Below, one piece after another: positions 1 through 64,000 of a stretch of 64,000 nt of DNA (position 1 is the first letter of the stretch; the number at the start of each line of letters is the position of its first letter). The notes below the pieces were generated by a model. That model had not been told where the DNA came from. It did no database searches and saw nothing but the letters and a program-made list of their open reading frames with translations. Origin of the DNA: Octopus sinensis (Eukaryota); contig NC_042998.1 in assembly GCF_006345805.1 (NCBI RefSeq), forward strand, positions 199,020,001 to 199,084,000. The letters run 5' to 3'. The translations under genes were made by a program, and so were the position numbers.

Positions 1-146
1 GGTATCCAATCTCACCGAGAGAAAGCTTTCCCTGAAACTTCGAGTACGGGTGGCCAACGCATACATAGCATCCGTTATATACTACCGCCTGGCCGTTGTG
101 CCTTGCCTCAGTTCACGTCTGACCAGACTGGAATGCCTATACTTCT
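1..146 (+). mobile_element. Tx1-clade LINE ORF2 fragment (post-RT region), diverged subfamily, runs off window start
   Basis: Frame 2 reads LTERKLSLKLRVRVANAYIASVIYYRLAVVPC, homologous to WAERKLSLKGRTEVVNAYIASIIYYRLTVVPC in the copy near 11300. Confidence 0.75.
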
Positions 147-183
147 ATGAGCTTCGGCTTGGTTTTCTGGGATGGCAGTGGCA

Positions 184-1040
184 TTATTTTTTTATTGCCT
201 CTGGCGTTAGACTGTTGTTAGGCATGATACCTCTGCGTTCTGTGGCTAATTTGTTTGCATCAATATAATCACGGGTGTCATCCATTATCATTTCTCTCCA
301 GATATTGAAACACAGCTCAGCTTTATTACGTCTCGGTTGATTCAGTGCTGCGTAAAATGCTGTCATACTCCTCCTCTCTCGCCCAGCTATTTTTTGCGGT
401 TCTTTCGACATTAGTTTCATTTGGTATTTGTCTGTAGGTGTCAGTGTTAATTTCGTGGCTCTGATCCCCGTCAAGATCATTTCAGACGAGTTTGTTCCAA
501 TTTTCAAATTTTCGACTGCAGGTTGGTTCCCCACTGAAAGGCACATCCCTTGGTGACACGCATGACACACGATGCGGTATAATCCGTTTCTAGTCTTCAT
601 TTTACAAGAAGAATCTATTTTAACCTTACAGACAAAGAAAGATTTTCGTCACTATTCTTGACAGATTTGCTTCATCAAGCTTGGAGGGAGGCTGTCTACT
701 CTTGTTTGGATAGGATGTGCTGCGCTGGTCATCAACACACTATTTACAGCCCTGTAGCAGTGGGTAGTAATAACTCTTCCTGGTATTGCATTGCAACAGT
801 GTTTTGTTATAGGGTCGTGCTTCATTCAGTCTTTTGTCGTACTTGTATTTGTATTGCCTTGTATGTGTATTGCGAGTTGTGTTCTTCAGTTGGGCATCGC
901 TAGCGACATTAAGAGATGGGTCTGTCTGTTTAGGGTTAACCGTTTGAGAGCTTTATCCATGGGTGCAACTGTCCCTTTCCACTGCTTAAAAAGAAACTAA
1001 AGAAACTTGTTACAGCTTTTGTTAAGGGCATTTAAACACC
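184..1040 (-). pseudogene. Highly decayed R4/Dong-like RT N-terminal fragment
   Basis: ORF 184-600 has ILTGIRATKL..EPQK..RR..RRNKAELCFNIW, resembling LLTGIIA..L..EQKGCRR..RRKTNLSMAW of R4-clade RTs; its 5' side abuts (TTA)n at 1043. Confidence 0.45.
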
Positions 1041-1042
1041 GT

Positions 1043-1064
1043 TTATTATTATTATTATTATTAT

Positions 1065-1119
<55 letters not shown>

Positions 1120-1229
1120 GGTGGTGGTGGTGGTGGTGGTGGTGGTGGTGGTAGTAGTAGTAGTGGTGGTGGTGTTGGTGGTGGTGGTGGTGGTGGTGGT
1201 GGTAGTGGTGGTAGTAGTAGTATTAGTAT

Positions 1230-1260
<31 letters not shown>

Positions 1261-1261
1261 T
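1043..1261. repeat. Compound trinucleotide microsatellite (TTA)n(GTA)n(GTG)n
   Basis: Directly visible. Confidence 0.95.
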
Positions 1262-1262
1262 A

Positions 1263-1470
1263 AGGCGGCGAGCTAGCAGAATCATTAGCGCGCCGGACGA
1301 AATGCTTTCGTCCGTCCTTATTTTCTGAATTTCATATTCCGCTGAGGTCGACTTTGCCTTTCGTCCTTTCGAGATCGATAGAATAAGTACCAGTTGAGCA
1401 CGGGCGGTCGATGTAATTCGGCCAACCCCGTCCCGCAAAGTTTTAGGCCTTGATCCTATAATAGAAAGGT
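1263..1470 (+). mobile_element. Old tRNA-derived SINE (family 1 head/core, alternative tail)
   Basis: aggcggcgagctagcag head and gaggtcgactttgcctttcgtcctttcg..aagtaccag core shared with the arrays at 23072 and 57820; tail ggccttgatcctataatagaaagg then (TTA). Confidence 0.7.
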
Positions 1471-1520
1471 TTATTATTATCATAACCATCGACATTATCA
1501 TAATCAGCAGCAGCAGCAGT

Positions 1521-1940
1521 GGAGGCGCAATGGCCCAGTGGTTAGGGAAGCGGACTTGCGGTCGGAGGATCGTGGTTTCGATTCCCAGACCGGGCGTTGT
1601 GTGAGTTTATTGAGCGAAAACACCTAAAGCTCCACGAGGCTCCGGCAGGGGTTGGTGGCGACCCCTGTTGTACTCTTTCGCTGCAACTTTCTCTCACTCT
1701 TTCTTCCTGCTTCTTGTCCCCGACTTCCTACGCAACCGCTGAGCGTGGATGCGCATTCATCCATCCGTCGATGCTCTCGGTGTCGGGGGGGGGGGGGGTG
1801 ACCTGCTTTCTCTTCTGCGGGTCTTACGAATAGCAAAGGACCACGTTTCGGACTTCTCCCACTCTGGGACGAAGACCGCTAAGCTCAACAGCAACAGCAA
1901 CAGCAGCAGCAGTAGCAACAGCAGCAGCAGCAGCAGCAGC
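1521..1940 (+). mobile_element. tRNA-derived SINE (family 3) with (CAA/CAG)n tail
   Basis: A box TGGCCCAGTGG, B box GGTTTCGATTCC; CAG repeats on both sides. Confidence 0.7.
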
Positions 1941-2185
1941 ATCGTTGTCATCGTCATCATTATAATCCCCCTTTTTCCTTCCCCCTGGCACCTTCTTCAT
2001 AAAACTCATCACTTTCCATCCACACTGCTCACTTTCTGTATTTGTCCTTCAAACGTCCCCCCCCCCCGGCCGTTCTTTCTCACTTTATGACTTTCATCAC
2101 TTTCCCATGCTCCCTTTTCTTCTTAACCTCCTTCTCTCCTTATGCCTTCTTCAACTTCCATCTAACTCCATTCTGTTTCTCACAA

Positions 2186-2737
2186 TCTCTTCCTTGCTCC
2201 TTTTTCTCCTTCTCTCTCCCGCTCTCCTTTTCTTCTTCTCTCTCTCCTTTTTCTCCTTCTCTCCCGCTCTCCCTTTTCTCCTTCTCTCTCTCCTTTTTCT
2301 CCTTCCCTCTCGCTCTCCTCTCTCCTGCTCTCTTTTTCTCCTCTCTCTCCCTCCTTTTTCTCCTTCTCTCCCGCTCTCCTTTTTCTCCTTCTTTGTCTCC
2401 CCCATATTTCTCCTTCTCTCTCCCTCTCTCCTTTTTCTCCTTCTCTCTCTCGCTCTCCATTTTCTCCTTCTCTCTCTCCCCTTTTCCCCCTTCTCTCTCT
2501 CCTTTTTCTCCTTCACTCCCGCTCTCCATTTCTCCTTCTCTCTCTCTCCTCTTTTTCCCCTTCTCTCTCTCCTTTTTCTCCTTCTCTCCCGCTCTCCTTT
2601 GTCTCCTTCTCTCTCTCTCCCCCCTTTTCCCCTTCTCTCTCTCCTTTTTCTCTTTCTCTCCTTTTTCTCCTTCTTTCCCGCTCTCCTTTTTCTCCTTCTC
2701 TCTCTCTCTCTCCCCCCTCTTCTCAGTTCTTCTCTCA
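2186..2737. repeat. Homopyrimidine minisatellite (units like ctctcctttttctccttctctcccg)
   Basis: ~550 bp almost entirely C/T with a recurring ~25-30 bp unit. Confidence 0.9.
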
Positions 2738-2839
2738 CTCAATTGTTCCGCTAAGCGTGGGCGGAAGTGGAAACAAGGAACATTGAAAACACACATCGTC
2801 GGAACTAGCAGCTACGATTACAGCGACGACCACAGCAGC

Positions 2840-2873
<34 letters not shown>

Positions 2874-3072
2874 GCAGCAGCAGCAGCAGGAATAACAAAT
2901 CAATTAAACAGTCAAAAAAAACAATAACAACAGACAAAATAACAAAAGGAAAAACAAAAACAATAGACTCAACGGCATCGACAGAAGTAATGAAAACCAT
3001 GAAAATATCAATAGCAACAACAATAACAACAACAGTAACAACTAGATCAACAGCGTGTGTGTATATCCCTTA

Positions 3073-3674
3073 AGTGAGTGTGCGTGTGTGTGAGTGTGCG
3101 AGTGTGTGTGTGTGTGAGTGTGAGTGTGTGTGTGTGTGTGAATATGTGTGTGTGTGAGTGTGTGTGTGTGTCTGTGTGTGTTTGTGTGAGTGTGTGCGTG
3201 TGTGAGCGTGTGTGTGTGTGTGTGTGTTTGTGTGAGTGTGTGCGTGTGTGAGCGTGTATGTGTTTGTGTGAGTGTGTGCGTGTGTGAGCGTGTGTGTGTG
3301 TGTGAGCGTGTGAGTGTGTGCGTGTGTGAGCGTGTGTGTGTGTGCCTTTGAGTGCGCGAGTGTGTGGAGGGAAGAGAGGGATTGAATGTGTGTGCATTTA
3401 ATTGTATACTTTTAAACGGATATATATATACATATATATATATATATGTGTATGTATATTGCACATGTAATGTATATATTTACATACATGTATACATCTA
3501 CATAAGTATATGTATATCGATATGCATATATATATATATACATAAAAACACACCCACATAAACATCTCTCTATCTCTCCCCCCTCTCTCTCCCACTCTCT
3601 CTCTATCCCACTTTCTCTCTCTCTCTCTCTCTCTTCCTTATCTATTGATCTAGTTATCTATTTCTCCCCCTCTG

Positions 3675-3717
<43 letters not shown>

Positions 3718-3835
3718 GTATATGTATATATGTATATATACATATATATATATACATACACATATATATATATATATAATATATATATGTATATGCATAT
3801 ATGTATATATATATACATACATATATATATATACG

Positions 3836-3879
<44 letters not shown>

Positions 3880-3956
3880 TATATATATAAATAAACATAT
3901 ATATATAGTTAATCCAAACATGAAAACACAACGCGAGCACGTGAAACAAGTAGGTG

Positions 3957-3997
<41 letters not shown>

Positions 3998-4062
3998 TAT
4001 ATTTCCAAGTAAGTATATATATATATATATATGTATATTTATACACACACACACACACACAC
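3073..4062. repeat. Dinucleotide microsatellite block (TG, TA, CT, CA)
   Basis: Directly visible. Confidence 0.9.
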
Positions 4063-4083
4063 AAACACATAGATGGATGGATG

Positions 4084-4144
<61 letters not shown>

Positions 4145-4145
4145 A

Positions 4146-4236
<91 letters not shown>
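4084..4236. repeat. (GATA)n microsatellite, no LINE inserted
   Basis: Directly visible. Confidence 0.95.
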
Positions 4237-4870
4237 TGTCTGTGTGTGCCATAGAGTATAGGTATGCAGTTATAAGTTGTATTTGTAACCGTTAATAAGT
4301 CAGCAGTTAATTCATTGGTGTTGATCAAAATGTAATGTAATCTTCTGGAAAGACAGGTTTTGTTTACCAAAGCATCGATTTTACGAATACCTCCTACGTA
4401 ACTGATAAAACTGAAGGATGCTTTATAAAATATCAACACTTATACATACATAAGTATATATATACATACAACCACACATCTATGTGCATGAAGTTGTCTA
4501 TAAGTATATATATATATTCAAACATATATATATATATACGTATATATACATATATACATATATACATGTATGTATGTATATGTCTATGATTATAATGTAA
4601 AGAGATCCGTTTGTTATTACTTCCGGTAACGCATGCGCAATGATACACAGTAACTGGTCGGCGTTTACCTACAGCATATCTATACATGGGTGCCCCAAAA
4701 ACTTTCTTTCCTCATAACTTTCAGAACGGTAGATATTTTTAATGAAATTTTCCAAAACTACGGGTATATCGGAATTTGCTTGTAAAAATATTGTTTTAGA
4801 AATAAAATGTGATGTGTGTCATTATATATGTAGGCTATCCCACAAATTTTTACTTTCGTATTAAATTCTG

Positions 4871-4911
<41 letters not shown>

Positions 4912-4926
4912 CACACACAAGACAGA

Positions 4927-5477
4927 ATGAGAGAATTGCTGGCCATAAGAAGCATCGAATGTGGCGTGCAAGAGAGACGTTTGCGCTGGTATGGTCATGC
5001 ACTACGGATGGATGAGGAGAGATGTGTGAAGAAGTGCCACTCCCAAACAGTTGAAGGAATCCGGGGTAGAGGTAGAGCCAGGAAAACATGGGATGAGGTG
5101 GTCAAGCATGACCTTCGAACGTTGGGCCTCACAGAGGCAATGACGAAAGACGGAGACCTCTGGAGATATGCTGTGACTGCAAAGACCCGACAAATAACGT
5201 GAGTTCATGGTTGTTTCCTGCACCAGTTTCGCATAGCAGCCCCAGCCCATCCAAAGTACCTTGGATCGTAGGACGGCCTGCTGTGCTTACCTTGGATCGC
5301 AGTGCTTGAGGAGACCTATTGAGTCAAGTACATCAACATCAAAATAAAAATCAAATGGAAATTGTAGTAGTGATACCCGTAAAAAGCACCATCCGAACGT
5401 GCCGATGCCAGCGCCGCCTTGACTGTGGCACGTAAAAAGCACAGACCGATCGTGGCCGTTGCCAGCCTCCCCTGGCA
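4927..5477 (+). mobile_element. RTE-clade LINE 3' fragment (ORF C-terminus 4927-5202 plus probable 3' UTR)
   Basis: RRLRWYGHALRMDEERCVKKC..EGIRGRGRARKTWDEVVKHDL..LGL..DLWR matches the typical RTE C-terminal motif; 3' boundary approximate. Confidence 0.8.
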
Positions 5478-7977
5478 ATTTGATATTTAGAGTAGTTTTA
5501 AATGCTGTAGTTCAGCATCAAGTGTATCTTCAGGATACATATATTGTTTTATATAAAGAACTTCAACTTATTCATAAGATGTTATTTTGGTTCAAAAATT
5601 GGAAAAAAATACCGAATATATATCTTCTAAGATTTCAGATCTTACAGTAATATTAGAGAAGATGGAATGCTCACCAACTATTGTTATTAAGTAATATCTG
5701 CATTATTTTAAATTAAATATTTTTTTTTAATATAAATCCCAAGACATGATTTTTTGCAATTTTCGGTTGTCACTTTTTCTACATTGGTCGAGTTAAAAGA
5801 ACTGATCTTTAGTGTCTAAGAGACTTGAGCTAGTGAGGATTAAAGAAACATATTTTTCAAGATATGGTATCAAACCTATTTGGAATGATGGACCCCTGAA
5901 AATAAAAGAAATTCAATATTTCGAAAATTTCGTAAAACTGCCTAAAATTTTAAATGGCCATAAAATCTGATAGGTAACAAGTGTGGGACCAAATTTTCAG
6001 AAATTACTCCTTTCACGGATTCTAACAACTTGTGTAAATTTGAAGGAAATATAAAAATCTTCGCGACGGACCCTTGATGAATTTCACTGGAATGACCTAT
6101 ATAATAAAAATCGCTACCTTTCGCAAAGGTTGTTTTTTAAGCAAACAAAAGAATTTTAAATAAGTGTATATAAAAATAACTTCTTAGTACGGAAATCAGA
6201 AATGTCTATATCATATTGCATCAACTCTCTGTTAATCATTGCAGTTCTTTGTTTGACTCTTCCAGAATTTTGTTTCGTCCAACATCATTTTAACATTCCA
6301 GGATCTAAATATCAATTTGTTGTGTTTTGTTGTTGTTTCTTAACATAGACATGGGGATTAAACTGAACATGGTGAACCAGCCGCCATATTATTTACAATA
6401 TGTATGTCTTTATAATTTTCCACAAGCTTTTATTCACTTGCGGATAAATGAGCGGTTTTTATTCCGACATCTATCAATATATTTTCATATTGGAACAGGT
6501 ATCGTTATTTCTAAACAGGGTTATCTGTTCTCTTGAGCAGGTTCTTCAGCTGCTGCACACTTCGCTATTCCCATAACTACCACAATCATGTCTCCAATGC
6601 GCAAATACTTGAAACTTGGTAGAAATGCATATAAATTTACCAAGACTAAAAAGTGATATGAGCATCTTGCAGGTCAAAAGTGAACTCCATAAGAAGTATT
6701 TACTTCCAGAAGATCTTCCATATGATCCAAGAACTATCTCAGCTCAACAAAGGTCCAGATAAGAAACTCCAAGTAAAGTTATACATGAATATGTTTTCGT
6801 AAACTTGAGGATGATACTAATATCGACAAACAGTGTAGCATTTCTTGGTATCGTGATCGCCCTATCACATTTTGGAGCTTATATATTCGCTATCTAAGAG
6901 CATGAGATAGTTTCAAAATACTCGACGATATAAAGATACAATGGAGCATTTAAACCCACCAGGACTCGAGAGGAAATGTCAATTACGTCATATTTCTTAG
7001 AAAGAAATTTGTGCCTGCCATCAGCACGTGTTCCGAAATGTCATCAAAGTAATTCCGTCCAATGCGTCCATACGGTAATACTAAAACAATACATGATGTT
7101 ATTCAAAGGAAATATTTCTCTGGGAGCAATACAGAAAATATTTCTGCTCTTCATTGTATACATATATTTCAAAACAAGGAACACTAATGGAACATTCTCA
7201 TCAAAACGTCCAACCAATTTAAACGTAGCTGCTTGCTGCAGAAAAGAAAAATTATGTGCGTTCATAGAGGACAGCTGCTCTGGACTTAACTTTCAAAATC
7301 AGTGAAAAAGAGAATATTTATGAGCAGTTGCCTCGAAATCAGCAATTGCTCTACTTGGGTTATAGATATATATATTTGTATTCATGCATACACTCTGGTG
7401 TGTAAGTTTCTAAGTAGGATTCTCAAAAAGGTGACATTTTAAAAGGGAAAAGTGGTCAATTACGGCACAGCTTTCTCACATTGTCCGAAAGCGAAGGCAT
7501 TTTTACAGAAAGAATTCAAATAATTAAGAAAAGATAGCATACACTCATGAACACATATGCAATATGCACACACATCTATCTATATGGGTATATACATGTG
7601 TGTGGGTGCGTTCGTGCGTGCGTGCGTGCGTGCGTGCGTGTGTCTGTGTGTGTGTGTCTGTGTGCGTGCGTGTGTGTGCGTGTGTGTGTGTATGCGTGTG
7701 TATGTGTGTCTGTGTGCGTGCGTATGTGTGTGTGTGTGTGTGTGCGTGTGTGTGTGAGCGTGTGTGTGTGCGTGTGTGTGTGTGTGTGTATGTATGTGTG
7801 TGTGTGTGTGTGTGCGTCCGTGTGTGTGCGTGTGTGTGTGTGTGTGTTTGTAGGGACAGTAAGGGAGAGAGGTGACCACAATTTACACACGGATGAAGCA
7901 GAAAAGGGGCCAGGTGAGATGTTTCTTTACGAGAGATTTTACAACAATCTGCATGCAATCCATGTTTCATATCCATA

Positions 7978-8388
7978 TAGGCGCAGGAGTGGCTGTGTGG
8001 TAAGTAGCTTGTTTACCAACCACATGGTTCCGGGTTCAGTCCCACTGCGTGGCACCTTGGGCAAGTGTCTGCTACTATAGCCTCGGGCCGACCAAAGCCT
8101 TGTGAGTGGATTTGGTAGACGGAAACTGAAAAGAAGCCCGTCGTATATATGTATATATATATGTGTGCGTGTGTGTGTTTGTGTGTCTGTGTCTGTTCCC
8201 CTAGCATTGCTTGACAACCGATGCTGGTGTGTTTATGTCCCCGTTACTTAGCGGTTCGGCAAAAGAGACCGATAGAATAAGTACTGGGCTTACAAAAGAA
8301 TAAGTCCCGAGGTCGAGTTGCTCGATTAAAGGCGGTGCTCCAGCATGGCCGCAGTCAAATGACTGAAACAAGTAAAAGAGTAAAAGAG
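7978..8388 (+). mobile_element. tRNA-derived SINE (family 2) with internal (TA/TG) microsatellite
   Basis: Head ggcgcaggagtggctgtgtggtaag, B-box-like gggttcagtcc, CORE-like caccttgggcaagtgtct, tail ggcggtgctccagcatggccgcagtc..tgaaacaagtaaaaga. Confidence 0.8.
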
Positions 8389-9200
8389 TATACAAAGATG
8401 AAACCACAAACAGCCTGGTAGACAAGAAAACTTGGTATGAAAGCTGAGATGTTTATATCTGGAAACCACCTTTCTGAAATTATAAGGGAAGCTTTAGAAT
8501 CCAGCGAGCAACCATCAGAAAGTAAGCTACGTAGATATCTGAAAAGGAGGGGATTTAGTTACTATTGATGTTGCAACAAGTAAACTGGAAGAAGAACGGG
8601 TTTGTACAGTGGGTAGTTCGCAAATAATCCCAGTGTTCTGGATATGAAATATCAGTCTGGTATTTTATAAGCTGCCGATATGGTGATATGCAGAGCTCCG
8701 GAAATGTGACCTGCCAGAGAAGCTATCAACATACAGCAGTTCTTTAATCTGGTCCAATCTGGGCTAATTGGTGGCATAAAGCCTTCTAACTTCAAGTTAC
8801 AAGTCATAGCGTCAGCAAGTGCAATCCATAGCCGTGAGTCGAACTCATTGTTATGTGTTAAAACAGGTATGTATATATATATATCTGTGTTTGCGTGTGT
8901 GTGTGTGTATGTGTATACATGCACATATACATTCAGTATACCTACCTGGACATCCCCTTCTTTATGCATGTACCAGATGTGACACAAACTGCACAGATTG
9001 ATGCAACACAACTAGATGCACAAGATACTACCCATAACGAACAGTTGGAAGATGAATCGAAACGATCGTCGTACTGAATAAAGAGTACTGCTAAATCTCT
9101 TATGTTTCCTTCATCAGTTATGTATACATATATGTGTGTCTATATGCTTGTGCGTGTTTGTGTATGTGTGTGTCCGTGTGTATGTATATGCACATATATG

Positions 9201-9251
<51 letters not shown>

Positions 9252-9361
9252 ATATATATATAATATATATATATATACATATATGTGTGTGTGTGTGTGT
9301 GTGTGTATTTTCTGTATGTATGTGTATATATATGAATGTAGGAATTTGTGTATGCAGGTAC

Positions 9362-9396
<35 letters not shown>

Positions 9397-9445
9397 TACA
9401 TATATATATATTTATTTATTTATGAAATGACCTTCAACAACGCGG

Positions 9446-9484
9446 ATCTAATCGGAGGTCGATATTATCGACCTCCGATTAGAT
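9446..9484. repeat. Perfect 19-bp-arm palindrome with 1-nt loop
   Basis: atctaatcggaggtcgata-t-tatcgacctccgattagat. Confidence 0.9.
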
Positions 9485-9642
9485 GCTAATACTATAAAAT
9501 GGCTATAAGCTGTTTAGGTCAATATCATGAATACACCAATACTCGTTCTCATCTATAATGTATTGAATCCTTTGTTGGACAGCAGCCTTTCCATCCAGCT
9601 GGACGACAGTAACGAAGACAGAGATAAACAGACATGCATATG

Positions 9643-9652
<10 letters not shown>

Positions 9653-9720
<68 letters not shown>

Positions 9721-9792
9721 TAGATAGATAGATAGATAGATACATAGATAGATAGATAGACAGACGACAGACAGACAGACAGACAGACAGAC

Positions 9793-9860
<68 letters not shown>
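9653..9860. repeat. (TA)n(GA)n(GATA/GACA)n microsatellite; left flank of Tx1 copy 1
   Basis: Directly visible. Confidence 0.95.
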
Positions 9861-9861
<1 letters not shown>

Positions 9862-12800
9862 TGTTTCTTTATTAGCCACACAGGGCTGCACACAGATAGA
9901 ACAAATTACAAGGTAGAACTTTTCTTTTGGAGGTAAAAAAAATTTAAAAAATTAAAATTAAAATTAAAAAAAAAAAGGCTGGGGTCGATCAAAAGGGATC
10001 GTAAAAGGAGAGAAAGCGGACAAAAAAGGGGGGGTTAAAAAAAAGGGGGAGAGGAAAAAAATTGATCAATAGGGATCGTTATCACTGAAATGTCAATATG
10101 AAGTGTAAAGGGGAGGACAGGTGAGGTTTACCCGTGGAAAGAAAAGCCTACGGAAAAGACCACGGTAACCTCGGTCAATGAAGTCACATGTTATATTTCT
10201 TTTTTTTTTTTTTGCAAATAAGCAACTCTCTGTATTAATTTTTACGGTTCATAGAATCATAGTCAAGGTGGCTTCGTCATTCATACGTGCCATCCTTGCT
10301 ACATTCACCATCTTTTTTAAAACATTCACTAGACAAAACTTGCCTCTCTACTCTCACTTTTTTCTTCAAGTGATACTTGAAGAAGTTGATGAGAGATTGA
10401 CCAGAGAGGAAAGTGTTTGTCTCTAATCCTTTCAGACGCGTCCACCAGATACATTCTTTCGCCATAGCCACAAGTATGATAAAAATAGCTCTTCCTTCCC
10501 GTTTGAAGGAAGGAGGCCGTGACGATATTAACGATAGACTCGGCTGATAAACCGACACGTCCCACACGTGACAGCAGTCGTTCGACATAAGCCCACAGGT
10601 GGGAAATTGCTGGACACTGCACGATTGCGTGCAGAGCGGTTTCGTCGCTCTGCCCGCATCTCGGGCAGGTCGGCCCCGTGTTTCTCGAGCCATGCCTATA
10701 GAGCTTATCCCGAACGGGTAGCGCTTCTCGGTAGCACCGCCAGGCCAGGGATCTCTGGAAGTTGTCCATAGGTCCCGGGCCGAAAGTCGTTTGAAACAGG
10801 CGGGTCAGGTATTCCTCGTCGACGACCAGGTTTGCCCCGAGCTCGTCGTCGTACCTCCCCTCCACTAATCCCCTATAGAATGCTTTGGTTGTGTTGAAGT
10901 CACTCAAGGTCGACCCGGGACGGCAGAGTTGCTTGAGAACAACGCGACACTCGCGGTGCCATTCGCCCTTCTTCGGCCTCTTTTTGATCCACGACTGTAG
11001 TTCGGTCATGGAGACGAGTTGCGGGAATGCGTGCCTCACAAACGGCGACCACACCTGTTCACCGTCGTCTACATAGAGCCGGAGATGTCGCAGTCTCAGC
11101 GCGTGTCTGCGCATCATCAACCACGGCATGCCCAGCCCTCCTTTTAACGGGTGTTGACAGCAAATGGATCGCCTGACCATCGGGACGCATCCTTTCCACA
11201 AGAAGCGGAAGAGGATGCGTTCTAGTTTGGTGATGGTAGGGTCGGGACAAGGTACGACGGTCAGGCGGTAGTAGATGATGGACGCGATGTACGCGTTCAC
11301 CACCTCCGTCCGACCTTTTAGGGACAGTTTCCTCTCGGCCCATTGCTGGGCGAGAGTGACCACCCTACTCGCGTTATCTCGTTCCAGTTCTTCTCCATTT
11401 GGAGGTCCGGACCGAACCAGACCCCGAGCAACTCAACCGGGCCGTCTGTCCAGGTCCCACGACGGAGGTACTGGTGGACGGCATGGGCTTGCTTCTCCAG
11501 GTGCCGAGCCGCAAGCCCACTGACTTTTCCCGGTTGATTTTTGCTCCTGTCACCGCTTCGTAGTCTTTCAGTGTCTCGCCGACCCGCTCGATGTGCTCGT
11601 GGCTTGACACTATGACGGTGACGTCGTCCGCGTATGCAGACAACGCTCGTCCCGCATCCTAATTCTTCGCGGGATGCCCCTCAGAGTCGCCAGCTTCCGC
11701 AATAGTGGCTCAAGAGTCAATACGTATAGAAGCGCCGAGAGGGGGCATCCCTGACGGACCGAACGTGCAATGTCGAAGGATCTCGATAGATGTCCATTTA
11801 CGCGAATTACCGAACGGATGCCTCTGTACAAGGCAGCTATCCAGCCGCGGAAGACGGGACCGAAACCAGCCGCTCTCAGGACTGCCTCCAAGTATCGATG
11901 GTCTACCCTATCAAAGGCTTTCGATTGATCCAAGTTGATCAGGGCCCCACCCATGCCAGGTTCGTTAACTACCCTGTCTATGATGTAGCGCATCAGATGG
12001 AGGTTGTCATGGATGCTCCGGCCCGGCACGGCGCACGTTTGTGCGTTGTCGACCAGTTTCTCCATGACAAGCGCCAACCTCTTGGCTAACACCTTTGTCA
12101 AAATTTTCAGGTCTGCATTGAGCAGAGTGATTGGCCTAAAGTTATCTATAATGTTTCCCTTGTTTGGATCTTTCTTCAGCAGAGTTACAGCTCCTCGACT
12201 CACAAAACCGGGTATGCTCCCGTTTTGCTGCCAGTTGCAGTATACCGCTGCCAAGACGTCTCCAAACAAGTCTGGCATACAATAGTAAAATTCGTAGGGT
12301 AGACCATCCAAACCCGTGATTTGTCCCTCGAGCATTCTGCCATCGCTTCCCCCGCACTTCCGCCGCGTGATGGCACCTTCGCAGCACCCTGCCTTTCTTG
12401 TCGAGAGTCGTGGCAGGCTATGTAGGTAGGCACTGAAGTCTACCCTACGTTCTTGCCCTCCACTCGTCCCGAACAGTCGGGCAAAATGCTGCTGAAAGCC
12501 TCACACATTTTACTTGGCTCGAGCAATTCGCGCCCCTGTTCATCTACCAGTGACCGAATGGTGGCTTTGTTGCCCTGTTGCGCCTCTGCCACCCGGGCCT
12601 CTCTCGCGGCTCCAACACCTTCGTTCCTTAGAGCACGCATCCTAGCTCTGACAGCACATCCTTCGTGTTTGGCGTTGAAGTGTTGGTCGAGGGCCAACCT
12701 CGCCGCCAAAACGTCGGATGCGATGCCGCTTCTAATTGCCTCTTCTAGCTTCTTAACTAGCTCACCCTCTACTCTATTTCTATCTATGGCTAGTGCTTTG

Positions 12801-13244
12801 CTGTACCTAATCGCTTCTGCTTTTACTGCTCTCTTGAGGGCAAACAACTATTTGTTGTTGATGATGGCTCCCGTCAAAGCCCTCTTTACTAGTGTGCTAA
12901 TCCGGTCTCTGAAAACTTGTCTGGACGGGAATGAGGCGTTCAGTTTCCAGTACCCAGGACCCTGTCTATGGTGCCTTATCTAAGTCTAGCGTACACGTCA
13001 CCAATTTGTGATCCGGTAGCTGACTGTGTGAATTGTGGACATCCTAAGTTATCCTTGTCTACTGTCCTACACAGTATCCTATCTAGATACGATCTCGACG
13101 ACCCACTGCGGTTGCTCCATGTCCACGTTGGTGCATTTGGGTGGTCGAGTCGGTACCTGTCAGACAGTTGGAATCGTCTGAGCAGGTCTCTGAGGCATTT
13201 GCATCCCCTTCTGTTTCTGTCTCTACCCACGTAGTCTACATGCG

Positions 13245-13245
<1 letters not shown>
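9861..13245 (-). mobile_element. Tx1-clade LINE copy 1 (subfamily A), 5'-truncated within the APE domain, ORF2 frameshifted
   Basis: APE tail SYLDRILCR and GPGYWKLNAS; RT motifs NFRPITLLNADLKIL, DQSKAFDRVDH, RQGCPLS, AYADD; CCHC TCPRCGQSDETALHAIVQC; 3' UTR ends AATAAAGAAACAT directly in (ATCT)n. Confidence 0.95.
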
Positions 13246-13329
<84 letters not shown>

Positions 13330-13373
13330 TGATAGATAGATAGACAGACAGACAGAAAGATAGATAGACAGAA

Positions 13374-13435
<62 letters not shown>

Positions 13436-13436
13436 G
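13246..13436. repeat. (GATA)n microsatellite; right flank of Tx1 copy 1
   Basis: Directly visible. Confidence 0.95.
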
Positions 13437-13452
13437 TATATATATATATATA

Positions 13453-13490
<38 letters not shown>

Positions 13491-13728
13491 ACCTATGTAT
13501 TCACATTGACATTCACTTACCTATACATACATATTTCTCTTTAAATGTACTCACATGTACATATGCGTTAAAGTATGCACATATACACACAAATATATAC
13601 GGATACATATGTACCTGCTCAGCCGCGCGCACACACACGTACATCTAGTGAACGCATCAGCTATTTCTGAACAAAATTCTAGTACAAGGAAAATAAAAAT
13701 ATTTACTAGAAAGATGAATGTATTTCTA

Positions 13729-14620
13729 TAGAATTTGGTATACATATTTCTTGGTATACGATATGTAATCGACTTAATCCGTTTTTCTGTCCTTGTTTGT
13801 CCTCTCTGTGTTTAGCCCCTTATGGGTAGTAAAGAAATAGGTATTTCGTCTGACGCTACGTTCTGAGTTCAAATTCCGCCGAGGTCGACTTTGCCTTTCA
13901 TCCTTTCGGGGTCGATTAAATAAGTACCAGTTACGCACTGGGGTCGATGTAATCGGCTTAATACCTATGTCTGTCCTTGTTTGTCCCCTCTGTGTTTAGC
14001 TCCTTGTGGGTAATAAAGAAATAGGTATTGTGGGAGTGTTTGATGATCTCCCTCTCAACGACGTCCCAGATGTAGTAGTCCAGGGGTTAAACCAGGAGAG
14101 CAAGGAGGTGAAATTCTAGGGGTAAACTGACCATGGAAATCCTCGGCCGTCTCCTCCTGGCTCATACGGGTTGTGTGAGAGGGAGCAGTCTTGAATGGAA
14201 ATGTACGGCCTTGTCCCCGAGCAACTTTATCCGGAACATCGATTCTAAGACCTTGTGGGGGAAAAGAGTGGAGGCATGGCGTGGTTCTCATGATTCTCGT
14301 AGAGGATGCATTGGATTTTCTGGACCAACTCGACTTTTCTGAGAAAATCTGATCGTCGGGAAAGTTTTTTTTTTCATTTGGTCACGGAAGCCACATTCCC
14401 GCCAGAGCCCAGAAGCTCTTTTCTGATCTTAAACACAGAGGACCTGGTGACATTTAAAACGGTTATAGTCTTAGATTCACAGTAGTAGCTAAGGTAACGA
14501 GAAGAGCATGCTTTTTCATCGTCTACATTAGATTCGAAGCTTTCACGTGGGAGACTGCAAAAGAAAGGATACACTATATGTGTATTCTATATAATGTTAA
14601 CCTAAGTTCTATAAGCTCAT
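13729..14620 (-). mobile_element. Decayed Tc1/mariner-like element copy A, interrupted by SINE units
   Basis: APSHTT..SPPCSPGL.P matches the APAH..WPPSSPDLNP catalytic region; end sequences shared with the copy at 16560. Confidence 0.75.
13760..14023 (+). mobile_element. SINE family 1, partial unit plus one full body unit
   Basis: Same ~184-bp body as 23120-24221; ends aaagaaata joined to ggtatt of the transposon. Confidence 0.85.
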
Positions 14621-14873
14621 AATAGCCCTAAGAGGTACTACCCTATATAGTTAAAAAAATGATACCTTTTTTTAGTATTTACCAAATGTGTAGAATTCCA
14701 TTTCAACTAGGAGATAGTACTGAAACATATATGCAGGTTTTTCACGTTTTTTTAGCTTTTCAACTTATAATTAATTTATTTGTATTGTTATGTTTGAAAA
14801 AAAAACTTTTCAACTTTTTTATGTCATACAAATAAATTATTCATGCATCCACTTCTCTCCAACTTATTTTCTC

Positions 14874-14933
<60 letters not shown>

Positions 14934-15000
14934 TGTATGTATGTATGTATGTATGTATATATATATATGTATGTATGTATGTATGCATGTATGTATGTAT

Positions 15001-15042
<42 letters not shown>

Positions 15043-15066
15043 TATATATATATGTATGTATGTATT

Positions 15067-15472
15067 TTTTCCTCTAGTTTCAGCTCAGAGCTGCGGCCAT
15101 GCTGATGCACCGCCGTTTTGTGCTACACTGTTATTACGAAGAACCTCATCTAATATGTGGCACTTGGTGAAGAATGGAGTTTCATATAGCTACTCTCATT
15201 TGCACCTCTTGCCGTGAGGTAGGTTCATCTGGGACTCTTGACAGGAAGATGTCCAGCTTTGATTTAAAAACCGCTACATCTACTTTGTGCAAGTTCCTCA
15301 GACTCTTTGGGAGAATATTAAAAAGCTGTGGGCCCTCGAAACCCAGGCTGTTGCAGAAGCTGATCCTGAAGCGTGATGGCATTGCTGGGATCTTTGGCAC
15401 TATGCAGTGTCGTCCCATTCTAGCATTGGTGTAGCTTACAATGCCAAAATTTGGCACAATTCCTTCCAGGAT

Positions 15473-15474
<2 letters not shown>
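15067..15474 (-). mobile_element. CR1-like LINE 3' end (ORF C-terminus 15182-15457 plus 3' UTR)
   Basis: GPQLFNILPKSLRNL..VAVFKSKLDIFLSRVPDEP is typical of invertebrate CR1-group C-termini; 5'-truncated at (TA)n. Confidence 0.75.
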
Positions 15475-15521
<47 letters not shown>

Positions 15522-16518
15522 TTGCAGGAATTCCCGTCGTTAACTGGGTTCGGAGAGAAATTATACCCTGGTTTATGAAAGTTACTGCTTCAATATTATT
15601 GAATATTTTGTAGCGGAATAACCGCAAGCTCTTATTGCGAAGCTTCGGTCCAAAAAGTTATAATATAGTCTAAAATACTATTGAACTCAATACTCGTTTA
15701 TCCTTAAAAAAATATTGTTCCCAATCATGTAGATGATAAATTTCTATGCATTCTTATAATTCAAAAGAAAAGAATGCCAGTTTTTGTGTAAAAGAGGTTC
15801 TTACATTAACCAGATATAATCATGGTTGCGTACAAACTTCTTATTCTTTATCTCAATATTCTGATTTATAAATTGAAGCAACCATCTCATAGACTGCGGC
15901 TTTTGCATATAGAATGCAAGTAAATAAGAGCTTGAGGAAAATTATAAAGACTACATATTGCACTGTTTATTCAAGAATCACAACAAACACTAGCAATTAA
16001 ACATGTATTATCATAGTAATGTAACATCCTCATTATAACTATTTTTGATGCTTAACAAATCAAATATGAATCTGGCAAACTTTGTACCAAGGACATGGTT
16101 GCATAAATATATAAATAGGTTTTTAAAAATAAAGAAAGTAAAGCAATTACAAATGGAAAATGAGAAATAATTAAAACTCTGAAACATGATGATATATGAA
16201 GAGTTTCAAGAAAAAACATTACATAGGTTCTAATTGATCTCCAATATGATAATGGAAGGATTTTACTAATGGGTTATTCATAACCCTAAAGATTATACAA
16301 AAAGATACTATTATATGTAAAAAACAAAACGACATAGAAATCGTTTTTCATATTATCAGGGTTTGGCTTTGTGAATCTCTTTATAAATATATTTAACAAT
16401 GTACAATTATTAGTTTGTTAATTGCTCAGAAAAAAACTTCCTTATAGACAATATTTCGAGTTTTACCATTAGGGGTGAATGTGAAAAGGTTTTTCTTACT
16501 CCCTACACTAGAAGCACC

Positions 16519-16559
<41 letters not shown>

Positions 16560-16562
<3 letters not shown>

Positions 16563-17316
16563 AATTTGGTATACATATTTCTGCATACACTCAGCAAAAG
16601 ACTAGTCAATAAAACCACCATCGTCATCGATCACTGCCTCAATGCAGCTTGTGAAACGACTAACAGGCGATTTTTATTCATGTTGGCCATAACGTCTCCA
16701 GTAGCATCAATGAGTCCTTGGTATTGTGGGAGTGTTTGATGATCTCCCTCTCAACGACGTCCCAGATGTAGTAGTCCAGGGGTCTAAACCAGGAGAGCAA
16801 GGAGGTGAAATTCTAGGGGTAAACTGACCATGGAAATCCTCGGCCGTCTCCTCCTGGCTCGTACGGGTTGTGTGAGAAGGAGCAGTCTTGAATGGAAATG
16901 TACGGCCTTCTCCCCGAGCAACTTTATCCGGAACATCGATTCTAAGACCTTGTGAGAAAAGGTGAGGAGGCATGGCGTGGCTCTCATGATTCTTGTTGAT
17001 GATGCACTGGACTTCCTGGACCAACTCGTCTTTTCTGAGAAAATCTGACCGTCGGGAAAGTTTTTTCTTTCATCTGGCCACGGAAGCCACATTCCCGCCA
17101 GAGCCCAGAAGCTCTTTTCTAGTCTTAAACACGGAGGACTTGATGACATTTAAAACGGTTATAGTCTTAGATTCACAGTAGCAGCTAAAGTAACAAGAAC
17201 AGCATGTCTTTTCATCGTCTACATTAGATTCGAAGCTTTCACGTGGGATACTGCAAAAGAAGGGATACACTATGTGTGTATTCTGTTTAATGTTAACCTA
17301 AGTTCTATAAGCTCAT
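16560..17316 (-). mobile_element. Decayed, internally deleted Tc1/mariner-like (maT-like) element copy B
   Basis: Across frameshifts: APSHTTRTSQE..SPGL.PLDYYIWDVVERE..SRFTSCIEAVIDDDGGFID*; colinear with copy A. Confidence 0.8.
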
Positions 17317-17539
17317 GGCCTGCTCGCTTAGCCAGCGGGGTGGCGTCATTCAAAGGCTAAAACAATGCGAACGCATTGTGACCAGCGATGTGTAACAACA
17401 TCTGATGGTCTGGTCGGTCACGTGATCACGTAATATATAATATATATATATACAACTTAACCTTTAAATGTATTTTTAATATGCTGGCTATTGATAGAAT
17501 TTTTTTCGAAAATTTCTATCCTATATTAGATGTATATAT

Positions 17540-18058
17540 AACTTAAGGCGATGGCCTCATGGAGCTAATAAGCGGACAGCTTTTTTCTTATTTTTATAAG
17601 AATGCCATATTAGTATGGCGATAACTATTATTTTCCGGGAACGCTGCCGCTGTTCTCTTTTAGAGAGACTTAGTTATTTTAATATTTCTATTATTGAAAA
17701 CAAGTGGATGTATTCCACCGAAACTAGGTAAATAAAACCATCGAACAGAGATTGTCGGAAGCGACACCTACTGGCTGGCTACGCTGCTGATTGAAAAGGG
17801 GCAATACCCCGAAACGCGTCTGTAGCTGCCGGTCAAGTAGTGTGGAGCGACTGACCTCCCTTGTTCGAAGGTTATATGGATACAGTTTGTGTATCAAATA
17901 GCTAACTTAAGGCGATGGCCTCATGGAGCTAATAAGCGGACAGCTTTTTTCTTATTTTTATAAGAATGCCATATTAGTATGGCGATAACTATTATTTTCC
18001 GGGAACGCTGCCGCTGTTCTCTTTTAGAGAGACTTAGTTATTTTAATATTTCTATTAT
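17540..18058. repeat. Two 155-bp direct repeats (17540-17694, 17904-18058) around a 209-bp spacer
   Basis: Both begin aacttaaggcgatggcctcatggagc and end aatatttctattat; essentially identical by eye. Confidence 0.9.
17778..17826 (+). ncRNA. Minimal type I hammerhead ribozyme-like motif, degenerate core
   Basis: GCTAC..CTGATTGAAAA GGGG caata CCCC GAAAC GC GTC|TGTAGC: stem II, GAAA, palindromic ACGCGT stem III, stem I GCTAC/GTAGC. Confidence 0.5.
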
Positions 18059-18081
18059 ATATATATATATATATATATATA

Positions 18082-20471
18082 ATAATAAATATTAGGGAAT
18101 AAATCCAAATTTACAGGGAAAAAATCAGATTTAGGATTAAATCGATTTTATATTAAAATATTATAAAATATTATTCGAGACAAAACCACTATTTTGCAAA
18201 ACAAACAAGGAAAGACTTAATTAATACATAAAATTTTAATAAATAGTCAAAAAAACCGCCACTACAATCGTTTCTTGTCTTGATCGACAATCTTCAGGTG
18301 GACTTCCAATCTAAAAAATCAATATTTTAAAATATAAAAATAATAATTTTAAAATAATTAAAGTATGAATGAAAAAATATAAGTATATAATCCATATATA
18401 ACCTATCTATAATCCATATATAAAAATATATAAACAATATATAAACTAAAAAAACCTATCAACAATTAAATATAAAAATAAAATATAAAATATAAAATAT
18501 AAAATATAAAATATAAAACAAAACAAAAAAAAATAATAATAATAATATAATAATAAACTATATATACACCCATACGCATATACCTAATTATATATAACCA
18601 TATCTAACTACAACACTAAATCACACACCTATATATATATCTCTATACATACACATAAAAATGTCTAGGCAACTATAAATAAATAAAATAGCTAAATACT
18701 TCAACACAATACTTATTCATACTCCCACACACACAACATATACAACCCACATTCACGCTCTAGAAAACGGACATCACTCAAAACTATGAACGGAGAAATG
18801 GAATAAATGGAATTAAAATTATTCACTTGGTAAAACGAACACTACTTAAAAATTATGAATGAAACAATGGCAAAAACAACAGACATCGCAAATAGACACA
18901 AATTACTACAAATTCCTTATCAAACCTACCATGATAACCAAAACTCATAAAAACATATAATGATAAAATCTCCCTTTACTAAACTCTATAACAAACCTAT
19001 ATAGCAATCCCCCTAACCTAAACATTCACACACAAATACACACACGTAAACCACACACCCACGACATATACAAATACCCACACCACTTACACATACCAAT
19101 ACATACATTAAACCTCAACATATACTCCAAAAACCCACTCAACCCCACACAGACAAATAAACACAAAAATTATGAATAGATTCTTTTATAAAACTACCAT
19201 GATAAGCTAAAACTCACAAAACAGAAATGATAAAACCTCCCTTTACTAAACACTAAAACATACTTATATAGCAATTCCTTTAACCTATACATTCACACAC
19301 AAAACCACTCGTAAACCACACACCCATAACAAATACAAACTCCCACCCCACTCACACACACCCAGAAGTACATATAAGCCTCAACATATACACCAAACAA
19401 AATTACTTTACCAAGGAACTTAACATATATATAAAAAGTATAACCGCTCTGGAAACGAACATCTCTAAATAATGAATGATGGAGAAATGGAATAAATGGA
19501 ATTAAAAATAAAATTCACGTGGCAAAACGAACACCACTCAAAAATTATGAATGAAACAATGTAATAAAACAACCAACATCGAAAATAGACAAATTACCAC
19601 GAATTCCCTAAAAAAACCATGATAAACCAAAACTCCTAAAAACATATAACGATAATCTCCCTTTGCTAAACTCTATAACAAACCTATATAGCAATCTCCC
19701 TAACCTAAACATTCACACACATATACACACTCGTAAATCACAGACCCACGACTTATACACATACCTATACTAACTTATAAACCTCCATATACACCAAAAC
19801 CCACTCCCTCCCACACAGACAAATTAACACATACATCCCAAAACCTAATAACAAACCCATATACACATTCACACACAAACACACACACACGCAAAACACA
19901 CACACACATCAGATACATATACACCCTCACATATACGCATATACATACTCACTAAACTCGATATATACAACAATATTTACACACTCACACTCATACAGAT
20001 AAATAAATTAAACAACTAAAAACTCGCACACAATCTCATATACATAAACACACCTATGAAAACAACATTAAATACATCGTAATTAACCAGAATATCAAAA
20101 ATAACAATATGACATAAGGATAAATAAAATACATACTTACAATTCAGTGTCAAATTATGAAGTGAAATTAAATTCTTAGCCGTTAAAAAAATCAAAACAA
20201 AATTACGTTACCATAGAAATAACTTATGTAAAAAAAGAATACGCGCCATGGAAAGTAAACGGTCATTTAAATTATGAATGGAGAAATAGGAAAATGGAAC
20301 TAAAAACTATATCCACGTGGCAAACCAACACTACTTAAAAAAATTTATTATGAATGGATTCTTTAAAAAAAACTACCATGAAAAATCATTATATACATCT
20401 ATGAACTTTAGCTCACCTTAGCATCTCTTTGTTTTGCAAAATAGTGGTTTTGTCTCGAATAATATTTTATA
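18082..20471. mobile_element. (TA)n-flanked, probably Penelope-derived non-coding element with a 44-bp inverted repeat and internal degenerate repeats
   Basis: Perfect IR 18162-18205 / 20428-20471; hammerhead at 18259-18301; ggagaaatggaataaatggaattaaaa-like motif near 18790, 19480 and 20280. Confidence 0.5.
18259..18301 (-). ncRNA. Minimal type I hammerhead ribozyme
   Basis: Minus strand CCAC CTGAAGA TTGTC gatcaa GACAA GAAAC GATT GTA|GTGG: intact CUGANGA/GAAA core, 5-bp stem II, 4-bp stem I, GUA cleavage triplet. Confidence 0.75.
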
Positions 20472-20472
20472 T

Positions 20473-20524
<52 letters not shown>

Positions 20525-21355
20525 ATTTCTGATTGCATGTAGGTGAAACATGACAAAATTAAGTCAAACATGGATTTAAAAAAACAGCTTTTTTTTATAA
20601 AATTATACATTCTTTAGACACAGAACTACTCACTGTCGATCGTTGTATTGGTTTACGCTCAACTGATGAGTCAGGTGTTCAGACTGACGGTGATATGGTA
20701 AGCTAAGTATGTTTTGCTTATTGAAATATTCCTTTTCTCATGCATAAAATTACGTTGCAAAGTCTATAATGAGATATGCATTGTTGAAGTTTTGTAGTAC
20801 ACTTATTCCAATAACACATACTTAAATTCTATGTATCTTCCATGAAAAGTGGATGCATTTGCACTTTCAAAAGGGCTTTGTCCCGTGATAGAAGCCCCAT
20901 TAAGGGGAGGGGGTTAAATAATATTGTAAAATTGGGAAATTTTGGAAATCGTCTTTATTCAGTACCTGGTAGTTATGTTTATTTTCATTGAAATCGGAGG
21001 TATTTGAAATTTCACGGGGGGTGTCTGCTCCCCTTTAAGCCCCCTAATCGCAATGGAAAGTAAATTTTATGTAGCTCATCGTCTTTCTCGTAAAATTTTT
21101 CATGAGAGTTTTTATGTATCTTCTGTTCCCCTTTCATCCTATAGATGTACAGACACACAGACGCTGAGCTTTATTATATAAGATATATATGTGTGTGTGT
21201 ATGTGTGTGTGTGTATGTATGTATGTATGTATGTATGTATGTATGTATGTATGTATGTATGTATACTTATTTTGGCGTCATAATTTGCAAAACTCCACAC
21301 TTATCTGCACATACTTTAACACGAACAAAATGCGTAATCCAAATGTGCATATGTG

Positions 21356-21407
<52 letters not shown>

Positions 21408-22146
21408 CATATATGTATGTGTGTGCATGTATGTATTATGTATGTATATGTATGTATACATGTTTGTGTGTGTGTGTTTGTAAGTGTGTGTGTGTGCGCA
21501 CGCTCACACACATATTCTGTATGGATGTGCATGTACACATAGGAGTGTATTTGTTTTTATATCTACAAACCGGATGTGCACGGGCGTTCTCACATAAAAT
21601 AATTAACGAATTAATCAATCCATAGTGAACGCAGTTCATTATAAAGAAGCCAGGGTTAATGAAAAGTGGAAGGAGACAACAATGATCTGTATATTTATTT
21701 ATCCTAAAATCCTGTATAGTCTCGTGTATCTTCCTGTATTCTCATTCATGATGACGACGCGTATCAACGGTCCCATGTGGCAGGTGGGATAATTGTTGAA
21801 CGAGTTCTTTTTGCATAAAATCAATATTAGCTTTGATAACCCACAGATATATAAAATTTTCTCTACCAATGCGGTGTTGAGCACTCATTTTCACTGTTAG
21901 ATATTAGTGTGTATATCTATTTTTGAATACACACACACACACACACATGAATCTAAATCTTTTAGATATCACCTCAACTTCTATATTATTTGTAAGCTAC
22001 TGACGTCGCGCCTTCAACAACAAAGTTGTGAGTGTGAAAATGTATTTGAAGACATCTAATGTTTAAATTTGTTTAATGTATGAGCATCTTATCTTTCAAA
22101 TGCTAACATGTAAGTATTATATATATATATATATATTATATATATA

Positions 22147-22194
<48 letters not shown>

Positions 22195-22208
22195 TTGTAC
22201 ACCTGTAC

Positions 22209-22380
22209 CGCTTGACAGCTGGTGTTGGTTTGTTTATGACCCTGTAAGTCAGCCCTTCGGCAAAAGAAGAGACCGAATAAGTACCAAACTTAAAAAGATG
22301 CACTGGAATCGATTTCTTCGACGAAACTCTTCATGGTGGTGCTCAAGCATGGCCGCAGTCCAATGACGGAAAGAAGACAA
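22209..22380 (+). mobile_element. SINE family 2, 3' half
   Basis: cttgacagctggtgttggt..cggcaaaag..aataagtacc..ggtggtgctcaagcatggccgcagtc, as in 8200-8388. Confidence 0.6.
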
Positions 22381-23071
22381 GAAAAAAAGCAAGTGCTGAG
22401 ATGGGAAAAATTATGAAATTATAATGTATCATTCGTCATTCATCCTTTGTGCAGTTTCTTTTGAATAATCCGATTTTTCACTCCTAAACCAAAGCTAGAA
22501 CTAATTTTTAACCCGTGACTCGGTCTATAGTTCTAATCTAGACCAAATCCCTAAGAACTACTTCCAAACCACTATTGCAAAGCTATTTTCCATTCCTCTT
22601 ATTATTACTTTGACTCTGGAGGGTGTTTCAATGTCGTATACTAGACCCACGAGAATAGCACTCAAATCTTCCTCAAACCACACTTGACCTTCAAGCCACA
22701 ACTTACCTATTACAAAGAACACTCTGGATAATGTTGACCGAGGTATATTATATGTAAAAGGAGCATTTAAAATGATGACAGTGGCTACGTCTGGAGTGTT
22801 TTTAATCTCACAACTCGAACAGTACCAGCTTGGAGCTATACAACATCACAAACCATTCATCTAATTCTTCTTCTAAGTTGCAGATCTATCATCAAATATT
22901 CCTAACCCATATTTGTTCTCACAAAGCTTAGGATTTCTCAGTGGGACCAGAAAATACATTTTTCATCAGTTGATAAACTTCTACAAAGCTCAAGTAACAG
23001 CCATGTTGCAGTTTTTCCGCGATGACATCATTCACTAAAGATTCACAGACCTGTACGCTACAATCTCAAAA

Positions 23072-24221
23072 AGGCGGCGAGCTGGCAGATATGTTAGCGC
23101 GCCGGGCGAAATACTTAGCGGTATTTCGTCTGCCGTTACGTTCTGAGTTCAAACTCCGCCGAGGTCGACTTTACCCTTAATCCTTTCGGGGTCGATAAAT
23201 AAGTACCAGTTATGCATTGGGGTCGATATAATTGACTTAATTCGTTTGTCTGTCCTTGTTTGTCCTCTCTGTGTTTAGCCCCTTATGGGTAGTAAAGAAA
23301 TAGGTATTTCGTCTGCCGTTACGTTCTCAGTTCAAATTCCGCCGAGGTCGACTTTACCTTTCATCCTTTCGGGGTCGTTAAATAAGTACCAGTTATGCAT
23401 TAGGGTCGATATAATCGACTTAATTCGTTTGTCTGTCCTTGTTTGTCCTCTCTGTGTTTAGCCCCTTATGAGTAGTAAAGAAATAGGTATTTCGTCTGCT
23501 GTTACGTTCTCAGTTCAAATTCCGCCGAGGTCGACTTTGCCTTTCATCCTTTCGGGGTCGATTAATTAAGTACCAGTTACGCACTGGGGTCGATGTAATC
23601 GACCTAATACCTATGTCTGTCCTTGTTTGTCCTCTCAATGTTTAGCCCCTTATGGGTAGTAAAGAAATAGGTATTTCGTCTGCCGTTACGTTCTGAGTTC
23701 AAATTCCGCCGAGGTCGACTTTACCTTTCATCCTTTCGGAGTCGATTAAATAAGTACCAGTTATGCATTGGGGTCGATATAATCGACTTAATTCGTTTGT
23801 CTGTCCTTGTTTGTCCTCTCTGTGTTTAGCCCCTTGTGGGTAGTAAAGAAATAGGTATTTCGTCTGCCGCTACGTTCTGAGTTCAAATTCCGCCGAGGTC
23901 GACTTTGCCTTTCATCCTTTCGGGGTCGATTAATTAAGTACCAGTTACGCACTGGGGTCGATGTAATCGACTTAATACCTATGTCTGTCCTTGTTTGTCC
24001 CCTCAATGTTTAGCCCCTTATGGGTAGTAAAGAAATAGGTATTTCGTCTGCCGTTACGTTCTGAGTTCAAATTCCGCCGAGGTCGACTTTACCTTTCATC
24101 CTTTCGGAGTCGATTAAATAAGTACCAGTTATGCATTGGGGTCGATATAATCGACTTAATTCGTTTGTCTGTCCTTGTTTGTCCTCTCTGTGTTTAGCCC
24201 CTTGTGGCTGGTAAAAAAATA
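23072..24221 (+). mobile_element. SINE family 1 concatemer: head plus six ~184-bp body units, TSD-flanked
   Basis: Units start at 23120, 23303, 23486, 23670, 23854, 24038; B box GTTCAAATTCC in each; TSD tgtacgctacaatctc (23052-23067) / tatacactacaatctc (24222-24237). Confidence 0.9.
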
Positions 24222-24470
24222 TATACACTACAATCTCTAGCCCAAATATTTTCTTTGCTTTCTTTTAACACTCCTACAAAAGATTCTGTTCCTCTACCTT
24301 TAATCCTGATTATCCGACGTACTAATCCTTATTTCTCAATTCACTCTTTCCGCCCCCCACCCCCAACACCCTCAAATCCCACACAAAATATTTTCCCCAA
24401 TTATTCTTCCTCGTTACTGCAGTCCCAGTCCCATTTCCCTTTCACCATCCTCTCAATACCTACAATTGTC

Positions 24471-24824
24471 TCTACGTTCTGAGTTCAAATTCCGCCGGGG
24501 TCGACTTTGCCTTTCATCCTTTCGGTGTCGATAAATTAAGTACCAGTTACGCACTTGGGTCGATATAATCGACTTAATCCGTTTGACTGTCCTTGTTTGT
24601 CCTCTCTTTGTTTAGCCCCTTGTGGGTAGTAAAGAAATAGGTATTTTGTCTGCCGCTACGTTCTGAGTTCAAATTCCGCCGAGGTCGACTTTGCCTTTCA
24701 TTCTTTCGGGGTCGATAAATTAAGTACCAGTTACGCACTGGGGGCGATATAATCGACTTAATCCGTTTGTCTGTCCTTGTTTGTCTTCTCTGTGTTTAGC
24801 CCCTTGTGGGTAGTTCAAAATAAG
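24471..24824 (+). mobile_element. 5'-truncated two-unit SINE family 1 insertion with 15-bp TSD
   Basis: atacctacaattgtc at 24456-24470 and 24825-24839. Confidence 0.85.
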
Positions 24825-25480
24825 ATACCTACAATTGTCACAACCTGCCACAAACAAAAACACCTACGCATACACTTACATTCAAAGTCTTCTTCCTCCT
24901 TCTCCTACTCCTCCTTCTCCTCCTCCTCCTTCTACATTCCCCGTTTTCATGAAGCGTAATCCAAGATATGTTGTGCACTTTCTCCATTGCTCATTCATTA
25001 AATTAATATATCTGGTTCGATCATAATGAAGTTTTGAAATGCATGTCGTTTGCAAAGCTCATCGAAAACAATAAACTCCCGTAGTTTGATATCTGTGATT
25101 AAAAAAAAAACTGTCCATTGATATAGTTGGTCTTCACAAAGTATGTCTATTTGGAATTAATATTCTTAATCGTGAAATGGTGTCAACTAGAAAGTACGTT
25201 TCCTTTTAATTTAGTCATTCATTAGTTATTCTTTATGAGAAATGAACTCCAACTGAAAATGCAAAACGATGATAATATCCATTGTTTTTCCCCGTCTATT
25301 AGTGTTTCGGTTATTGTCCAGACACTGCCATTATGAAACAGAAATATTTCTCACACCTACACCACACACACATGGACACAACTACATACACACCCAACAA
25401 GGCAATCACTCATATACATATAAGCAAACACACTATCGCTCATGCATCAACTTTTTTTTATACGGACTTATTTATATAGA

Positions 25481-25881
25481 ACTAGCAGTATCGCCCGGCG
25501 TTGCTCGGGTTTGTAAGGGAAATAACTATATAAGCATTTTTAGAGATGTAAAGTATAATAGCCATCTCAATATGGTTAATCACAAAGGTGGGGGGTGTTA
25601 CTGTAGCTTTTTACGTTCTGAGATTTAATAATACATTTTTAGAGAGTTACTTCCCTTATATAATAGCAAAAAAATGCATTAAAATGGAAAAAAATTATGG
25701 TAATCTTTTTTTAAATCGTAGACTCATCGTAGACGCGCTCTAATACCCAGAAGGGCTCGATATGAATCACGACTATAAGATACCCGCTTTTGGTTACACT
25801 GCACCGCAAAATGTGGGAGTAGTTAGGAATCTAAATCGTAGGAGACAGACAGCACACAACCTCACATTTATACATAAAGAT
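25481..25881 (+). mobile_element. Helitron/Helentron-type non-autonomous element (DINE-1/HINE-like)
   Basis: Starts ACTAGCAGTATCGCCCGGCGTTGCTCGGG; ends ggagtagttagg..acagacag..cacatttatacataaagat, the architecture of DINE-1/Lep1-like elements. Confidence 0.55.
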
Positions 25882-26161
25882 TTCATCTACATACTCGCCC
25901 ACACACCTATGTAAAACTAATACTCGCATGCAACCGCATATATACGCGCGCCTAAGCATAATACACATCTACATTGACACATATTTTCACAAACATGCAT
26001 CTTCGTGCACTTGCATTCTATCGCTATATTCCGTTTCACCAAAACAATGGAACTTTTTTTAAGTTCAGCAGTGGTACAAACACGAGACACCATTGTCACG
26101 AGATTCATATTGTTCCCTATATTTTTATAATTATTACTTCTTATTTTCATATCGAAACCCG

Positions 26162-26245
<84 letters not shown>

Positions 26246-26736
26246 TCTATCTATCTATCTCTACACCTCTTTCTTTCTCTCTCTTCGTCTCTCGCTCTCG
26301 TTCGCTCTTCATCGATTCCATTCAATATCAAACACGTTTTTGTTTCTTTTATATCAAACGCTTTTTATTATTTGTTTGTTTGTTTGTTTGTTTATAATAC
26401 TTTTTAATTAAATATGTCACTTCGTAATATGGAGTGGCAATCGATAATTAAGCGTGGCCATTCGTTCCACGCACACTTTTCGACGTCATGGCTTCCAATA
26501 TTAAGAACCACGTGCGGTGCTGCCATAATGAGGCTTGATTGTCAGCATTCGAGGTCAGGTCAAGATGGAGATATTGCAACGTTATTTGCATCTTGTATAC
26601 ATATTCAGAGAGGTACACACTTAGCCCGATGCATATAAATACACATACCCACTTAATTATATGCACGCCTATATACCGATACTAAAATTGTATATAGTTA
26701 CGATGAATGATGTATGCACACGTATATTTTACTGGG

Positions 26737-26894
<158 letters not shown>

Positions 26895-27086
26895 TATATA
26901 TATACACGCAAAACTTGTTTTTTCATATAAAATATACATACACACGTACACACACACACACTCTCTGTCTCACACACACACACACACACACACTCTCTCT
27001 CTCACACACACACACGTACAAACGCATATATGTGTGTATGTAAATATGCCTGTATAAGAGTATGAGTAATTATGCAAGTGTTATAC

Positions 27087-27133
<47 letters not shown>

Positions 27134-27279
27134 TGTGTGTGTGTGTGTTTCTTGTAGATTTTCGCTTTGTGCATGTGTCTGGGACTCGTGACGACTGTTT
27201 TTTCTTAATGAACTTTTGGCAACAGACAGTTCCTTTGACGTCATAGGCACCACGGGAACGAACTATATGTGCATAGATA

Positions 27280-27323
<44 letters not shown>

Positions 27324-27326
27324 TAC

Positions 27327-27357
<31 letters not shown>

Positions 27358-28299
27358 TGTGTATGTGTGTGTGCTTATAAAAAAGTATATGTATTTATTC
27401 ATATATATATATATATACGCTTATATATGCTATATATTCATGTATACATATATATACCTGTATATGTATGTTAGTGTGTGAATGTATGTATTTATTTATC
27501 ATATATATATAGACAGACATATATATATTTAGATATATATACATACATAAATACATACATACACTAACATTCGTACACATACACACACGTGCACGCACTC
27601 GTGTACATACTCTGTAAATACAACCAATCTTGTAGACATTATTAGTCCAAAACCAAATAAATAAATAAATAAATGAATAACACGTTTCACTAAACGACAC
27701 ACTGCAAGTATTTACTTACAGGCATGATTAGTCTTCTCTCTTCTTCTATCTTTTACTAGTGAGGTGGGCGTAAGCATAATGTAGAAAGTTGGAAAACTTC
27801 AATAATTCAAATACTTCGGTTCACTGTATTTCGTTAGTAGACATATTTGATTTTTTTTTCTTCATACAGCAGCAACCATCCCTTGGTATTTTAAGTTACT
27901 ATCCTTGAAGCCATCCTTCGAGTGGCATTCAGGCTAGCTCCTACGTAGGGCACCTTTGATCCTTAAGTATCCAGATTATTCTGGCAAAAATTATGCTTGT
28001 ATACTTATATTGTGCTGAATTAATCATCCATCATCTTGTGGTTTAAGAGATTTCAGTTATGTGATTGTTTAGTTTTAAAATGACATCGTGGGGTAGGTGT
28101 GAGAGGCCTGATCTGCCCAGTTTCAATATAAATCTGGGGTATTAATTTGGCCGGATATGGCCGGTTTGAATGCTAAAGGATTAAGGTCTTCGGCCCCACT
28201 ACCAAGCCGCTTCGCGGCCCTCTACTCTTGTGAAACGAAACTCATTTCTGCAAATGTGCTAAGCCCTGATGCGGCTCATAGTTTAATCAATAAGCGTAG

Positions 28300-28690
28300 G
28301 AGCAAGGTAAATGCAATAAAAATAGGGGGTTGAGTGGAGCCCTATTTAAGCGGCCCTTCAGAAATTGGACCTCTTTGCGATATTCCCTTGGTGTTCATAG
28401 AATGAAATTCATAGTCATTGCCCCGATTTGGTCGCCAATGCCATGTATTTAGTGTAAAATGCAGCAAAAATAAGGGTGTCAGTGGGGCTCCAATTAAGCG
28501 GCCCTTAAAAAAGTAGAGCCCCCTCTTAAGACATTTCCTGAGATTAGGGGAGTTTCTGATTTGAGTTTCGTTGTCTTTGCGCCAACAGTCTAGGAGGAGT
28601 TAACAAATAAAAACGTAACGGACAGAGAAACATCACTCACATTTATATGTTACTAGCAGCTAAGTCCGATTTCACCCGGTTTGTTTGGAT
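28300..28690 (+). mobile_element. Further HINE-like remnants with a ~150-bp internal duplication
   Basis: aacagtctaggaggagtt..acggacag..cacatttatat 3'-type end followed by an actagcag..cccgg 5'-type start; aaatgca..aagcggccctt unit occurs twice. Confidence 0.35.
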
Positions 28691-29675
28691 GATGTGGCTG
28701 TGATCGTTTTCGATTAGGCATAATCTATAACAGTGTTTCTCAATCTTATCATTTCGGGTCCTCTGCTTCGATTTGAGCCTCAGGCGTATGAAAATTTCCG
28801 GACTCCCCTCCCTCCTTGTCAGAAAACAGTTTCAAGGATTGTGAAGAACGAATTTCTACGTAGTCTGTTTCTGAGAGCCATTCTATTGGACGTCTGTCTA
28901 ATCATTAAAACATTGATTTAATTATGAACATAGAAAGAAATTATTCATTAATCCCTATTTTGTAAGCAGTTGTATCCCTATTTTGTAAACAGTTGTATCA
29001 GAAACTGAAAGATGTATGAAATGGATGTGTGTGTGTGTACGTGTGTGTATGTGCTTACGATAGTTGATTTATGGAAAAGAATATGTTAAATTTTTGAAAT
29101 GCAAATATGTGAATGAAAATTAAGCTCAGACCTCTACATCGTTGCTATACCTGGTAGAAACAGCAGCCAAATCTCCCTCAAAACAACCTACTGTCTTAAT
29201 CCGACAATTCTGCCTATTATGTAGTATAAATGAAAAACTGTAACTAAAGATTAAGATTATTAACCCCACAAAGAAGTGAAAGAAGCGAGACAGTATAGCG
29301 AAAGTTTTGGCTGACTGTCATCCTGTACTCCCCTTGTTGCTAGCGAAATGGTATATGCCCGCTGTGTGAGCAACTGGTTGTTTTAATGGCGTAACAAACA
29401 GGGAAATTCCATTCGAAAAGTTTTAATCGATTTCCTCGGTCACTATGGGATCTAGGAAAAACATACAAACCACATTCCAATCTATGCACCCATCTCCACA
29501 CGTGTGCCATTTTACATATGAATCCACCCAGCCGTTTGGCTGTGAACTTCAAGACAAGAAAGAATACAACGATCGTCCATGTCCAATTTATATTATAGAT
29601 AAAACCCATTCGATGTTCAGACACTGGAATCCGATATACTTCTCCAGTCTCTCTAAAATCTGTAGTAACGTTTAG

Positions 29676-29725
29676 ACTATATTTCGCTGATGAGGTCTCC
29701 TAAGACCGAACCATGCTGATATAGT
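29676..29725 (+). ncRNA. Degenerate hammerhead-like motif
   Basis: ACTATAT..CTGATGA GGTCT ccta AGACC GAAC..ATATAGT; GAAA reduced and no clear NUH triplet. Confidence 0.35.
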
Positions 29726-30982
29726 GCTAAATATCTGTATTGTATTTTTAATAATTACTAATTAAGTTTATTAGTTTTCTCTTGCTTTCTTTTTACCCGA
29801 ATAAATTATTTAATAGTTTTTGTTTCGTTTGTTTCGTCTTGTTTTTTTGGTCGGGGGTAGGGGGTGGAGGATTTTTGATTCACTAAACATGCAATTTCTA
29901 TTGCTTACATACATATACACGCGTGAGTATATGCATGTATGTGTATTCGTTATTAGCGACAGATGCAGTACTAGTTCAAAATAATCTGTATATCGTTGAA
30001 AGTCTTATAAACTATGATATTTACACCGAGAAAACATCTCTTATAGGTGTATAGTGTTAAAAAAAAAACACAGTTTTATGTCTACATTTTAAAATCCCAG
30101 TCAATTTACATTTTACAATAAATTTGACCCTCTTTCAGTACTAAGTCACTCCATCAGAATTTCCTAACCAGTTGATCTTCGATCAACATACATGAAATAA
30201 TTCACAGGCAAGCTTTATTACTAACATACGTCATATTTGTTTATGAAGAGGATATGAAAGAAGAAATGCTATTTCAAACACGTTTATCAGAAAGAAGTTG
30301 TAAAAAAGAGATTTTCAATTAGGTAAAAAAAAAAATTTCAGTTAAGAAATATTAGACTGATTAATTTCATTCAAATCAGTTCTGACTGTACTGTATCCAT
30401 GACTTCCAGAAACAAAAGACTTGTATCCAGAAAGAAATTAATTGCCACTCACGTATCCCATGTTCGCTGTATAAGTCATATGCAATGTATCGAAGGGAAA
30501 ACTACAGCAGGAGCCTTGATCCAGCCATATTATTCTATAAATTTTGTGAAATAAAATTCATTTAATGATACTTCCATTAATACTAGCAGAGCACCATTTT
30601 CAAAACAGTTCTGTTCTACAGCACAAACCAATTACACTGGCTCAATAAGATTTTTGTTACATACATGAGAAAGCGTGCCTATTTTGGTTATTATTTCAGA
30701 CAAAAAGGCTTCGAAGTATTCACGTTTTTGAAAACATCATCAAATTTGGCTGATTAGAATAGACGATATATTACTTACCGATAACTTACTTAGTGATAAA
30801 TTTCTACTCGTAATTCTTTTCCTAGATCTCTTATAGAGTTCCACAAAATAATCCAAACGAACATGTCACCATTAGAAATGAGCTTTAACGACGAATCATC
30901 ATTGTAATATTTTATAGCTAGGTTTTTGATGAAGGGCCACTAATAATTTTCCAAAAATTTTTTTACTCTACTTTATATATGT

Positions 30983-31166
30983 AATATTTATTATAATTAT
31001 GAGTATAATTATAATTAGGGTTAGGCAAAAAATTTGCTTCACCACACACCGAACTTTAGAAATAGCAGTCTAGAAATAGAAATAGCAGTCTAAAGTTCGG
31101 TGTGTGGTGAAGAAAAATTTTTGTCTAACCCTAATTAAAATTATACTCATAATTATAATAAATATT
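30983..31166. mobile_element. Palindromic MITE / fold-back element (78-bp arms, 28-bp loop)
   Basis: Arms 30983-31060 and 31089-31166 are near-perfect reverse complements; centre has a duplicated tagaaatagcagtc. Confidence 0.7.
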
Positions 31167-31310
31167 GTTTAAGTTTACCAATAATGGTCTTTTTCACATA
31201 CCGAATACTACTTGGTGAAACTATCAATTATTAATTAATTAATTTATTAATTATACCCTTTATTATTATTATCATTATACATATATATTATTATTATTAT
31301 TATTATTATT

Positions 31311-31863
31311 GAGTGAGAGAGCAGTTCATGCCATCAAAGTGACACTGGGGTAAAATATACGAAGCCCAATATACCCATCATGACTACCCGTCTGATAAGG
31401 GTACACCAGGCACATGCATCACAACCATATGTGCGCGACATGGTGATCTCATATCAAGATAAACTGCACATGACCTTGCAGGTGGGGCCCAGTTAGAATT
31501 TTCTTCTTGTCGAGTTGCCCATCCCGCTCAAAAGGTCTCTGAATAAGGATTGTTTAAGGATGTTGAACGAACAACCCATGTTTCCAAAGGTGAATTAAAT
31601 AAACCGCTAAGAATCCCTTTCAACACACGGTTATGATGCTCCCCACTACTTCTGCTCATGATCAGAGATGCACATATCGTCAGCCACTAAGGGACATGGT
31701 CAACTGGTTAAGGTCAACCAACTGACAAGCAAATCTGTGGTATTGAGCAGAATATTTGCTGTAGCCCATCTTTTATACCAAGACAAAACAATGTACATGA
31801 TAACACTTCCAATCAGTTAAGATCAGAAGCCATGAGAACCACTGCCTGGTACTGCATCAGGGC

Positions 31864-31866
<3 letters not shown>
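31311..31866. mobile_element. Unclassified ~556-bp element embedded in (TTA)n
   Basis: Complex non-coding sequence with sharp (TTA)n boundaries on both sides. Confidence 0.5.
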
Positions 31867-31913
<47 letters not shown>

Positions 31914-32532
31914 GTGCCACACCAAAAATAGGTAAAAGTACAATATAGATTCTACTTGTTGCACGAGATTGCAAGGTAAGTCACATACATAAGACACAAT
32001 TTAGTTTCATAATTCTTATTGGGCTATGAAGCTATCAGAGCTTGATGTTGCAAATTTCAGAGAATTTTCCTAACTTGATGTTACGGAAGCCAAAAGTTTT
32101 CAAATGACCATTATTCACGCTGTATTAGAAGAAAGTAAACCTAATGTTTATGATTCCATGAAACAAAACAAAACTACAAAAATGCTTACGTTCTTGAAAA
32201 ATCACTAAACCATTACCATAGACCGCTAGTGAACCAAGTTCACCAAGTTGTGTAACATTGTATTCAAACATGTTAAAATGGATTACATAAATTTTTACAT
32301 AAATTTCGTAAGAGGACGGGTTTTTCTTAAGACCCAGAAGTCCATGCAGATCCCACGCAATCAGATATTACCGGTAACATCTGAGCTCACCATACGGCCA
32401 TACAAGCAACGAGTCAGCATCTACGCTAATAATTTAGCCGTGATCGTCTTCATACTGAGTACCAGCCTCTGAGTAGGTGTGTCGCTTACTACCCTTGACT
32501 GTCTTTTCGTTTGATTCCTTCTCTTAAATACC

Positions 32533-33133
32533 TATTTCTTTACCACCCACAAGGGGCTAAACACAGAGGGGACAAACAAGGACAGACAAACGGATTAAGT
32601 CGATTATATCGACCCCAGTACGTAACTGGTACTTATTTAATAGACCCCGAAAGGATGAAAGGCAAAGTCGACCTCGCCGGAATTTGAACTCAGAACATAG
32701 CGGCTGACGAAATACCTATTTCTTTACTACCCACAAGGAGCTAAACACAGAGGGGACTAACAAGGACAGACAAACGGATTAAGTCGATTATATCGACCCC
32801 AGTGCGTAACTGGTACTTATTTAATCGACCCCGAAAGGATGAAAGGCTAAGTCGACCTCGCCGGAATTTGAACTCAGAACGTAGCGGCTGACGAAATACC
32901 TATTTCTTTACTACCCACAAGGGGCTGAACACAGAGAGGACAAACAAGGACAGACAAACGGATTAAGTCGATTATATCGACCCCAGTGCATAACTGGTAC
33001 TCAATTTATCGACCCCCGAAAGGATGAAAGACAAAGTCAACCTCGGTGGAATTTGACCTCAGAACGTAACGGCAGACGAAATACCGCTGAGCATTTCGCC
33101 CGGCGTGCTAACGTTTCTGCCATCTCGCCCGCC
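32533..33133 (-). mobile_element. SINE family 1 concatemer: head plus three body units, 18-bp TSD
   Basis: Unit ends at 32533, 32717, 32901; TSD ttcctt[c/g]tcttaaatacc at 32515-32532 and 33134-33151. Confidence 0.9.
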
Positions 33134-33277
33134 TTCCTTGTCTTAAATACCAAGTCACGCGCTTTTATATATCCTGCTTCAGTCGAGAGAGCATACACCG
33201 TACCATACTTTGGTCAGGGCTCCTTCCAACTTTCCTTTCGAGAGCATACGGAATTTCTCCAAAACTTACCCCTTGTA

Positions 33278-33806
33278 TTCTGTTGTGTCTGGAGAGAGTC
33301 ATTTTCTATTTGTGCCTTATTATTTAACACACTCACCGGTAAAATTTCCACTTTCTTTTCTTATTTTTATTGTCCTAAAATTTTCGTTGCGTCTTGCAAC
33401 CTTTTCAATAGTTTTGTATACACAGAAATCAACCAATACCAAAAACGAAAGAGAGTCCTGCTGCATGAACTAAAAAACACCACTACTCCACACGAAAGAT
33501 ACATATTCATGACAAACATCCAACAAGAATACCGCCGAGTTAACCATGCCTGTAACAAACACTTCAACAATAAACTCAAGTAGATGAAACAGCAACAACA
33601 ACAATCCCAGCATGGTAGTTATCAATACAGATACCCAAACAATATCGACGGGATTATCATGAGAGAGTCAAAACTACTGAAAAGGTTGCAAGACGCAACG
33701 AAAATTTTAGGACAATAAAAATAAGAAAAAAAGTGGAAATTTTACCGGTGAGTGTGTTACATAATAAGGCACAAAAAGAAAATGACTCTTCCCAGACACA
33801 ATAGAA
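33278..33806. repeat. ~139-bp inverted repeat (33278-33416 / 33669-33806) around a 252-bp spacer
   Basis: For example cactcaccggtaaaatttccac versus gtggaaattttaccggtgagtg. Confidence 0.85.
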
Positions 33807-34226
33807 CATGCTTCAACACACGAACTCATATAAAGAATCTCGCAAACCAAATCCAAAAACGAAATATTACCCCTTGTACTTTCCTAGGTAAATTCATTGG
33901 GTAAGGAAGTACTGTCTTTCTCACCATTTCTCGCTCGTTGCTCCTTTTTTTAACTTTTCTAGGGCTATTTCAAGTCGAGTCCTTCCTTTTGACCCCGAAT
34001 GCTTATACTGGTGGTGATGCTCTCGTTATTATTCATATTTCTAATACATTTTTTTCTTCTATTTTCAAAATAAATTTTTTTTGTTTTCATTTGTACAAAT
34101 GCAAGTATCTAAACTTTTTGCATAATGCTTACATTTTCTATTTATATCGATTTCTATGTTTGAAAAGGATCTGGGACATGTTTGTTTCCGTTACAGAGAA
34201 TATGTCCGCATTGGCAATGTTGCAAG

Positions 34227-35260
34227 TTGACTATGGTAGAAAGATAGAAAGTTTTTTTTTAATGTTTCAACGAGCGTTTTTTTTTTTTTTTCTGATTGTA
34301 ATACTAAAGCAGCATGGGAGGTGGGACAGTGAAAACATTCTGAGCTGTTTTGTAGGAAACTCAAAGATTATTTTTTCATTGGAGCTCTGAGAGTTAATAT
34401 TTTTTTCAAATATTTATTATTATTATTATTGACTATGGTAGAAATATAGAAAGTTTTTTAAAAATGTTTCGACGAGCGGTTTTTTTTAAATATTTTTTCT
34501 AATTTTAATACTAAAGCACCATGTGTGTAGGGGGCGGACATTGAAACATTCTCTGCTGTTTTGTAGGAAATTCAAAGATTATTTTTTCATTGGAACTCTG
34601 AGAGTTAATATTTTTTTCAAATATTTATTATTATTATTATTGACTATGGTAGAAATATAGAAAGTTTTTTAAAAATGTTTCGACGAGCGGTTTTTTTAAA
34701 ATATTTTTTCTAATTTTAATACTAAAGCACCATGTGTGTAGGGGGCGGACATTGAAACATTCTCTGCTGTTTTGTAGGAAATTCAAAGATTATTTTTTCA
34801 TTGGAACTCTGAGAGTTAATATTTTTTTCAAATATTTATTATTATTATTATTGACTATGGTAGAAATATAGAAAGTTTTTTTTAAATGTTTCGACGAGCG
34901 GTTTTTTTTAAATATTTTTTCTAATTTTAATACTAAAGCACCATGTGTGTAGGGGGCGGACATTGAAACATTCTCTGCTGTTTTGTAGGAAATTCAAAGA
35001 TTATTTTTTCATTGGAACTCTGAGAGTTAATATTTTTTTCAAATATTTATTATTATTATTATTGACTATGGTAGAAATATAGAAAGTTTTTTAAAAAATG
35101 TTTCGACGAGCGGTTTTTTTTTCTGATTTTAATACTAAAGCAGCATGTGTGTAGGGGGCGGACATTGAAACATTCTCTGCCGTTTTGTCGGAAATTCAAA
35201 GATTATTTTTTCACTGGAGCTCTGAGAGTTAATATTTTTTATATTTATTATTATTATTAT
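34227..35260. repeat. Five-unit ~211-bp tandem repeat
   Basis: ttgactatggtagaa starts at 34227, 34429, 34640, 34851, 35062. Confidence 0.95.
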
Positions 35261-35299
35261 GGTTTCTTGTTCAGACACAACACCTATAACTTCAAGGGA

Positions 35300-36380
35300 A
35301 GGGGATTTGGTCAATTCCAGTGTTTGACTGGTGCTTTATCTTATCGACCCCCGAAGGGATGATAAGCAAAACCGACCTAAACGGAATTTGAAATCTGAAT
35401 GTAAAGAGCGGGAACAAATGAGACAAAACATTTTTCCGGCGCTTCAACAATTCTGCCATCTCACCGCCTTCGCCTTCGTAATAATAATAATCCTTTCTAC
35501 TATAGGCACAAGGCCTGAAGTTTCGGGGAAGGGGGCTTGTCGATTGCAGTACTGAATTGGTACTTATTTTATCGACCCCAGTACTCAACTAGTACTTATT
35601 TTATCGACTCCGAAAGGATGAAAGTCAAAGCCGACCCCGGCGGAATTTGAATTCAGAACGTAAAGATGAACGGAAAGCTGCTAAGAGTTTTTTTTTTTGG
35701 TGGGGGGGGGGGTTCCCGCGCACTAAACGATGCAACCAGCTCGCTGATCGCCCCTGGTGCTCGACTGATACCTTATTTTATTGACACCGAGAGGATAAAA
35801 GGCAAAGTCAACATAGGCAGAATTTGAACTAGGAACGTAGAATCGGAAGAAATGTCACTAATCATTTCATCCGACGCCGTAACGATTTTGCAGTTCGCCT
35901 CCTTATAAAGATGAGAGGAAAAAGATGACCGCGGCGGGAATCAGAATATAAAGAAACTCTGCAATGCGTTTTATCCGATGTTCTGCCGATTTTCTCTATT
36001 CACGAACCCAATAAGATTTTTGGAGGAGGAGACTTATCGATTACGTCGACCACAGTGCTCTACCCTGAAGGAATGAAAGGCAAAATTGACCTTGGCGGAA
36101 TTTGAACTCAGAAACGAGATAGGGACGAAATGCCACTTAGCATTTTTCCAAAGTGCTAACGATTCTGCCGGCTCGCTGCCTTAAAATAATTCTTTCTGCT
36201 GTAGGCACAAGGCTTGGAATTTTAAGTGTAGTGGGGGGGGGCTAGTCGATTACGTCGAATCCTGTACACAATTGGTACTTATTTTATCGATCACGGTGAC
36301 ATTTGAACTCAGAACGTAAAGCCGGAAGAAATGTCGCGAAGCATATTGTCCGGATTCTAAACATTCTGTTAGCTCACCGC
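35300..36380 (-). mobile_element. Cluster of about five old SINE family 1-related copies, same orientation
   Basis: Repeated atcgacccc..aaggatgaaaggcaaagtc..ggcggaatttgaactcagaacg motifs. Confidence 0.65.
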
Positions 36381-36382
36381 CC

Positions 36383-36737
<355 letters not shown>

Positions 36738-37569
36738 TCATCTATTGATTTCCAAGTACTGACTTGAAGACGAAGCCGAGAGACGAAAAGAAAATGGAAA
36801 ACCAAAATAAACAATAGTACGGAAAAAAATAGCACTAAAACATCAGCATCTGCAAAAAAAAAAAAAAGAAAGGAAAAAAAGAATGACAATAGCTACAAAA
36901 CCAACAAAAAAACAACCGTGACAACAACGGCAACGCCATCGAGAACCTGGCGATGGCGGGAAAGTAAGAAAGTAAGAATGAATAAGAAATGAGAAAAGGT
37001 AAGAAAAAAACAATGGCGATGCAAGCACGGCGACCGTATTATAGCGAGTTTGTTCTTCAGGCAATGAATATTTGAGAAGATATTTATATTCGTCCTTGAC
37101 ACACACAATATTGATTTGTCCGGTTAACAATTACAGTTTAACACCACAGGTGTATTCTGTATTATGCAGGCTTCGTTTGCCGCTCTTTCTCTCTCTCGAC
37201 ATACGCACGCACAAAAAAAAAAGCACGTGTGTGTTGTTATACATATAAATATGTGTGAGTATCAATGCGTGTATGGATGTGTGTGTGGTTTTGTATGTTC
37301 GTGTATAACCTCTTTTTTTTGTTTTTCTTTTTTTTTTTTTTTTTTTTTTTTGTTTACTTCTGGCATGGACAGTGGGCCATAACTCGGCACCATCCATGAA
37401 GTGTTTAGTCAGCCAAATGGATTTCTGTACTTATGTTTTTGAGTTTTGCGCATATTCCGTTGGCTTCTTTCTGTCGAAGCGCTAAGTTGTGAGGGGGGGG
37501 GGAGAAATTCAACACTGATTGTGAAGAAACGAGAGACAAACACTAATGCGCTTATACACGTGCACAAAC

Positions 37570-37613
<44 letters not shown>

Positions 37614-37633
37614 ACACACACACATATATATAT

Positions 37634-37670
<37 letters not shown>

Positions 37671-37710
37671 GTATATATATATATATGTATATATATATAT
37701 GTATATGTAT

Positions 37711-37782
<72 letters not shown>

Positions 37783-37810
37783 GTATATGCGTGTATATAT
37801 ATATATATAT

Positions 37811-37811
<1 letters not shown>

Positions 37812-37901
<90 letters not shown>
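37812..37901. repeat. (GATA)n microsatellite, no LINE inserted
   Basis: Directly visible. Confidence 0.95.
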
Positions 37902-38365
37902 TATTACGATGGACTTCAACAACATATTCCGTCCACAGAAATCATTTACAAAGCATTGTTCGGTCCAAGGCTAGAAAGAACGCAATTGATCGGGATGTTA
38001 TGGGACTGACACGAATCCACGTGACTGCGAATCGAACCTTTTATTCACGCTGCCAAACCTGTCCTTGTGTGCATACGTGTGTGACTGTTTGTATGTATGT
38101 GTGCATATATACATATATATATATATATATATAGCTGAAGTTGTCTGTGTATGGCAGGTTTGGTAGCCTTCAACTAACACTATCTCCTCCGAGACCCTGC
38201 GGTACAAGTTGACCAAAATTGAGAATATGATAGAAGAAGGCTTGTTCTTCCTTCCGTAGAAGAAAAAATTCAAATCAAACCATGTTAACACCAAAAATTA
38301 TTTACATCGAAAAGGTGCTTTTTTTCTATGAAAGCCCCTATTTTTTACGATTTTTTTTACTGCCT

Positions 38366-38428
<63 letters not shown>

Positions 38429-38864
38429 CATACATACATACATACATACATGTATGCATGCATACATACATACATATACATACATACATACATACATACA
38501 TACATACATACATACATGGAAGGAAGGAAGGAACGAACGAAGATTCTCTAACATTTTGTTCTAAACTTTACAAAATAGAGATAAAAGATAATAGTAGATA
38601 GTGTTTGAGGGTAAAGTTAGATTCCAAACATTCCTCACATCAGAAACCTACACTGCAACAGCTTGGTATTGAAAGATCTGCAAGTCTACGACTGTCTTCA
38701 AAAGAATTACGGAGCATAACCAAAGTTTCTCATGAGATTTTGATAAGGTATCTAAATGTATTTTTCTCTAACACTCCAAATGTACAAGCTTCAAAAGGAG
38801 AAAATCAAAGCAGAGAAATGACAATCGTTTTGTTGATCCACTAGTCAGATATGCCGTGTGTGTA

Positions 38865-38916
<52 letters not shown>

Positions 38917-39009
38917 CGTAAGGTTATATTAATGTTTCTCTCCTGAATAAAAAAAAACTTGTGAATTTAGGGGTCAAACACGGCGACTGGTTGGGAAAAA
39001 AGGGTTTGA

Positions 39010-39548
39010 CAAGAGAGGTGAAAAGAAGGGGGGAATAATAAAGTGTTGGTGATCCCAAAATGAAGATGTGCGTGTGTGTGTGTGTGTGTGTGAGAATGTG
39101 CAAGTGTGTGTGCGGATATGGGCTAGCGACTTTGATGTGTATGGATGTGTGTGTGCGTAAGTGTGTAACCTGTGGGTGTGTGGATGTGCAGATGATGGTG
39201 TGTGGGTGTGCGGATGATGATGTGTAGTGTGGGTTCTGGGAAGTGGTCAGTGCTAGTCTGCAGGTGATATGGTGGTGGATGGGGTGGGGATGTAGGTGTG
39301 GGTGTTGGTGTGGGTGATTGGGAAGGAGTGGTATCAAGGAAGAGAGAATGTGGGGAGGAGTGAAGAAAGGAAGTAGGTGTCAAGGGATGTGAGGAGAGGA
39401 GAAAAGTCAGATGAAGAGAGTAGGGGCGCAAAGGAGCGAAGAGAGAATAATGATTGCTGCTCACGGCGAAGGTGGGAGTCCGGATGGTCCCTGTGCAAAG
39501 ACAATCCGAACACATTCAGGTGTTGTAGTGAATGACCGGTAGCGCAGA
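39010..39548 (-). mobile_element. Penelope-like element 3' fragment (GIY-YIG C-terminus plus CA-rich tail)
   Basis: GHSLQHLNVFGLSLHRDHPDSHLRREQQSLFSLRSFAP resembles the H.L..GL...R..EQ.LIF.L...P end of Penelope-type endonucleases. Confidence 0.55.
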
Positions 39549-39552
39549 TACA

Positions 39553-39573
39553 TATATATATATAAGTTTTACG

Positions 39574-39635
<62 letters not shown>

Positions 39636-39668
39636 TAGATAGATAGATAGATAGATAGAAAGATAGAA

Positions 39669-39703
<35 letters not shown>

Positions 39704-39738
39704 AAGATAGATAGATAGATAGAAAGATAGATAGATAT

Positions 39739-39788
<50 letters not shown>

Positions 39789-39812
39789 GGATAAACAGAT
39801 AGATGGATAAAC

Positions 39813-39886
<74 letters not shown>

Positions 39887-39890
39887 ACAG

Positions 39891-39978
<88 letters not shown>
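39553..39978. repeat. (GATA/GACA)n microsatellite; left flank of the Tx1 array
   Basis: Directly visible; contains GATGGATAAACA variants. Confidence 0.95.
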
Positions 39979-39980
<2 letters not shown>

Positions 39981-42325
39981 GTTTCTTTATTAGCCACACA
40001 GGGCTGCACACAGATAGAACAAATTACAAGGTAGAGCTTTTCTTTTGAAGGTTTAAAAAAAAAAAAAAAAAGGAAGGGGGAGTTTCGATCAAAAGGGATC
40101 GTAAAAGGAGAGAAAGAGGACAAAAAAAAGGGGGGTTAAAAAAAAAAAAAAGGGGGAGAGGAAAAAAAAATTGATCAATAGGGATCGTTATCACAGAAAT
40201 GTCAATATGAAGTGTAAAGGGGAGGACAGGTGAGGTTTACCCGTGGAAAGAAAAGCCTACGGAAAAGACCACGGTAACCTCGGTCAATGAAGTCACATTT
40301 TATATTTCTTTTTTTTTTTTTTTTTTTTTTGCAAATAAGCAACTCTCTGTTTTCGATTTCTGGGTTCATAGGACTATGCTCAAGGTGGCTTCGTCATTCA
40401 TACGTGCCATTCTTGCTACATTCACCCATCTTTTTTTAAAACATTCGCTAGACAAAACTTGCCTCTCTACTCTCACTTTCCTTTTCAAGTGGTACTTGAA
40501 GAAGTTGATGAGAGATTGACCAGAGAGGAAAGTGTTTGTCTCCAATCCTTTCAGACGCGTCCACCAGATACATTCTTTCGCCATAGCCACAAGGATGATG
40601 AAAATAGCTCTTCCTTCCCGTTTGAAGGAAGGAGGCGTGACAATATTGACGATAGACTCAGCTGATAAACCGACTCGTCCCACACGTGACAGCAGTTGTT
40701 CGACATAAGCCCACAGGTCGGAAATTGTTGGACACTGAACGAGTGCGTGCAGAACGGTTTCGTCGCTCTGACCGCATCTCGGGCAGGTCGGCCCCGTGTT
40801 TCTCGAGCCGTGTCTGTAGAGCTTATCCCGAACGGGTAGCGCTTCTCGGTAGCACTGCCAGGCCAGGGATCTCTGGAAGTTGTCCATGGGCCCTGGCCCG
40901 AAAGTCGTCCCGAACAGGCGGGTCAGGTACTCCTCGTCGACGTCCAGGTTCGCCCCGAGCTCGTCGTCGTACCTCCCCTCCACTAAACCCCTATAGAATG
41001 CTTTGGTTGTGTTGAAGTCACTTAAGGTCGACCAGGACGGCAGAGTTGCTTGAGAGCAACGCGACACTCGCGGTGCCATTCGCCCTTCCTCGGCCTCTTT
41101 TTGATCCACGACTGCAGTTCGGTCATGGAGACGAGCTGCGGGAAAGCGTGCCTCACAAACGGCGACCACACCTGTTCACCGTCGTCTACATAGAGCCAGA
41201 GATGTCGCAGTCTCAGCGCGTGTCTGCGCATCATCAACCACGGCATGCCCAGCCCTCCTTTTAACGGGTGTTGACAGCAAATGGATCGCCTGACCATCGG
41301 GACGCATCCTTTCCACAAGAAGCGAAAGAGGATGCGTTGTAGTTTGGTGATGGTAGGGTCGGGACAAGGTACGACGGTCAGGCGGTAGTAGATGACGGAC
41401 GCGATGTACGTGTTCGCCACCTCCGCTCGACCTTTTAGGGACAGTTTCCTCTCGGCCCATTGCCGGGCGAGAGTGACCACCCTAGTCGTTATCTCGTTCC
41501 AGTTCTTCTCCACTTGGAGGTCCGGACAAAACCAGACCCCGAGCAACTCAACCGGGCCGTCTGTCCAGCGTCCCACGACGGAGGCGCTGGTGGACGGCAT
41601 GGGCTTGCTTCTCCAGGTGCCTAGTCGCAAGCCCACTGACTTTTCCCGGTTGATTTTCGCTCCTGTCACCGCTTCGTAGTTTTTCAGTGTCTCGCCGACC
41701 AGCTCGATGTGCTCGTGGCTAGACACTATGACGGTGACGTCGTCCGCGTATGCAGACACGCTCGTCCCGCATCCCAATTCTCGCGGGATGCCCCTTAGAG
41801 TCGCCAGCTTCCGCAGTAGTGGCTCAAGAGTCAATACGTATAGAAGCGCCGAGAGGGGGCATCCCTGACGGACCGAACGTGCAATGTCGAAAGGTCTCGA
41901 TAGATGTCTATTTACGCGAATTACCGAACGGATGACTCTGTACAAGGCAGCTATCCAGCCGCGGAAGACGGACCGAAACCAGCCGCTCTCAGGACTGCCT
42001 CCAAAGAGCGGCTGGTTTCGGTCCCGTCTTCCGCGGCTGGATAGCTGCCTTGTACAGAGGCATCCGTTCGGTAATTCGCGTAAATGGACATCTATCGAGA
42101 CCTTTCGACATTGCACGTTCGGTCCGTCAGGGATGCCCCCTCTCGGCGCTTCTATACGTATTGACTCTTGAGCCACTACTGCGGAAGCTGGCGACTCTAA
42201 GGGGCATCCCGCGAGAATTGGGATGCGGGACGAGCGTGTCTGCATACGCGGACGACGTCACCGTCATAGTGTCTAGCCACGAGCACATCGAGCTGGTCGG
42301 CGAGACACTGAAAAACTACGAAGCG
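39979..42325 (-). mobile_element. Tx1 copy 2 (subfamily A), 5'-truncated in RT, with inverted duplicate 42005-42325
   Basis: Same 3' UTR as copy 1; RQGCPLS, AYADD and CCHC motifs; plus-strand ORF 42050-42343 repeats the RT segment. Confidence 0.95.
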
Positions 42326-42369
42326 AAACAGATAGATAGATAGATGGATAAACAGATAGATGAATAAAC

Positions 42370-42431
<62 letters not shown>

Positions 42432-42473
42432 ACAGATAGATAGATAGATGGATAAACAGATAGATGGATAAAC

Positions 42474-42547
<74 letters not shown>

Positions 42548-42860
42548 GTAGATAGATAACTTTCTTTTATTAGCCACACAGGGCTGAATACAGAGGGGAC
42601 AAATACAAATGCAGAGCTTTTCTTTTCGAGGGTGGAAAAAAATAAAAAATGTAAGATTGCGATCAAAAGGGATCGAGAGGAGGAAAAAAAGGAAAAAAAA
42701 AAAAAATCGTGTATCACAGAAATAATGGTGTAAATATTGATTAACAAGATTGGGTTCATCCGTGGGAAGAAAAGCCTACAGAAAAGACCACGGGAACCCC
42801 AGTCAGGGAGGAAATAAACACATGAGGTCAAAAATGCTCTCTTTCTTTCTTTTTTACGAT

Positions 42861-45800
42861 TTACAGGATCATGCTCAAAATGGTTTCGTTACTAGCACGC
42901 ACCATCTTTGCAACATTCACCATCTTTTTTTTAATCTTTCGCGAGACAAAACTTCCCTCTCCATTCTCACCTTCCTTTTCAAGTGGTACTTGAAAAAGTT
43001 GATGAGCGATTGGCCAGAGAGGTAAGTGTTTGTCTCTAATCCTTTCGCTCGAGTCCACCACACACATTCTTTCACCATGGCCACCAGTACGATGAAAACT
43101 GCCTTGCCTTCCCGGTTGAGGGAAGGGGGCGGAGCAATCTCACGATAGACTCGGCCGATAGGCGGATTCGTCCCACACGTGACAGCAGCCGTTCGGCATA
43201 AGCCCACAGGTCGGAAATGGTTGGACATTGCACGAGTGCATGCAGAACGGTTTCGTCGCTCTGACCGCATCTCGGGCAAGTCGGTCCAGTGTGTCTGGAA
43301 CCGTGTCTGTAGAGCTTATCCCGAACAGGTAATGCTTCTCGATAGCACTGCCAGGCCAGGGATCTTTGGTGATTGTTCATAGGTCCCGGCCCGAAAGTTG
43401 TCCTGAACAGGCGGGTCAGGTGTTCCTCGTCGACGCCCAGACTCTGCCCGAGTTCGTCGTCGCACCTCCCCTCCACTAATCCTCTATAGAATGCCTTTGT
43501 TGTGATGGAGTCGCACAAGTTCGATCCGGACGGCAGAGTTGCTTGAGAGCAACGCGACACTCGCGGTGCCATTCGCCTAGCCTCGGTCTCTGCTTGATCC
43601 ATGACTGTAGTTCGTCCAAGGAGACGAGCTGCGGGAAAGCGCGCCGCACAAAAGGCGACCACCCCTGTTCACCGTTGTCTATGAAGCGCCGGAGATGTCG
43701 CAGTCTCAGCGCATGTCTGCGCATCATCAACCACGGCATGCCCAGCCCTCCATTTAGCGGGTGTTGGCAGCAAATGGATCGCCTAACCATCGGAACGTTT
43801 CCCTTCCACAAGAAGCGGAAGAGTATGCGTTCCAGTTTGGTGATGGTAGGGTCGGGACAAGGCACGACGGTCAGACGATACTCGATGACGGATGCGATGT
43901 ACGCGTTCGCCACCTCCGCCCGACCTTTTAGGGATAGCTTTCTCTCAGTCCATTTCTGGTGAGAGTAGCCACCCTAGTCGTTATCTCGCCCCAGTTCTTC
44001 TCCATTTGGAGGTCCGGACCGAACCAGACCCCCGAGCATTTTAACCGGTCCGTCCGTCCAGCGTCCCACGATGGAGACGCTGTTGGACGGCATGGGCTTG
44101 CTTCTCCAGGTGCCGAGCCGCAAGCCCACTGACTTTTCCCCCGTTAATTTTTGCTCCCGTTACCGCTTCGTATTCTTTCAGTGTCTCGCCGACCAGCTCG
44201 ATGTGCTCGTAGCTCGACACTATGACGGTGACGTCATCCGCGTATGCAGACACGCTCCTCCCGCATCCCAGCTCTCGTGGGATGCCCCTCAGCGTCGCCA
44301 GTTTCCGCAGTAGTGGCTCAAGAGTCAGTACATACAGCAGCAATGAGAGGGGGCATCCCTGACGAACCGAACGCATGATGTTAAAAGGTCTGGATAGATG
44401 ACCATTTACGCGAACTACTGAGCGGATGCCGCTGTATAAGGCAGCGATCCAACCGCGGAAAACTGGACCGAAACCAGCCGCTTTGAGGACAGCCTCCAAG
44501 TATTGATGGTCTACCCTATCGAAGGCTTTTGATTGATCCAAATTGATCAGCGCCCCACCCATGCCAGGATTTTTAACTACCCTGTCTATGATGTAGCGCA
44601 TCAGATGGAGGTTGTCATGAATACTTCTCCCGGCACGGCGCATGTTGCGCCTTGTCGATTAGTTTCTTGATGACAAGCGCCAACCTCTCGGCTAACACCT
44701 TGGCCAAAATTTTCAAATCTGCGTTGAGCAGAGTGATGGGCCTGAAATTATCTATGACGTCCCCCTTGTTTGGGTCTTTCTTGATCAGTGCCACTGCTCC
44801 TCGCTTTACACAAAGCAGGAATACTCCCGTTCTGCTGCCAGTTGCAGTAGACAGCTGCCAAGACGCCTCCAAACAAGTCTGGCATATGAAAATAAAATTC
44901 GTAGGGCAGACCATCCAAGCCTGGTGACTTGTCTCTCGCGCAGCCTACCATCGCATCCTGTACGTCCGCAGCTGTGATAGGCTTTTCACACAAGACTCCA
45001 CCTCCCTTGCTGAGAGTCGTGGCAAGGCATGCAGGTAGGCACTAAAGTCCACTCTGCTTTCTGACTCACCACTTGTCCCAAACAGTTGGTGAAGTGTTGT
45101 TGAAAAACCCCACACATCCTTTTAGGCTCGAGCAATTCGCGCCCCTGTTCATCTATAAGAGACTTGATGGTGGCTCTGTTGCCTCGTTGCGTCTCCACCA
45201 CTCGGGTCTCTTGGGCGGCTCCAACTCCTTCGTTCCTCAGAGCACGCATCCTAGCTCTGACAACGCATCCCTCGTGTTTGGCGTTGAGGTGTTGATCGAG
45301 GGCCAATCTCGCCGCCAGTACGTTGGACGCGATGCCAGTTCTAAGTGCCTCTTCTAAAACCTTAACTAAATCTCCCTCTATTCTATTTCGGTCTAATGCT
45401 AGGGCTCTACTGTATCTGACTGATTCTGCTTTAATCGCTTTTTTTAGGGCATACCACCATCTGTTGTTGATGATGGTACCCGTCAAAGCTCTCTTAACTA
45501 ATGTGCTGATCCGGTCCCTGTAAACCTGTCGTGCTGTAAAAGACGCGTTCAGTTTCCAGTAACCAGGACCCTGCCTATGTGTCTTATCTAAGTCAAGTGT
45601 ACAAGTCACAACTTGTGATCTGTGTAACTGACTATATGAAATTGTGGACAACCTACACTATTTTTCTATTGTCCTACAGAATACTCTATCTAAGTATGAT
45701 CTGGACGACCCGATGCGGTTACTCTCCATGTCCACATTGGCACATTCGGGTGGTCCAGTCGGTACCTGTCAGACAGTTGGAAACGTCTGAGCAGGTCTTT

Positions 45801-46292
45801 GAGGCATTTGCATCCCCTTCTATTGCTATCTCTGCCCACGTAGTCTAGATGCGTGTCCAGGTGGCATTCCATCCCCCACTAAAAGTAAAGGACGAGACGT
45901 TCCCATGAAAGACTCTAGACGTCGAAAGAAATCTGGTCGGCCTGTTAAGGACGGAGCATAAACTGCTATCAGTCGAAAAGCACACTCATTGCTGCCATCG
46001 ACATCTAAAACGACCAGCCTACCCTCCGGGTCTAGGAATTTGCTCTTACTTTGAGATCCAGACTCTTCCGGATAAGCACCGCGGTGCCACCTCCGCCCAT
46101 TCTCGGTAGACACGGAGAAAAATAAATGTTGAAATGTGTACCGAAAATGTGCTGGAGTGCCCGCAAGCTGTGGAGTCTGGTCTCACTGATGGCTATGATA
46201 TTCAGATTTAGTGACTTGATGTCATTTAACAGGTAGCCTTGTTTCCAAGGCGACCCCAAGCCACGTACATTTATACTACCTATTCTGAGCAT
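42861..46292 (-). pseudogene. Tx1 ORF2 (APE endonuclease, reverse transcriptase, CCHC zinc finger), multiply frameshifted
   Basis: MLRIGSINVRGL..AISETRL; VYAP; LLVGD; GPGYWKLNAS; NFRPITLLNADLKIL; DQSKAFDRVDH; RQGCPLS; AYADDV; TCPRCGQSDETVLHALVQC. Confidence 0.92.
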
Positions 46293-46334
46293 GTTCCGAT
46301 AAAAGTGCAAAAAAGGAAAAGGAGAGAGAAAAGG

Positions 46335-48120
46335 TTACTTGTTTTTCGAAAGTTCTTTGTCTTTCACCTCACGGTCTTCTTCTATGAGGCTTTTATACAG
46401 TTTTTTCGATGAGTACTTTTGAAATCTCCCTACTGCATCAGGGTAAAGAGATTTCAGGGTGCTGTATGTGTTCTGTGTCACGTGTATTATTTTAATGTGT
46501 TGTGGTGGTGTTGTGTGTGGGTGGTTACTTGTTTTTATGTCGTTTTCAGTAATGTTAGTGTTTGACCTAATGTGTTCCATTAGGTCGTGGTTGTTTGTGT
46601 TAATGGTTGTCAACATTTTGGGGGGGTTTGATGATGGTGTGTTTGTGTTGATGTGTGTGTTTTCTGTGGATGTTTTTGTTTCGGGAGTGGTGTATCTTCC
46701 CGCTTTGTTTGTTATTTTTTCTTTTCTTTTTTTTCCCCTTTTTCTTCTCCCCCCTGTGGCTATTTGCCAATCTTCCGTGTCTTCTTCGTCTAATGACAGA
46801 TCAGACGAATCGGAGTCTGGAAGAGGGATAGTATTGGGGTCTATTGTCGACTGTGTTGATTTTGTTGTTGGTGTTGGTTGGTGAGCGTTTGGTTGTGGTG
46901 TATGCGGTTTTGGATGTGGGGTTTGGGTATTTTGTGTTTGAGTGATTGTGGGTATTGTTGTGTTGTTTAGGGTCTCAATTTTGTGGGGATTTGGAGTTGT
47001 AATTGTTTCTTCATTTTTGCTGGGTGTGTCTTTTTGGCAGATGTCCTTGGTTTGGGAGTTGGTATATTCTTGGTTGTTGTTGTTGGTGATGCTGCTTTGT
47101 TCTTGGTGCTGCAGTTGGTGTGGTTGTTTGTTTGGTGAGGTTTGTTCCTGCAAAAAGTGGTGTGGGTAGTAAACCTTGTTTATTTGTTTTTGTTTCCGGC
47201 TGCTGTTGTTGTTGCTGTTGTTTTCTTGCGGCAGATTTGCAGTCTTTTTTTAGGTGTTGCTCACTGCCGCATATGTAGCAACGTGGTCTTCTGCCATCGA
47301 CGACCACATATAACTTGTGGTCGTCTGATACACATATCTGGGTGGGTATTTTTTTATATCTTCATGATGTATATGTAGAAGAAATTCTACTTTTTTTCCC
47401 ACCCAGTTTTTATGCTCTGTGACTGTGGTTTCCAAAATAGTATAATTCGCCATTTTTACGCATAAGGCCTTTACAAGCCATAGACTATTGGCTATTTTGG
47501 GGACATTGTTTAGAGTGATCTTAGTCACTTTCTGTCCCCGATAGCTTGGTGTAAGTTGGAGTTCATCTGAGTGAAGAGTTAGCGTTGAGAAATGTCTAGC
47601 TAACTCTTCGGTGTAGAAAACAACTTGTATGTGGGCAAATTTGTTCCACCAGGTTACATATTCTTTGTGATCCCAGATGGGTTTCAAGCACTTCTCTATT
47701 TTGCTTGTGTTGGCCTTCTCTGGGATTTTTGTTTTTTTTTTTAACTATTTTATAAATGATTGTTCGTCTTTTTTCATTTTCCAAAATGTCTTCTGGTATG
47801 TTTATGTTTACTATACCTTCTGATTCTGTTATTTTGATGTTCGTGTCCTGTATTTGTTGAGCCGTAAAGTATATTGTTGTTTTTTTTTTTAATCGCCTCA
47901 GCGAAATTTGTTGTTGTTTGTTATTGTTGTTGCTTGTGGTGATGTTGTTGTTGGCTGCAGTTTGTAAAATTGGTGTGTTTGGTTCGATCGTGCAAGTAGG
48001 AAAGGGTGGAAAATTGCCTGCGTACTTTAGTCCTGCACTAGGGCAAATTTCGACATTTCGTTTGCTTGTCGTCGTTATTTTTTCACTGTTGGTGATGGAG
48101 TGAGCAGTGGTTGAAGGGAA

Positions 48121-48152
<32 letters not shown>

Positions 48153-48489
48153 ATTGTCGTTCTTGGTGACGGCGGTGGTGTTGGTAGTATTAGTAGCATT
48201 GACGGCACGGTCTTTGGTGGCGGTGATGGTGATGTTGGTGTTGTTATTGGTGGCGATATCTTTAGTAGGGATAGCAGTTTTAGTAGCAGATTCTGCCATG
48301 GTGTTGGTGGTGGTGGTGGACTCACTGATGGTGTTGACGGTGCTTGGCCTTGCGACCTTTGTTTTGTATTTGTTGCTGTTGATGGTGGTGGAGTTGTCAG
48401 GTTCGGCGTATGCTAACAGAGCATCCTGTTTTTCTGTTTCTGCGCGTTACGCTTGACTTGCCCTCAGCCTCGTGGTGGCCAGTGGCCAT
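46335..48489 (-). pseudogene. Tx1 ORF1 (gag-like nucleic-acid-binding protein with CCHC knuckle), frameshifted
   Basis: RPRCYICGSEQHLKKDC (C-X2-C-X4-H-X4-C) at ~47240-47300; basic GGRRKRGKKRKEK patch; Thr/Asn/Pro-rich linkers; start ATG at 48489 is inferred. Confidence 0.75.
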
Positions 48490-48706
48490 TTTGGAAATAA
48501 AATGGCTAAATGAAACCACGAAGGCTATGAGAATTTTTTCTTTTAAATTTTGCCCACAAGGGGCAAAATTTTGTGTCGATATTTATCAAAGGTTTACAGT
48601 GGATGTTGTTGCACAACTTTTAAGCACAAAATGTTTGTCAATATACACTTTTAAATAGTCAAAATAAATGATTACCTTCGGAGCTGAAACGACATCACAT
48701 CCGTCA

Positions 48707-48736
<30 letters not shown>

Positions 48737-48737
<1 letters not shown>

Positions 48738-49977
48738 TGTTTCTTTATTAGCCACACAGGGCTGCACACAGATAGAACAAATTACAAGGTAGAGCTTTTC
48801 TTTTGAAGGTTTAAAAAAAAATTAAAAAAAAAAAAAAGGAAGGGGGAGTTACGATCAAAAGGGATTGTAAAAGGAGAGAAAGAGGACAAAAGAAAGGGGG
48901 TGTTAAAAAAAAAAAAAAAAAAAAAAGGGGGAGAGGAAAAAAAAATTGATCAATAGGGATCGTTATCACAGAAATGTCAATATGAAGTGTAAAGGGGAGG
49001 ACAGGTGAGGTTTACCCGTGGAAAGAAAAGCCTAGGGAAAAGACCACGGTAACCTCGGTCAATGAAGTCACATTTTATATTTCTTTTTTTTTTTTTTTTT
49101 TTTGCAAATAAGCAACTCCCTGTTTTCGATTTCTGGGTTCATAGGACTATGCTCAAGGTGGCTTCGTCATTCATACGTGCCATTCTTGCTACGTTCACCC
49201 ATCTTTTTTAAAACATTCGCTAGACAAAACTTGCCTCTCTACTCTCACTTTCCTTTTCAAGTGGTACTTGAAGAAGTTGATGAGAGATTGACCAGAGGGG
49301 AAAGTGTTTGTCTCCAATCCTTCCAGACGCGTCCACCAGATACATTCTTTCGCCATAGCCACAAGGATGATGAAAATAGCTCTTCCTTCCCGTTTGAAGG
49401 AAGGAGGCGTGACAATATTGACGATAGACTCAACTGATAAACCGACTCGTCCCACACGTGACAGCAGTTGTTCGACATAAGCCCACAGGTCGGAAATTGT
49501 TGGACACTGAACGAGTGCGTGCAGAACGGTTTCGTCGCTCTGCCCGCATCTCGGGCAGGTCGGCCCCGTGTTTCTCGAGCCGTGTCTGTAGAGCTTATCC
49601 CGAACGGGTAGCGCTTCTCGGTAGCACTGCCAGGCCAGGGATCTCTGGAAGTTGTCCATGGGCCCTGGCCCGAAAGTCGTCCCGAACAGGCGGGTCAGGT
49701 ACTCCTCGTCGAACAACTACTGTCACGTGTTGGACGAGTCGGTTTATCAGCTGAGTCTATCGTCAATATTGTCACGCCTCCTTCCTTCAAACGGGAAGGA
49801 AGAGCTATTTTCATCATCCTTGTGGCTATGGCGAAAGAATGTATCTGGTGGACGCGTCTGAAAGGATTGGAGACAAACACTTTCCCCTCTGGTCAATCTC
49901 TCATCAACTTCTTCAAGTACCACTTGAAAAGGAAAGTGAGAGTAGAGAGGCAAGTTTTGTCTAGCGAATGTTTTAAA

Positions 49978-49978
<1 letters not shown>
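48737..49978 (-). mobile_element. Tx1 copy 4 (subfamily A), 5'-truncated, with inverted duplicate 49708-49978
   Basis: 3' UTR nearly identical to copy 2; CCHC domain; plus-strand repeat of 49206-49476. Confidence 0.95.
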
Positions 49979-50037
<59 letters not shown>

Positions 50038-50039
50038 AC

Positions 50040-50070
<31 letters not shown>

Positions 50071-50071
50071 C

Positions 50072-50115
<44 letters not shown>

Positions 50116-50116
<1 letters not shown>

Positions 50117-50793
50117 TGTTTCTTTATTAGCCACACAGGGCTGCACACAGATAGAACAAATTACAAGGTAGAGCTTTTCTTTTGAAGGTATTAAAAAAAA
50201 AAATAAAAAAAAAAAAGGAAGGGGGAGGTTCGATCAAAAGGGATCGTAAAAGGAGAGAAAGAGGACAAAAATAAGGGGGTTAAAAAAAAAAAAAAAAAAA
50301 GGGGGGAGAGGAAAAAAAAATGATCAATAGGGATCGTTATCACAGAAATGTCAATATGAAGTGTAAAGGGGAGGACAGGTGAGGTTTACCCGTGGAAAGA
50401 AAAGCCTGCAGAAAAGACCACGGTAACCTCGGTCAATGAAGTCACATTTTATATTTCTTTTTTTTTTTTTTTTTTTTTTGCAAATAAGCAACTCTCTGTT
50501 TTCGATTTCTGGGTTCATAGGACTATGCTCAAGGTGGCTTCGTCATTCATACGTGCCATTCTTGCTACATTCACCCATCTTTTTTTAAAACATTCGCTAG
50601 ACAAAACTTGCCTCTCTACTCTCACTTTCCTTTTCAAGTGGTACTTGAAGAAGTTGATGAGAGATTGACCAGAGAGGAAATTGTTTGTTGTCCAATCCTT
50701 TCAGACGCGTCCACAGATACATTCTTTCGCCATAGCCACAAGGATGATGAAAATAGCTCTTCCTTCCCGTTTGAAGGAAGGAGGCGTGACAAT
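50116..50793 (-). mobile_element. Tx1 copy 5 (subfamily A), ~680-bp 3' fragment
   Basis: Same 3' UTR and ORF2 C-terminus; GATA on both sides. Confidence 0.95.
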
Positions 50794-50890
<97 letters not shown>

Positions 50891-50907
50891 GTAGATAGAT
50901 AGATAGC

Positions 50908-50993
<86 letters not shown>
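50794..50993. repeat. (GATA)n microsatellite; right flank of the Tx1 array
   Basis: Directly visible. Confidence 0.95.
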
Positions 50994-50994
<1 letters not shown>

Positions 50995-50997
50995 GTA

Positions 50998-51412
50998 TAG
51001 ACGCAAGCGTGGTTGTGTGGTAAGCAGTTTGTTTCCCAACCACATAATTACGGGCTCAGTCCCACTGCGTAGCACTTTGGGCAAGCGTCAGCTTCTATAA
51101 CCTCGGACCGACCAAAGCTGCGTCAATATATTTTGGTAGACTGAAACCGAAAGAAGGCCGTAGAATATATTGTGCATGTGGCGAGTGTGTGTGTATGTGC
51201 ACGTGTGTGTCTGCTTCTGTATTTGTATCCACAACTACTTGACAACCGGTGTTGGAGTGTTTACGTCTCTGTAACATACCAGTTCGGTTAAAGAAAGGCA
51301 TAAATTAAGTACCAGGCTTAAAAAAGAAAAGTAAGTGCTTGCATCGATTCATTCGACTAAAATTCTTCGAGACAGTGCCCCAGCATGGCCACAGTCTAAT
51401 GACACAAGCAAG
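50998..51412 (+). mobile_element. SINE family 2 copy
   Basis: Colinear with 7978-8388 (gtggttgtgtggtaag, cactttgggcaag, gaccaaagc, cagcatggccacagtc). Confidence 0.75.
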
Positions 51413-52458
51413 TAATATATAACATATGTATATATATACATATATAAATATAAAATACAAAATGGGACAAGAGCGCAAAACATCAAGATAGACGATACAA
51501 AAAACACGAACAGGTCATTCGAAGCCTTTAATCTTCAGTCAAGAAACGGATCATCCTCGTAATTTCGGCTGATTAATCTTGAGATTGCTTCAATCTGGCC
51601 AGCCCCAAGGAAAAACTAAGCTAAGAGCCTTAGATTCCTTGCGAAAAGGATCGAATGTATACGAAAGCAGGACAGAAAAACGGACGATGTTACACGAATA
51701 TAAATACAAAAAAGCAATAATAATAATAATAATAACAGAACATAACAACAGGCGTCTTTCGACTGGAAACGAATTGAATTCAGCTGGCGTATTGAGAATA
51801 AGCCTTACGACAGATGAAAAGAACGATGTTACCGTGCCCGTGGTCCGACGCAAAAGGGCTAGTCGGCCAGCGGTCACGTGAGAGAAGAGAGAGAAAAATA
51901 GAAGCAAAGGAATTAAGGAGGGGGAGAAGAAAGAGAGCGCGTAGACCGAAGAATCAAGGATTGCCGAGAAAAAAGAAAGACAGGGACAGCGAAGTGCAAA
52001 GTAAAAAAGGCAAAGAAATGTGAGAGAGGGGGGAGAGAGAGTGTGTTGAAGTCGTACAAAGTTTAGTGAAATGTGTACTTACATATAAGAGAACAAAGTG
52101 TACATAGCCGCTATATATATATGGTTGTTCAAATGATGAATAGCTTTGCGTAAACCATGGTCCGTTTTGTTCTCTTACTTTATTATCATCTTATAATCAT
52201 CTCATAATAATGACCTTTATGACTCGTATTTTTACCTCAATCAATCTAAATGTATATATTTGTCTTTACCTGTCATAAATAGCCTTTTTTTATTTGCAAA
52301 GTGCATTTTCGTTGATTTTTCATATTTTACCTTTACATTTCCACGTGTATTTTATATTTTCTTTTCGTAACATATTTCTACTATATATATATAATATATA
52401 TATATATTATATATATATATATATTATATATATATATATATATTATATATATATATAT

Positions 52459-52491
<33 letters not shown>

Positions 52492-52492
52492 G

Positions 52493-52783
52493 TGATACAC
52501 ATATGCCATTTGAATATGGCTAACCCATAAGGGTGGATGCTACTGTAGTTTGTAGCCCCAGGAAGATATCTCCTCCAGCTGGCCATAGACACACTATCTG
52601 TGTCCTGTCAGTATTTGTGAAGGGGAGTCATCCTCCCCGTCTTCAACACATGATACACACGTACCCGAGTTTCAAGGTGTTTACCTTTCATCAGCGTGTG
52701 ACAATCATGGTTGTCGATGAGAAGTCATATGTGCATCACGATGTGTTACCGCTACTGTTTATAACTCGCTCTGAGATTTATCA
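52493..52783. mobile_element. Candidate solo LTR (TGATA...TATCA) in (TA)n
   Basis: 291 bp of complex sequence with TG...CA 5-bp inverted termini between (TA)n tracts; no clean TSD. Confidence 0.4.
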
Positions 52784-53765
52784 AATATATATATATATAT
52801 ATAGTTACAAATATGTGGTGATATAATAAAGTATATGATTGAGTATTATCTTGTAATTGATATTTGATTTAGATGTATTTCTCCATTTTCTTATTTTGTA
52901 TATATATATATATATATAATATATATATATATAGTGTAATAAATAAAATATATGCATACATACAAACATATATGTACGTACCTACATCTACATGTATATA
53001 TACATGCATATATAAATATATATACGTGAGTACAGGACACCACAACTAGACGTAGAACTCAACGAGAAACGAAAACGGAAAAACCATTTTTTTACAACAG
53101 AAAAACAGAGTACATGACATACTACACAAGGAAAAATCCCCTTCATCAGCTGTCACTAGTTCGACTCTAGCGTGTTTCGAAGCCAAAAATGGGACAAGAA
53201 CGCAAAACAGCCAAACAGACGATATTTATATAATGATGTGTTTGAGGTAACAACTAATCGTATATTAATATATATTATCGTTTCACGTGTTGATCCAAAT
53301 TTATGTCCCCAAATGCGCTAAGAATGAAAGCACCTAGCTCTACTTAACAACCACTTAAAATCATTAGTATCTACTTAGATATCCAACTGAAACCATGATG
53401 TGCATTAATTATAATTTTTTAAAAAGTACAAATGGATCATCCGTCGGTTTAGGCGATAATGAGAGTCGCGGTTGTTCGAGCATCTGAAGTGCTTTTAATC
53501 ATAATTCATTGAATTAACGTCTAAGTGGCGGAGTATTCCTCAGGCATTTATACGCATAATGTAATCTTCAGGCAGAATCGGCATGTCACAATATGATGTA
53601 ATGAAGCGGCCTCTTTGAATCATACGTTCGGTCTATCATTCTTCTCTTTGCCTCTCTCTCTCCAATTCTCTTTCTCTCTTTCTCTCTCCATCTCTCTTTC
53701 TCTCTCTCTCTTTCCATCTCTCTCTCCATCTCTCTTTCTCTCTGTATCCCTATCTATTCATAGCA

Positions 53766-53898
53766 TAGATAGATAGATAGATAGATAGATATATAGATAG
53801 ATAGATAGATAGATAGACAGACGGACATACAGACAGACATACATACATACAGACAGACAGTCAGACAGACATACAGACAGACAGACAGACAGACAGAC

Positions 53899-53986
<88 letters not shown>
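53766..53986. repeat. (GATA/GACA)n microsatellite, no LINE inserted
   Basis: Directly visible. Confidence 0.95.
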
Positions 53987-53988
<2 letters not shown>

Positions 53989-54538
53989 GTTATGTTATAT
54001 CAACACAAGAAGAGTGGTGTTACATGAATTCGAAGTATCAGGCTGCAAGCATTCGTCGGACTGTGAAGGCTAGCAGACCAAATCTTCGAAGTCACTATCA
54101 ACACTCTTCTAGTAATAATATAATAAATATGTACTCTACAAAACGTATTCAGAAATTCTTCGTTTTACGCAAAATTATTTATATTATGACTCAAACATAA
54201 AAGCATTAATACTTTTGTATAGATATATATGTGTATATATATATATATATATATAATTGAAGCGTGGAAGGTGTTTTTAAGCCATTTAAAACACACAAAA
54301 AACCGTTAGATTCATTTCAAAGTTTAAATTTAATTTGCCAAAATATTTCCGTTGCTTTGAGAGCACGACCTGGTCACTGACAGATCGTTCATTTACATTA
54401 TCACATTATCATGTGATAGAGAAAAGGAGGAAGAAAAGCAGAAAGAAAAGGGAAAAAGTAAACAAAGAAAATAAAGGGGGAAAAGGAAAGAAAATTCATA
54501 GCGACAATGCTCTGATTATTATTATTATTATTATTATT

Positions 54539-54616
54539 CAGTAGTTTTATTTTTATAGCGTGCTTTCACTTCACTACCGAGCACAGCTCTGTGTGCCTTG
54601 GGTATGTGCTGTGATT
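54539..54616 (-). mobile_element. Short non-repetitive insert in (TTA)n, probable 3' terminus of an R4/Dong-like element
   Basis: 78 bp flanked by TTA on both sides; identity inferred from context only. Confidence 0.35.
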
Positions 54617-54627
54617 TATTATTATTA

Positions 54628-54680
<53 letters not shown>

Positions 54681-54682
<2 letters not shown>

Positions 54683-55158
54683 CCATTATTATTTTCTCCC
54701 TTCTTTCTTCAAATTTTCTTCCGTTTCTCGCCGAGTGTTTTCCGTACACCTAGGGCAGAGAAGCTCATTGTATGCATTCCCAGATTACACGCGCAAATTC
54801 ACAGATAAAATATGTATTTAAAAATTAATAAATAAATAAATTCATGGATGGATGTGTTTTCACAGCGATAATGTTCTTCTCAGTACATGAGCTGTTCCAG
54901 TTAATACGATTTTTTGCACTTCCTGTAGGGATGGTGAGCCTGGAATCATTTTCAAATAGGTTTCATTACCTTTTTTATATCATTCCTAGAGATCCTACAA
55001 TCACTGGTACTGTAGTCGCCTTGAGATGCCACATTTTTTTTCAATTTCTATTAGCAAGTCTTTATATATATACTGATCTTGTCAAATTCTTTCGCCGCTA
55101 TATTGTGATTGCAAGGAATACTCATGTCAATTAATAAACACATCTTTTTTGTCTGATC
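54681..55158 (-). mobile_element. R4/Dong-like LINE 3' fragment (RLE C-terminus 54860-55158 plus 3' UTR), family X
   Basis: Minus strand DQTKKMCLLIDMSIPCNHNIAAKEFDKIS.YKDLLIEI..MWHLKATTVPVIVGSLGMI..EVQKIVLTGTAHVLRRTLSL*. Confidence 0.85.
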
Positions 55159-55243
55159 TTCTTCTTCTTCTTCTTATTATTATTATTTTTTTATTTTTTT
55201 TTATTATTATTATTATTATTATATATTATTATTATTATTATTA

Positions 55244-55286
<43 letters not shown>

Positions 55287-55306
55287 CATTATTATTATTA
55301 TTATCA

Positions 55307-55338
<32 letters not shown>

Positions 55339-55363
55339 TATTATATTATTATTATTTATTATT

Positions 55364-55452
55364 CTATGTTTGACTTTTGCTTTATGTCTGTACAAGTTGG
55401 CTCCAAATCTCACCCAGAGACCTCAAGAGACAACAGGTTGGAAGTTCATGTT
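55364..55452 (-). mobile_element. ~90-bp 3' terminus of an R4/Dong-like element
   Basis: Minus strand tctcttgaggtctctgggtgagatttgg parallels tctctccgaggtccttgttgtgacttga at the ORF end of the 55503 copy; TTA on both sides. Confidence 0.5.
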
Positions 55453-55453
55453 G

Positions 55454-55502
<49 letters not shown>

Positions 55503-55505
<3 letters not shown>

Positions 55506-57335
55506 GTCGCACAGTATACAATATCGTGAGGTTGTTGATTGAAGATATTGTGTCTACCGGGGCTTTGCACTGATTGTCAAGTCACAACAAGGACCTCGGA
55601 GAGACAGTACTTTACGCAATATGCTTGCAATTCCAAGTAGTCCCGACTTCTGCAATACAACTAGACTGTAGATTATTTCTAAAGTTTTCAGATGTTTTTT
55701 TTTCAGATAGGACAGTATTGAATCCAATAATCTAATGAAAATAGGGGTAACCTTTATATTTGAATCTCGTAGTTGTCACATCTTAGCGATCTCAATTCTC
55801 GGCTTTCCATATTTATTAATCTTTTCTCTTTCTTTTATGGGGATATGTTGATCTGGCACTACCACGTCAATTGTTAGACACTCTTGTTTGTCCCCCCTAA
55901 AGGTTACTATATCCGGCCTTCGGTGCTCTAATAACTTGTTTGTCTGGAAGTCAAAGTCCCAGAGGATTTTTGCCTTCCCCTTTTCGACCACTACCTTTTT
56001 CGGTGTATGTTGGTACCAAGCACCCGAAACCTCATATCCATACTTGCGGTATGGTAGCCAGTGGAGGTTTTGGGCTACCTTGTCGTGTCTACGCTTGTAA
56101 TCTTTCTGTGCAAGACTTTCACAAACACTAACAGTGTGAGTCACGCTTTCGACCCTCTTCCCTCACATTCTACAGAGGTCCGTTGCACTTGTGTGGTATA
56201 TATTCTTTTACACTGAGTTGGTATTCAATGCCTGGTCCTGGGCAGCGATGGTTAGGTTTTCAGTATTCTTTTTGAGGTCACCCTTGTTAAGCCACATCAA
56301 CGATGCTTCCTGGTTTTGAATTTGTTGGTTTCACTTTGGAACTGACCATGTAATTCTATACATAGTAGGGTTTATTCTCTCTCGTTGGTTGCTCTTGTTC
56401 GGAATTCATTGAGCACTCACAAGTCAATTTTTGTTAAATCCTTCTGCATTAGCAGTATACTGTAGCAGGTCTTTTTGCTGTTTACCAAATATTCTGTCAT
56501 GTTCTTCTTTCACTGTTGATGCACTCCCGTTCGCTAATCAACCAACGTCCACCTTTCCTCTTCTTCATGTAGAGCCTGTGTACATTCGCCTTAGGATGGA
56601 GAGCACCATACATTGTATTTGTCTTTCTGGTAGTGCAATCGAGTTGGTTAATCTCCCCTTGTGTCCATTTCAGGATGGGTGCCCTATAGCGGGATACAGC
56701 AACCCCTCATATGTTGATGGCTGTCACAAGGTTCCTTGAGTTGAACTTTGATTCCAAGAGAAGTTTAAAGCACTTGAAATATGCGGTGATGACCTTATCT
56801 TTTATTTCTTTATGCAATATATTGTCTAGCTCCAGGATGTCAAGGTACTTGTACCCATCCTGATCTGGGTCTTCCATTCTCTCTCCGTTTGCCAATTCTA
56901 TGCCCCTACAATTTACACTTTTCCCCCCGCTTCAAAGTAAGCACCGCACACTTCGAGATATCGAATTCCATCCCTATATCCTTGCTGCACATTTTAACAG
57001 TCTCAACCAGCCTCTCCATTTCAGGCTCTGTTTTTACGAACAGTTTTAAATCATCCATGAAGAGAAGATGCTTGAGACGAGGTCCATTATTTCTCAGCTC
57101 GTGGTGCGCGTTGACTTTGCGTAGGACCACAGAAAGTAGGATCAAGGCAATAACAAATAACAGAGGTGAACAAGAGTCTCCCTGGAAGATACCTCTTTTG
57201 ATTGTTACCTCGGCTAAGTGCTGGTTGTTACAGGAAATACGTGTTTTCCAACTAGGCATGCTGTTCTTAATCAGTGCACACACGTTCTCAGCTATTCCAC
57301 ACATATCGAGTGCTTCCAAAATCCACGAAGGCGGA
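55503..57335 (-). mobile_element. R4/Dong-clade RLE-type LINE, 5'-truncated and decayed, family Y
   Basis: RT GIFQGDSCSPLLF, HLLFMDDLKLF, YKYL; degenerate CCHC plus RRHDKVA; RLE ILWDFDFQT..HRRPDIV..IDVVVP..KEREKINKY; terminal QKSGLLGIASILRKVLSL; (TAA)n on both sides. Confidence 0.9.
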
Positions 57336-57341
57336 TTATCA

Positions 57342-57384
<43 letters not shown>

Positions 57385-57422
57385 TATTATTATTATTATT
57401 ATCATCATCATTATTATTATTA

Positions 57423-57467
<45 letters not shown>

Positions 57468-57478
57468 CATTATTGTTA

Positions 57479-57661
57479 AGGTGGCGATCTGGTAGAATCG
57501 TTAGCACGCCGGGCGAAATGCTTAGCGGTACTTCGCCCGTCGCTACATTCTGAGTTCAAAATCCGCCGAAGTCGACTTTGCCTTTCATCCTTTCGAGGTC
57601 GATACGATAAATACTCATCCACTCCCCCAAAATTGCTACCCTTGTGGCAAAATCTGAAACC
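57479..57661 (+). mobile_element. Old SINE family 1 head/core with alternative tail
   Basis: aggtggcgatctggtagaatcgttagcacgccgggcgaaatgcttagcgg..; tail ccccaaaattgctacccttgtggcaaaatctgaaacc then TTA. Confidence 0.7.
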
Positions 57662-57819
57662 ATTATTATTGTTGTTGCTGCTGCTGCTCTTGTTGTTTTT
57701 GTTGTTAATTCCACTACTTAACTGGAATTAATTTAACAACGATATCAACAATAACAACAAGGTTGAACCAATTCGAGTAAATTCATAGCACTGTACCTAC
57801 GTTATACATGTACTAATTA

Positions 57820-58237
57820 AGGCGGCGAGCTGGCAGAAACGTTAGCATGCCGGGCAAAATGCTTAGCGGTATTTCGTCTGCCGTTACGTTCTGAGTTCAA
57901 TTTCCGCCGAGGTCGACTTTGCCTGCCATCTTTTCGGGGTCGATAAATTAAGTACCAGTTACGCACTGGAGTCGATGTCATGGATTTAATCCGTTTGTCT
58001 GTCCTTGCTTGTCCCCTCTGTGTTTAGCCCTTTGTGGGTAGTAAAAGAAATAGGTATTTCATCTGCCGTTATGTTTTGAGTTCAAATTCCGCCGAGGTCG
58101 ACTTTGCCTGTCATCCTTTCGGGGTCGATAAATTAAGGACCAGTTACGCACTGGAGTCGATGTAATCGAATTAATCCGTTTGTCTGTCCTTGTTTGTCCC
58201 CTCTGTGTTTAGCCCCTTTGTGGGCAGTAAAGAAATA
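57820..58237 (+). mobile_element. SINE family 1 head plus two body units, TSD-flanked
   Basis: tatacatgtactaatta (57803-57819) / tatactgtactaatta (58238-58253). Confidence 0.9.
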
Positions 58238-59068
58238 TATACTGTACTAATTATATGTTTGTCATGGAAGGAAGGCCAGTGTCCATCTCTTTTTCTGGCT
58301 GTTGAGATTAGTGCCATAGATTCCAAGGAGACAGGTTTTTGATCTGAATGCTTGCAACTGTGAATTCCGCTAAAGCCACAGAAGGAGCAGTTTGTGGTGG
58401 TCTTCCTTATCGTTGATTTCTCTCCCCAAGCTTATCGTTAATGAACAGAACTGTGATAAAATGAGTTCAAACTATGATCATTATGAATTCGTGTATCTGT
58501 GACTACTATTTCAGTTGTCAATTCAATTTTTTTTAAAAATTAAGTGTAATTTGAAAGAGATTTCGCTGCTATATCTAGTTGGTTCAATAACCACATAGAG
58601 GCACAACCATTGGTTTGTGGTGTTAAATAAAGCGGTATGTTATGGCTAACATGTATACGTAAGGTCTCCTTGCTCATAGGACATGGCGAGCGAACTATGC
58701 ACACGGATATAAGAGCTTATGTAACACCAATGTCTCAATTCAGTAGTAGATAATCTGCTGCATTACTGCGTTCATTACCCTCAGCAAATATGGAAATATA
58801 TCGATTAGAATAACGTAGAAATATAGCAGAAGATATGCAAAGAATTAGAGACGGGCGATCTACATACAATTAGTAGCCTGACCTTATATCAAGCACGAAA
58901 ACCTAACCGGATGTGAATAGGAAAGCAGACAAGCCTTTTCTGGAAGCTGATTGGAAGAAGGCACGAAAAGTGTGGGCGGTTGGACTGTCCGGTGTATATT
59001 TTGTTTTTAATGGATTAAGAAAAAGATACCATCAAATTCTATAGCATATGTATATGTATGTATGTATG

Positions 59069-59128
<60 letters not shown>

Positions 59129-59166
59129 GTAATATATATATATATATATAGTTTTAAAACATATTC

Positions 59167-59197
<31 letters not shown>

Positions 59198-59786
59198 ATA
59201 TATATACCTATATTTATATAAATGTGTGTATATATATATATATATATATATTGTGTGTGTGCGTGCGTGCGTGCGTGTGTGTATGTGTGCGTGTATATGT
59301 GTGTGTTCAAACTATTGCTCGTTTCTGTATTTCCTTCTCTTTACTTCTTGTTTAAAGTAATATATATCTCTATATATTTATATATCCCTTACTTTTCTCA
59401 ACCTGCCTCTCTCTCTCTCTCTCTCTCACTATCTATTTGCGCATATATATAAGCACTCACATATGTATGCATGTATGTATGTATGTATGTATGTATGTAT
59501 GTATGTATGTATGCATGAATGCATGTTTCTATGTATGTAAGTACTCAGACATATACATATATACACGCGTATACATAAACGTACATTTTTTCTAAAGCAC
59601 ATATTTACACACGCATACAAATATTTGTATATTTTTATGTTTCTTCATCTCTCTGTTTTTCTTTCTCTCTCTCCTTCTCTGCCTTTCTCTCTCTCTCCCT
59701 CTCTCTTTCTCTGAGTAAATACATATATGTGTGTGTGTGTGCATAATATGTATTTGTATCCGTGTATGTATATATATATATGTATG

Positions 59787-59817
<31 letters not shown>

Positions 59818-59818
59818 G

Positions 59819-59866
<48 letters not shown>

Positions 59867-59954
59867 TGTATGTATGTATGTATGTATGTGTATGTATGTA
59901 TGTATGTATGTATGTGTGTATGTATGTATGTATGTATGTATGTGTGTATGTATG

Positions 59955-59988
<34 letters not shown>

Positions 59989-60345
59989 TGTATGTATGTA
60001 TGTATATATATGTATGTATGAATGTGTATGTGTTGTTATGTGTGTGCTTCCGTATGCACTTATGAATTTTGTTCCCGGATGAAGAAAAATGTTCTACCAA
60101 CAGAATGTCAGCTTTTCTTGGCAAAAAATCAAAGACAAAACAAGGAAAGCGCAGCCCGCGTAGAATACGGAAAATACGAAGGTGGGGGTGGGAAAAAGAA
60201 AAGGAAGATATTTGCTCATTAATTGATATTTGTCCATGAACAATGAAATTTAATACCAACTGGACATTAATTGATAAATAATCCTGTTTGATTTTCATTC
60301 ACATGACATGCATGGTCTCACACACACGCTCATATCACTCACAGA

Positions 60346-60405
<60 letters not shown>

Positions 60406-60407
60406 AT

Positions 60408-60501
<94 letters not shown>

Positions 60502-61313
60502 GATACGTATATATATATATATAGATACATATATATATATACATATATGTATACATACATATATATACATATATTTATGTATCTATGTATAAGTATGTCT
60601 ATATATATATATGTGTGTGTATGTATGCATGTGCGTGTGTAAGTGTATGTATGTATGTATGCATGTATGTATGTATGTATGTATGTATGTATGTATGTAT
60701 GCATGTATGTCTGAGAATATGCAAATAATTTCCGTGATAGCCTCATTAATTCGTAACTCAGCCGCAATCAAGCGAAAGTATTTACTTTATACCAAAGTAG
60801 AAGGGTTATCAACTTCGGACTCGTATAAGTCATCCGATTACATTAGACTAGTTTATCATCTCAGACCTTGGTACACCGGTCTATCGCTTTATATTATGGT
60901 ATATTGGCTTCTCTCTTTTCACAGCAGTATACTGAGTTATTGTTTAAACATTAGACGGTAATATACTTTTGTATTACATTATACTGTAATACATTGGTTT
61001 ACAACTTTATACTGTGGATAACTCATTTATCACGATGTTCTCTGGTATACTATGTATTGGTATCACTGTGTATTGTGGTATACAAGCTTATCACATTACA
61101 ATGTAGTGTACTGATTTGCAACATTATAACGGTGGTATATTGGTTTAAAACATTCGAACTGTGGCATACTGGTCTATCTTTTTATATTGCTTTAAGCTAT
61201 TACCTTATAAACCGGTATACAAAGCTATCGACTTCGATTACAGTATACTTGTCTATAATTTTATAGTGTGGTGTCCTTGGCTATTACATTAACCTGCGGT
61301 ATTCTCGTCCAGA

Positions 61314-61548
61314 AGGCGGCAGAAGGCTGGCAGAAACGTTAGCACGCCGGGCGAAATGCGTAGCCGTATTTCGTCTCCCGCTACGTTCTGAGTTCAAATT
61401 CCGCCGAGGTCGACTTTTTCTTTCATCCTTTCGGGGTCGATAAATTAAGTACCAGTCACGCACTGGGGTCGATGTAATCGACTTAATCCCTTTGTCTGCC
61501 CTTGTTTGTCCCCTCTATGTTTAGCCCCTTGTGGGCAATAAAGAAATA
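61314..61548 (+). mobile_element. SINE family 1 monomer inserted in the satellite
   Basis: Full head, body and tail; flanked by ggtattctcgtccaga / ggtatactgcaccagc (possible degenerate TSD). Confidence 0.9.
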
Positions 61549-62453
61549 GGTATACTGCACCAGCACCTTCTTACTGTTGTCTGCTCACCTGCCACCTTAG
61601 AACATTCTACACAGTTCTATCACTTTGTACTCTGATTAACTGAACTATTAATTAACAGTTTGATCTATCACCTTAGACAGGTGAAGGATAAAAGCACAAG
61701 GCTATTAAAACTATCACATTACACCATGGTGTAAAAATCTATCATTTTGTACTGTCATGTACAACTCTACCACCTCAGGCTGGGTTATCACTCTATACTG
61801 TGGTATAATAGATTATCATATTAGACGATTAAGTATTTGTCTACCACATCATTGTGTAGTATATGGATTTACTGTGGTATACTGGTCTATGATTTAATTC
61901 AGTGTATAATTGTTTACCTCTTTATAATGTAGCATACTGGTTTGCCTCTTTAGACTGTAATATGCTGGTTTAATTTAGGGCATGGTCTATATTGGGACAC
62001 TCTGTTCTATCACTTTAGATTGAGTCACAATGGTCTATCTCTTACACTGTAGTATACTTGGTCTACACTTAATAATGTGATATACTAGACCTTCACATGA
62101 GACCGCGTTGTATGGTGGTTTATTTCTTCACGATGTCTTAAATGTGCTGTCACATTATTCTCTGGTATACTATAATGTGATGGTCGATCAAATTTCACTA
62201 TTGTATATTGTGGTATACCACTTTACACAATGGGATACTAGGCTTTCATAGTAGATTCTGCTACTCTTGTCTATCACTTTACACTACGGTATAGTTGTCT
62301 ACCACCTGAGATAACTATGTATTATTCTGGTCTTTCACTTTAGTCAGTTGTATACTAGTTTAAGAGAATTCACAAAAAACAAACAAACGACGAAGACAGG
62401 TGGCGTACAAAACAAACAGATGTATTAGTATAACGCTCAGGAATAGAAAAAGT

Positions 62454-62488
62454 CTTTTACGTTTCGAGCCTACGCTCTTCTACAGAAA
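62454..62488 (-). ncRNA. Minimal hammerhead-like motif inside an A-rich insert (~62364-62552)
   Basis: Minus strand CTTT CTGTAGAA GAGC gtag GCTC GAAAC GTA|AAAG; core position A6 appears mutated. Confidence 0.45.
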
Positions 62489-64000
62489 GGGACACAGAAA
62501 AAACAAGGTGAGAAACAAGGAGAGAAAATAGGGAGAGAAAAAAAGGAGAATTTAGCTCTATATTCTAAGGTATACTGATCTACTACTTTAGACTGTGGCA
62601 TACGTATCTAGTGTACTTGGGTTTTTTTCACGTTAGACTCTATACATGCCTAACATTTTATAATGTAGTGCAATTGTGAATCAATTTTGCCTGTGGTATA
62701 TTTGTTTATCACTTTAGAATGTGATTTACTGGTATATTACATTTTAGTTTTGTAAACTGGTTTATAATTTAAACTATGCTTTCAGTATACAGTATATTGG
62801 TTTAACACTGTATTGTGATATTGTCTGTCACATTATACGGCTACGTTATACTGTGGTGTACAGTACTATCTCTTTAGACCAGTGAACACAGAATAGCTAC
62901 ATAATACTATAGTATACAATTTAACAATGCAATGCTTCTCTTTCTCTCTCTCTTTCTCACTCTCTCTCTCTCTCTTTCTTACTCACTCTCTCTCCTTCTA
63001 TACTGTGGTATACTCGTCTATTCCATCAACCCCTTTTTTACAATAATATATTTATCTGTACCCTGTATAACGTGGTATACTGGTCTGTCCTTTTAAGCAG
63101 TGGGATATTGGTCTATCACTTTACACAGCATTATACCTTAGACTGTGGTAATAGACTGAGTCTATTAGTTTATACTTTACTATACTGGTCTACCACTTTC
63201 GACATTGATATACTGTGTAATTGATATACTAGAATATCACCTTATAATGTGTTATACGCGTTTACAAATCTATTACTTTAGTCTATGAAATACTGGTCTA
63301 TCATTTTAGACTATTGTATACTTGTCTGGCACATTAAACTGAAGGATTCTAAACTACCACTTAGAATATACTCGTTTAACATTCTACTGGGATATATTGG
63401 TCTATAATATAAAAATGGTCTATTACTTTAGCCTGTGGTATCCTGAGATATCATTTTAGGCTGTGATAAACTGTGTTATCACTTCAAACTATGATATACT
63501 AGTCTATCACATTAATCTCGAGTCTCCTAGGCTCTCGCTTTAGTTCGTATTTTTTTTTATTTACAACATTATACTGTGATATTTTGATATACCACTTTAG
63601 ACTTTGGTATACTGGGCTATGGTATACTTGTATATGAATTTACTCTATAGCATACTGGGATACCATGAGTTTTAAACTGCTTTATACTAGTTTAAACTAC
63701 TTTATACTGGTTTAAACTGCTTTATACTGGTTGTACTCCCCTTAACTTATTGTATACTGTTCTCTCACTTCAGATTGTGGTGCACTTGTCTATCACCTTA
63801 GAATATAGTACACTAGTCTATCTCTCTATACTCTCGTAAATAGAGCATCACTTTGGACTGTGCTATACTGGTATATCACCTTAGACTGTTACTCTATATT
63901 GTTGTATATATTTACTTTATACTTTGGCACAATGGATTTTCACTTCAGAGTAGCATACTGTTCTTTTACTATGCAATAGTAAACTGATTTATCACTTTCG

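What the first reader, a model, noticed from the sequence alone, without database searches (positions are those of the whole stretch)
39553..50993. Head-to-tail array of four Tx1 LINEs stacked in one (GATA)n microsatellite
Seen: an 11.4-kb array of GATA - copy 2 - GATA (233 bp) - copy 3 - GATA (29 bp) - copy 4 - GATA (137 bp) - copy 5 - GATA. All copies are on the minus strand, come from two subfamilies, have different 5' truncation points and end directly in (ATCT)n without poly(A). Different truncations argue for serial independent insertions rather than segmental duplication. Established: comparable arrays are made by telomere-repeat-specific elements (SART/TRAS) and by sequence-specific Tx1 families. 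Inference: a recently active, interstitial (GATA)n-specific retrotransposon system that preserves or regenerates its own target. This is the best candidate for an undescribed system in the window.
Basis: partly seen in the sequence, partly recalled or inferred. Interest (0 to 1): 0.9.

Follow-up and report, generated by a model that had tools for sequence, protein, structure and literature searches.

The report
LINE copies stacked in GATA microsatellite
An octopus-type jumping gene (an L1/Tx1-group LINE) has inserted at least five separate times into (GATA)n simple repeats in this window, four of them head to tail in one repeat; this looks like a new target for an already known kind of repeat-homing retrotransposon, not a new kind of system.

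Summary
Four minus-strand copies of one LINE lineage lie head to tail at 39981-50793. (GATA)n tracts of 229, 31 and 139 bp separate them, and tracts of 407 and 201 bp bound the array. A fifth copy (9862-13246) sits in a separate (GATA)n tract.

Every copy ends ...GGCTAATAAAGAAAC directly in (ATCT)n with no poly(A). Every 5' junction also abuts (ATCT)n. The truncation points all differ: one copy is full length (6148 bp) and the others are 3385, 2349, 1240 and 677 bp. Two copies carry different 5' inverted duplications. The full-length copy is only about 81-83% identical to the rest. This means serial independent insertions, not duplication.

The protein has APE endonuclease, RT and zf-RVT domains, and its best solved relative is human L1 ORF2p. 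Published trees place all octopus L1-superfamily LINEs in Tx1, but I could not test that directly for this element.

An independent relative with an intact 1148-aa ORF2 also ends in (ATCT)n. Other relatives end in (ATT)n or in no repeat. The local tRNA-like SINE shares the LINE's 3' tail.

Best reading: a microsatellite-homing LINE whose (AUCU)n RNA tail matches its target and renews it at each insertion. It is a new member of a known kind (Kibi, Koshi, Dong). All five window copies are defective, and no genome-wide census was possible.

The parts
39574..39980 (.). T0: the (GATA)n tract 3' of c2. It reads (ATCT)17 ATTT (ATCT)5 next to c2, then a variant block, then (GTCT)n runs.
39981..42329 (-). 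c2: a 5'-truncated LINE copy of 2349 bp from the young subfamily. It covers ORF2 aa ~600-1148 with 2 frameshifts. Positions 42007-42325 are an inverted duplicate of a segment that is also present in the direct part.
42330..42558 (.). T1: the 229-bp (GATA)n tract between c2 and c3. It holds two tandem copies of the block GTTT(ATCT)15-18 GTTTATYCATCTATCTGTTTATCC (ATCT)4, which recurs in T0.
42559..48706 (-). c3: a full-length LINE of 6148 bp from the older subfamily, about 81-83% identical to the others. It runs 5' UTR, ORF1, ORF2, 3' UTR. ORF2 is broken by at least 8 frame changes.
47250..47687 (-). The conserved ORF1 domain of c3, ending in a CX2CX4HX4C zinc knuckle (CYICGSEQHLKKDC). It is 48% identical to the ORF1 part of an O. 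bimaculoides gene model.
45589..46292 (-). The APE-type endonuclease region of c3 ORF2, which is frameshifted. The intact relative P0290 keeps the motifs that align with those of L1-EN (N8, E37, Y112, D141/N143, D203 from the printed alignment; D-H read by eye).
44025..44771 (-). The reverse transcriptase domain of c3 ORF2 (Pfam RVT_1).
43204..43365 (-). The C-terminal zinc-binding motif of c3 ORF2 (Pfam zf-RVT).
42559..42620 (-). The conserved 3' terminal tail, TTTGTCCCCTCTGTATTCAGCCCTGTGTGGCTAATAAAAGAAAG. It is shared with the other copies, with Argonauta LINEs and SINEs, and with the window's 184-bp SINE. It contains an AATAAA.
48707..48737 (.). T2: the 31-bp (GATA)n between the c3 5' end and the c4 3' end. 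It is too short to cause a mis-join.
48738..49977 (-). c4: a 5'-truncated copy of 1240 bp. Positions 49710-49977 are an inverted duplicate of an internal segment.
49978..50116 (.). T3: the 139-bp (GATA)n between c4 and c5.
50117..50793 (-). c5: a 5'-truncated copy of 677 bp.
50794..50994 (.). T4: the 201-bp (GATA)n 5' of c5. No LINE lies upstream of it. It is bordered by an unrelated interspersed repeat.
9862..13246 (-). c1: a separate 5'-truncated copy of 3385 bp, cut within the APE domain. It lies between (GATA)n 9644-9861 and 13247-13435. The unique flanks of this locus and of the array are not homologous.

Best explanation
This is an array built by serial, independent target-primed reverse transcription of an octopod L1-superfamily LINE (probably Tx1 clade) that homes to (GATA)n/(TATC)n microsatellites.

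Shown:
- The elements encode an APE endonuclease, an RT and a C-terminal zinc motif.
- Their sense strand ends in a conserved ~45-nt tail containing AATAAA, followed directly by (ATCT)n.
- Both junctions of every copy lie in the same repeat, in the same orientation.
- The copies differ in truncation point, in 5' rearrangement and in subfamily.

Inferred mechanism:
- Transcripts run into, or end in, the (AUCU)n that follows each copy.
- The endonuclease nicks the (GATA)n strand of a microsatellite.
- The freed 3' end base-pairs with the (AUCU)n of the RNA and primes cDNA synthesis inside the repeat. This would explain why there is no poly(A) and why the junction register varies (AT(ATCT)n versus (ATCT)n).
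- Synthesis often stops early, giving 5' truncation, or switches strand, giving 5' inverted duplications.
- Each insertion leaves repeat on both sides and adds a new (ATCT)n tail.

Likely order: c3 (old and decayed) came first, and c2, c4 and c5 came later.

Whether specificity lies mainly in the endonuclease or in RNA-target pairing is not resolved.
For: - Layout and junctions.
- (GATA)n covers 3.1% of the non-LINE sequence. All five 5' junctions fall in such tracts (p ~3e-8, or ~9e-4 for c1 and c5 alone). The tracts are 1540 bp GATA-sense versus 17 bp TATC-sense on the plus strand.
- A ~115-bp variant block of the tract lies immediately 5' of c2 and again 3' of c2, after a 23-unit tail. Removing c2 plus that tail restores a regular three-block tract, so c2 entered an existing tract.
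- Four (GATA)n tracts in the window carry no LINE, so the repeat exists independently of the element.
- Domains are RVT_1, Exo_endo_phos and zf-RVT. The catalytic motifs of the endonuclease align with L1-EN. Human L1 ORF2p is the best solved relative, collinear over aa 5-883.
- An independent contig, L011, carries an intact 1148-aa ORF2 about 80% identical in the C-terminal part compared. It ends ...GGCCAATAAAGAAATCTATC(ATCT)n.
- Relatives with the same tail motif end in (ATT)35+ (L012) or (ATT)n (Argonauta L003, which also has (ATT)17 upstream of a SINE-SINE-SINE-LINE stack).
- An O. bimaculoides gene model fuses an ORF2 C-terminus to an ORF1. This implies another same-strand LINE-LINE pair, whose spacing is unknown.
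- In a published tree, octopus L1-superfamily LINEs fall in Tx1 next to Tx1_XT and KoshiTn1.
Against: - The census is small: five copies at two loci in one window, plus one 3' end elsewhere. Three of the five 5' flanks are simply the tail of the next copy.
- One Argonauta relative (L010) ends GAAATCTATTTTT with no microsatellite. Argonauta SINEs that end ...GAAATCTAT(T) sit in varied flanks. Repeat homing is therefore not universal in the lineage, and the (ATCT)n could have begun as an element-borne tail.
- No read data were available to confirm the assembly.
- No copy in the window is intact.
- Cleavage specificity of the endonuclease is untested.
Confidence: 0.72

Rival explanations
1. Tail seeding without target choice. 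The LINE inserts more or less anywhere and carries its own (ATCT)n 3' tail, as snake CR1-L3 LINEs seed (ATAG)n. On this view the tracts are products of insertion and later expansion, and the stacking reflects only a loose preference for AT-rich tails.
For: - Relatives in Argonauta end in a single ATCTAT(T) and lie in non-repeat flanks.
- Tail type varies among families: ATCT, ATT or none.
- Snake CR1-L3 seeding of ATAG microsatellites is documented.
Against: - c1 and c5 have 191- and 201-bp (ATCT)n tracts at their 5' junctions with no LINE upstream.
- The same variant block flanks c2 on both sides.
- Four LINE-free (GATA)n tracts are present in the window.
- Five of five 5' junctions lie in tracts that cover 3.1% of the sequence.
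Confidence: 0.12
2. Homing by RNA pairing alone or at DNA breaks. Specificity comes only from annealing of the (AUCU)n tail to exposed (GATA)n DNA at replication-stalled or broken microsatellites. The endonuclease is unspecific or dispensable.
For: - The junction register varies among copies of one subfamily.
- Related families with nearly the same 3' motif carry different repeats, which is easier to change in an RNA tail than in a nuclease.
- The SINE with a non-repeat tail also stacks head to tail.
Against: - The intact relative keeps all the catalytic motifs of the endonuclease.
- Nothing in the sequence separates this reading from nuclease-based choice. It is a variant of the main explanation rather than a contradiction of it.
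Confidence: 0.1
3. Assembly artefact. Reads from different GATA-flanked copies elsewhere in the genome were joined at the repeats.
For: All the joins lie in simple repeats. T0, T1 and T4 are 200-400 bp long. No reads were available to me.
Against: - T2 is 31 bp and T3 is 139 bp, too short to mislead a long-read assembler.
- T1 and T0 share an idiosyncratic variant block across c2.
- A similar same-strand LINE-LINE pair is implied in O. bimaculoides, and a SINE-LINE stack in Argonauta.
Confidence: 0.04
4. Local segmental duplication or unequal crossing-over between GATA tracts, followed by deletions.
For: The tracts could promote unequal exchange. T1 contains a tandem duplication of a ~115-bp block.
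Against: - The four copies have four different 5' ends and two unrelated inverted segments.
- c3 is about 81-83% identical to the others.
- c2, c4 and c5 are about equally distant from one another (95.5-97% over their shared 3' regions) rather than nearest-neighbour similar.
- The unique flanks of the c1 locus and of the array are not homologous.
Confidence: 0.02

Closest known systems
Kibi and Koshi (Tx1 clade, teleost fish), and the crocodilian Tx1 families that target (TTCC)n/(TTTC)n
   Same: These are APE-type LINEs of the L1/Tx1 group that insert specifically into a microsatellite, in one orientation, with related families using different repeats. A published tree places octopus L1-superfamily LINEs beside KoshiTn1 and Tx1_XT.
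   Different: - The target here is the tetranucleotide (GATA)n, which I did not find listed for any LINE in the searchable literature.
- The host is a cephalopod.
- Direct phylogenetic placement of this element was not obtained.
Dong (R4 clade; silkworm, mosquito, and the snail Biomphalaria), which targets (TAA)n
   Same: It is a microsatellite-specific LINE and is present in molluscs. Relatives of the present element end in (ATT)n, the same repeat class.
   Different: From general knowledge, Dong is an R2/R4-group element with a restriction-like endonuclease. This element has an N-terminal APE domain and L1-like collinearity.
Snake CR1-L3 LINEs ('microsatellite seeding' of ATAG and AATAG)
   Same: A LINE whose 3' end carries an ATAG/GATA-class repeat and which spreads that repeat through the genome.
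   Different: - It belongs to the CR1 clade.
- It is described as seeding by the tail, not as insertion into existing tracts.
- Here both junctions lie in the repeat and copies stack head to tail.
SART1/TRAS1 (R1 clade, silkworm telomeric repeats), and other head-to-tail LINE arrays such as Drosophila HeT-A/TART and Chlorella Zepp (from general knowledge)
   Same: Repeat-specific insertion that yields oriented head-to-tail arrays and renews the target.
   Different: - Those arrays are telomeric; this one is interstitial.
- Solved TRAS1/R1 endonuclease structures (which I know of from memory) did not appear among the endonuclease search hits at E up to 1, whereas L1-EN did.
- There is no poly(A) here.
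Stringent-type LINE/SINE pairs with 3' repeats, such as eel UnaL2/UnaSINE1 (from general knowledge)
   Same: A conserved 3' tail plus short terminal repeats, shared between a LINE and a tRNA-derived SINE.
   Different: UnaL2 belongs to the L2 clade and is not known to home to its repeat. The predicted 4-bp hairpin in the tail here has almost no covariation support.

Membership tests
L1 superfamily (L1/Tx1 group) non-LTR retrotransposon | ORF2 with an N-terminal APE endonuclease, a central RT and a C-terminal Cys/His motif, collinear with L1 ORF2p | tested here: met
   - Pfam finds Exo_endo_phos at 8-208, RVT_1 at 511-759 and zf-RVT at 981-1034 in the intact relative P0290.
- RVT_1 and zf-RVT are found in the window copies.
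- P0290 scores 185 bits against human L1 ORF2p over aa 5-883, against 72 bits for R2.
- The L1-EN catalytic motifs align.
L1 superfamily (L1/Tx1 group) non-LTR retrotransposon | ORF1 upstream of ORF2 with a CCHC zinc knuckle | tested here: met
   The c3 ORF at 47250-47687 ends in CYICGSEQHLKKDC. Pfam found no named ORF1 domain. The ORF1 is homologous to the ORF1 part of an O. bimaculoides model.
Tx1 clade | The RT domain groups with Tx1L/Tx1_XT, Keno, Kibi and Koshi in a phylogeny, to the exclusion of L1 proper | tested here: inconclusive
   - No true Tx1 reference sequence was reachable.
- Against a bivalve consensus labelled LINE/L1-Tx1, P0290 scores 201 bits at 23% identity, about the same as against human L1.
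- Indirect support: RTclass and the published tree place every O. sinensis and O. bimaculoides L1-superfamily cluster in Tx1. The window family occurs in O. bimaculoides at 93-97% amino-acid identity.
Microsatellite-specific LINE (Kibi/Koshi/Dong type) | Both the 5' and 3' junctions lie inside the same microsatellite, in a fixed orientation | tested here: met
   Five of five copies have (ATCT)n on the sense strand at both junctions. The chance of this is estimated.
Microsatellite-specific LINE (Kibi/Koshi/Dong type) | The same flank type recurs genome-wide (Kojima's criterion: more than 20% of flanks) | not testable with these tools
   - The source genome is not searchable here.
- The only outside evidence is contig L011, which ends in (ATCT)n.
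- Short-read contigs break at the tail.
- Two metagenome scans found nothing useful.
Microsatellite-specific LINE (Kibi/Koshi/Dong type) | The endonuclease cleaves the target repeat specifically | not testable with these tools
   This needs a biochemical assay. Only conservation of the catalytic residues could be shown.
Tail-seeding LINE (snake CR1-L3 type) | The microsatellite is at the 3' end only, and the 5' flank is unrelated sequence | tested here: not met
   All five 5' flanks are (ATCT)n. Two of them have no LINE upstream.
Telomeric-repeat LINEs (SART/TRAS, R1 clade) | R1-clade endonuclease and RT, with insertion in telomeric repeats | tested here: not met
   - Solved TRAS1/R1 endonuclease structures (known to me from memory) did not appear among the endonuclease search hits at E up to 1; L1-EN did.
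- The array is flanked by 39 kb and 13 kb of ordinary sequence.
- The repeat is GATA, not a telomeric unit.

The most novel reading that the evidence does not exclude
In this octopod LINE lineage the target may be set by the short repeat at the 3' end of the RNA rather than by the nuclease. Families with almost the same 3' recognition motif carry (ATCT)n, (ATT)n or a single ATCTAT, and each is found in, or stacks onto, sequence matching its own tail. The partner SINE also stacks head to tail. If so, this would be a naturally retargetable, RNA-guided homing LINE that both consumes and regenerates its microsatellite. It could then be a major source of (GATA)n tracts and of tandem SINE arrays in octopus genomes.
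Probability: 0.2. Interest if true: 0.65.

Novelty: new member of a known kind. Interest (0 to 1): 0.42.

Why it matters
- It would add a tetranucleotide, (GATA)n, and a cephalopod host to the short list of microsatellite-homing LINEs.
- Sister families that differ in tail repeat (ATCT, ATT, none) but keep the same 3' recognition motif form a natural series. That series could be used to ask whether target choice is set by the nuclease or by RNA-target pairing.
- It links this LINE lineage to the 184-bp tRNA-like SINE of the source genome (copies at several sites in this window) through a shared 3' tail, and Argonauta LINEs to their SINEs in the same way.
- In practice, such arrays are likely trouble spots for assembly and gene prediction. 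One O. bimaculoides gene model is a fusion of two stacked LINEs.

Tried and rejected
- **Rfam and tRNA scans of the window.** Neither found anything.
- **Names of homologues.** All three protein searches returned almost only unnamed ENA/JGI proteins. None carried a Tx1 name.
- **Tx1 versus L1 using a labelled bivalve L1-Tx1 consensus from a paper's supplement.** P0290 was equidistant from it and from human L1, so the comparison was uninformative.
- **Census through short-read and metagenome contigs.** Most contigs stop just before or at the tail. L014 lacks the 3' end.
- **Two metagenome pattern scans.** One gave no hits and the other gave 24 bacterial chance hits.
- **More distant relatives.** L001 (about 54% identical in the RT, 34% in the C-terminal region) showed no microsatellite at its 3' end.
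- **A 3' hairpin as the RT recognition element.** Only 4 bp are predicted, with negligible covariation. I do not rely on it.
- **A long (~115 bp) target-site duplication as a general feature.** The block pattern around c2 fits it, but c4 leaves room for at most 28 bp and T1 has a tandem copy with no element in it. I leave it open.
- **Segmental duplication between the c1 and c2 loci.** The unique flanks are not homologous.
- **Literature.** Eight full-text searches found no LINE described as (GATA)n-specific. Repbase and Dfam entries could not be checked.

Full report

Yes. Tandem Repeats Finder lists (GATA)n arrays at 39574-39980, 42330-42558, 48707-48737, 49978-50116 and 50794-50994. Aligning the longest inter-tract segment against the whole window shows that every segment between these tracts is a copy of one element on the minus strand. 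A fifth copy lies at about 9.9-13.2 kb.

With refined boundaries the copies are:
- c1, 9862-13246 (3385 bp)
- c2, 39981-42329 (2349 bp)
- c3, 42559-48706 (6148 bp)
- c4, 48738-49977 (1240 bp)
- c5, 50117-50793 (677 bp)

The spacers are 229, 31 and 139 bp.

In sense orientation each copy ends ...CAGCCCTGTGTGGCTAATAAAGAAAC and runs straight into (ATCT)n. c3 has GGCTAATAAAAGAAAG followed by TT(ATCT)n. There is no poly(A). Each 5' end also abuts (ATCT)n directly.

**2. Independent insertions or duplication?**

In c3 coordinates the 5' ends are at 1 (c3), 2853 (c1), 4208 (c2), 5274 (c4) and about 5569 (c5).

c2 begins with a 319-bp inverted copy of c3 positions 4225-4543. c4 begins with a 268-bp inverted copy of positions 5512-5778. 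In both cases the inverted segment is also present in the direct part. These are therefore inverted duplications, which fit strand switching or fold-back during cDNA synthesis better than textbook twin priming.

c2, c4 and c5 are 95.5-98.9% identical to one another and about equally distant from each other. c1 is 88-97% identical to them. c3 is about 81-83% identical to all of them over its long alignments, and its ORF2 changes frame at least eight times.

The unique flanks of the c1 locus and of the array are not homologous. These features fit serial retrotransposition and argue against segmental duplication.

**3. Into the repeat, or only next to it?**

(GATA)n covers 3.1% of the non-LINE sequence of the window. 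Five of five 5' junctions inside such tracts has p of about 3e-8. For c1 and c5 alone, whose upstream tracts (191 and 201 bp) have no LINE beyond them, it is about 9e-4.

The tract 5' of c2 ends with the block GTTT(ATCT)15 GTTTATTCATCTATCTGTTTATCC (ATCT)4. The tract 3' of c2 reads (ATCT)17 ATTT (ATCT)5 and then GTTT(ATCT)18 GTTTATCCATCTATCTGTTTATCC... A third copy of the block lies in tandem just upstream. Removing c2 and its 23-unit tail restores a regular tract, so c2 entered a pre-existing tract. Whether the repeated block is a long target-site duplication or an older higher-order repeat cannot be decided.

Four further (GATA)n tracts in the window (about 4.1, 37.8, 38.4 and 53.8 kb) carry no LINE tail. 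The repeat therefore exists independently of the element.

**4. Could it be a mis-assembly?**

I had no reads. The c3-c4 and c4-c5 joins are only 31 and 139 bp of repeat. The c2-c3 tract shares its unusual variant block with the tract on the other side of c2. Similar stacks are implied elsewhere (section 7). I give this rival about 4%.

**5. What the element is.**

Pfam finds RVT_1 and zf-RVT in the window copies.

A cluster-mate of a homologue that is 80% identical over the C-terminal 267 aa, P0290, is an intact 1148-aa ORF2 with Exo_endo_phos, RVT_1 and zf-RVT. It aligns collinearly with human L1 ORF2p over aa 5-883 at 185 bits, against 72 bits for R2 proteins. Its endonuclease aligns with L1-EN and keeps the catalytic motifs. 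Solved TRAS1 and R1 endonucleases, which I know of from memory, did not appear among the hits of that search at E up to 1.

The c3 ORF1 ends in a CCHC knuckle.

The element is therefore an L1-superfamily LINE. The Tx1 label could not be tested directly. No Tx1-named protein came back from any search. A bivalve consensus labelled L1-Tx1 is as distant from P0290 as human L1 is (201 versus 185 bits).

Indirect evidence does point to Tx1:
- The closest named homologues are from Argonauta hians, Octopus bimaculoides (93-97% over the stretch matched) and cuttlefish.
- A published analysis classifies every O. sinensis and O. bimaculoides L1-superfamily cluster as Tx1, in a clade next to Tx1_XT and KoshiTn1 (PMC10294476 supplements).
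- A recent O. vulgaris annotation lists 13 recently active L1-Tx1 families without mentioning a target (PMC13282606).

**6. Relatives and their tails.**

- L011 is an independent metagenome-derived contig that carries P0290. It ends ...GCGTGGCCAATAAAGAAATCTATC(ATCT)n at the contig end. The (ATCT)n end is therefore a family trait and not a peculiarity of this window.
- L012 (72% amino-acid identity) ends ...GTGGCCAATAAAAGAAATC followed by (ATT) at least 35 times.
- In Argonauta hians, one apparently full-length copy (its ORF2 matched from aa 2; 5' end not mapped) ends ...GTGGCTAATAAAAGAAAT plus (ATT)n. It lies downstream of (ATT)17 and three tandem tRNA-like SINEs (L003).
- Another Argonauta copy, whose ORF2 aligns to P0290 aa 1-1146 in a single reading frame, ends GAAATCTATTTTT with no repeat (L010).
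- More distant relatives showed no repeat: L001, about 54% identical in the RT and 34% in the C-terminal region.

The lineage thus keeps a conserved 3' motif while the terminal repeat differs between families.

**7. Other stacks.**

The O. bimaculoides protein model A0A0L8GCS6 joins an ORF2 C-terminus (93-97% identical to the young copies) to a T/N-rich stretch and an ORF1 (48% identical to c3 ORF1, E 1e-42). This implies an ORF2 3' end lying upstream of a LINE 5' region on the same strand, at another locus.

**8. SINE partner.**

The window's 184-bp SINE-like unit (no tRNA or Rfam hit) shares its last ~40 nt with the LINE tail, especially that of c3. Argonauta SINEs share theirs with Argonauta LINEs.

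Most SINE copies in the window are in head-to-tail arrays. One pair consists of a 5'-truncated copy abutting a full copy. Identity within arrays is only slightly higher than between arrays (93.6 versus 91.2%). This suggests a mix of serial insertion and local duplication.

A predicted 4-bp hairpin in the tail has almost no covariation support.

**9. Mechanism.**

Shown: the junction anatomy, the domain content, the independence of the copies, and insertion into an existing tract.

Inferred:
- Transcripts include downstream (AUCU)n.
- The endonuclease nicks the GATA strand.
- The nicked end pairs with the RNA repeat and primes reverse transcription inside it. This would account for the absence of poly(A) despite an AATAAA about 10 nt from the end, and for the variable junction register (AT(ATCT)n versus (ATCT)n).
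- Each event adds a new tail, so the target is renewed and stacks grow.

The relative roles of nuclease specificity and RNA pairing are open.

**10. Comparison with what is known.**

The microsatellite-targeting LINEs listed in the literature I could search are:
- Waldo, (ACAY)n
- Mino, (AC)n
- Kibi, (TC)n
- Koshi, (TTC)n
- Dong, (TAA)n
- crocodilian Tx1 families, (TTCC)n/(TTTC)n

These come from PMC3812793 and PMC4494074. Snake CR1-L3 LINEs seed (ATAG)n and (AATAG)n (PMC8303610). I found no LINE described as (GATA)n-specific, but Repbase and Dfam could not be consulted.

**11. Verdict.**

The finding is a new member (new target, new host group) of a known kind, not a new system. The Tx1 label and genome-wide specificity remain to be shown. 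Interest is moderate.

Noticed in passing
window 23126-24221, 24472-24812, 32527-33079 (minus strand), 57874-58237, 13763-14030, 61371-61553: A 184-bp tRNA-like SINE unit shares its last ~40 nt with the LINE 3' tail. Most copies sit in head-to-tail arrays. One pair is a 5'-truncated copy abutting a full copy. Identity is 93.6% within arrays and 91.2% between arrays.
   Followed up: partly
window 42007-42325 (c2) and 49710-49977 (c4): The 5' ends carry inverted duplications of segments that are also present in the direct part of the same copy. In c2 the two arms are separated by only about 15 nt, giving a fold-back shape. This is not the usual twin-priming layout.
   Followed up: partly
window 42330-42558 and 39574-39980: A ~115-bp variant block, GTTT(ATCT)15-18 GTTTATYCATCTATCTGTTTATCC (ATCT)4, occurs three times: twice in tandem 5' of c2, and once 3' of c2 after its tail. 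It is either a long target-site duplication or a higher-order repeat of the microsatellite.
   Followed up: partly
whole window: All (GATA)n tracts have the same orientation: 1540 bp GATA-sense versus 17 bp TATC-sense on the plus strand. All five LINE copies are on the minus strand.
   Followed up: no
L003 4847-11200 (Argonauta hians, GCA_054771915.1): (ATT)17, three tandem 157-bp tRNA-like SINEs, an apparently full-length related LINE, and then (ATT)n. This is a parallel stack in a different microsatellite. Contig L012 ends its LINE in (ATT) repeated at least 35 times.
   Followed up: partly
P0128 (UniProt A0A0L8GCS6, Octopus bimaculoides): This annotated protein is a fusion of a LINE ORF2 C-terminus with the ORF1 of another LINE. 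It is a gene-model artefact that probably spans a head-to-tail LINE pair.
   Followed up: yes
window 17-145 (+): A 43-aa fragment of a related LINE ORF2 (70% identical to P0290 aa 786-828), with no 3' end and no GATA nearby.
   Followed up: partly
window 50996-51415 and 7976-8375: Two copies (73% identical over 425 bp) of another, unidentified interspersed repeat. One of them borders the array's outer GATA tract.
   Followed up: no
window 34227-35260 and 35317-36290: A 211-bp tandem repeat (5 copies), followed by several partial SINE-head fragments on the minus strand.
   Followed up: no
P0124 (NCBI 'MAG: zinc-binding domain-containing protein [Herbaspirillum sp.]'): A protein filed under a bacterial metagenome-assembled genome is 63-64% identical to this octopod LINE ORF2. 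It is most likely eukaryotic contamination of the bin.
   Followed up: no
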